From Acidimicrobiales bacterium (GTDB lineage Bacteria > Actinomycetota > Acidimicrobiia > Acidimicrobiales > CADCTF01): a stretch of 34,027 bases of DNA. This document shows, one piece after another, positions 1 to 34,027 of the stretch. The notes under the pieces were generated by a model that saw nothing but the letters and a program-made list of their open reading frames with translations, searched no databases and was not told the DNA's origin. The stretch covers positions 1 to 34,027 of the forward strand of contig JBKJLN010000350.1 in NCBI GenBank assembly GCA_046596935.1, read 5' to 3'. The translations under genes were made by a program, and so were the position numbers. Position 1 is the first letter of the stretch. Each line of letters begins with the position of its first letter.

Positions 1-73
1 TGATGCAGCGACACCGGGCCGGTGGTTCCGCTACACGGTCGGCCATCGGAGCGTTCGCCAAGCGGCGGGCGCT

Positions 74-274
74 GTGACACAGGCGCTGTTCAGCGTGGAC
101 GTTGACCCCGAGGTCCGACCGCTGATGACCGACCTGTCATGGGTCGAGACTGATGCATCCGAGGCTCACGTCGCCCTCATTGGCAACGGCCCCAAACAAA
201 CCGACAACGCCGAGTTTATCGCCGCCGCGATCAACTTCGTTCGCGCCGCCCTCTCGACAGGAGATGAGACGTGA
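74..274 (+). CDS. hypothetical protein (66 aa)
   Basis: GTG start at 74. TGA stop overlaps the GTG start of the next gene (GTGA 271-274). First member of a tightly packed same-strand gene train. No family recognised. Confidence 0.5.
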   Translation: MTQALFSVDVDPEVRPLMTDLSWVETDASEAHVALIGNGPKQTDNAEFIAAAINFVRAALSTGDET

Positions 275-531
275 CCGAACCAACCCTCCGCGAAGCGGCA
301 CAACGCGTCTTGGATGTCGTCGAAAGTGCCGGGTACATCGGCAATCGAGCATCCCTGATCGTCGCTGCGTCTGAACTCGCCGCCGCCCTCGTCACCCAGC
401 CAGCGTTGGACCGGGAGGCGCTGATGGACGCCATCGGTTACGCGCTGCCGATCCCGACGATGCTCGACGTGGATTTCCCCGGCAACACCGCCGACGCCAT
501 CCTCGCCGCCCTCACAGGAGATGAGACGTGA
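271..531 (+). CDS. hypothetical protein (86 aa), C-terminus paralogous to the preceding gene
   Basis: GTG start overlaps the previous stop. C-terminal AILAALTGDET resembles AALSTGDET of the preceding protein. Stop overlaps the next GTG start (GTGA 528-531). Confidence 0.55.
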   Translation: MTEPTLREAAQRVLDVVESAGYIGNRASLIVAASELAAALVTQPALDREALMDAIGYALPIPTMLDVDFPGNTADAILAALTGDET

Positions 532-1052
532 AGCGGCTGGCGGTGCTGGTCGTCATTGCGGCGATGGTGTTGCCTCCCATCGCCGCCGGATCTCGACCAG
601 CACCGCCTATCCAGCCGCTTCACGATGATCAGTTCGTAGCGGTCGCGATCCCGCTGCCGGTCCTCACTGAGCCCGACAGGCGACCACAGGAGACACTTCC
701 AGCCCGACCCGCACCAACCGCCCCGCCAATCGTTGTTGAGGTTCCTGTGCCTGTCCCTGCTGGACACAGCCTGTCGGGCCGCGCGAGTTGGTATTGCAAG
801 GCAGGCGTCAGCGTCTGTCACTACAAGTACCCGCCAGGATCGATGGTCGCCGCAGCCTGCGCCAAGCTCCGTCGAGCAATGGGCTCAGACTGGCGCGGCC
901 AGACGGTCACGGTCACAGGACCAAGCAGCAGCGTTCAACTCAAGTTGGTTGATTTCTGTGCGTCCACGGACAAGGCAATCGATCTGTACTGGGTTGCCAT
1001 GGAGCGGCTCGGCGGGACCGGCGTTCTACCGGTCACAGTTTCCTGGAGGTAG
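528..1052 (+). CDS. secreted/anchored RlpA-like double-psi beta-barrel (DPBB) domain protein
   Basis: 174 aa. N-terminal hydrophobic signal/anchor MKRLAVLVVIAAMVLPPIAAG, then a Pro-rich linker. The C-terminal domain carries SGRASWY...VTVTG...LKLVDFC...AIDLYWVAMERLG...VTVSW, the pattern of RlpA/3D-type DPBB domains. Confidence 0.6.
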   Translation: MKRLAVLVVIAAMVLPPIAAGSRPAPPIQPLHDDQFVAVAIPLPVLTEPDRRPQETLPARPAPTAPPIVVEVPVPVPAGHSLSGRASWYCKAGVSVCHYKYPPGSMVAAACAKLRRAMGSDWRGQTVTVTGPSSSVQLKLVDFCASTDKAIDLYWVAMERLGGTGVLPVTVSWR

Positions 1053-1056
1053 TCCC

Positions 1057-1224
1057 ATGAAGGGCAGGGCTCGCCAGAACCGATCGCATCTGTCCAAGGA
1101 CATCTTCCCGATCGCGACAATCGCTCCAGGTAGCGGGCTCGCCGCGAAGGTGCTCGCAGTCTGGGTGTTGATCGACCTCGGCATCGGACCTGAGTGGGTC
1201 GTGGTCGGGACACTTCGAGTGTGA
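1057..1224 (+). CDS. small hypothetical protein (55 aa)
   Basis: ATG 1057 preceded by GGAGG (1045-1049). It is the tail of track ORF 733..1224. Its stop overlaps the next GTG start (GTGA 1221-1224) and it fills an otherwise empty gap in the gene train. Confidence 0.4.
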   Translation: MKGRARQNRSHLSKDIFPIATIAPGSGLAAKVLAVWVLIDLGIGPEWVVVGTLRV

Positions 1225-1736
1225 GCGCCAAGACTCACCCGTGCGTCTTCGGAGGATCGTTCATCCGTGAACAGATCGATCCCAGGGTGCAGGCGATATG
1301 GCAGGAACGCTGGAAGAAGCCAGCTCGCTTCGGAGAGCTAAGACGCTTGTTCCGAGAGCGTCACTGTCGCGCGGTGAATCCGTATGGCAGTCAGACATGC
1401 CCGTATCCTGAGAAGGACTGCGCGATGTCGTTCCTGCGAGCCGTCGAGGTCAGCATCGACAAAAGCGAGTCGTCGCTCGGGTACTACCGGGCGGTCTGCC
1501 TGAGCAGCGGTGCTCGCCGCGCAGATGAGAAGCCACTTGCGAGGGATCGTGAACCAAGACCTGGTGGACCGAGTCATCAGCCGCGACCTGCACCAATCGT
1601 GGTTCAGGTCGGGGACGGATCTACCGTTTCCATTCTGGGTACGGCAGGGGAGGACGCCATGCGTCGCCGCCTTTCTCGACCCCAACGGATCGGTGACCTG
1701 CTCGGGTCGCATCACGACAAGAGCGATATCCGGTGA
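1221..1736 (+). CDS. hypothetical protein (171 aa from GTG 1221)
   Basis: Same frame as track ORF 1194..1736. GTG 1221 overlaps the upstream stop. Stop overlaps the downstream GTG (GTGA 1733-1736). No family recognised. Confidence 0.5.
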   Translation: MSAKTHPCVFGGSFIREQIDPRVQAIWQERWKKPARFGELRRLFRERHCRAVNPYGSQTCPYPEKDCAMSFLRAVEVSIDKSESSLGYYRAVCLSSGARRADEKPLARDREPRPGGPSHQPRPAPIVVQVGDGSTVSILGTAGEDAMRRRLSRPQRIGDLLGSHHDKSDIR

Positions 1737-2035
1737 AACGAACTCCACTGCGAAGGAAGCCGCGTGCCGCGACGGACAAGGTCTCGCCCGAGCTTCACCG
1801 GGCCGTTCTCGCCCGAGATGATGGATGCGTCGCACGAATCATCGATCCCGACAGTGGCCCATGTACCGATGGCAGGCTAACTCTCGATCACGTGAAGGAC
1901 GCGCCACGCATGGGTGTCCGCGCTCCGAGTGACATGCAACATTTGGTAGTAGTCTGTTACACGCATCACATCTGGACCGGATGGGCAACGAGCCACAGGA
2001 AAGAGCTGCGTGACTACCTTGCCGAGTTCTCGTAG
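1733..2035 (+). CDS. HNH-like endonuclease (short phage type)
   Basis: 100 aa. N-terminal KRTPLRRKPR, then RDDGCV...C.DGRLTLDHV...HLVVVCYTHH, resembling short phage HNH/beta-beta-alpha-metal nucleases. Confidence 0.5.
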   Translation: MKRTPLRRKPRAATDKVSPELHRAVLARDDGCVARIIDPDSGPCTDGRLTLDHVKDAPRMGVRAPSDMQHLVVVCYTHHIWTGWATSHRKELRDYLAEFS

Positions 2036-2579
2036 GACGTACGAACGCAAGCCGCTGGCTGATCGCTTCTGGGAGAAGGTCGAGAAGACGGCGACATGCT
2101 GGAACTGGGTCGGGGCAGGAGCGCCTAGTTACGGACGTATTCGGCAAGGTGGCAAGAACGAACCGTACTTGAGCGCTCACCGCTTCGCTTATGAGTTGGC
2201 GCACGGACCAATCGAGGGTGCGTGGATCGTCTGTCACCACTGCGACAACCGGCAATGCGTGAAGACCGAGCCCGACGAGCAATGGCCTGATGGCCATCTG
2301 TTTCTCGGCACCTACGGAGACAACATGCGTGACGCTGCCGCCAAGGGTCGGATGGCGTCCGGCCGCCGACACCACAACACCAAGCTTTCCAATGATCAAG
2401 TCGCAGATGCCCGGCAGCGGTACGCCAGCGGTGAGAGCCCTTCCGTGCTGGCCCAAGAACTTGGAATCGCCAAGACGACGCTCAGGGTGATGCTCAAAGG
2501 AATCACATGGAAGCACGTTGGGCCGGGTGTGGATTCGCGCACTCGGCCCAATAAGAACCGCAAGGAGATTTATGGATGA
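2010..2579 (+). CDS. HNH homing endonuclease (HNH_3-type N-domain plus C-terminal HTH), paralog 1 of 3
   Basis: Motifs FWEKV..CWNW.G....YGRI....AHRFAYEL..GPI..G..VCHHCDNRQCV...HLFLGT..DNMRD, then KLSNDQV...G.S...LAQELGIAKTTL..ML.G.TWKHV. GTG 2010 preceded by AGGAAAGAG. The start is uncertain (TTG 2019 is the alternative). Confidence 0.8.
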   Translation: MTTLPSSRRTYERKPLADRFWEKVEKTATCWNWVGAGAPSYGRIRQGGKNEPYLSAHRFAYELAHGPIEGAWIVCHHCDNRQCVKTEPDEQWPDGHLFLGTYGDNMRDAAAKGRMASGRRHHNTKLSNDQVADARQRYASGESPSVLAQELGIAKTTLRVMLKGITWKHVGPGVDSRTRPNKNRKEIYG

Positions 2580-2781
2580 TGAAGAAGTCAAGGAGTTAGT
2601 CAGCAAGAGGTTTGGCGGCAAGCTTGTTGAGCCGTCCCGCCGAGAACGGTTGGGACGCTGGATCGCCCAGGTGGTTCATCCACTGATCCACCATCGCGCC
2701 GCGCACGTGAGGATCGGGCCGAACAAGATTCCCGTCTTCATGGGCTACATCTGTTCGATCTGCAAGAGGCCAATGCGATGA
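2572..2781 (+). CDS. hypothetical protein (69 aa)
   Basis: ATG 2572 with AAGGAG 6 nt upstream. Overlaps the HNH stop by 8 nt. C-terminal CSIC motif. Confidence 0.5.
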   Translation: MDDEEVKELVSKRFGGKLVEPSRRERLGRWIAQVVHPLIHHRAAHVRIGPNKIPVFMGYICSICKRPMR

Positions 2782-3260
2782 AGGTCCAACCCGAGCAGGT
2801 CCCGATGTTCTTCGAGGAGGAGCCGCCTCCACCGGAGCTGCCGTACATCGGCCCAGGAGTTGAGCGGGAGGAGGTGGCGGTGCGGGCAGGCACCGTCCTC
2901 GACCACCGATGGACACACCCGATCGAAGGCTACGGCCGCAAGGGCAAGCTCCAGCACGGGCTGTACGACGAGAAGCAGCGGATCTTCCAGACGGGCGGCG
3001 AACTGAGCCGTTTCGTCTACTGGAAGCTCCATCTGGTGTCGTTCAGCTACGACGCCTGGAAGCAGGTCGCCATGAAGACCGACTTCTTTGAGGTGGTGGA
3101 CCACGAGAAGAACGAGGCGTGGCGAATCTCAGGTGAGCGAGCCCGCAACAACGCCGTCACCTATGAAGCAGGGCTGGGCAAGAGAGTCGGCATCCCCATG
3201 AAACTGTGGGACGTAATAACCAGTCGCGGCACGATCCGCCAACAAGGGGAGACGGAATGA
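2778..3260 (+). CDS. hypothetical protein (160 aa)
   Basis: ATGA overlap with the upstream stop. Clean 160-aa ORF with balanced composition. No family recognised. Confidence 0.6.
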   Translation: MKVQPEQVPMFFEEEPPPPELPYIGPGVEREEVAVRAGTVLDHRWTHPIEGYGRKGKLQHGLYDEKQRIFQTGGELSRFVYWKLHLVSFSYDAWKQVAMKTDFFEVVDHEKNEAWRISGERARNNAVTYEAGLGKRVGIPMKLWDVITSRGTIRQQGETE

Positions 3261-3538
3261 AGATGCTGATCCCGATCTCGAAGGAGAACCTGAAGTTCCA
3301 GGTCGATCAGCTCACCACGATCTGCGAGTTCTTCGAGCATCGGGACGAGATGAACGCCCATGTTCACATGGACACCATGCGCCGCAGTCCAATCACGATC
3401 GCGGCGTGGGAACTACGCGAAGAGCTAGCAACAGCTCTCGTACTGGGGGAGGAGGTTGACAATGAAGCCGATCAGCAGCGCGGTGCGACTGAAGCTCGCG
3501 GACCATCTCCAACGGACCGGCCGGTTCGGTATCGCTGA
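3257..3538 (+). CDS. hypothetical protein (93 aa)
   Basis: ATG 3257 overlaps the previous stop (ATGA), with GGAGA upstream. Its 3' end runs 77 nt into the next gene in another frame. Confidence 0.45.
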   Translation: MKMLIPISKENLKFQVDQLTTICEFFEHRDEMNAHVHMDTMRRSPITIAAWELREELATALVLGEEVDNEADQQRGATEARGPSPTDRPVRYR

Positions 3539-3725
3539 CAGCGTTGCTCGCGCAACGGAGATCCTGAACTGGATGGATGCGGCAGGAGTGGAAGTGGTCA
3601 TGCCCGGTTGGGTGCCTGTTGTCGAGGGCATCAGCCAGAAGCTCCCTGGACGCCCGCGTTCATGGGAAGATCTGAAGGGTGCGATCCCCGAGGACTGGGA
3701 TGAAAGGAAGCCGTGGCTGACATGA
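3462..3725 (+). CDS. hypothetical protein (87 aa)
   Basis: ATG 3462 preceded by GGGGGAGGAGG. Stop overlaps the next ATG (ATGA 3722-3725). Confidence 0.5.
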   Translation: MKPISSAVRLKLADHLQRTGRFGIADSVARATEILNWMDAAGVEVVMPGWVPVVEGISQKLPGRPRSWEDLKGAIPEDWDERKPWLT

Positions 3726-4087
3726 CCAAGGAAGAAGCTGTCATCCGTGATCCTGCCTATGCAGCGGCGGCGGGCAAGTGCTGGCTGGCTCGGATGATGG
3801 GCGGTCGGGTCGGCAACGTCGTGGCCGACCATCCGGGCGAGTGCTCATTCTGCGAGTTCGAGCCCGAGTACCTGATCGGTCGGATCGAAGAGTTCCTGCA
3901 CTGGGCAGGGCTCAACCCGATTGACGAGATCCGGATCGGCGAGCCCATCCTGCGTCCACTCCGCAACCAGGTCGAGTCATTCCAGATGCTCGGCGACGCC
4001 GAACAGAAGGCGCTCGTCCGCAAGGCCCAGGGCCACACGCCGCCGAAGACCGATGATGTCGAGAGGCCCTCGGACATCTGGCGGTAA
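3722..4087 (+). CDS. hypothetical protein (121 aa)
   Basis: ATG 3722 overlaps the upstream stop. No family recognised. Confidence 0.55.
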   Translation: MTKEEAVIRDPAYAAAAGKCWLARMMGGRVGNVVADHPGECSFCEFEPEYLIGRIEEFLHWAGLNPIDEIRIGEPILRPLRNQVESFQMLGDAEQKALVRKAQGHTPPKTDDVERPSDIWR

Positions 4088-4106
4088 TCGGGTGGAAGGC
4101 GTGACG

Positions 4107-4289
4107 ATGATCAAGTGGAAGGCGTGTGTTCAGTGTCGCGAACCCACGCTTCTCACTCTCTACTGTGATTCATGCTTCCGGGCCAACTTCAAGAAGATGA
4201 CACTGGAAGAAGAGCGGGACTGGTTGCTGAAGCGAATGACTGCCATCGCAGCCAAGTACACGATCAAGGGTCCAAGGAAGCAAAAATAG
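4107..4289 (+). CDS. small zinc-ribbon-like protein (60 aa)
   Basis: ATG 4107 preceded by GGTGGAAGG. CVQC...CDSC cysteine pairs. It is the tail of track ORF 3921..4289, whose upstream part is an Arg/Ser-rich off-frame artefact. Confidence 0.45.
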   Translation: MIKWKACVQCREPTLLTLYCDSCFRANFKKMTLEEERDWLLKRMTAIAAKYTIKGPRKQK

Positions 4290-4697
4290 ATGGTCCCAGT
4301 CAAGCGTCGGCTCCAACGGATCAGCGCGAGTTTCAACTCGAAAGCAAGGAAGTACCACGTTCGGGGAGTGGTAACGTGGGAGATGCTTGCCAGAGCGGGA
4401 AATCGCTGTTCCTACTGTCCCACCGAACTGACGCTTGACCAAGGAACCTGGGATCACGTCATCGCCTTCGGTGCTGGCGGGTCCAATGAGATCTCGAACA
4501 TCGTCCGGTGCTGCACGTCGTGCCAGCGTAGGAAGCACACAAAGAATCGAGAGGACTATGACGCCCACCGTGCGCTGCGTGTCACCTGTGCCCTGCCTGG
4601 GTGCGACGTGACTTACCAGCCACGGTGGGCTGAATATCAGAACGGAAGGGCACGCTATTGCTCGCACCAGCACGCGGGAGCGGCCCGGTGGCTGTGA
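4290..4697 (+). CDS. HNH endonuclease (classical HNH motif)
   Basis: CSYC...WDHVIAFGAGGSNEISNIVRCCTSCQRRK is a canonical Cys-box/His-Asn-His nuclease core. The ATG immediately follows the previous stop. Confidence 0.8.
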   Translation: MVPVKRRLQRISASFNSKARKYHVRGVVTWEMLARAGNRCSYCPTELTLDQGTWDHVIAFGAGGSNEISNIVRCCTSCQRRKHTKNREDYDAHRALRVTCALPGCDVTYQPRWAEYQNGRARYCSHQHAGAARWL

Positions 4698-5140
4698 ACC
4701 ACTTTCGGTTCACGGTCGATGGACAACCCGCAAGTTGGAACGCGAGCTACCGGATGCGTCAGGCCAAGGTCACCGACAAGCACGGTCAACCCGTGCTTGG
4801 CAATGATCTCCGCCAAAAGACCATCAGCCGCATGTTCAAGACCGACGAGGCGCGGGCCTATCAGGACGGAGTCCAGATGATCGCTCAAGCTGCCAAGCCG
4901 TCGGGCTTCGCGCCGAAGGGCCAGATCATCATCGGTTACCAGTTCCGTCTTGGACGTGCGCTCGACATGGACAACGCCATCAAGATGGCGAACGATGCGA
5001 TTGCCAAGGCGCTCGGCGTCAATGACTCACGCTTCCTGCCGGTGACGTTGAGCTTGGAGACCGGGTGCAGCCATCCGTCGGTCACGATTTTTGTCTTTGA
5101 TGCGGATCACTGGATGCCCATGGTGTTGCCGCATGAGTGA
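4694..5140 (+). CDS. rusA: RusA-family Holliday junction resolvase
   Basis: GTG 4694 overlaps the HNH stop (GTGA). FTVDGQPASWNASYR...KTDEARAYQ...IIIGYQF...LDMDNAIKMANDAIAKALGVNDSRF matches the RusA pattern (D.DN..K...D). Confidence 0.75.
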   Translation: MNHFRFTVDGQPASWNASYRMRQAKVTDKHGQPVLGNDLRQKTISRMFKTDEARAYQDGVQMIAQAAKPSGFAPKGQIIIGYQFRLGRALDMDNAIKMANDAIAKALGVNDSRFLPVTLSLETGCSHPSVTIFVFDADHWMPMVLPHE

Positions 5141-5270
5141 ACACGAGCACTTGCGGCAGGTGCTCTGGGCGTTGTTCTTCAAGCGTCTTGTCAAGGAGAT
5201 GGGCTGGCGCTGGCCTGGATACATGAAAGCCATGCCCGACCGCGAGCTGTATCGGAAGCCCTACAAGTGA
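5133..5270 (+). CDS. small hypothetical protein (45 aa, not in ORF track)
   Basis: Translated by hand: ATG 5133 gives MSEHEHLRQVLWALFFKRLVKEMGWRWPGYMKAMPDRELYRKPYK. It overlaps the RusA stop by 8 nt, and its own stop overlaps the next GTG start (GTGA 5267-5270), exactly filling the gap. Confidence 0.35.
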   Translation: MSEHEHLRQVLWALFFKRLVKEMGWRWPGYMKAMPDRELYRKPYK

Positions 5271-5713
5271 TCGCTGTCGTTGGCTCCCGCGCCCTGCCGC
5301 TCCACAGCGAGCTAGTCTCAGCGGTGGCCGCTGTGGTGGCGACGGACAACTCATTCGGAGTGCGATCGTCGATCGCCCACACGATCACTTCGTCGGTCGA
5401 GGCCGTGGTCGTTCAACTTGCTGGCCGAGTCAACAAGACGGTTCGGATCTTCGAGCCCATCGGCGCAGGACGTGACACGGTCTACGAGAGAGACTTTCGC
5501 CTGGTCGAAGCCGCCACGAAGGTCATCGCCTTCTTCCCGTGGGACGAGTTCATGGAGGGAGGCACAGGTCACGTGGTCAAAGCCGCAATCGATCGAGGGA
5601 TCGAGATCGAGGCATACGCCGTCACCAACAACGGAGAGATCACCTTGATCGCCTCCGATGACGCTGAGGTCAGGTCGGACCCAGCGCTGCTTCCGACCTG
5701 GAGGGCACCATGA
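5267..5713 (+). CDS. SLOG/DprA-like (DUF2493-like) Rossmann-fold protein, tentative
   Basis: 148 aa. N-terminal IAVVGSRALP strand-loop and a later VIAFFP...GGTGHVVKAAIDRGIEIE segment resemble SLOG/DprA-type nucleotide-binding folds. The central motif looks degenerate. Confidence 0.45.
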   Translation: MIAVVGSRALPLHSELVSAVAAVVATDNSFGVRSSIAHTITSSVEAVVVQLAGRVNKTVRIFEPIGAGRDTVYERDFRLVEAATKVIAFFPWDEFMEGGTGHVVKAAIDRGIEIEAYAVTNNGEITLIASDDAEVRSDPALLPTWRAP

Positions 5714-6213
5714 TCACCGACACCCGAGAGATCCCCGAGGACGCCCGCGAGCAAATGCGGTTCTGGCTGGGACAGTTCCGGGCCGACTGGCGAGGCGAGG
5801 TCCCGCTCAAACTCCATGAAGGCCACGGCGGGTTGGGAGCAGCTCCGGCCTTCACTCACGCCTTCAATGACTACATCGGTCGGTTGACCTGCCTGTCTGA
5901 GTTCTGCCACGAGTGCCGCTGCACGAACACGACATGCGACCGCTGCTACGACCGCCGCAAGAAAGAACAACAGACCGCGAACACGGTCCATCGCAATCGC
6001 ACGACCAGGGTCTTCCGCAAGCTCCGCAAGCACGCTCCCCGCGAGTTCGACGTGCTCTACCTGATCTGCCAGCACGGCCTGTCCCTCGAAGAGGTCCGCG
6101 ATCGCCTGAACGAGCGATCGATCCAGAAGGGCAAGCTGGACGAGGAGATCGACACAGCAGGAGTGTTCGTTCTGGCGATGTCGGGTACGGACAAGTGTAA
6201 GAACTGGTTTTGA
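5710..6213 (+). CDS. Cys-rich protein with C-terminal HTH-like segment (possible regulator)
   Basis: 167 aa with an ATGA overlap. Cysteine cluster CLSEFCHECRCTNTTCDRC, followed by REFDVLYLICQHGLSLEEVRDRLNER, which resembles a sigma-region-4/LuxR-type HTH. Last gene of the plus-strand block. Confidence 0.5.
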   Translation: MITDTREIPEDAREQMRFWLGQFRADWRGEVPLKLHEGHGGLGAAPAFTHAFNDYIGRLTCLSEFCHECRCTNTTCDRCYDRRKKEQQTANTVHRNRTTRVFRKLRKHAPREFDVLYLICQHGLSLEEVRDRLNERSIQKGKLDEEIDTAGVFVLAMSGTDKCKNWF

Positions 6214-6229
6214 CCGGACACGTGTCCGG
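6214..6229 (+). terminator. palindromic hairpin directly after the last plus-strand gene
   Basis: CCGGACACGTGTCCGG is a perfect 16-nt palindrome starting 1 nt after the TGA at 6211-6213. A moderately T-rich stretch (GTTGTTTGG) follows. Confidence 0.35.
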
Positions 6230-6291
6230 TAGTCCAAGTTGTTTGGTAGTCCCTGAATCCTTCACCAATGAAGGAAGCAGTACAAAACCCA

Positions 6292-6315
6292 GACGAAATA
6301 CCAAGTGATTTCGTC
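6292..6315 (-). terminator. hairpin with U-rich tail on the minus strand
   Basis: GACGAAAT/ATTTCGTC perfect 8-bp stem with an 8-nt loop. On the minus strand it is followed by TGGGTTTTGTA. Confidence 0.45.
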
Positions 6316-6350
6316 CGCCCTCTCACAGGCGGGCAGAACTGCACACCGAT

Positions 6351-6385
6351 GAAAGAAACACCCCGACCCATGAGGGCCGAGGTGT
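6351..6385 (-). terminator. rho-independent terminator of the late (minus-strand) operon
   Basis: Minus-strand RNA ACACCUCGGCCC-UCAU-GGGUCGGGGUGU forms a 12-bp stem (two G-U wobbles) followed by UUUCUUUC. It lies 30 nt downstream of the last minus-strand ORF. On the plus strand the two wobbles become A-C mismatches. Confidence 0.6.
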
Positions 6386-6415
6386 TGATAGCTTGCCGGA
6401 CAGGTGTGCGTATCG

Positions 6416-6586
6416 TCAGGCTTGGTCCTTCTCACGACGCTCGGACAAGGGCGTCTTGCAGTTGGGACAGATGTCGGTCTTCCCCGTCATCACCACGCTC
6501 TGACGATGACGCTCTCCTTTGAGGACACCGAAATAATGCTTCGGTGGGCACTTGGAACAGAACAGGGGAAGCCCGAACGTCGGCAC
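6416..6586 (-). CDS. small zinc-ribbon protein (56 aa, not in ORF track)
   Basis: Translated by hand: GTG 6586 overlaps the holin-like stop (TAGTG). Product VPTFGLPLFCSKCPPKHYFGVLKGERHRQSVVMTGKTDICPNCKTPLSERREKDQA carries CxxC...CxxC. Followed by the terminator. Confidence 0.45.
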   Translation of the reverse strand: MPTFGLPLFCSKCPPKHYFGVLKGERHRQSVVMTGKTDICPNCKTPLSERREKDQA

Positions 6587-6996
6587 TAGCTGACCGTGGC
6601 CGCAGGCGGCGCTCCGGTTCCGTCCTCAGCAACTGCCTTCTCGACGGGTGTGGTTTCTCGCGTGATCGATGTCTCGGTCGGACTGACCTGGCTGCGGCTC
6701 AGTAGGGCCAGGATCGGAACGATGGCACCGTTGAGTCCTGCGATCTGTTCTGGGGTCAGGTTCAGGCCATACGCACCAGCCACGGCGATGATCGATCCGA
6801 TCGCGTACGTGAACGTGGTTGGACTGATCGGTCGAACGGTGTAGGCGTTGATCGCGGCAGCGGCAGCGTTGATGGCCACGACGATGAGCACTGCCTGCTC
6901 ACCATTGAGCAGCTTGAACCCGTACGTCCCGATCATGATGATCAACGCCGAGATGACGCTGATCCAGAGCGTTGGCTCCCTGCCAAAGATCTTCAC
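6586..6996 (-). CDS. holin-like membrane protein (about 4 TM segments)
   Basis: GTG 6996 preceded by AGAGGAGGAGG. Hydrophobic segments LWISVISALIIMIGTYGF, AVLIVVAINAAAAAINAY, FTYAIGSIIAVAGAYGL and LNGAIVPILALL, plus a hydrophilic C-tail. Located next to the lysin candidate. Confidence 0.6.
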   Translation of the reverse strand: MKIFGREPTLWISVISALIIMIGTYGFKLLNGEQAVLIVVAINAAAAAINAYTVRPISPTTFTYAIGSIIAVAGAYGLNLTPEQIAGLNGAIVPILALLSRSQVSPTETSITRETTPVEKAVAEDGTGAPPAATVS

Positions 6997-7009
6997 GTGT
7001 CCTCCTCCT

Positions 7010-7162
7010 CTACGGGTTGGACGGAACGTCCGTCATGTCCCGGTACTCGGGCTTGTTGACCTTCTTCGGGTCCTTGTGCTCCTCGCGAGTGAGGAACTCA
7101 TCGGCGTGCTTCTTGTGCTCTTCCTTGGATGCGGTGATCGGCGGAGCCTTGGTCTTCGGCAT
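7010..7162 (-). CDS. small highly charged protein (50 aa)
   Basis: ATG 7162 overlaps the lysin stop (TGATG). Product MPKTKAPPITASKEEHKKHADEFLTREEHKDPKKVNKPEYRDMTDVPSNP. It is the tail of track ORF 7010..7255. Confidence 0.4.
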   Translation of the reverse strand: MPKTKAPPITASKEEHKKHADEFLTREEHKDPKKVNKPEYRDMTDVPSNP

Positions 7163-7731
7163 CACTCGGTGTCCTTCGTGAAGCTGGCGTTGACGCAGCC
7201 GGTGGCGGTTCCAGGCATGGCGTAGGCAGCGGCCCTGAGCAGGCTGGCAGGCCACCAGTTCGGACCCTGGGGGATGCCCGCCCGCCGACCGTCAGCCAGC
7301 GGGTCGTAGACGAGGAACGCTCCATCAGTCGAGCGACGCTCGTTGACGTAGACGGCGTGGGCTCCGGTGAAACCGGGGCTGCCGTCGAACTTCGTCGGTG
7401 CGATCACCGAGTAGCTGATCTGGGTGAGCGCTCCGCGTCCACTGATGACCAACGACTGATAGGTCGCCCACGGCACGCCATAGCGGACGAGCATGTCCGT
7501 CAGATACAGGTGAGTGGCCGCAGCGTCGTTCTCCTGGAGCGAGGTGCCGCCACAGGCCGTAGTGATGCGGTTGCGGATCTCGATCGGCATCGGAGGCCAG
7601 CCATGGTGGTTCTGAGGATCGATGCCTTTGCGGTGACGCTGTGATGCCATCGCTTGCGAGGCTGGTCCACAGTTGGTCCATTGGCAGCGCGATCCATCTC
7701 CTTGCTTCCGGAACGTCGGCCTGTACGTCAT
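7162..7731 (-). CDS. putative cell-wall hydrolase / endolysin (papain-like Cys-His peptidase fold, tentative)
   Basis: 189 aa. Candidate nucleophile in CQWTNCGPASQAMA and candidate His/Asp in GAHAVYVNE...GAFLVYDP. Sits between the tail genes and the holin-like gene. Confidence 0.5.
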   Translation of the reverse strand: MTYRPTFRKQGDGSRCQWTNCGPASQAMASQRHRKGIDPQNHHGWPPMPIEIRNRITTACGGTSLQENDAAATHLYLTDMLVRYGVPWATYQSLVISGRGALTQISYSVIAPTKFDGSPGFTGAHAVYVNERRSTDGAFLVYDPLADGRRAGIPQGPNWWPASLLRAAAYAMPGTATGCVNASFTKDTE

Positions 7732-7770
7732 GAGCTTCTTTCTCCGGTGACGAGTTTGGTCGTAGTTTAG

Positions 7771-9324
7771 CTACCCAGCCAGCGTCGCGATCACCCAAAG
7801 CTTGTCCGAAGCCCCAGGCGCAGTGACCATAGTGAACGAGCCAGCCGATGGGCTGGTCTCGGTGTAGTGAGTGCCACGGGTCTTCTGGATGCCGTTGACG
7901 AACACGCGCAGGGTTGTCCCGATGTACGAGAACGGGATGGTGAATGTGATCACCACGCCATTGGTTGCGGGCGACGGCTCGTCGCTGTAGTACGCCCCGT
8001 ACGTCGGCGAGGTCGTGGCGTTGGTGGCCGTCGAGAGCAACGAACCCGCAGCCTTGCGAGACGTGCTCGGCTGGATCGACCGAAGGAACGACCACAGCCA
8101 GTACGGGTCCGACATCAGGACTCCGAAGAAGCCCTCGAACTGGACCCAAGCCTTGGAGGGGGTAGTAGCCGCGTCCAGCTCCGGGAAGGTGATGCGGATC
8201 TGGCGGAGCGGCAGGTTCATCGTGAACGGAGTCGTTCCGCCATCGGTGGAGAACACCCACAGCTCGATCGGAACAATCTTGCCTGGGGTGATGTGCTGTC
8301 GCACTGATGCTGACGTGGGCACGTCATGGCTGAACCACGTACATCGGAACTGCTTCTCGGGATTGACCAGGCCCTTGCTGCCCTCGGCGAACGTCCCCGA
8401 CTGATTGCCATCGACGATCACCTTGGCGCGGGCTGTCACTTCGGACTGGATCTTGTAGTCGGCGTCGCCGACGTGCATCTCGGAGATCTGCCATCGGCCA
8501 TGAGTCGTCTGACTCGCAGCGTTCTCTCGTCGTGAGAAGACCACGTCTCCATTGGCTGCCCACTGTGAGCCGCCCCACACCAGCGCATCGTTGGCAATCG
8601 GGCTGGCGTCCTCGACCATCTCGCCATCCCTGAAGCCGCGCGTGGCGATCCCTGAGCTGTACGCCAGGTTGTTGGGCTTGTCCGAGAAGCCCCACGTGAT
8701 CAGGTCATTCTGGATCGGGAGGTAATAGAGCTGCTTGCTGGCGTTGATGTAGTAGATCGACCCGCCCTTCTCGCCGAGCTTCTCGATGACGTCCCGCATC
8801 TTCGTGCCCTGGGTGTCCCAGGTGTAGCCGGAGGTGAAGGTGTGGTTGGTCACGATCCGGGTGGCACTGGTGAAGTCGAAGCCTGCGGGGATGTCGAAGT
8901 AGGTCGGGAACCACGTCTTGATGATCGTGCTGTCCGTTGGACTGCCGGTCACACTCGGGATGTCCGTGGTGTAGGCGGAGGTGTTGCGCAGGACTCGCTT
9001 GTCGAACAGGATGTTGTAGTCCACGCCGGTCAGGACCCACTTGCGGCTCTTGACGCCCGACAACGGGTTGGTCTTGTCGGCCGGGAAGGCGTAGGTCCGA
9101 GTCGCCGCAGTCACCCACCCGCCACAGACCAGCGTCCCGTCAACGGTCAGGGTGAGTTCCTTGCCGGTGACGAAGGTTCGGCTCCGGTCGATGTCCCGCA
9201 CCGTGACCGTGAACGATCCCGGCATGGCCGCCATCTGCGCCTCGAAGGAGGTCTCCGCAAACAGAACGCTGCTGGTGATGTCCGTGCCGTTGTATTGGAT
9301 CAGGATGGTGCTGCCAGCAGGCAT
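7771..9324 (-). CDS. minor tail protein (hub/Tal-like N-terminal region, paralogous to the core of the 1355-aa protein)
   Basis: 517 aa. Start overlaps the upstream stop (TGATG). Shares ILIQYNGTDIT...TVTVRD...LTLTVDG.LVCGGWVT...RTYAFP...KWVLTGVDYNILFDKR...IYYI...HGRWQ with aa ~265-650 of the 1355-aa protein. Confidence 0.7.
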   Translation of the reverse strand: MPAGSTILIQYNGTDITSSVLFAETSFEAQMAAMPGSFTVTVRDIDRSRTFVTGKELTLTVDGTLVCGGWVTAATRTYAFPADKTNPLSGVKSRKWVLTGVDYNILFDKRVLRNTSAYTTDIPSVTGSPTDSTIIKTWFPTYFDIPAGFDFTSATRIVTNHTFTSGYTWDTQGTKMRDVIEKLGEKGGSIYYINASKQLYYLPIQNDLITWGFSDKPNNLAYSSGIATRGFRDGEMVEDASPIANDALVWGGSQWAANGDVVFSRRENAASQTTHGRWQISEMHVGDADYKIQSEVTARAKVIVDGNQSGTFAEGSKGLVNPEKQFRCTWFSHDVPTSASVRQHITPGKIVPIELWVFSTDGGTTPFTMNLPLRQIRITFPELDAATTPSKAWVQFEGFFGVLMSDPYWLWSFLRSIQPSTSRKAAGSLLSTATNATTSPTYGAYYSDEPSPATNGVVITFTIPFSYIGTTLRVFVNGIQKTRGTHYTETSPSAGSFTMVTAPGASDKLWVIATLAG

Positions 9325-12300
9325 CAGATCACCGGTCCGTTCGCCATGTAGCAGACCTGAACCACGTCAGTGGAGGTCACCGGACTGTTGAACGTGATCA
9401 GCCCGTTGGTGGTTCCAGCGGTGTACTCCCGAGCGATCCCAGGTCGCTGGAGCACGCCGTTGACCGTGACCTCGGTGGTGCCAGGCGAGATGGCGCTGGT
9501 GAGCTGGTACGTGGTCGAGGTGACCCGTGTCGGAACCTCGCAGATGTAGCCGAAGGTAGAACCCGAGGCGGGGAACACGTTGTTGGAGCATGTGTTCGTC
9601 AAGCGCAGGTTGTCGAGCTTGTAGGTCCCATTGGCGGATGGGAACACAGCCCAGTCACCGCGAACGAGAAGATCGGTGGGCGTGATAACCGATGCTGCCA
9701 CAGTGACTGTCCAAGACGACGGCTCCGTACTTCCAGCCCAAACCTTCAATCGCGATGTGCTTCCTTCCAACCACTCCCACTTCAGGTGGTAGATGGTTCC
9801 GGCGCTGATCGAGAACGCCACGTCGGTCGTGTCTAGTCGCGCGAACGATGCTCCGCTGCCATTCCAGAACAGACCGGCCGTGCGACTGTCGGCTCGGACG
9901 AAGAACTGGCTGTAGTCGGTGGGCAATACGGTGGTCAGGAAGTCGTACTCAACGATGAAACGGCTGCCAATGGTCGCCGCAAGGATCTTCTCCAGGTAGC
10001 CGTTGTTCTGAAGAACCATCACGCCAGACGAGCCATCGACCGAGTGCGAAACGTTGTTACCGCTCAGGCCGGTCGTCCATGCCGCGCCAGATGAAGATGT
10101 TCCCCAGCTCGGAGTTGACACGGATCGATTGAAGTCGTCCAACAGAGTCGAGGTGTCAGAGCAGTAGCACGGCTTCCCGGCGTAGTCGAAGTTGATGTAG
10201 TCCCACGTCTCGTTCGTCACGAGACTGCTGCTGCCGTCGAACCAATACTCGTCACCGGAGGCAAGAGAGCCGCCCCACGTGTCATCTGTGGCCCATGTCG
10301 CAGGCTCGGCGTCGGTCTCCTTCCAGAGCTTCATCCGGATGGACCCGACAACTGCTCCGACTTGCGGCAACAGCTCCCATTTGACGAGATACCACACGCC
10401 CGCGACCCAGTCGGTCTTGCTGACGGTCGAGCCGGACGTTCCGATGTATCCGTTCGTGTTGTTGGCGTACATGTCCAGATACGCCTGGATGGATGTACGA
10501 ACGATGTAGTGAGTGATCCCCACTCCAGCGAATCCGGTCGTGACTGCGCCAAGCTTGAACCGGCCCGTCATGGTCCAGCCACCAGCAGCCGTCCACGGTC
10601 CGGGACCGACGACCTTGTAGCTAATCCGGGAGTACGACGGGTAGGCTGCTGAGTGGGTCCGCACAGCTTCGGACCCGTTGCACGCGATCGAACCAGAAGT
10701 CAGCGTCGTAGCCACAGACCACGCATGTCCGTCTGAGGATGTCCCCAGCGATCCTGATGTCGTTCGGTTGAAGTTGTCGAAGCGGTACTCGGTGCAGCGG
10801 TTGACGCCTGTGACGTCGAGGTTGTCGATGAGTAGATTGACCTGGCTGCTGTTGACGGCGTTGGTCGTATTGCTGAACGAGATGTTGTTGGGGCTGTTGA
10901 TGACGGCCGTCCCGGTAATCACCAGCAACCATGACGCGGGCTCAGGGTTGCCGTCCTGCCAAAGCTTGACCCGAATAGAGGTCGAATCAACCTGAAGGCG
11001 GACGTTGTACCACGTGCTCGTGAAGATCGTGGTGGTAAGCGAGTTCTCGACCAGTGGCCCGGCATCCGCGTGGGCGATGTAGACCAGGCCGTTCCATGAC
11101 TGAATGACGAGGGTCGAGCCATTGGCCCCACCCACGACAACCATCTTGAGCGCGGCCGACATGTAGAACTGGAACTTGAAATCAGCCTCGTTGCTACCAG
11201 GGCCGCCGAAGTCGAAGAGCGCATTCTTGCCGTACTGGACAACGAGTTGAGTGCCATTGCAGTACGGCTTGGGAACAGTCGAGAACGAGCCCCAGATCTT
11301 GCCTGAGTCCGATGTCCCTGGGTCTGTCGTGGTAGTTCGGGTGAACGTGTCGGTGATCCCGCAGATGGCGTCGGTGCAGCCGCCAAGAGGTGGATCGAAC
11401 ACTGGAGGCTTGATGTTGATGTTGATGTCGGGGATCTTGATGTTGTAGTCGGGCATGCGGGCGAACAGCTCTTCGTAGATCGACCAGTTCTGGTCCACGT
11501 CATGAGAGAGGGTCAGATCGAAGACTGCCTTTGACGGGTTGATGAAGCTGATCTCCTGGCGGCGGACCGGCAGGACGTCGGTGTAGCCGAAGGTGTTGAC
11601 CTCGGTGGTGACCTTCTGACCGACGTTGAACGCAGGCTCGAACACTCGGCAGGTCAGACTGATGGCATCGTCCTTGCCGCCGCGCTTGTTCTGCGGCGTG
11701 CCATTGATGAAGGATGCGGCGACCAGGTTGGCTGATGCCTGCTGGTACAGCCCGCTGGTGACCATGCCGCCCTGCCATCGTCCATGATCCGTCTGGCTGG
11801 TGGTGCTCTGGTTCCTGGCGAAGACGATCCGATCCGAGCCCAGCGCCGATCCCCAGACGAGCATGTCGTTGAGCAGGTTCGTGCCGTTGTAGAGGAGCTG
11901 GAAGTTCTGGTAGCCCTTCTCTCCTGCGGCGGGCTGGTCCGACAGGACATATGAGGCCGTGGGCGTGTCCACATCGACGTAGTGCAGAACCTTGTTCGGG
12001 TCGATGTAGTAGATCGCTCCTGTGGCGCGGGCGATCACGTCCATGGCCTGCTTCCACGTGTAACCCGGAGAGGCAATCTGGCCGCGACCCTTGGTCAGCG
12101 AGCCCTTGCCCGACGTGATCCCCTTGATGTCGAGCGTCACCACAGCGACAGCGGTCACGCCTGATCGAGACAGGCCGTCGGTAGCGATGGTCAGGTAGTT
12201 GTCAAAGAGGTCATTGATGATGACGTTGTCGTAGGTCCCGACGGCGTAGTCCCACGACAGCTTGGTCGTGGGATTGACCGGGTCGAAGATGATCCGCTTG

Positions 12301-13391
12301 TTGAACAGGACGTTGTAGTCCACGCCACCGATCTGCCAGTAGCGCGGAGCGGTCGTCTGGATCGAGGTGTTCTCGACTGGGAACGGATAGACCCGCGAAG
12401 CGCTGGTGACGTAGCCGCCCCACATCCGCACGCCAGCGATGTCGAGGGTCAGAGATCCGCCAGACGTGAAGCGATAGACATGACCGTCATCGCGGACCTT
12501 GAGCGTCGCGGTGCCGGTGGCTCCGTTGACGACGGCACTGAACCGAGCGGTGGCGATGTCCACGTCACCCGTGATGTCCACGCCATTGACTCGGATGACG
12601 ATGTTCGTGGTCGAGGCCGAGCCTGGACGGGTGGAGGCGGGCAACCCTGTGCCGTTGGCATAGACCGAACCTGCTCCGCCAGAAGCCACACCGATGGCAG
12701 TAATCGCGGTGGTGCTGGAGATGAACCGCAACGGGGCGTAGGCGGTCCCTGTGCCAGTGGCGGCTTGGGCAAGGACGACGATCTTCGAGTCGGCGGCAGA
12801 GCCGGTGCCTGCGGCCACACCGGGAGAGACACCAGCGGAGCCGCGCGGCGTACTAGCTGCACCCGCACCAGCCGCCACACTGGCCTTGGGCTGGATCGAT
12901 ACCGAGCCGCCCTGCGCAGCGCCAGTCCCAGCCGCAGCCTCACTTGCTGACTGGGACGACGTCGAGACGTTGGCTGCCGTGCCAGTCCCGGCCGCAACAG
13001 AAGCAGTTGCAGCCACAGCGTCGGTGGCATTCGCGGCTGATCCGGTTCCCAGAGCGGCTTCGGCGTTGGCTGACACCAAGGTGCCAGTGGCGGCCGTGGC
13101 GTCATTGGCTGCGCCTGTTCCACTGGCCACGCCGACCACAGGTGCAGTGCTGACTGAGGTACCACTGGCTGTTCCAGTACCCGTTGCCACGTCGGCTGCG
13201 GGAGATGCGTTGATCGCAGCGTTCTGTGCTGCACCTGTTCCCGTTGCCACGACGATCGCAGGTGAGACCTGGATCGAGGCGTTCTGGGCCGCCCCGGTCC
13301 CGGTGGCTACTCCAGCGCTGGCGCTGGTTCCTGCACTCGGAGTATCGAAGATCCCCGAGTCGAAGATGCCAGGGTCGAAGATCCCTGCCAT
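9324..13391 (-). CDS. large multi-domain tail fibre / minor tail protein (1355 aa)
   Basis: Single clean 1355-aa ORF downstream of the tape measure. Architecture: GIFD x3 N-terminus, about ten 20-aa Ala/Gly/Thr repeats, hub-like core, three tandem beta-sandwich-like modules, small C-terminal beta module. Confidence 0.8.
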   Translation of the reverse strand: MAGIFDPGIFDSGIFDTPSAGTSASAGVATGTGAAQNASIQVSPAIVVATGTGAAQNAAINASPAADVATGTGTASGTSVSTAPVVGVASGTGAANDATAATGTLVSANAEAALGTGSAANATDAVAATASVAAGTGTAANVSTSSQSASEAAAGTGAAQGGSVSIQPKASVAAGAGAASTPRGSAGVSPGVAAGTGSAADSKIVVLAQAATGTGTAYAPLRFISSTTAITAIGVASGGAGSVYANGTGLPASTRPGSASTTNIVIRVNGVDITGDVDIATARFSAVVNGATGTATLKVRDDGHVYRFTSGGSLTLDIAGVRMWGGYVTSASRVYPFPVENTSIQTTAPRYWQIGGVDYNVLFNKRIIFDPVNPTTKLSWDYAVGTYDNVIINDLFDNYLTIATDGLSRSGVTAVAVVTLDIKGITSGKGSLTKGRGQIASPGYTWKQAMDVIARATGAIYYIDPNKVLHYVDVDTPTASYVLSDQPAAGEKGYQNFQLLYNGTNLLNDMLVWGSALGSDRIVFARNQSTTSQTDHGRWQGGMVTSGLYQQASANLVAASFINGTPQNKRGGKDDAISLTCRVFEPAFNVGQKVTTEVNTFGYTDVLPVRRQEISFINPSKAVFDLTLSHDVDQNWSIYEELFARMPDYNIKIPDININIKPPVFDPPLGGCTDAICGITDTFTRTTTTDPGTSDSGKIWGSFSTVPKPYCNGTQLVVQYGKNALFDFGGPGSNEADFKFQFYMSAALKMVVVGGANGSTLVIQSWNGLVYIAHADAGPLVENSLTTTIFTSTWYNVRLQVDSTSIRVKLWQDGNPEPASWLLVITGTAVINSPNNISFSNTTNAVNSSQVNLLIDNLDVTGVNRCTEYRFDNFNRTTSGSLGTSSDGHAWSVATTLTSGSIACNGSEAVRTHSAAYPSYSRISYKVVGPGPWTAAGGWTMTGRFKLGAVTTGFAGVGITHYIVRTSIQAYLDMYANNTNGYIGTSGSTVSKTDWVAGVWYLVKWELLPQVGAVVGSIRMKLWKETDAEPATWATDDTWGGSLASGDEYWFDGSSSLVTNETWDYINFDYAGKPCYCSDTSTLLDDFNRSVSTPSWGTSSSGAAWTTGLSGNNVSHSVDGSSGVMVLQNNGYLEKILAATIGSRFIVEYDFLTTVLPTDYSQFFVRADSRTAGLFWNGSGASFARLDTTDVAFSISAGTIYHLKWEWLEGSTSRLKVWAGSTEPSSWTVTVAASVITPTDLLVRGDWAVFPSANGTYKLDNLRLTNTCSNNVFPASGSTFGYICEVPTRVTSTTYQLTSAISPGTTEVTVNGVLQRPGIAREYTAGTTNGLITFNSPVTSTDVVQVCYMANGPVI
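12725..13320 (-). repeat. about ten tandem 60-nt (20-aa) coding repeats, consensus VA(T/S)GTG(A/T/S)A...
   Basis: Examples of units: VATGTGAAQNASIQVSPAIV / VATGTGAAQNAAINASPAAD / VATGTGTASGTSVSTAPVVG / ... / ATGTGTAYAPLRF, read directly from the translation. Confidence 0.8.
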
Positions 13392-13400
13392 GGGTTAGGT

Positions 13401-14747
13401 CTAGCCGATCCGGACGGCAGTGATGTTGCGCGCCCAGCGAGGATCAGCGGCGAGTCCGAAGGTGGCCGTGCCAGTCTCGCGGGCGTACTTCAGGCGAACG
13501 GTCTGCGTACCACCAGCCGTGACGTAGAAGCCAGACACCTGTGCCGGTCCGCCGTCCCGTCCGTCGCGGGTGAACCCGAAGTCCGCAGCCAGCTCATCTG
13601 AATACAGCTTGATTGCTCCGTCTGCCGTCCCGTTCACAAAGTAGTCGCCCATGACGTGGTACGTCCCGGCGACAAATGTCCCGGTCAAAACAGCCAGATC
13701 GGCCGCTGCCGACAGAGTCTGAACCGCTGCGTTCTGGACGGTGAGGTAGCTGGCGGCCTTCTGCGGCAGGGCGTCGATCCTGACGATCTCAAAGTGAGTG
13801 CGAGCCGAAACCCCGGCATTCAGCGTACCGGCAGTCTGGTACACCTGAAGCTCAACGTAGTCCCCGGCGACGAGGTCGTAGACCGTCGTGGCAGGTAGCG
13901 TATGGTCAACTGCTGAGTCAACGTCGAGCCTCGTCCAGGCGATCTCTCCTGATCCGTTGAGCAGGAGGCGAACGATGCGCTCGCCCGACGCACTGGCCTC
14001 GAAATCAACCGAAGCGTTCAACAGGTACTTGCCGCCCAAGCCAGCCGGGATGGTCATCCGTGACGTGTTGGTGCTGGTCGAGTGGAAGCCATCGGTGTCG
14101 AAGTTCTCGACCGCCAGTCCAACACTGGTGAACGTCGAGGTCGCGGTTGACGTGGCGGCGTTCGAGTACGCCCGCGCTCCGACTGCTGCGCCGACCTTGC
14201 CAGCGTCGAGCCTGGTGAGCGAGGCCGAGACTGTTTCGGAGCCGGAGGCCGCTCCGAGCGTTCGCGAGCTGCCGCTGTCCTGGTAAACGGTCAGTTCGAC
14301 GTAGTCCCCTGCCGCGAGATCGACGACCACCGAAAGGGAGTAGCTGTTGTTGTAGCCAATCGTCGGAGTAGACGAAAGAACGGACCCTTTGATATTTGCA
14401 CCGTTCTTGTTCCATGTCGTCTGTCTCAACCCAGCCGTGTTCGTGTCCCACCGCAGGTAGCCATTCAACAGGTACTTCCCGCCCAGCCCGGTCGGGATCG
14501 TGAACCGGCCGGTGTTGGTCGAAATCGAGTGGAAGCCGTCCGTGTCGAAGTCCTCGGAGCCGAACAAGACGATCACAGAGGTTACGTTCGCGATGGCCTG
14601 AGTGCCATCGTTATAGATTTTCGCCCCGATGAAGCCGTACGGAATGTCGCCCACAACTGTGTGACCTGCGTTCCACTCGGCCTTGTGGATCTCGCCCGTG
14701 CCTGCGTTGGTGCCGACCGCGACGGTAGCGTGGGTGACGGTTGCCAT
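13401..14747 (-). CDS. tail protein with three tandem C1q/TNF-like jelly-roll repeats (receptor-binding candidate)
   Basis: 448 aa. The ATG directly follows the tape measure stop, with GGGAGG upstream. Repeats at aa ~38-181, ~187-325 and ~331-448. The first two share FDTDGFHS.STNT.R.TIP.GLGGKYLLN....DL.AGDYVEL.VYQ; the third is degenerate (TGTFVAGTYHVMGDYFV...TQTVRLKY). Confidence 0.65.
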   Translation of the reverse strand: MATVTHATVAVGTNAGTGEIHKAEWNAGHTVVGDIPYGFIGAKIYNDGTQAIANVTSVIVLFGSEDFDTDGFHSISTNTGRFTIPTGLGGKYLLNGYLRWDTNTAGLRQTTWNKNGANIKGSVLSSTPTIGYNNSYSLSVVVDLAAGDYVELTVYQDSGSSRTLGAASGSETVSASLTRLDAGKVGAAVGARAYSNAATSTATSTFTSVGLAVENFDTDGFHSTSTNTSRMTIPAGLGGKYLLNASVDFEASASGERIVRLLLNGSGEIAWTRLDVDSAVDHTLPATTVYDLVAGDYVELQVYQTAGTLNAGVSARTHFEIVRIDALPQKAASYLTVQNAAVQTLSAAADLAVLTGTFVAGTYHVMGDYFVNGTADGAIKLYSDELAADFGFTRDGRDGGPAQVSGFYVTAGGTQTVRLKYARETGTATFGLAADPRWARNITAVRIG

Positions 14748-17700
14748 CTAGCCTCCCAGAGGACGCAGGCCGAGCTGTGAGCCACGGCGATTGAGGACGT
14801 TCTCGACCTTGCGGGCGATCTCGTTGAGGTCGTCATCCTTGCGGACGGTGTTGCCGGTGACGTTGATCGTGATGACCTGAGTTCCTCCACCGCCCGACTG
14901 GTACGGGTTCATGGTCAGCTTCTGCGGATCGCGCAGGATCGCCACAGCCTCGCCGCCAGCCTCGCCAGCGACTCCGTACTGACCAAGTGACGTTGCGCCA
15001 TTGACCGAGCCAATGAAGCCCTCAGCGTGGGTCTCGCCTGGGTTCCATCCGCCCATCGATGACTGGTCCGGGTCCGCAGGAAGACTGCCCTGGATCTCCT
15101 TGATCAGGCCGCGATAAACCTTGGCGTACGCCTGGATGACGGAGTTGGCCAGTTCGCCCATGTCCTTGCCAGTCGCGGCAGCCAGCTCACCGGTCGTGGT
15201 GATGATGGCGTTGGTCTTGTCCACGGCCTCCTGGAAGATCGCGCTGACCGTGGCGAGTTCCTTGTCGCGCTTCTTGGACAGGGCGGCGATCTTCTTCTCG
15301 GCCTTGGCCGTGTTGATCGTGATCTCGCGGCCTTCCGTCAGCAGGCCCAGACCAAGTTCTTGATCGGTGACAGATCTCCGCGCTGAGACGTTGAAGCCCT
15401 TGCCCGCCAGCGCGAACAGCTTCTTCTGAATGTCGAGCTGCTTCTGGGCAAAGTCAGCCTCGATCTTGGCAGCCTGCTTGCGGGCTTCGCGCTCCTCACT
15501 GGTCAGGCCCGGAGCTTGGAAGTTGGCGATGGCCCGCTGGAAGTTGATCTGACGCTGCGACAGCTCCAACGAGAGCGTCTGGCTCTGGCGCTGCAACTGG
15601 AAGTTCTGGCGCTCGATTGCACCCAGGTTGTTCGTGCCGCCTGCAATATCACCGACCAGCGCCTTGGCGTCCTGGAGTGAGCGCTTGGCAATGCCGATCT
15701 GGTAGCTGTACTGCTTCGCCGCCAGCGACGCCTGTTGGGTCTGAACACCAAGCTGGATGTCGGCGATCTGGTTGGCGTAGCCGGAGGCGGCATTGAGAGC
15801 CGCCGCGAACTGCTCGGCCTTGTCGGCACCCAACCCAGTGCCGTCAGACAGGATTGGACGACCGTCATCCTTCTCGCCCTGGCGGAGACCCGGAGGCCCG
15901 GAGCGAACGAAGTCGATGGCCGTCTTGCGGTTGGCCGCAGCCTGCTGGTTCAGCTCATTGGTAAGCTGACGGTTCTCCTGGGTGAAGCCCAGATCCTCTC
16001 GACCCGACAGCTTCAGATCACCTTCCTGAGCCGAGGCAATGCCGCGACCAGCAGGCAACAGCGTGCCCAGATTGAGGCCGCTCTGGAGTTCCCGAACCTG
16101 TGCCTGGGCGCGAAGAGAATCTTCTTGTGCCTTCAGGAGCTGTGCGGCCTCGGGCTTCGGCTCGTTGATTGCCTTCAGGGCATCGATGAGCCTAGTTGGA
16201 TCAGTGACCGCCTTGCCGCCCTCGGTCAGGACAACGCGCTCATCCCGTACCTTGTCGGCCAACCCCTGAGCATTGACAGAACGAAGAGCCCTCTCTTGAG
16301 CGGCCCTATCCTCTGGCGAGACTTTCTCGGTCTTGGTCGAGAACTCCAGGACTCCCTCGCCACCCTTCTTCAGGGCGTCGTTGAAGAACTTGATCGTGGA
16401 CTCGCTGTCAGCGAGTGACTTGAGTGCGTCCTGAGCTTGCTGGCCAGCCTGCTGATCGAATGGGTTCTGGCTGAGAGCCAACGCTGCATCACTGAGACCG
16501 ACGTTTGTCTGATCTCGCTGCCCGCGAGTCTGAAGCAGATCGAACTGAGTCGAGATCAGTTCGGATGTCGGAGCAGTCCCGCCAGCACCAAAGACTCCAC
16601 CGGTAGTTTCGGTGAGGTTCTTGTCGCCGACCCGATCGATGTTCTCGCCACGAATCTTGATCGCGGAGTTCAGCTCCTCGATACGAGACTGGAGCAACTT
16701 GTTGCCAGCCTCAGTCGTAACTCTCTCATCGATGACCGGACTGAGGCGCTCAGCAGAGGCCGCCGAGAAACCGAGCTGGGCTTCGCGTTGAGCAACAACT
16801 CGTTCGGTTGGGCCAGCTCCTCCTGCGACCTGATCCGACAACTCGGCAGTGACCCGAGCAGTTGTGCCAGCGAATCCGCCGATCCGGTCGGCCGCATTGG
16901 CAGTCGCGTCAACCACCGCCCCAACCCCAGCCTGGATCGGAGCAATCAACGCACCGCCCAATCCAAACTGGAGGGCACCGATCCCGCCAGCAGCCGCGCC
17001 ACCGATCGCAGCAGCCCCAAATGCCTTGGCAACGGTGCCCTTCTCAGTTGCCTCGCCGATGGCCTTCTTGAAGAGCTTGCCGGATCGATCCAGAGACGGG
17101 TTCAGTTCCTTGAGGCGCGTGTGCATGACGCCGAGTTCGCCAGCGATTGCCTTGCCACGCACGTCGATCTCGGCCTGACGCTCCGGCGTCGCGGTCGGGC
17201 GTTCGTTGCGAATGGCAAACTTCTCGTTGAGAAGCACCTTGCCCTTGCCGAGCGTGTCAGCCCGGACCATGCGCAAGCGGGCCATCTCGGACAGCTCGCT
17301 CGATGCGCGGAACAGTGCGGTCTGTTGCTTTTCCAGCGCCTTGCCACCGAGCTTCCCGGTGAGGGCGTCGGTCAGGGACGCGCCGAAGCCTCGCGACGGG
17401 TTCAGGCGGTTGGCGCGGTTCAACTGTGATCGAAGCGGGTTGAGCTTGTCCTGTTCCTTGTCCTGAAACTCCGCCTCGATGTCGAAGTTGTCGATCGAGC
17501 GGCGACGGCCGCTTTGCATCAACCGGTTCTTCGCAGCCTTGGCCTGGTTCTCTTCGCGTGCTCGCTGCTTTTCCAGGGCAACCTGTGACGTGTTGATCGG
17601 CTGGATCTTGAGCTGGGCTGCGGCTGCGGCTGCGGCGCTTCGCTCTTCCCTGGCCTGCTGGCGCTCGCGAGCGGTCAGCCCTCGATCGACTCGCAACGGA

Positions 17701-20700
17701 GACTGGCCACTCAGACTAGTCGCCTTCTCTTCTCGCTCTCTCTGGGCCGCCAGAGCATCCACGCTGCGGTTGAACTTCAGCGGCCCCTGAGTAGCGAGAG
17801 TTTCCTCTTTGAGGCTGCCTTCGGCGACACGGGGAGTCTTGTTGAAGTTGATCTGGTCGCCCTTGGGATAACGGTCACGGATCTTCCCGCGCAGCTCATC
17901 GACTGCGGACATCTCCTTGTCGGGGGCAGGAGCCTTCTTTCCACCGGTGGCAGATCCTGAACCTTCAGGAACCCACTCAACGCTGGTTCGCCACTTACCG
18001 CCGACCGAGTCCTGGTCATAGATGTTCTTGCGGCGCTTGCCACGACTGGACGTGCCACCCTCGGCACTGCCGCCACCCATGATCTCGACGGGCAGCGGGA
18101 ACTTGCCGACAACGATGACCTCGATCGGAGCGCCGCCCGGCTGGAAGCCGCGACCGTTCGGCCCGCCAACACCAACGCCACCCTCGCCGCGACCGTACTT
18201 GCGAGCCAGCTCCCGGTTGAAGCTGGAGAACGGAGGCTCGCCGACGGGAGGCTCTTCACCAGGAGGCGTCAGCCCACCAGCCCTGTTGTAGAACTCGCGA
18301 CCCGCATCACCGCTGCGAGAACCACGACCAGCCTTGGTGCGTCCGCCGCGACGACCCGTGGATGACGTTTCTCGTTCCGTGTTCCTGTTGACCTCATCAG
18401 GAAGCTGAACGGTCTGGGATCTCTCACCGGAGAGAAACGGCCCTGGGTACGTCACGAACTCGCCAGGAATCTTCGCAGCCTGATTACGCGACTTGTTCAG
18501 AGCCTCAGCAGCGTGGAAATCCAGCACCTGCTTGGCTTCGAGGCGAACCTCGTCCTCGGAAACGCCTTCGGGCAAGTTGGTGAGCGGCCGGTTTGCAGCC
18601 AGACGACGCTGCTCTTCGATGTTCGGCCCGCCAACGCGCTTCTTCTTGCCCTGGTCGTCCTCGATCAGACTCGTGCCGACGTTGGCAATCGAGCCCAGGA
18701 AGCGATCAGCCGCAACAGTGACGGCTCGGATGTGAGCCAACTGATCCCGCAGACCAGTCGTCTCTTCCTTCTGACGAGCTTCGATCGGAGGAACGAGCTG
18801 GGCGATGCTGCGGTTGTAGGTCGCCCGTGCAGCCTTGCGGGTCGGCTCGTCCTTGAACGACAGAAGATCAAGACCCTCGGCACCAGCGTCGGGATGCTCG
18901 ACGTCACGGGCTCCGTACTGCTTCTGGACACGCCGCAACGCCTGGCTCTTGGCTTCGCGGATCTCGCGATTTCGCGCTGCAACCGCGTCCTCGCCAATGA
19001 GCCGTGCTTCGATGCTCTGCTGCTCGATCCCCAGATCGGTCTGTGAACGAGCGTACTGCTGCTTGGTTTCGATCGATCCAGAGGGCGTGTGCCTACCCGT
19101 GACCGTTGGTGAGCCAACCTTCTCCTTTGGCACGCGACCGCCAATGCCGTCAGGGCTGCGATCCAGGGCTTCCTGGGCAAAGCGGTTTCGCTCGCGGAGC
19201 GTATCGATGACAGCTTTGCGCTCGGCTCCGATGTAGAAGTGCTCGCCCTTGTCGAGGGACTTCGGATTGCGAGCCTTGCCCACCAAGTTGAGCGCGTCGT
19301 ACATCGCTTCATCGACAGGCTTCAGGGCCTCTCGGATGGCGTTCTCGGTGAACCCGCCTTCGCCCGTCATCATCGAGCGCATCGGCAGGTCCGACTTGGC
19401 GATCTCCTCCATCTTGTCGAAGTAGATCGGCTTGAGGGACTTCTTCTGGCCTCGACGAACAGTCCCGTCGTCGTCAACCACCACGGCGTCCCTGCTGGTT
19501 ACCTCACCAGGAAGCTCACCGCTGTCGATCTTGGCACGGGTGGCCTTGCCGACAGCCTTGCGCTCGGCGGCCTGGAACACAGGCCCACCAGGGTTCGTCT
19601 GAACGCGGGCCTTGTTCTCTTCGGCGAATGCCCTGTCGGCTTCGGCGATCGTTGCGGCACGACGCTTGATCGCGGCGGCTTCCTTCTCCTTGAGCTGACG
19701 CTGGAGTTCATCGCGGGCGACGATCGCCGTGCCCACGTCATCGATCGCGGTGACCTTCTTGAGGCCCAGCGCATCGTCCTCCGGGATGGCGCGCTGGGCC
19801 ATCCCTCCAACAATCCCGAGGCGCTTCTCGATGTTCATCGTCGCCAGCTCGACGGCGCGACGAGCCTTCTTGATGACGGGGTCCTGGGACAGCATCCGCT
19901 CGGTGGCAGCGGCCGACTCGACCTGGGATCGCAGGGTTGACTGACCAGATCCTGGAGCGAACGAACCTGCGCCGCGATCACCAGGCATTGCCCCACGGAA
20001 CTGGACAGCATCTCGCCCGCTGCCAGCCATGATCCGGTTGAGGACCGACGACATCTTGTCGTCCGGGTTGGACTGCTTCTCGATACCGGGGAACAGCGCC
20101 TTCAGCGTGGTTGCCAGCAACTCGCTCGGGTTGGCTCGCTCTACGTAGCGACCACCAAGCGGGACGGGGCCGGTGCTCCCGGCGACCCGAGATCCTTCGG
20201 TCTCCTCCTGCATCGGACCCTTGGCCGGGTTGTACGGGATCAGCCGACCGGTTCGCTGCTTCCGGTTCTTCGGGTCCAGCTCGTATGCCAGGTTCTCGAA
20301 CGGCGTGACCATCGTCGCGGAGATACCGTCGAAGACTCGCTTCGTGGCTACGTCCAGAACCTTCTGGACGTCACCCAGACCACTCTGAGTTCCCTGAGAG
20401 CGACCCGCCGCGATCTTGGCGGCCTGGATCTCCTCGTAGACCGGATCACCCTTCTTGGCCAGACTGGCAGGGATCGCGATGTCCTTGACGGCCGGGACCT
20501 TGGTCGGATCGATGTCACCGGCCAGCGTCTTGATGTAGTCGATGAAGTCGTCGGCCTTGCGGATCTTGGCTGGCGCTGCTGTTTCGGCCGCAGGCGTTTC
20601 AGCCACAGGGCGAGCGGCCACGGCGGCTTGCTTGGGCGTCTCCTTGACGACGACCGGAGTCGGCTCCATGGCAGGCGCTGGGGCCGCGATAGGACGAGCA

Positions 20701-21854
20701 GGCTGGGTCTTCAGCTCCTCCATGAAGCTGGTCAGGAAGCCCTTGCCTGCCGACGCATTGACGACTTCGAGCGCCGCCCCAGCAATCGCCTCGGCACTGT
20801 CTTCGTTGAGACCGGACTTCTGGAGAGCCTTTGATCCAAGAGGACCGTGCTGCGTGATGTCGTCGTCGTTGTAGCGGTTGCCCTTGGGGTCCGCGACGTT
20901 GATCAGCTTCGCGGTCGAGACACCGAAGTGCTGGACTATGTCAGCCAGCTTGTCCATCTCGTTGCCGTCGGTCACATCGCGGTTGAACGCGGCTGAGGCT
21001 GGCGTACCGCGAGTGGCGCGTGCGATCTGCGAGTAGAGGCTGTTGATCGAGTCGCTCAGGCCCTCGGTGCCCTTGAATGTGGCATTGAGCGCATCGGTGA
21101 AGGATCTCTGGCCGTGAGGTGTCGGAGAACCCTGGGCCGCAGCCGCAGGGGTCTCACCGGATGGCCTGGCGGCCCCAACGCTTCCGACACCGATGTCCAA
21201 TCCCGAGAACGCTTCAAGAACTTGCTGGCGAATGCCCGCAATGTTGAGCTTGATGTCCACTTCGGGAACCGTGAGCTTCAGCTCGAACGGCTCAGCCAGA
21301 TCCTTTTCGACCTGGGGACGGACACTGCCAGTCTTGAATGTCAGGTTGGCGGCGGTCTTAGCCTCAGCTTTGGCGGCGGCGGGAGCAGCCTCCAGCCCGG
21401 CGATGCGAGCGAGCCGACCCTCGGTCCGGCGTGCTGGCGGGATCGGCTTGTCGAGGATGTGTGAGTAGTCGGGCTGACGACTCTCAGCCAGAGCCTTCTT
21501 GCGCTCGGCTGCACGGCGCGTGTTGATCGCGTCACGAACCCGCTTGTCCTCGGCTCGCTGAACCGCAGCAAGACGCTCGGTGCGCGACTGCTCATCCTGG
21601 AGCCTCTTGGCTTCCTGGGCCGCCTTGCCAGCGATCGGGTCGCGGACACGCTTGTTACCGCCCCCGGTGGGGGCAGGACCAGTCGCAGCAGCTTCAGTTG
21701 TCTCGGAGGCCCCGACGTTGACTTTCCAGTCACGTCCGACCAGCTCCTTGAGCCGGTTCTCGACACGTGTGAGGACAGCCTCAAGCTCGGTCGCGTTGCC
21801 GACAACGCCGACTTCCAGGGTTCCGAGGTCGTTGCCAGAGGACTCGTCAGTCAC
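14748..21854 (-). CDS. tail tape measure protein (2368 aa)
   Basis: Giant ORF immediately after the G/G-T chaperone genes (GTGA overlap). Long Ala/Glu/Lys/Arg/Gln-rich helical sequence. Gly/Ala-rich hydrophobic segment AFGAAAIGGAAAGGIGALQFGLGGALIAPIQAGVGAVV (nt ~16860-17040). Confidence 0.9.
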   Translation of the reverse strand: MTDESSGNDLGTLEVGVVGNATELEAVLTRVENRLKELVGRDWKVNVGASETTEAAATGPAPTGGGNKRVRDPIAGKAAQEAKRLQDEQSRTERLAAVQRAEDKRVRDAINTRRAAERKKALAESRQPDYSHILDKPIPPARRTEGRLARIAGLEAAPAAAKAEAKTAANLTFKTGSVRPQVEKDLAEPFELKLTVPEVDIKLNIAGIRQQVLEAFSGLDIGVGSVGAARPSGETPAAAAQGSPTPHGQRSFTDALNATFKGTEGLSDSINSLYSQIARATRGTPASAAFNRDVTDGNEMDKLADIVQHFGVSTAKLINVADPKGNRYNDDDITQHGPLGSKALQKSGLNEDSAEAIAGAALEVVNASAGKGFLTSFMEELKTQPARPIAAPAPAMEPTPVVVKETPKQAAVAARPVAETPAAETAAPAKIRKADDFIDYIKTLAGDIDPTKVPAVKDIAIPASLAKKGDPVYEEIQAAKIAAGRSQGTQSGLGDVQKVLDVATKRVFDGISATMVTPFENLAYELDPKNRKQRTGRLIPYNPAKGPMQEETEGSRVAGSTGPVPLGGRYVERANPSELLATTLKALFPGIEKQSNPDDKMSSVLNRIMAGSGRDAVQFRGAMPGDRGAGSFAPGSGQSTLRSQVESAAATERMLSQDPVIKKARRAVELATMNIEKRLGIVGGMAQRAIPEDDALGLKKVTAIDDVGTAIVARDELQRQLKEKEAAAIKRRAATIAEADRAFAEENKARVQTNPGGPVFQAAERKAVGKATRAKIDSGELPGEVTSRDAVVVDDDGTVRRGQKKSLKPIYFDKMEEIAKSDLPMRSMMTGEGGFTENAIREALKPVDEAMYDALNLVGKARNPKSLDKGEHFYIGAERKAVIDTLRERNRFAQEALDRSPDGIGGRVPKEKVGSPTVTGRHTPSGSIETKQQYARSQTDLGIEQQSIEARLIGEDAVAARNREIREAKSQALRRVQKQYGARDVEHPDAGAEGLDLLSFKDEPTRKAARATYNRSIAQLVPPIEARQKEETTGLRDQLAHIRAVTVAADRFLGSIANVGTSLIEDDQGKKKRVGGPNIEEQRRLAANRPLTNLPEGVSEDEVRLEAKQVLDFHAAEALNKSRNQAAKIPGEFVTYPGPFLSGERSQTVQLPDEVNRNTERETSSTGRRGGRTKAGRGSRSGDAGREFYNRAGGLTPPGEEPPVGEPPFSSFNRELARKYGRGEGGVGVGGPNGRGFQPGGAPIEVIVVGKFPLPVEIMGGGSAEGGTSSRGKRRKNIYDQDSVGGKWRTSVEWVPEGSGSATGGKKAPAPDKEMSAVDELRGKIRDRYPKGDQINFNKTPRVAEGSLKEETLATQGPLKFNRSVDALAAQREREEKATSLSGQSPLRVDRGLTARERQQAREERSAAAAAAAQLKIQPINTSQVALEKQRAREENQAKAAKNRLMQSGRRRSIDNFDIEAEFQDKEQDKLNPLRSQLNRANRLNPSRGFGASLTDALTGKLGGKALEKQQTALFRASSELSEMARLRMVRADTLGKGKVLLNEKFAIRNERPTATPERQAEIDVRGKAIAGELGVMHTRLKELNPSLDRSGKLFKKAIGEATEKGTVAKAFGAAAIGGAAAGGIGALQFGLGGALIAPIQAGVGAVVDATANAADRIGGFAGTTARVTAELSDQVAGGAGPTERVVAQREAQLGFSAASAERLSPVIDERVTTEAGNKLLQSRIEELNSAIKIRGENIDRVGDKNLTETTGGVFGAGGTAPTSELISTQFDLLQTRGQRDQTNVGLSDAALALSQNPFDQQAGQQAQDALKSLADSESTIKFFNDALKKGGEGVLEFSTKTEKVSPEDRAAQERALRSVNAQGLADKVRDERVVLTEGGKAVTDPTRLIDALKAINEPKPEAAQLLKAQEDSLRAQAQVRELQSGLNLGTLLPAGRGIASAQEGDLKLSGREDLGFTQENRQLTNELNQQAAANRKTAIDFVRSGPPGLRQGEKDDGRPILSDGTGLGADKAEQFAAALNAASGYANQIADIQLGVQTQQASLAAKQYSYQIGIAKRSLQDAKALVGDIAGGTNNLGAIERQNFQLQRQSQTLSLELSQRQINFQRAIANFQAPGLTSEEREARKQAAKIEADFAQKQLDIQKKLFALAGKGFNVSARRSVTDQELGLGLLTEGREITINTAKAEKKIAALSKKRDKELATVSAIFQEAVDKTNAIITTTGELAAATGKDMGELANSVIQAYAKVYRGLIKEIQGSLPADPDQSSMGGWNPGETHAEGFIGSVNGATSLGQYGVAGEAGGEAVAILRDPQKLTMNPYQSGGGGTQVITINVTGNTVRKDDDLNEIARKVENVLNRRGSQLGLRPLGG

Positions 21855-22374
21855 TCGACAATCACAGCTCCCTCTTCGATCTGAATGCCCGTCTGCTCCA
21901 CTGTCACGCCCGTGTCAGGCTTCCAGTTGGAGACAATCCGGTAGTACGCCCGCATACGGCGGTACTCACTGATCGGGACTTTGATCACGGCTGATGGGAT
22001 CGAACCAAACATCCGTGCGATCTCGGCCCGCTCGAAGTAAGCGGACGTCAGGAGTTTCCCGGTTCAGTCTTCTCACTCATGAGAGATTCCGAGTCGTTGA
22101 GATCGTTGACGAACTCGACGATCGCGGCGTAGACCCGCTGCGGCATCTTGTTCAGGGACTCCAGCGAGATGTTCGGCTCGATCGAGCTGATCGTGACCAT
22201 CATCCGCATCATGGTCCGGCCATTGAACGAGCCGTCCTTGGCGGTGGCCGTCTCGCGGCAGGTGTCGTTCTCCTCGACGGTCAGCTCACGGAAGCTGAAC
22301 TTGCCGCGCAGCCCGAGATCAAGCGTCTCGGTGAGCGTGGCCAGCGGATCGATCTTTGTGATTGGTGTCGGCAT
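21851..22374 (-). CDS. tail assembly chaperone G-T fusion via programmed -1 frameshift (about 174 aa)
   Basis: The -1 frame after G_GGA_AAC (22060-22054) stays open for 67 codons (LLTSAYFERAEIARMFGSIPSAVIKVPISEYRRMRAYYRIVSNWKPDTGVTVEQTGIQIEEGAVIVE). It stops at TGA 21853-21851, overlapping the tape measure GTG. The otherwise uncovered 193-nt gap is exactly filled. Confidence 0.65.
22048..22374 (-). CDS. tail assembly chaperone G (108 aa)
   Basis: Acidic small protein directly upstream of the tape measure. ATG 22374 (TTG 22398 is the alternative). Ends 3 codons after a canonical slippery heptamer. Confidence 0.75.
   Translation of the reverse strand: MPTPITKIDPLATLTETLDLGLRGKFSFRELTVEENDTCRETATAKDGSFNGRTMMRMMVTISSIEPNISLESLNKMPQRVYAAIVEFVNDLNDSESLMSEKTEPGNS
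22054..22060 (-). promoter_or_regulatory. -1 ribosomal frameshift slippery heptamer G_GGA_AAC
   Basis: Plus-strand gtttccc is GGGAAAC on the minus strand, in X_XXY_YYZ phase with the G reading frame (ccG GGA AAC tcc TGA). Confidence 0.65.
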
Positions 22375-22381
22375 CTCGGCC

Positions 22382-22702
22382 TCACTGTGGCTTGACAAGC
22401 GTTACTCCCTCGATGATCAGGTGGCCGTTGTCGTATTTGATCTCGACACCGTCCTCTGGGATGACCTGATAGGTCGTGTCTTTCCAGGGTTCGATCATGT
22501 ACTTCTTCTTGAACGACTCGGACTTCAGCAGCAGTTCGTTCTCGTACGACAAAACGGCGTGGAGAGTCCAGACAGGTAAACCCTGCCCGTTCTCTCCACG
22601 CCGTTCGAGCGTAGCTTTGCTGAAGATCCCCACGACTGCATCCAGACCGACCACTTTGATCGACCCGCCATAACAGTTGACGTTGTTGAGACGGAAGCTC
22701 AC
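22382..22702 (-). CDS. hypothetical protein (106 aa) inserted between the major tail and chaperone genes
   Basis: GTG 22702 preceded by ACAGGAG. Beta-rich sequence with no family recognised. Hand-counted G+C is about 54% over 300 nt, lower than its neighbours. Confidence 0.55.
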   Translation of the reverse strand: MSFRLNNVNCYGGSIKVVGLDAVVGIFSKATLERRGENGQGLPVWTLHAVLSYENELLLKSESFKKKYMIEPWKDTTYQVIPEDGVEIKYDNGHLIIEGVTLVKPQ

Positions 22703-22719
22703 TTCGCTCCTGTGTGTAG

Positions 22720-22753
22720 CTCCGGGTCACCCTGGGGGCGAGGTGACCCGGAG
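22720..22753 (-). terminator. strong intra-operon hairpin just after the major tail protein gene
   Basis: CTCCGGGTCACC / GGTGACCCGGAG perfect 12-bp stem with a 10-nt loop, 8 nt downstream of the TAA at 22761-22763. There is no U-tract, so it may be a partial terminator or a stabiliser. Confidence 0.45.
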
Positions 22754-22760
22754 CAGGGGA

Positions 22761-23171
22761 TTAGCTGAAGATGATCCACGCACCCTGAGCACGGAACTCG
22801 CCGGTCATCCGAACACCATCGGTATTGGACGCGGTGACGTTCGCGTCAATGAGGCCCGGACCGTGAGCGATCCACGCAGACGCCGTGGTGTCGTCGGCGT
22901 ACAGGTAGATCTCCTGGCTGTCCGACGTGGCCGCCGACAGAAGAAGGTCACCCGAGGTGTCCAGGAAGCCCGAGAAGGTGCCCTGGACGTTGGGGAGACC
23001 CGCGAGGTACGTCTTGTTGGTGTCACCGAAGACGGTGGCATCGACGTAGTCACGGTTCCGCTGGAGGGTCCACTCGGCCTTGGCAGCGACCTTGATGCCG
23101 CCGCCGCCCTTGACGCCGCCGAGGTAGATGGCCCCATTCTTTCCATGAATCTTTGTTCCCGAGTTTGCCAT
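22761..23171 (-). CDS. major tail (tube) protein
   Basis: 136 aa. Gly-rich beta protein (KIHGKNGAIYLGGVKGGGGIKVAAKAEWTLQ...FGDT...G.PNVQGTFSGFLD) in the canonical position upstream of the chaperones and tape measure, followed by the hairpin. Confidence 0.7.
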   Translation of the reverse strand: MANSGTKIHGKNGAIYLGGVKGGGGIKVAAKAEWTLQRNRDYVDATVFGDTNKTYLAGLPNVQGTFSGFLDTSGDLLLSAATSDSQEIYLYADDTTASAWIAHGPGLIDANVTASNTDGVRMTGEFRAQGAWIIFS

Positions 23172-23709
23172 GGTTTCTTGGTGTATCCTTCAGATCCATA
23201 CGGCCATAGGAGGCGACATGCCCAAGGGCGTCTATCACCGATCCCTGACCCCCGATCAGCGGTTCGATCGACGGATCGCGCAGTCGGGTGACTGCCGCGT
23301 CTGGACCGGCCCGGTGGCCAGTTCGGGCTACGGCAACTTCTGGTTCGAGGGCAAGTACATCGGTGCCCACGTCTACGCCTGGATCAGGGGCCACGGGCCG
23401 CTGAAGCCAGGTGAAGCCGTGCGGCACGGTCCTTGTCACAATCGGCTCTGTTGCCGCGAGGATCACCTCACGACTGGAACCAAGGGCGACAACAACCGGG
23501 ACCGCCAGCGAGACGGCACGCAGACCCGAGGGTCAGCCCACCACTCGTCGGTGTTGACCGAGGAGCTAATCCTCGAAGCACAACGACGACGCGCTCTCGG
23601 CGTGCCGTTCGCCAGGATCGCCAGAGACCTTGGAGTCAATGCCTCCACGCTCTATGACGCTGTCACTCACCGCAAGGGATCGTGGCTGCACGTCAAGGAC
23701 GATGCCTAG
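23172..23709 (+). mobile_element. putative free-standing homing-endonuclease insertion (antisense to the late operon)
   Basis: A 538-nt segment between the tail terminator-like gene and the major tail gene. It contains only an opposite-strand HNH gene paralogous to 2010..2579 and 26619..27089. Confidence 0.4.
23218..23709 (+). CDS. HNH homing endonuclease (HNH_3-type plus HTH), paralog 2 of 3
   Basis: ATG 23218 preceded by AGGAGG. Motifs CRVWTGPV.SSGYG.F....KYIGAHVYAW...GP...G..V.HGPCHNRLCC...HL..GT...N..D, then VLTEELI...G.PFARIARDLGVNASTLYDAV. The TAG stop overlaps the convergent stop of 23706..24125. Confidence 0.8.
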   Translation: MPKGVYHRSLTPDQRFDRRIAQSGDCRVWTGPVASSGYGNFWFEGKYIGAHVYAWIRGHGPLKPGEAVRHGPCHNRLCCREDHLTTGTKGDNNRDRQRDGTQTRGSAHHSSVLTEELILEAQRRRALGVPFARIARDLGVNASTLYDAVTHRKGSWLHVKDDA

Positions 23710-24125
23710 CTCAGTTGGTCGGTCCACAGGTCGAACGTGCCGCCGACCTGGTAGACCTTGGTTCCCTCCTCATCGATGAAAGCTGACGACAAATCAGCCA
23801 CACGTCGCGAGTAGAGGGACGTCTGCCCTGACGAGCCGAGGTTCAGCACGATGCTGTCCACGGCGTTGATGCAGAGCTGGTCGAGGTTATGGGCCTCGAC
23901 CTGGTCCTTCGAGTAGATCCATACGTCCGCGCCTGCCCGGATGATCTGCCCGCCCCAGTAGAACTGGCGAGGCGAGTAGACGAACTGGTAGACGAGGAAC
24001 GGGTAGGACGTTCCCTCGGGAGCTACGGCCTCGTGGATCTCGTTGCTGATCGCGGCTTTCAAGGCTGCGTTCGCCCGCAACGCCTGCACGAGTCCCTGTT
24101 TGATGGGTGCGAGTGCAGTAGGCAT
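23706..24125 (-). CDS. tail terminator / tail completion protein (DUF3168-like), tentative
   Basis: 139 aa. The pattern L..AL..N..L...I...I.EAVAPEGTSYPFLVYQ and its position between the gp10-like and major tail genes. Confidence 0.5.
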   Translation of the reverse strand: MPTALAPIKQGLVQALRANAALKAAISNEIHEAVAPEGTSYPFLVYQFVYSPRQFYWGGQIIRAGADVWIYSKDQVEAHNLDQLCINAVDSIVLNLGSSGQTSLYSRRVADLSSAFIDEEGTKVYQVGGTFDLWTDQLS

Positions 24126-24127
24126 CG

Positions 24128-24811
24128 CTACCCCTTGAAGATCTCTCGCCAGTTGGCCTTGAAGGCTTCCTTGGCGGGACGCATGAATGGCTGCTCAGCA
24201 TGGCCAGACTTGCCCGCCCGGCCAGCTCCGGCGTAACCGAACTCGACCGGAGCCGAATAGGGTGCGCCGCTCTTGACTTTGCCGCTGACTCGCAGCCCAG
24301 CCTGCAAGGCCGGAGTGCGGTCGATGTGCCCCTGGAGATACCCGCCCGACCTGGCGCTCGTCCGGAGCTTTCCACCGGGTGCTCCTACATGGAGCGGTGA
24401 GACTTCCTGACCACTGCCTGTTCGGTAGCGGATTGTGAAGGCCGCCGTGCTCGACCGGTTCTGACCCTGGATGACCACGCCCTGGAGCGACGACGAGACA
24501 CCAGTGATGGCCTTGATCGTTTCGCCATCGGAGCCACGCTGGCCTGCGTACTTGGCATTCAGTTGCCTGACGACCGCATGACGCTGACGAAGGCTGAGCG
24601 AGGTATTCGCCTGGCGATCCTGGAACGCGGTGACCTTCTCGCCCTTGACTCTGCGACTGGTCTCGCGGGCCTTCTTGCCAACGGGGGCCGCCTTGATCGC
24701 CTCACCGGTGATGAAGTTGAGGCTGCGGTCCACTCCCATTTCCAGCTTGGCCATGATCCGCTCCATCACGGCGGCCTTGTTGGACTTGTACGAGGATCGC
24801 TTCTTGGCCAT
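24128..24811 (-). CDS. HK97 gp10-family neck/tail-completion protein
   Basis: ATG 24811 overlaps the upstream stop (TGATG). Motifs GEAIKAAPVGK... and SGAPYSAPVEFG...AEQPFMRPA are typical of the gp10 family. The longer track ORF (to 25234) is an off-frame extension. Confidence 0.65.
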   Translation of the reverse strand: MAKKRSSYKSNKAAVMERIMAKLEMGVDRSLNFITGEAIKAAPVGKKARETSRRVKGEKVTAFQDRQANTSLSLRQRHAVVRQLNAKYAGQRGSDGETIKAITGVSSSLQGVVIQGQNRSSTAAFTIRYRTGSGQEVSPLHVGAPGGKLRTSARSGGYLQGHIDRTPALQAGLRVSGKVKSGAPYSAPVEFGYAGAGRAGKSGHAEQPFMRPAKEAFKANWREIFKG

Positions 24812-25185
24812 CAGACGAACTTCCTGACCCGAGCCTTCATGAAGATCGGCAGTGAGTCGAGATTGTTGGTGTCGTTGACTACGTAGACGTCGCCGCCGAT
24901 GGCCATCCGGTCTCCGACGTTGACGATGGCGTGGATCGGCAGCCGGACCTCGTACTCGTTGACTGTGCCCTGGAGCTTGTTCGGAGCATCGAGGTTGGTG
25001 TTCTTGATCTCCTTGACCCAGGCCAGATAGGTCGTGGTGCCAGCCCAGCTCTCGCCCGACGTGCCGTACGCGTTCTCTGCGTCGCGAGTTCTGGTCAAGA
25101 CCGTGACCTCGGTCTTCAGATCCTCTGTGATGATCGTGTTGGCCACCCCGCGCAGGACCGACAGGGTCTCCGACGTGATTGGCAT
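24811..25185 (-). CDS. head closure / head-tail joining protein (HK97 gp9/SPP1 gp16-like), tentative
   Basis: 124 aa. Pattern ...VTVLTRT...DAYG...W....TYLAWV........EYEVRLP......GDRM.I.GDVYVV.. and its position in the neck module. Confidence 0.55.
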   Translation of the reverse strand: MPITSETLSVLRGVANTIITEDLKTEVTVLTRTRDAENAYGTSGESWAGTTTYLAWVKEIKNTNLDAPNKLQGTVNEYEVRLPIHAIVNVGDRMAIGGDVYVVNDTNNLDSLPIFMKARVRKFV

Positions 25186-25727
25186 CAGGCAGGTGTCGCA
25201 GGGATCGCCGACAGACGAGCAACCTTGAAGTCAACGCGAGTCACCGTCACGTCGTGGCCTGACAGGTTCACGAAGCTAGCGAAGTCCCAGCCGTTGTCTC
25301 CGTCCGTCAAGAGGCGAGTTGTGACGCACATCAAAACCTGCGTCTTCGTTAGATCAGCAAAGACGCATGGAGCCCACTCGGTGTAGACATCAGAACCGCC
25401 GATCAAGGCTCCCACGAACCCTCCAGAGATGGCGCTCTTGTAGACCACTTTCAGGTCCCCGTAGTAAAGGCCACCCGCGCTCGCTGGGACGATGGCCGCG
25501 AAATACGGCAATCCACCAGGGTTCTGATAGCCGTCAGTGTCCCAGTACACACCGGTCGGTGGATAATCCGACGTTCGCCAGCCACCATCGTTGGGCAACG
25601 TCCAGCCGGAGGCGTTATACCAGTAGACGGAGAACCCATGGCCCATGTCTGATGGCAGCTCTCCGACGCCAAGGGTTTCGTGGTAGTGATCCTCGGCAGG
25701 TCCGGGTTGGAACTGAGTTCTGGTCAT
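25185..25727 (-). CDS. hypothetical aromatic-rich beta protein in the neck module (180 aa)
   Basis: ATGA and TGATG overlaps with both neighbours. Trp/Tyr/Gly-rich N-half (VYWYNASGWTLPNDGGWRTSDYPPTGVYWDTDGYQNPGG). Confidence 0.55.
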   Translation of the reverse strand: MTRTQFQPGPAEDHYHETLGVGELPSDMGHGFSVYWYNASGWTLPNDGGWRTSDYPPTGVYWDTDGYQNPGGLPYFAAIVPASAGGLYYGDLKVVYKSAISGGFVGALIGGSDVYTEWAPCVFADLTKTQVLMCVTTRLLTDGDNGWDFASFVNLSGHDVTVTRVDFKVARLSAIPATPA

Positions 25728-26593
25728 GCCATGGACCTCACGACGTAGGGAGCGAGCATCGAGGCGGCCGGGCCAACGATCCCTGACGAGAGGAAGTTGT
25801 TCTTGCCCTGGCGGAGTTCGACCTCTTCGACCTTGATCCCGGACAGGCCCGACAGACCGGAGCTGGCGATCGACGCCGCACCCACGACATCGGTGACGAG
25901 CATGGCGGTTGCACGTGCAACCGCATTCGGGATCTTGTAGTGGTAGGTGAGCGTGTACTGCTCACCCGGAGTCGTCGGCGTGCTGAGAGCAACCGTGCCC
26001 TCGGTTCGATTGACGGTGTAGTTCGCACCAGCCACGGTTGTCCCGTTCTTCTTGAGGACGATGTTGGCATCGGTGAAGAACTGGTTGTCGGCGTAGAGCG
26101 TCGAGCCTGAAGCTGTGACCAGCGACTCGTCGGTCGCGGTGAAGTCATAGCCGTAGGTGTAGGTGAGCTTGGCGACAGGCTGCCGCAACCCGATGTTCGG
26201 CAAGATCCCGTAGCCGAAGACACCGAAGGTCGTCAGCGCCAGATCGACCGGCTCCACCCAGCTCTCGGTGGAATGAACGTACAGCGAGTTCGCCTGGTTG
26301 AAGAGGATGCTCTGGTTGTTGGTGATCTCGATCTTCAGCGAGGCGACGGTCTTGATCGGACGGTTGAACGGCCACACCCGGTTGGAAGGCGAACGCTTGA
26401 TGTTGCCCGTATCCCAGACGTGCTGTTCATCGGTGACGGAACCGCCGCGAAAGTCGTAACCCGCAGGCACGCAGCAGTAGGCGTTGACCAGCGCGCTGGC
26501 GTTGGCGATGTGATTCGCCAGGACACCATCGCTCGGCAGGCTCGCGCCAGTTCCCATCGTTCGATATCGGGCTGGTGTGAGGTACTGCGGCAT
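25724..26593 (-). CDS. head-tail connector/adaptor-like protein with an inserted beta module, tentative
   Basis: 289 aa. ATG 26593 preceded by GGAGG. The N-terminus YLTPARYRTMGTG....DGVLANHIANASALVNAY resembles gp6/gp15-type adaptors. First gene after the capsid gene. Confidence 0.5.
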   Translation of the reverse strand: MPQYLTPARYRTMGTGASLPSDGVLANHIANASALVNAYCCVPAGYDFRGGSVTDEQHVWDTGNIKRSPSNRVWPFNRPIKTVASLKIEITNNQSILFNQANSLYVHSTESWVEPVDLALTTFGVFGYGILPNIGLRQPVAKLTYTYGYDFTATDESLVTASGSTLYADNQFFTDANIVLKKNGTTVAGANYTVNRTEGTVALSTPTTPGEQYTLTYHYKIPNAVARATAMLVTDVVGAASIASSGLSGLSGIKVEEVELRQGKNNFLSSGIVGPAASMLAPYVVRSMA

Positions 26594-27089
26594 CGGGCCT
26601 CCGAGTTACCATGTGGGGATGAAGACTCTCGCCGAACGCTTCTGGTCGAAGGTTCATCAAGGCCCCACTGGCTGCTGGCTATGGACAGCCTCAGTTGATG
26701 GACGGGGCTATGGAAAGATCCAGACCGGCACGTTTGCCGCACCGAAGTACGAACAAGCGCATCGAGTTGCCTGGAGGCTCTTCCACGGTGAGGAAGCCGT
26801 CGCGAACGTCCTGCATCGCTGCGACACGAGACGATGTTGCCGACCGAACCATCTATTCGATGGATCGATCCAGGACAACCACGACGACATGTGGGCCAAG
26901 GGTCGAGGAAAGCACGGAACCGACAAGTCAGGAGCGAAGCTCGATCCCGATCGGGTCCGTGCCATCCGACGATCCGCGTCAGCCGGTGAGAGCCTGTCCT
27001 CGTTGAGTCGTCAGTACGGAGTTTCCGTTCCGACGATCTTCAAGGTGGTTCACCGGCTGAGTTGGACCCGCGTTCAGGATCAAGCCTGA
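26594..27089 (+). mobile_element. putative free-standing homing-endonuclease insertion (antisense to the late operon)
   Basis: A 496-nt segment between the capsid and connector genes. It contains only an opposite-strand HNH gene paralogous to 2010..2579 and 23218..23709. Confidence 0.4.
26619..27089 (+). CDS. HNH homing endonuclease (HNH_3-type plus HTH), paralog 3 of 3
   Basis: ATG 26619. Motifs FWSKV....GCWLWT.S.DGRGYGKI......AHRVAWRL.HG......VLHRCD.RRCC.P.HLF.G...DN..D, then KLDPDRVRAIR.....GESLSSLSRQYGVSVPTIFKVV....W. The 3' end overlaps the capsid gene 3' end by 10 nt (convergent). Confidence 0.8.
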   Translation: MKTLAERFWSKVHQGPTGCWLWTASVDGRGYGKIQTGTFAAPKYEQAHRVAWRLFHGEEAVANVLHRCDTRRCCRPNHLFDGSIQDNHDDMWAKGRGKHGTDKSGAKLDPDRVRAIRRSASAGESLSSLSRQYGVSVPTIFKVVHRLSWTRVQDQA

Positions 27090-28375
27090 CGGACGCGGAC
27101 CTTGTTGCTGAACGTCGGAGCCTTGACAGCAAGGCCCCACATCCCGAAGATGATGAACAGGTGGGTGAGCTGACCCGAGACACCCATCGGGATGTCGAGC
27201 ACAGTCGGACCGTCGCTGCCCAGGTACGGGATGCTGATGCTGTTCTCGTCGAGGAGGTAGATGTCCGACACGGTGTTACCCGAGTAGGTGTACGTCCCGA
27301 CCGAGTCACCAGCGACGACGAAGAGCGGGGTGCCGCCGAACACGGTGTTGATCGTGTTCACCTGCACGCCGAGACCGACGTTGGTGTAGTTGTCCATGTA
27401 GCGGACGTTCTTGTCCTGCTGGACGTCGATCTGGCCCTTGGTGACCGGAGCGAGGTACGCCACATCGATGCGGCCAGCGAGCTGCATGGTCGTGATCGAG
27501 GCGGTGTTGATCGCGGCGCGCATGTCCTCGGGGGTGGCAGCGGTCGGATTCACGTTCACGGCGTTGGCCGTGTTGAGAATCTTGCGCAGGCCGTCGAACG
27601 AGTTCGCGTCGTACAGCCCGTCCTCGGTGGAGGCGGTGCCGGACGAGACGGTCGCGTTGCCCTGGAAGATGGTCTTCTGCATCTTGTGGGCGATGGCACG
27701 GAGACCGGCCTGCATCTCAAGCTGCTCCGGGTTGAACCCTGCGCCGCCCGCGAGGGTGGCGTACTGGTTCTTGAGCGAGACGCCGCGCCGAGTGGCGAGG
27801 ACCGCGATCGGGGTTGTCGCCCGCTCGTAGACCGCCGTGTCATCGGTGACAGTTCCCAGCTCGGTCATGAACTGGGCGTCGCCGAAGCTCGTGCTCCGGT
27901 TGTAGGCGTGGACCAGGCCGTTCGCAGGCTCCTTGCGGAACCGATCCCAGGCCGGGAACTCGCGGATGTACAGCTCGTACAGGAGCGGCTCCAGATCCTG
28001 TCGGATCAGGGCAGCGCCACCAGCCGTGTCGAGAGCCTTCTGGAGGAACGGATCGCCCGAGATTGCAGCTTCGATCGATCGGCCACCACCCGAAGCCATC
28101 CAGACATCGACGGGGATGCCCTGGTTCTGCTTGCGAGCCTGTGAGCTGAACATCGCGCCGAGCTGAGGCGTGCTCATCTTGTGGAGACGCTCGCGCAGCT
28201 CGACCTGGTCGGCTGCGGAGAGGAAGCGACGAGGAGCAAGCTCAGGCCCATCGCCCGCGCCAACCTTCGCGACAGCCGGGTTCGGCGTGTCGTTCTGGCT
28301 GTCGAGAGCGGGACCGAGTTCGCCCAGCGCCTCTTTGATCTTCTTGAGGCTTTCCGGAGAAAGCTCGAAACCCAC
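27080..28375 (-). CDS. major capsid protein (HK97 fold)
   Basis: GTG 28375 lies 4 nt after the protease stop, with GGAAAGGGA upstream. ...DTAGGAALIRQDLEPLLYELYIREFPAWDRF...GLVHAYNR... and overall length/composition fit HK97-type capsid proteins. Directly follows the protease. Confidence 0.85.
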   Translation of the reverse strand: MGFELSPESLKKIKEALGELGPALDSQNDTPNPAVAKVGAGDGPELAPRRFLSAADQVELRERLHKMSTPQLGAMFSSQARKQNQGIPVDVWMASGGGRSIEAAISGDPFLQKALDTAGGAALIRQDLEPLLYELYIREFPAWDRFRKEPANGLVHAYNRSTSFGDAQFMTELGTVTDDTAVYERATTPIAVLATRRGVSLKNQYATLAGGAGFNPEQLEMQAGLRAIAHKMQKTIFQGNATVSSGTASTEDGLYDANSFDGLRKILNTANAVNVNPTAATPEDMRAAINTASITTMQLAGRIDVAYLAPVTKGQIDVQQDKNVRYMDNYTNVGLGVQVNTINTVFGGTPLFVVAGDSVGTYTYSGNTVSDIYLLDENSISIPYLGSDGPTVLDIPMGVSGQLTHLFIIFGMWGLAVKAPTFSNKVRVRQA

Positions 28376-28379
28376 GGTA

Positions 28380-29558
28380 TTAGTCCCTTTCCAGCATCTT
28401 GAGGAAGCCTTCGTCATAGATCCCGGCGAACCGGGACTGGAAGGTCTTCACGGGACCCGTGAACGCGGTCTTGCGTCCAAGCGGGGTCTTGGCGATGGTG
28501 GCGATGATCTCGGCTGCGTCGGTCAGCATCGCGTCCTTCTCAAGCACCTTGGCCAGAGCCAGATCACGCTCACCCTGGGCCGTATCCCGCTCTGCCACGG
28601 CCTGTTCAAGGCTGGCGATGAGCGAGAGAATCAAGTCCTTGGTGGTCGGATCGTTCTCTGAGGCGGTATGAGCGACGGCTGCTGCCTTGGCGGCTTCGAG
28701 GTCCACGGGACTCGTGGGTTCCTCGGCCTTGATGGCCTCGTTCGTTGCCGGGGCGTCGGCGGCGGTGTCCCCTTCGGGAGCCGCGTTGGCCAGGTTGTCA
28801 GTTGGAGCGGCTGGTGCCTCGTCCGTCGGCTCGCTCGTGGCCTCGGAAGTCTCGGGCGCGTCCTTCGGCTTCAGGTCAGCCAGGGCTGCCTTGGCCTTCT
28901 CGTCATCGGTGAGGCCCGGCTCAAGCTCGGGCTCATCCTCTTCTCCGTGGACGCTCTTGATCGCCTTGACGGCGTTCTGCACCCAGGAGCGAGGGTTGGC
29001 GGGGATGCCCACGATGGACGCTTCGAGAAGGTCAACCTTCTTGATGGTCATGCCACCGAAGAAGCCCTTCTCCTTGTCCTTGAACTCCCACTCGCTGATC
29101 ATCGCGCCGATGGACACGCCGAGCTTGACGCCCTGGTCCTTCAGCGCGGCGTAGGTGTTGACGGCGCGAGGGTTGGCTTCGTTCACGACCATGTCGAGGT
29201 CGAAGTCCCAAACGGCCTTGCCCTCGGCGTTCGCGGAGCGGCTGACCGTTCGCGTGTCCACCGTGCTGCCGAAGACGTCCTCGGGGACCGCGTACTTGTG
29301 GTTCAGGAAGATCGTCATGTTCTTGATCTTGGCCTGCGAGGCCATGTCCCGAACGCAGTCGTCGGTCATGGTGTCGCCGTGCAGATCCTCGACGGACGAG
29401 GAAGCGGTGCAACTCAGGAGCTTGCGGCCGTTGTCCTCGTACGCCTTCAGCGCACCAGTGAAGATCTTGAACTTGGGATCGTTGCCCTCTTCACCGCCCA
29501 GCGTGCTTCGGAGGGTTGCGACGGGCAGAGCGACGGGCAGAGCGATTGGATCTGACAT
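28380..29558 (-). CDS. prohead (capsid maturation) protease fused to an acidic scaffold-like C-terminal region
   Basis: ATG 29558 preceded by GGAGG. HK97-type protease motifs SSSVEDLHGDTMT, FLNHKY, GVSIGAM and LLEASIVGIPANPRSWV. These are followed by an about 70-aa Pro/Glu/Ala/Thr-rich linker and a helical tail. Confidence 0.85.
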   Translation of the reverse strand: MSDPIALPVALPVATLRSTLGGEEGNDPKFKIFTGALKAYEDNGRKLLSCTASSSVEDLHGDTMTDDCVRDMASQAKIKNMTIFLNHKYAVPEDVFGSTVDTRTVSRSANAEGKAVWDFDLDMVVNEANPRAVNTYAALKDQGVKLGVSIGAMISEWEFKDKEKGFFGGMTIKKVDLLEASIVGIPANPRSWVQNAVKAIKSVHGEEDEPELEPGLTDDEKAKAALADLKPKDAPETSEATSEPTDEAPAAPTDNLANAAPEGDTAADAPATNEAIKAEEPTSPVDLEAAKAAAVAHTASENDPTTKDLILSLIASLEQAVAERDTAQGERDLALAKVLEKDAMLTDAAEIIATIAKTPLGRKTAFTGPVKTFQSRFAGIYDEGFLKMLERD

Positions 29559-30819
29559 GGGGGCCTCCAGGACTTCCAGCGGGTTGCTGGGCCAGTCCAT
29601 CGATGAGAGAGGAGAACTCGGCAGCGGCGGTGTCCCACGAGAAGCTCGTGAGGACGTGGTTGCGGCCTGCTTCTCCAAGGTCTCGCCGGAGATCCCGGTC
29701 GAGATAGAGGGTCTCGATTGCTTTGGTGAACTCGGACACGTTCGGGAGCCACTGGTCGTGACCTGCGAACACCGCGATCAGTCGTTCTGGCTCAATGAGC
29801 AGGCCGCCAGGCCCGACCACTTCTGTGATCGATGAACAGTTCTGGGCCACGATCGGAATAGCTGTCGCGGCGGCCTCGGCGAGAGTCAGGCCGAAGCCCT
29901 CGCCCCACGATGTGGACACGAACAGGTCGGCGGCGTTGTAGAGGATCGCGAGATCCTGCTCCTGCCAGCCTTGAACCGTGTTGTGCTTGCCGGGGAAGGT
30001 GAACCGGCTGGCGGTCTCCTCATCACGGCTGAAGAGTTCCGGCAGCTCCATCCCGTCGCCCTGGCCCTTGCAATGGAACCAGGCGTGCATGTCCGGGTAT
30101 TTCTTCATCAGCGGAACCAGAGCCCGCCAGGTGTCGGCGTAGTTCTTGCGATCGGAGTTGCGATCGACCCGCAGGACCAGGAACCCGTCCGGGTCCACGC
30201 CAACTGCCGCCTTGGCTTCCCGCTTGGACGTGACCTTGAGGCCAGTCGAAGTGGTCAGCGGAGCGTCTGGTGCGGCCGGGCGGTAGATCTTGTCATCGAC
30301 GCCGTGGTAGATCATCGGTGCGGACTTCAGGATCTTCTGACCGAACCGGCTCATCGCGACCGGATGGAATGATGGGCCGGTGCCACCCTCCATGGGTTCG
30401 AGCTGGTCCCGGAAGACCGTGGGCAGCTTCTGCCATGTCTCTGGCTGGTTGATGCCGTCGATCGGCATGTAGGCGATGATCGGCCGGAAGCGTGCCAGGA
30501 TCAGATCCGTGTCGTGCTTGTTGCGGAAGATCAGCTTCATCAGCGCGAACGGGTCCTGGATCATGACCACGACATCGGGCATGACTTCGCCCAGCATCTC
30601 GACGTAGCGAGCGGTGCCGTAGACGTCTCGCGGATCGTTCCGGTTGGCGCGATACAGCTTCATCGGTGTCGGCCACTTGCCCGCGTCGCCATCAAAGTTG
30701 ATGGCCAGGCAGTGGACGTCATGGCCGTACTTGGTGACGAGCCGGTCTCCGATGGAGTGAGTCACTCGCCCGAAGCCCGTGTGGGCTCCTGCGTCAGCGA
30801 TGAAGAGAACCCGAGCCAT
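29491..30819 (-). CDS. GT4-family (GT-B fold) glycosyltransferase
   Basis: 442 aa. ARVLFIADAGAHTGFGRV N-terminus and the C-terminal LYNAADLFVSTSWGEGFGLTLAEAAATAIPIVAQ (E-x7-E type) signature. ATG preceded by GGAGG. The 3' tail overlaps the protease start by 68 nt. Confidence 0.85.
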   Translation of the reverse strand: MARVLFIADAGAHTGFGRVTHSIGDRLVTKYGHDVHCLAINFDGDAGKWPTPMKLYRANRNDPRDVYGTARYVEMLGEVMPDVVVMIQDPFALMKLIFRNKHDTDLILARFRPIIAYMPIDGINQPETWQKLPTVFRDQLEPMEGGTGPSFHPVAMSRFGQKILKSAPMIYHGVDDKIYRPAAPDAPLTTSTGLKVTSKREAKAAVGVDPDGFLVLRVDRNSDRKNYADTWRALVPLMKKYPDMHAWFHCKGQGDGMELPELFSRDEETASRFTFPGKHNTVQGWQEQDLAILYNAADLFVSTSWGEGFGLTLAEAAATAIPIVAQNCSSITEVVGPGGLLIEPERLIAVFAGHDQWLPNVSEFTKAIETLYLDRDLRRDLGEAGRNHVLTSFSWDTAAAEFSSLIDGLAQQPAGSPGGPHVRSNRSARRSARRNPPKHAGR

Positions 30820-30834
30820 AAGCCTCCGGGGCAG

Positions 30835-30866
30835 ACAGAAGCCCCGCTATCCAGAGCGGGGCTTCT
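30835..30866 (-). other. perfect 12-bp stem-loop 15 nt upstream of the GT4 start
   Basis: CAGAAGCCCCGC-TCTGGATA-GCGGGGCTTCTG, with a second 7-bp hairpin (ACCCTGG/CCAGGGT) at about 30873-30896. No U-tract. Possible roles: leader structure, processing site or I-shaped terminator. Confidence 0.4.
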
Positions 30867-30969
30867 GTGAGGGCAACCCTGGGAATCGCGCCAGGGTCGC
30901 GGAAGTTACGTTGTGATCACGTCGCCATTCGACGTTTGGAGCCTCTGAAGCTCCGTTGAAGCTGGAGCG

Positions 30970-30999
30970 ACTCTACTTCATCGATGAAGGGCTTTGCAA
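30970..30999 (-). promoter_or_regulatory. sigma70-like promoter candidate with a palindrome in the spacer
   Basis: Minus strand reads TTGCAA - 18 nt - TAGAGT. The spacer contains the perfect 14-nt palindrome CTTCATCGATGAAG (30976-30989). It lies directly after the stop of the upstream gene, about 150 nt before the GT4 start. Confidence 0.35.
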
Positions 31000-31004
31000 G
31001 ACGC

Positions 31005-31247
31005 CTAGCCCTTCTTGTTGGGCTCGATGTCGCCTCGCTGGAGGTCGGCGGGAAGCGTTGCCGAGCGATCCGGCGACTCCGGGACCGTCTTGGTCTCGGT
31101 GGAAGGCGTGGATGCGGTGGCATCCGTGGTCGTGATCACGTCGCCGTCAGGCGCTGTCGTGGTGGTGCTCTGCTCGTTGCCCATGTCGGCTCTCCTGCTG
31201 GGTACACGGTCATGGCCGTGCAACCCCTTGATGATGCGGCCTGTCAT
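31005..31247 (-). CDS. small Thr/Ser-rich acidic, probably disordered protein (80 aa, or 60 aa from ATG 31185)
   Basis: Sequence ...MGNEQSTTTTAPDGDVITTTDATASTPSTETKTVPESPDRSATLPADLQRGDIEPNKKG. The internal ATG 31185 has a better AGGAGA site, so the start is uncertain. Confidence 0.5.
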   Translation of the reverse strand: MTGRIIKGLHGHDRVPSRRADMGNEQSTTTTAPDGDVITTTDATASTPSTETKTVPESPDRSATLPADLQRGDIEPNKKG

Positions 31248-31256
31248 GTTGCTTCC

Positions 31257-31454
31257 CTATTCCTTCGCGGGCGGGAAGCAATACTCGCAGAGATCGTCTT
31301 GATCGCTGACATCATCGAGGATCGCGGCGTTCGCGTCGTCGAGGTTGCATCGCTCGTCCACGCGCCAGGAACCCTTGATCTTGATCTGCTCGTGGATCTT
31401 GCCGGAACCAGTGCGGACGTAGCGGGTCTGGGTGTAGACGAGCGACTCGTTCAT
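31257..31454 (-). CDS. hypothetical protein (65 aa)
   Basis: ATG 31454 lies 2 nt after the upstream TAG. Product MNESLVYTQTRYVRTGSGKIHEQIKIKGSWRVDERCNLDD...CEYCFPPAKE. The longer track ORF start (31526) would overlap the preceding gene. Confidence 0.5.
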   Translation of the reverse strand: MNESLVYTQTRYVRTGSGKIHEQIKIKGSWRVDERCNLDDANAAILDDVSDQDDLCEYCFPPAKE

Positions 31455-31456
31455 CT

Positions 31457-31756
31457 CTAGGCCACCACAACACTGGCAGTGGCAACCTGGGCGTCGGTGG
31501 TGGCGTTGCGAAGGGTCACAGTCCACGTACCCGAGGCCGGGAACGTGACGTCATCCCACTGGTGCTTCTCGGCCTGGCTCGGGGCGAACTTGTGGCTGAT
31601 CAGATCGTCCTGACCGGCCAGGCGACCACGGATGCGATAGGTGATCTCGGTGCCGTCGGCGGCGTTCGCGGGTGTGCCCGTGACGTAGATGTGGCAGGTT
31701 GACTTGACTGCCGTGATGGCCCCGGACGCCGGGACAATGGTGAGAGCTGCGGCCAT
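31457..31756 (-). CDS. small beta-rich (Ig-like?) protein (99 aa)
   Basis: ATG preceded by TAGGAGGAAG. Alternating beta-strand-like pattern (ITAVKSTCHIYVTGTPA...TEITYRIRG...GTWTVTLRNATT...ATASVVVA). Confidence 0.6.
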   Translation of the reverse strand: MAAALTIVPASGAITAVKSTCHIYVTGTPANAADGTEITYRIRGRLAGQDDLISHKFAPSQAEKHQWDDVTFPASGTWTVTLRNATTDAQVATASVVVA

Positions 31757-31765
31757 TGCTTCCTC

Positions 31766-32455
31766 CTACGTCCCAGGCTTCAATCGCGCCCAGGCGTACT
31801 GATTGAGCCGTCCGATCGAAAGTCGGACTGCGCTCGGGTCACCGCCCTTGTTGAACGGTGTCTCGTAGATCTCCTGGCCAGGATTACCACCCCACTTGGA
31901 GTGGTAGTAGCTCAGGTTCTGCGGGAATGTGGTCCCGTTCTGGCTCATATACAGCGGGTGACCACGGATGGTCGCGCTGCCTTCATGTTCGAGATGCCCT
32001 TCGACTTCCACGAGAGGCACGCCCACGAGCTTGGCCCGCCAAGTCATGTCGTTGTCCTCACAGTAGCCAGGATGAAGGTTCCCATCGAAGAAGCCGGTCT
32101 TCTCCAGCGCCGCCTGGTTGATGGCAAAGGCGGCGAAGCCAAGCAGCATCGCGATCTTTGCTTCTTCATCATCCATGACGGAACTGAGACGAGCAAGGTC
32201 CCCAGGTCCGAATGCCACGTCGTCGTTGACGATCAGCCACCACGGTGCTCGCGGCGTCAACTGGAACACGAGGTTCCAGCTCGCTCCAACGCCGATGTTG
32301 TGCGGCAGGTGAACGACATGGGCCGGGAAGTCTTCAGGGACTCGCCCTCCGTTGTCGATGACCAGAAGCGTCTGCACCTCCTCGTCGATCGAACCGATCA
32401 TCCGAGTCAGCAGATCCGTTCGGTACAGCGTCGGTGCGGCGAGGACTGGGATCAA
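31766..32455 (-). CDS. GT2-like (GT-A fold) glycosyltransferase
   Basis: TTG 32455 overlaps the upstream stop (TTGA). LIPVLAAPTLYR...LLVIDNGG...NIGVGASWN...LIVNDDV...GFAAFAI...GFFD....GYCEDNDMTWR matches rhamnosyltransferase-like GT2 patterns. The track ORF start at 32668 is an upstream off-gene extension. Confidence 0.75.
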   Translation of the reverse strand: MIPVLAAPTLYRTDLLTRMIGSIDEEVQTLLVIDNGGRVPEDFPAHVVHLPHNIGVGASWNLVFQLTPRAPWWLIVNDDVAFGPGDLARLSSVMDDEEAKIAMLLGFAAFAINQAALEKTGFFDGNLHPGYCEDNDMTWRAKLVGVPLVEVEGHLEHEGSATIRGHPLYMSQNGTTFPQNLSYYHSKWGGNPGQEIYETPFNKGGDPSAVRLSIGRLNQYAWARLKPGT

Positions 32456-33066
32456 CGGGGATTGGGGAAGTAGTAGTGGACGATCCGGTCGAGGAAGGCG
32501 AACTTCACTCCGTCCGCGATCATTCTCGTCCACAGATCGGCGTCTTCGGGCAGACCTCGCTCGATGCAAGTTGGGTCGTAGCGATAGCCCATGCCGTTGC
32601 GATAGACATACGAGCCATCGGTGAAGTTCATGGCTGATGGAGGCCATCGGCCGTAGACCTGAGCCCACGGCGTGATCGCCTTGCCGTAGACGAAGTCAGC
32701 TCCCGTCTTGACGGCTTCGGCCAGCAGAGCTTCGATCGTGAACGGAGCCCACGAGTCATCGTCTGCGAGGACTGCGATCCAGTCACCCTTGGCCGTATCG
32801 AGGCCATGGTTCAGAGCGTTGAGTCCGAGCACGCCCCACTTGTCATTCGGGTTCTCGGGGTAGACCTGATGCGGCAGGTTCGTGAATCGAACTCGTGGGT
32901 CCGGGAAGTCGGCCAGAGCATCGACTGTCTCCTGCTCGGTCCCATCACCCACGATGTGGATGTCCAGCTCGTCGTGAGTCTGCTCCAGGATCGTTGGAAC
33001 ACAGCGGTCGAGAAGGAGACGGGTCCTGTTGAAAGTCGGGACGATGACCGAGACAAGACCAGTCAC
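32452..33066 (-). CDS. GT2-family (GT-A fold) glycosyltransferase
   Basis: GTG 33066 preceded by TAAGGAGAA. VSVIVPTFNR hallmark and a DDD (DxD) motif in IAVLADDDSW. 204 aa with no TM segment. Confidence 0.85.
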   Translation of the reverse strand: MTGLVSVIVPTFNRTRLLLDRCVPTILEQTHDELDIHIVGDGTEQETVDALADFPDPRVRFTNLPHQVYPENPNDKWGVLGLNALNHGLDTAKGDWIAVLADDDSWAPFTIEALLAEAVKTGADFVYGKAITPWAQVYGRWPPSAMNFTDGSYVYRNGMGYRYDPTCIERGLPEDADLWTRMIADGVKFAFLDRIVHYYFPNPR

Positions 33067-33074
33067 GATTCTCC

Positions 33075-34027
33075 TTACTTCAGGAGGAGATCAGGATCGA
33101 TCTCCATCAACAGGATGGCCCGGTTCGCTTTGGTGACCGGATCAAGATCCAGGACTGACCACTCGTTGGGTACATCATCATCGATGAAGCCCATCGTTCG
33201 CCAGCCACTTTGCACCTCTTGCGTTGCAGTCGTCGCAACTCGCCAGCGGACGTCGAGGATCGCTTCGACGACCGTGAGGACTGACCACTCCACATGGAGG
33301 GTGATCTCGACCGGCCGCAGCGGCGGACGCAGCCTTCCTTGTCCACCACCACCGAATGTCGGAGTTGCCCCGGTGGCAATGAGGATGGTCGTGTCGTATG
33401 CCGACCCTGTTCCGCTTGCGACCTGGGCATTGACCGCAACATGAGTGGCGACGTTGGCGGCTGAGCCGGACCCGGTTGCGGCTCCAGGGTTGGCGGCCCC
33501 GGTTCCTTGAGTGACGGCCGTGGCGTTGTAAGCCGATCCGGTCCCGAGCGCTCCGGCGTTCGGCGCGACGCTGGCACTGGGATTGGCAAAGTTGCCAGAG
33601 CCAGTGGCAACTCCAGAAACCGCATCGATGGCAGGAACGCCAGTCGCGTTCCCAGCCGCTCCTGTCCCAGCCGAGACGTCGGCATTGACCGTGACCGCGA
33701 GACTCGGACCATACGCCGTCCCGGTCCCTGTCGCCGTGTCGGCGGGAGCGTCGTCGGTCGTCGAGATCGTCGTGTTTCCGGCCGAGCCGGTGCCTGACCC
33801 GGCACTCGCATTCGGGGCGATGCTTGCGCTGGCACTGAAGGAGGTTCCGGTTCCAGTTGCCGTCCCAGCGTTGACGTTGGTTGCGGCACTGGTCGTGACA
33901 CTGGCGTTGTACGCAGCGCCGGTTCCAGTGGCGACCCCAGCGGTGGCAGCAACCGATCCCGCGAGGGGGCTCGCTGATCCAGTACCGCTGCTCGTTCCAG
34001 CCGAGGTCGCCAGGCTGATGGTCGCAC
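33075..34027 (-). CDS. partial (C-terminal 316 aa) Ala/Gly/Thr-repeat fibre-like protein; continues beyond the window
   Basis: Hand translation of the frame ending at TAA 33077-33075 is open all the way to the window edge (951 nt in phase from 34025). It gives ...VATGTGAAYNASVTTSAATNVNAGTATGTGTSFSAS...GTGSAYDTTILIATG...EITLHVEWSVLTVVEAILDVRW...LLK. The track reports only its last 72 aa because the frame has no ATG/GTG/TTG upstream. Confidence 0.65.
   Translation of the reverse strand, partial: ATISLATSAGTSSGTGSASPLAGSVAATAGVATGTGAAYNASVTTSAATNVNAGTATGTGTSFSASASIAPNASAGSGTGSAGNTTISTTDDAPADTATGTGTAYGPSLAVTVNADVSAGTGAAGNATGVPAIDAVSGVATGSGNFANPSASVAPNAGALGTGSAYNATAVTQGTGAANPGAATGSGSAANVATHVAVNAQVASGTGSAYDTTILIATGATPTFGGGGQGRLRPPLRPVEITLHVEWSVLTVVEAILDVRWRVATTATQEVQSGWRTMGFIDDDVPNEWSVLDLDPVTKANRAILLMEIDPDLLLK
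33390..34027 (-). repeat. tandem ~20-aa (A/G)TG(T/S)G-type coding repeats, same type as 12725..13320
   Basis: At least ten G(T/S)G(T/S/A)(A/G) cores at roughly 20-aa spacing in the hand translation. Confidence 0.7.

Follow-up and report, generated by a model that had tools for sequence, protein, structure and literature searches.

A three-glycosyltransferase cassette in the head-morphogenesis operon of an uncultured phage: a candidate virion glycosylation system

What is glycosylated by three sugar-transferring enzymes encoded among the head genes of a phage? The question is raised by a 34,027-bp contig, analysed whole and called the window here, in which the cassette and the head genes all lie on the minus strand. 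The sequence-only reading had proposed virion proteins as the target. All the genes that it listed were recovered on that strand, at the positions first proposed for them or close by. Its typing of the enzymes was confirmed by Pfam, PHROG and fold matches, and its placement of the cassette is also right. The features are given below in minus-strand order, followed by a part of a distant tail gene.

33075..34027, minus strand: fibre-like repeat protein, partial (3' part, 316 aa), running off the contig end, TAA stop at 33075
32452..33066, minus strand: GT2a, inverting GT-A family-2 glycosyltransferase, 204 aa, without transmembrane segments; PF00535, 6e-21
31766..32455, minus strand: GT2b, divergent GT-A glycosyltransferase, 229 aa; phrog_29879, 1.9e-38, and AF2 model
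31457..31756, minus strand: p99, 99 aa, Ig-like seven-strand beta-sandwich, pLDDT 85.7
31257..31454, minus strand: Cys-containing 65-aa protein, kept in relatives L006, L010 and L030
31005..31247, minus strand: small Thr/Pro/acidic (Thr-rich) protein, disordered-looking by composition
30820..31004, minus strand: conserved, structured intergenic leader, 185 nt
29491..30819, minus strand: GT4, retaining GT-B glycosyltransferase, 442 aa; PF00534 and PF13692, ~1e-15
28380..29558, minus strand: protease-scaffold, S78 prohead serine protease; PF04586, 6.6e-8, and phrog_80
27080..28375, minus strand: major capsid protein (MCP), SU10_MCP/phrog_752 type
12702..13334, minus strand: N-terminus (~210 residues) of a 1355-aa tail protein (gene 9324-13391), with the same 20-aa GTG repeat as the fibre-like protein

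Neither the MCP nor the window DNA found a match in INPHARED, and no close cultured relative of the phage was seen in that comparison. The window is only part of a phage genome. Its source is, with somewhat better than even confidence, an uncultured, soil-type, high-GC siphophage, of whose head-morphogenesis operon the cassette would form a glycosylation sub-module.

Enzymes, small genes and repeat proteins of the cassette

GT4 is matched over its full length by phrog_2170 (2e-30) and carries an intact EX7E motif (EGFGLTLAE); among 121 homologues, conservation is 97% or higher at E307, E315, H172, G173, R217 and K225. PF20706, 'GT4 in conflict systems', also matches (9e-10), covering the C-terminal nucleotide-sugar domain only and more weakly than the generic GT1/GT4 models. 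The 3' end of the gene overlaps by 68 nt the start of the protease-scaffold gene, which begins with GGAGG-N5-ATG at 29558.

GT2a, preceded by an AAGGAG ribosome-binding site in the 8 nt that separate its start from the TAA of the repeat-protein gene, displays VSVIVPTFNR and a DDD motif. Among solved structures it best matches AvpGT (9jma), chondroitin synthase, SpsA and GalT1 (5hea), and it matches the GtrB-like phrog_841 weakly (1.2e-4). L028 and L030 have homologues of 48-51% identity at the corresponding place. The TTG start of GT2b overlaps the TGA stop of GT2a as TTGA, through which its translation is predicted to be coupled. GT2b scores 18.8 bits in Pfam, under the cutoff of 23.3; its AF2 model is a GT-A fold (pLDDT 95.5; Foldseek E=1e-7; best TM-score 0.67, to ppGalNAc-T2). 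As the fold matches, TarS and TarP among them, span teichoic-acid, lipid-linked-sugar, polysaccharide and protein-acting enzymes, the fold leaves the acceptor class unfixed. The DNG, NDD and ED.D motifs of GT2b are invariant, as are its DXD-type residues in 57 homologues. Together with the conserved EX7E, HG, R217 and K225 of GT4, these point to active enzymes under selection. The proposed lack of transmembrane segments is borne out, since hydropathy stays below the Kyte-Doolittle threshold of 1.6 in all 19-residue windows of the three enzymes.

The matches of p99 are generic Ig, FN3 and Big-1 domains only. A GT2-type gene always adjoins p99 in the relatives, and the two are fused in L030 (GT2b::p99, 338 aa), which indicates a functional link between GT2b and p99. 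The 65-aa Cys protein, possibly a Zn ribbon, has no family match in Pfam or PHROG. The Thr-rich protein likely starts at M22 (31184), and its L030 counterpart is not Thr-rich. The leader holds a promoter-like TTGCAA-N18-TAGAGT, then three hairpins, of which the third is rich in GC and resembles a terminator, and finally the GGAGG-ATG of GT4; compensatory change occurs in 9/44 of the predicted pairs among only three independent sequences.

The fibre-like protein combines some ten 20-aa repeats of Ala/Gly/Ser/Thr, with GTG at their centre, and a C-terminal domain of ~90 aa; it has no Pfam or PHROG match. Full-length homologues are encoded in L012 (1001 aa) and L030 (at least 816 aa). Within the window the repeat is confined to this protein of the head module and to the likewise fibre-like protein of the tail module. 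The protease-scaffold has a scaffold-like C-terminal part and a Pro/Thr/Glu linker. No enrichment of NxS/T sequons was found in the proposed acceptors of the window.

Gene order in relatives and in unrelated phages

In each of the 13 IMG/VR loci that were seeded with the MCP and could be evaluated (51-72% MCP identity), GT4 lies directly upstream of the protease and MCP genes. The four distinct relatives seeded with GT4 or GT2b have the same arrangement; loci that show it include L006, L007, L010, L028 and L030. As judged from gene order, GT4 is an apparent core gene of the cassette and of the head module. A more distant MCP relative from an Anaerolinea MAG (44% identity) has no GT4, so GT4 is dispensable for this capsid fold. 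The portal, whose place relative to the cassette the sequence-only reading had left to synteny, was not found in the 34,027-bp window and lies 9-10 kb upstream of GT4 in L006 and L028. The slot from portal to GT4 is otherwise taken up by repeat proteins rich in Ser/Thr (19-32% S+T) and by Ig-like proteins, and one of its proteins matches phrog_1645, 'virion structural protein' (1e-77).

The relatives exchange accessory sugar enzymes, namely SAM methyltransferases, hexapeptide acyltransferases, cytidylyltransferases, epimerases/dehydratases and extra GT2s, a set that looks like a glycan gene cluster in its predicted functions. The claim that sugar-nucleotide genes are lacking thus holds for the window, where no such gene, flippase or polymerase occurs among 30 scanned ORFs, and not for its relatives. 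The methyltransferases beside the cassette are small class-I enzymes (Methyltransf_11/23/24), the cytidylyltransferase found in both L006 and L012 is similar to a donor enzyme of CDP-glycerol type, and L028 encodes QueD.

The organisation had been considered unusual; it is the rule in this large uncultured clade and is found also in Synechococcus phage S-CBS4 (gp014-016) and Pontimonas phage phiPsal1 (gp010-012). Both carry a cassette of GT4 and GT2b with a SAM methyltransferase, with full-length GT4 homologues of 24-27% and GT2b homologues of 32-34% identity. In S-CBS4 it stands between portal and protease (portal, GT4, GT2b, methyltransferase ... protease, MCP), and in phiPsal1 between MCP and neck (MCP, GT1, methyltransferase, GT2b, neck). 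They differ in having unrelated capsid proteins and hosts, in the methyltransferase, absent from the window, and in lacking GT2a, p99 or a large repeat protein beside the cassette. No functional study of either cassette was found in the literature. In L004 and L005, GT4 is followed by adaptor and neck genes. Gene order thus suggests that the GT4 cassette recurs independently in the head/neck modules of these unrelated phages.

Comparison with known glycosylation systems

Virion O-glycosylation is known in mycobacteriophages Che8, Corndog and Myrna (Freeman et al. 2023, Cell Host Microbe 31:1216). These phages of high-GC hosts reportedly encode soluble glycosyltransferases, up to three in tandem; those of cluster O accompany an O-methyltransferase, and relatives of the window also have a methyltransferase. 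The presumed target, virion structural proteins modified late in the cytoplasm, would be the same. The F1 enzymes are reported to sit near the right genome end, outside the head module, whereas in the window clade one glycosyltransferase belongs to the constant core of the head operon. The reported acceptors are the C-terminal tails of capsid and tail-tube proteins, and the corresponding C-termini in the window have no Ser/Thr-rich tails of this type. No BLAST similarity was detected between the window enzymes and mycobacteriophage genes.

The best solved-structure sequence match of GT4 is chlorovirus B736L (PDB 3oy2, 7e-10), from a eukaryotic giant virus and with similarity confined to the C-terminal nucleotide-sugar domain (residues 202-411). 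For capsid glycosylation, chloroviruses (PBCV-1 and NY-2A) encode their own cytoplasmic, soluble GT-A and GT-B enzymes, which work independently of the ER and are proposed to act on structural proteins; no acceptor is known for B736L itself. In serine-rich-repeat adhesins, a soluble cytoplasmic GT4 primes a fibrillar surface protein at its Ser/Thr-rich repeats, after which GT-A enzymes lengthen the glycan. This GtfA/GtfB system, with GT2/GT8 extenders such as GalT1, is alike in principle, and GalT1 is among the GT2a matches; however, GtfA is not among the solved-structure matches of GT4, the window has no GtfB-like partner, and the system is bacterial and secretion-coupled. The resemblance may serve as a lead only. 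TarP, TarS and TarM resemble the cassette as phage-borne GT2-type enzymes, TarS and TarP being structural neighbours of GT2b, but like the Gtr modules they are lysogenic-conversion or host genes with wall-polymer targets. Gtr seroconversion moreover needs a GtrA flippase and membrane GtrB/C, none of which the window encodes.

Probable virion glycosylation and competing explanations

Late cytoplasmic glycosylation of virion proteins is the best reading of these observations and is considered modestly probable. What the sequences show directly is the identities of the enzymes, the conservation of their catalytic residues, their solubility, the tight packing and overlap of the operon and the universal synteny. 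The three nucleotide-sugar-dependent (Leloir) enzymes would be made late in the cytoplasm, alongside prohead protease and capsid protein. They would use host nucleotide sugars to attach a short glycan to surface proteins of the virion, either ahead of its assembly or in the course of it. GT4 would be the invariant core enzyme, as first gene of a GT4-protease-capsid unit, and GT2a and GT2b, the latter probably partnered by p99, a variable part that diversifies the glycan and in the relatives would also take in methyltransferase, acyltransferase, cytidylyltransferase or epimerase. The most likely acceptors here would be the GTG repeats common to the fibre-like protein and the tail-protein N-terminus. 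The capsid protein is the alternative candidate, since head proteins are the sole class common to all lineages with GT4 and GT2b. We infer, a little above even confidence, a protein acceptor that becomes part of the virion, and likewise the linkage type and the order in which the enzymes act.

Comparative data thus strengthened the original proposal through GT4, a core head-module gene overlapping the protease gene, while two of its arguments fail, that from organisation and that from solubility. TarS and TarP, which match the GT2b fold, are soluble cytoplasmic enzymes that glycosylate teichoic acid, so the absence of transmembrane segments does not argue against cell-wall targets. Membrane-associated lipid or polymer acceptors are indeed common for soluble GT4/GT2 enzymes. 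In one rival reading the cassette would act, like TarM/TarS/TarP, from within the cytoplasm on a glycopolymer of the host envelope (teichoic acid, arabinogalactan, lipoglycan or a lipid-linked precursor), with superinfection blocked or progeny kept from re-adsorbing to debris. The folds and sequences of GT2b and GT2a, similar to TarS, TarP, AvpGT (9jma/9jn3), GlfT2 and chondroitin synthase, agree with this, as do the weak GtrB-like match and the CDP-glycerol-type enzyme of L006/L012. It is nevertheless unlikely: GT4 sits within a late head operon, overlapping the protease gene and universally kept with the capsid genes, which is not how morons or lysogenic-conversion loci look; the window showed neither integrase nor repressor; no flippase, polymerase (Wzx/Wzy/GtrA-type gene) or transmembrane protein occurs in any compared locus; and after late expression a wall polymer would hardly have time to arrive at the cell surface.

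It is improbable that the enzymes serve phage-host conflict by glycosylating a defence protein of the host, a signalling nucleotide or a small molecule, or that they act on a short-lived assembly factor, for instance the scaffold, that stays out of the virion. The PF20706 match and the Pro/Thr/Glu linker point that way, against the restriction of that match to the nucleotide-sugar domain and its inferiority to the generic models; counter-defence genes, moreover, are usually early and variable, while GT4 keeps its place at the front of the capsid operon across the loci of 51-72% MCP identity, and a tailoring set of several enzymes is better explained by a structured glycan than by one blocking modification. 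Glycosylation of phage DNA at hydroxymethyl-pyrimidines or other modified bases, for restriction evasion, is more improbable still. Phage GT-A and GT-B enzymes do hypermodify DNA with diverse sugars, in clusters with epimerase or cytidylyltransferase partners, yet known DNA glycosyltransferases cluster with C5-methyltransferase/5mYOX or ThyS genes, and their GT-B enzymes resemble T4 beta-GT (Pyle et al., bioRxiv 10.1101/2023.12.21.572611). Those marker genes are absent from the window and from the cassette surroundings in all loci, the adjoining methyltransferases are not of C5-cytosine type, beta-GT is absent among the solved-structure matches of the canonical EX7E enzyme GT4, and the cassette accompanies head rather than replication genes; QueD in L028 hints at modified DNA, and hypermodification genes could lie elsewhere in the genome.

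For virion glycosylation, the position of GT4 before the capsid genes in every capsid-seeded relative evaluated suggests a widespread candidate route by which phages may coat their particles with sugars.

Gene order and enzyme types of the cassette

The contig is complete at 34,027 bp (about 62% G+C) and has a siphophage layout, with the early genes on the plus strand in its left part and the lysis, tail, head-tail and head genes on the minus strand. Every gene of the cassette region lies on the minus strand, and the genes named in the sequence-only reading are all present in that order, which confirms the observation.

Genes and intergenic leader of the cassette region
33075-34027, minus: repeat protein, 3' 316 codons; roughly ten repeats of 20 aa (Ala/Gly/Ser/Thr) around a central GTG (GTG repeat) and a C-terminal domain of about 90 aa
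32452-33066, minus: GT2a, glycosyltransferase; PF00535, 6e-21
31766-32455, minus: GT2b, glycosyltransferase; phrog_29879, 1.9e-38; GT-A fold
31457-31756, minus: p99, 99-aa protein with an Ig-like beta-sandwich
31257-31454, minus: 65-aa Cys protein, no family match
31005-31247, minus: Thr-rich acidic protein, no family match
30820-31004, minus: intergenic leader of 185 nt; promoter-like element and hairpins
29491-30819, minus: GT4, glycosyltransferase; PF00534/PF13692, about 1e-15
28380-29558, minus: S78 protease-scaffold; PF04586, 6.6e-8
27080-28375, minus: major capsid protein (MCP); phrog_752

The genes are tightly packed. Behind the TAA of the repeat protein come AAGGAG and then the GTG with which GT2a starts, 8 nt separating the two genes in all; GT2a and GT2b overlap by TTGA; and the protease ATG at 29558, preceded by GGAGG, lies in a 68-nt overlap with the 3' end of GT4. 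Elsewhere in the contig, three HNH endonuclease genes are supported by Pfam (26577-27089, 2010-2579 and 4290-4697, all plus strand) and two candidates were found by eye only (23170-23709 and 1733-2035, plus strand). The HNH gene at 26577-27089 follows the capsid gene and the candidate at 23170-23709 follows the tail-tube gene, both interrupting the structural operon in the opposite orientation. The tape-measure-like ORF (14748-21854, minus) is so long, at 2368 aa (2264-2692 aa in relatives), that an exceptionally long tail is predicted for the clade.

GT4 carries a Glycos_transf_1-type C-terminal domain, with scores of 55.5 bits for PF00534 (Glycos_transf_1; cutoff 26.4) and 56.8 bits for PF13692 (Glyco_trans_1_4; cutoff 27), and residues 9-406 give a full-length match to phrog_2170. 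Its EX7E motif (E307-GFGLTLA-E315), H172-G173, R217 and K225 are at least 97% conserved among 121 homologues. On the domain scores, the EX7E motif and the basic residues, the enzyme is assigned to CAZy family GT4, with a predicted GT-B fold and retaining mechanism, and its sequence speaks for an active enzyme kept by purifying selection and against a decayed structural remnant. The best solved relative by sequence is B736L of chlorovirus NY-2A (7e-10), with MshA-type enzymes ranking behind. Exact sequence look-ups for GT4 and for P0142 returned no record of either.

GT2a scores 75.5 bits against PF00535 (cutoff 23.3) and shows a DDD motif in translation, which places it in CAZy family GT2 as an ordinary, predicted inverting GT-A enzyme; among solved structures, AvpGT (9jma), chondroitin synthase, SpsA and GalT1 come closest. 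GT2b reaches only 18.8 bits against the same family (Glycos_transf_2), under the 23.3 cutoff, and some of its homologues carry a precomputed PF00535 match; its phrog_29879 match is annotated as galactosyl transferase. An AlphaFold (AF2) model built from 57 homologues has a pLDDT of 95.5 and gives 244 Foldseek matches in the PDB at E<=1e-3, the best 50 of which are glycosyltransferases throughout. The highest TM-scores (0.65-0.67) are to polypeptide GalNAc-transferase T2. The DXD-type acidic motifs D34-N35, N77-D79 and E133-D134-x-D136 are invariant or nearly so, and by its modelled fold GT2b is clearly a GT-A enzyme despite the sub-threshold Pfam score. The fold leaves the acceptor class unfixed, since TarS, TarP, GlfT2, chondroitin synthases and a peptide S-glycosyltransferase are all among the matches. 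No 19-residue window in any of the three enzymes exceeds a Kyte-Doolittle value of 1.6.

Conservation of the head-module position

Neither the window DNA nor the MCP protein has a match in INPHARED. In metagenomes, 839 GT4 homologues were found at E<=1e-10; the best 120 of them are 52-98% identical, many of them carried by contigs of 30-70 kb from soil, farmland and other samples. Loci related to the window were also collected from IMG/VR by a search seeded with MCP and not with the enzyme, counting those that keep enough upstream DNA. GT4 lies directly ahead of protease and MCP in all 13 evaluable MCP-seeded loci (MCP identity 51-72%). In searches seeded with GT4 or GT2b, four distinct loci show the same arrangement (L006, L007 with its near-duplicates L008 and L009, L028 and L030), as does L010, a 98%-identical fragment. 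Presence in all 13 loci and in the seeded contexts makes GT4 a core head-module gene of the clade. A scan of GTDB genomes with an MCP profile gave a single distant match, an Anaerolinea MAG with 44% MCP identity, in which the protease is present and GT4 is absent within the retrieved 10-kb flank on each side.

The portal gene, the position of which the sequence-only reading had left to synteny, is located 9-10 kb upstream of GT4 in L006 and L028. The slot between portal and GT4 is a variable module of repeat proteins, a Rib/Ig-like protein of about 106 aa, p99, a Gly-rich protein and changing sugar enzymes. The repeat proteins are Ser/Thr-rich (520-1424 aa, 19-32% S+T) with units that differ strongly between phages, and one slot protein matches phrog_1645, 'virion structural protein' (1e-77).

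Enzymes in the slot between portal and GT4
GT2a: window, L028, L030
GT2b: 7 loci
another GT2-like family: L007, L013, L020, L023
class-I SAM methyltransferase: L028
hexapeptide acyltransferase: L030
cytidylyltransferase: L006, L012
NAD-dependent epimerase/dehydratase: L007

The gene calls of the related loci include no flippase, polymerase or membrane protein. A search for the early region of the relatives with the window RusA found nothing. In L028, QueD (PTPS) and a ParB_N-domain gene (3421-4521) lie just upstream of the terminase, a hint that some members of the clade modify their DNA in a 7-deazaguanine-type manner.

The GT4 and GT2b pair also occurs in two sequenced phages. In Synechococcus phage S-CBS4 the order is portal, hypothetical, GT4, GT2b, SAM methyltransferase and, further on, protease and MCP; in Pontimonas phage phiPsal1 it is MCP, GT1, SAM methyltransferase, GT2b and neck. 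Identity to the window is 24-27% for GT4 and 32-34% for GT2b, and the capsid proteins are unrelated. In two IMG/VR contigs, a 33-34% identical GT4 stands just before the adaptor and neck genes. The organisation had been considered unusual; it is instead a recurrent but unrecognised pattern, as the pair recurs in unrelated phages and no functional work on the S-CBS4 or phiPsal1 cassettes was found in the literature. An HNH gene adjoins the cassette in S-CBS4.

Candidate acceptors and the leader upstream of GT4

Head proteins, MCP above all, are the only class that adjoins the GT4 and GT2b pair in every lineage. Within the window, the GTG repeat is confined to two proteins, the one in the head module and a 1355-aa tail protein, which carries it in its N-terminal ~210 residues; this distribution makes it the best acceptor candidate in this phage. 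In MCP, an invariant 'SSGTA' (residues ~244-248 of the 431-aa form) lies within FQGNATVSSGTAS (alignment A1) and is a possible glycosylation site if surface-exposed. The small Thr-rich protein and the protease-scaffold linker are weaker candidates than the GTG repeat or MCP, because the homologue of the former in L030 is not Thr-rich, and the linker is normally removed from mature heads in S78-type protease-scaffold systems. N-glycosylation sequons are not enriched in the GTG repeats (5 NxS/T observed against 3.8 expected from composition-matched shuffles), nor is the motif kept in the L030 repeats, and the N-sequon idea was dropped. DNA-level tandem repeats were absent from the repeat regions.

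The 1355-aa tail protein (9324-13391, minus) starts with three (G)IFD repeats, which form a 15-nt DNA tandem repeat (13345-13385); the 20-aa GTG repeat that follows is degenerate in DNA, with no tandem repeat detected. A 448-aa tail protein (13401-14747, minus) consists of two similar halves and has a sub-threshold match to BclA_C (C1q/TNF-like; 6.6e-5, 23 bits, cutoff 38). As BclA is a heavily glycosylated exosporium fibre, this protein is, by analogy, another possible acceptor or receptor-binding protein.

The p99 model is a seven-strand beta-sandwich (pLDDT 85.7), for which fold searches give only generic Ig, FN3, MG and Big-1 neighbours. In L030 (NCBI JACCDR012343717.1, 5268-6284), GT2b and p99 form a single ORF of 338 aa, the sole such fusion among 120 GT2b homologues. 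The two domains may be genuinely fused, which would link the Ig-like protein to the enzyme, or the ORF may be an artefact of assembly or read-through. A common family for p99 and the Rib/Ig-like protein of ~106 aa found ahead of GT4 in most relatives was rejected (hhalign probability 0.4%).

Only L010, L006 and L030 share the conserved leader ahead of GT4. Its promoter-like TTGCAA-N18-TAGAGT, the spacer of which holds the palindrome CTTCATCGATGAAG, is followed by three hairpins with some compensatory changes, the last of which has a 12-bp GC-rich terminator-like stem directly before the GT4 ribosome-binding site. With just three independent sequences, these promoter- and terminator-like features are suggestive, and the leader could be an antitermination-type late control element. 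If it is real, GT4, protease and MCP would form a separately regulated late unit with the glycosyltransferase as its first product. A metagenome scan with the motif returned the contig of L030 itself and seven unrelated chance matches, and Rfam and tRNA scans were empty.

Role of the cassette

Glycosylation of virion proteins is the best explanation of the cassette, and we consider it somewhat better than an even chance. Cytoplasmic synthesis of a glycan on some component that joins the head during assembly would fit the fixed position at the start of the capsid operon, the protease overlap, the conserved catalytic residues and the solubility of the enzymes, as well as a glycan-tailoring toolkit that lacks export machinery and the independent capture of the pair by head modules of unrelated phages. 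The interpretation put forward in the sequence-only reading is partly supported: it stands in its typing, position and virion-linked fit, and loses its arguments from unusual organisation and from the absence of TM segments.

The latter argument fails against modification of a host wall polymer, since soluble GT2 and GT4 enzymes often use polymer acceptors; this role is unlikely, though it deserves some weight. A Gtr-type seroconversion module finds no counterpart among the window ORFs, which give no Pfam match to a GtrA flippase or membrane GtrB/GtrC; GT2a, itself devoid of a TM segment, matches the GtrB-like phrog_841 at 1.2e-4 only. The claim that a GtrA-like flippase and polymerase are missing holds for the window ORFs and the relatives alike. 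Glycosylation of DNA seems the least probable role: known DNA glycosyltransferases adjoin C5-methyltransferase/5mYOX or ThyS genes (Pyle et al., bioRxiv 10.1101/2023.12.21.572611), whereas the available sequence of the window and about 20 related loci holds no C5-methyltransferase/5mYOX or ThyS-like hydroxymethylase, and the neighbouring methyltransferases are small class-I Methyltransf_11/23/24 proteins. A counter-defence or transient-target role, which draws mainly on a secondary PF20706 match, is very unlikely.

Papers that cite Freeman (2023) place the mycobacteriophage glycans at extended C-termini of the capsid and tail-tube subunits; the glycosyltransferase genes are located towards the right end of the genome in cluster F1, and in cluster O three of them stand in tandem after an O-methyltransferase. 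The window does not belong to this system, as its MCP (ending ...APTFSNKVRVRQA) and tail tube (ending ...AQGAWIIFS) both lack the Ser/Thr-rich tail of the mycobacteriophage acceptors, tblastn of the three enzymes against 50,697 phage records gave no mycobacteriophage match (Che8, Corndog and Myrna being the phages compared), and GT4 is a core head gene. Its cassette would realise the same idea by a different mechanism.

A wider proposal, which we hold tentatively and with some doubt, is that glycosylation is an obligatory step of head morphogenesis in this large, uncultured clade of high-GC siphophages. GT4, whose gene opens the capsid operon, would add the priming sugars to proteins associated with the capsid. 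A coat of mucin-like glycans, individual to each phage, would then arise from a hypervariable set of repeat 'glyco-fibres', Ig-like adaptors (p99, and the conserved ~106-aa Rib/Ig-like protein in relatives) and exchangeable sugar-tailoring enzymes. Phages would thereby have an equivalent of the capsid glycosylation that giant algal viruses encode, with a mechanism distinct from the C-terminal-tail system of mycobacteriophages.

To our knowledge, the only phages for which virion glycosylation has been demonstrated so far are a few mycobacteriophages, in which it protects the particles from antibodies. If the cassette acts as its position suggests, sugar-coated particles would be widespread among soil and aquatic phages, as indicated by the number of GT4 homologues and by the similar cassettes of a cyanophage and a marine actinophage, with enzymes and acceptor sites that differ from those of the known system. 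This would provide a source of soluble protein-glycosylating enzymes for engineering, and capsid surfaces, host recognition, the stability of particles and the immunogenicity of phages would have to be read in a new light.
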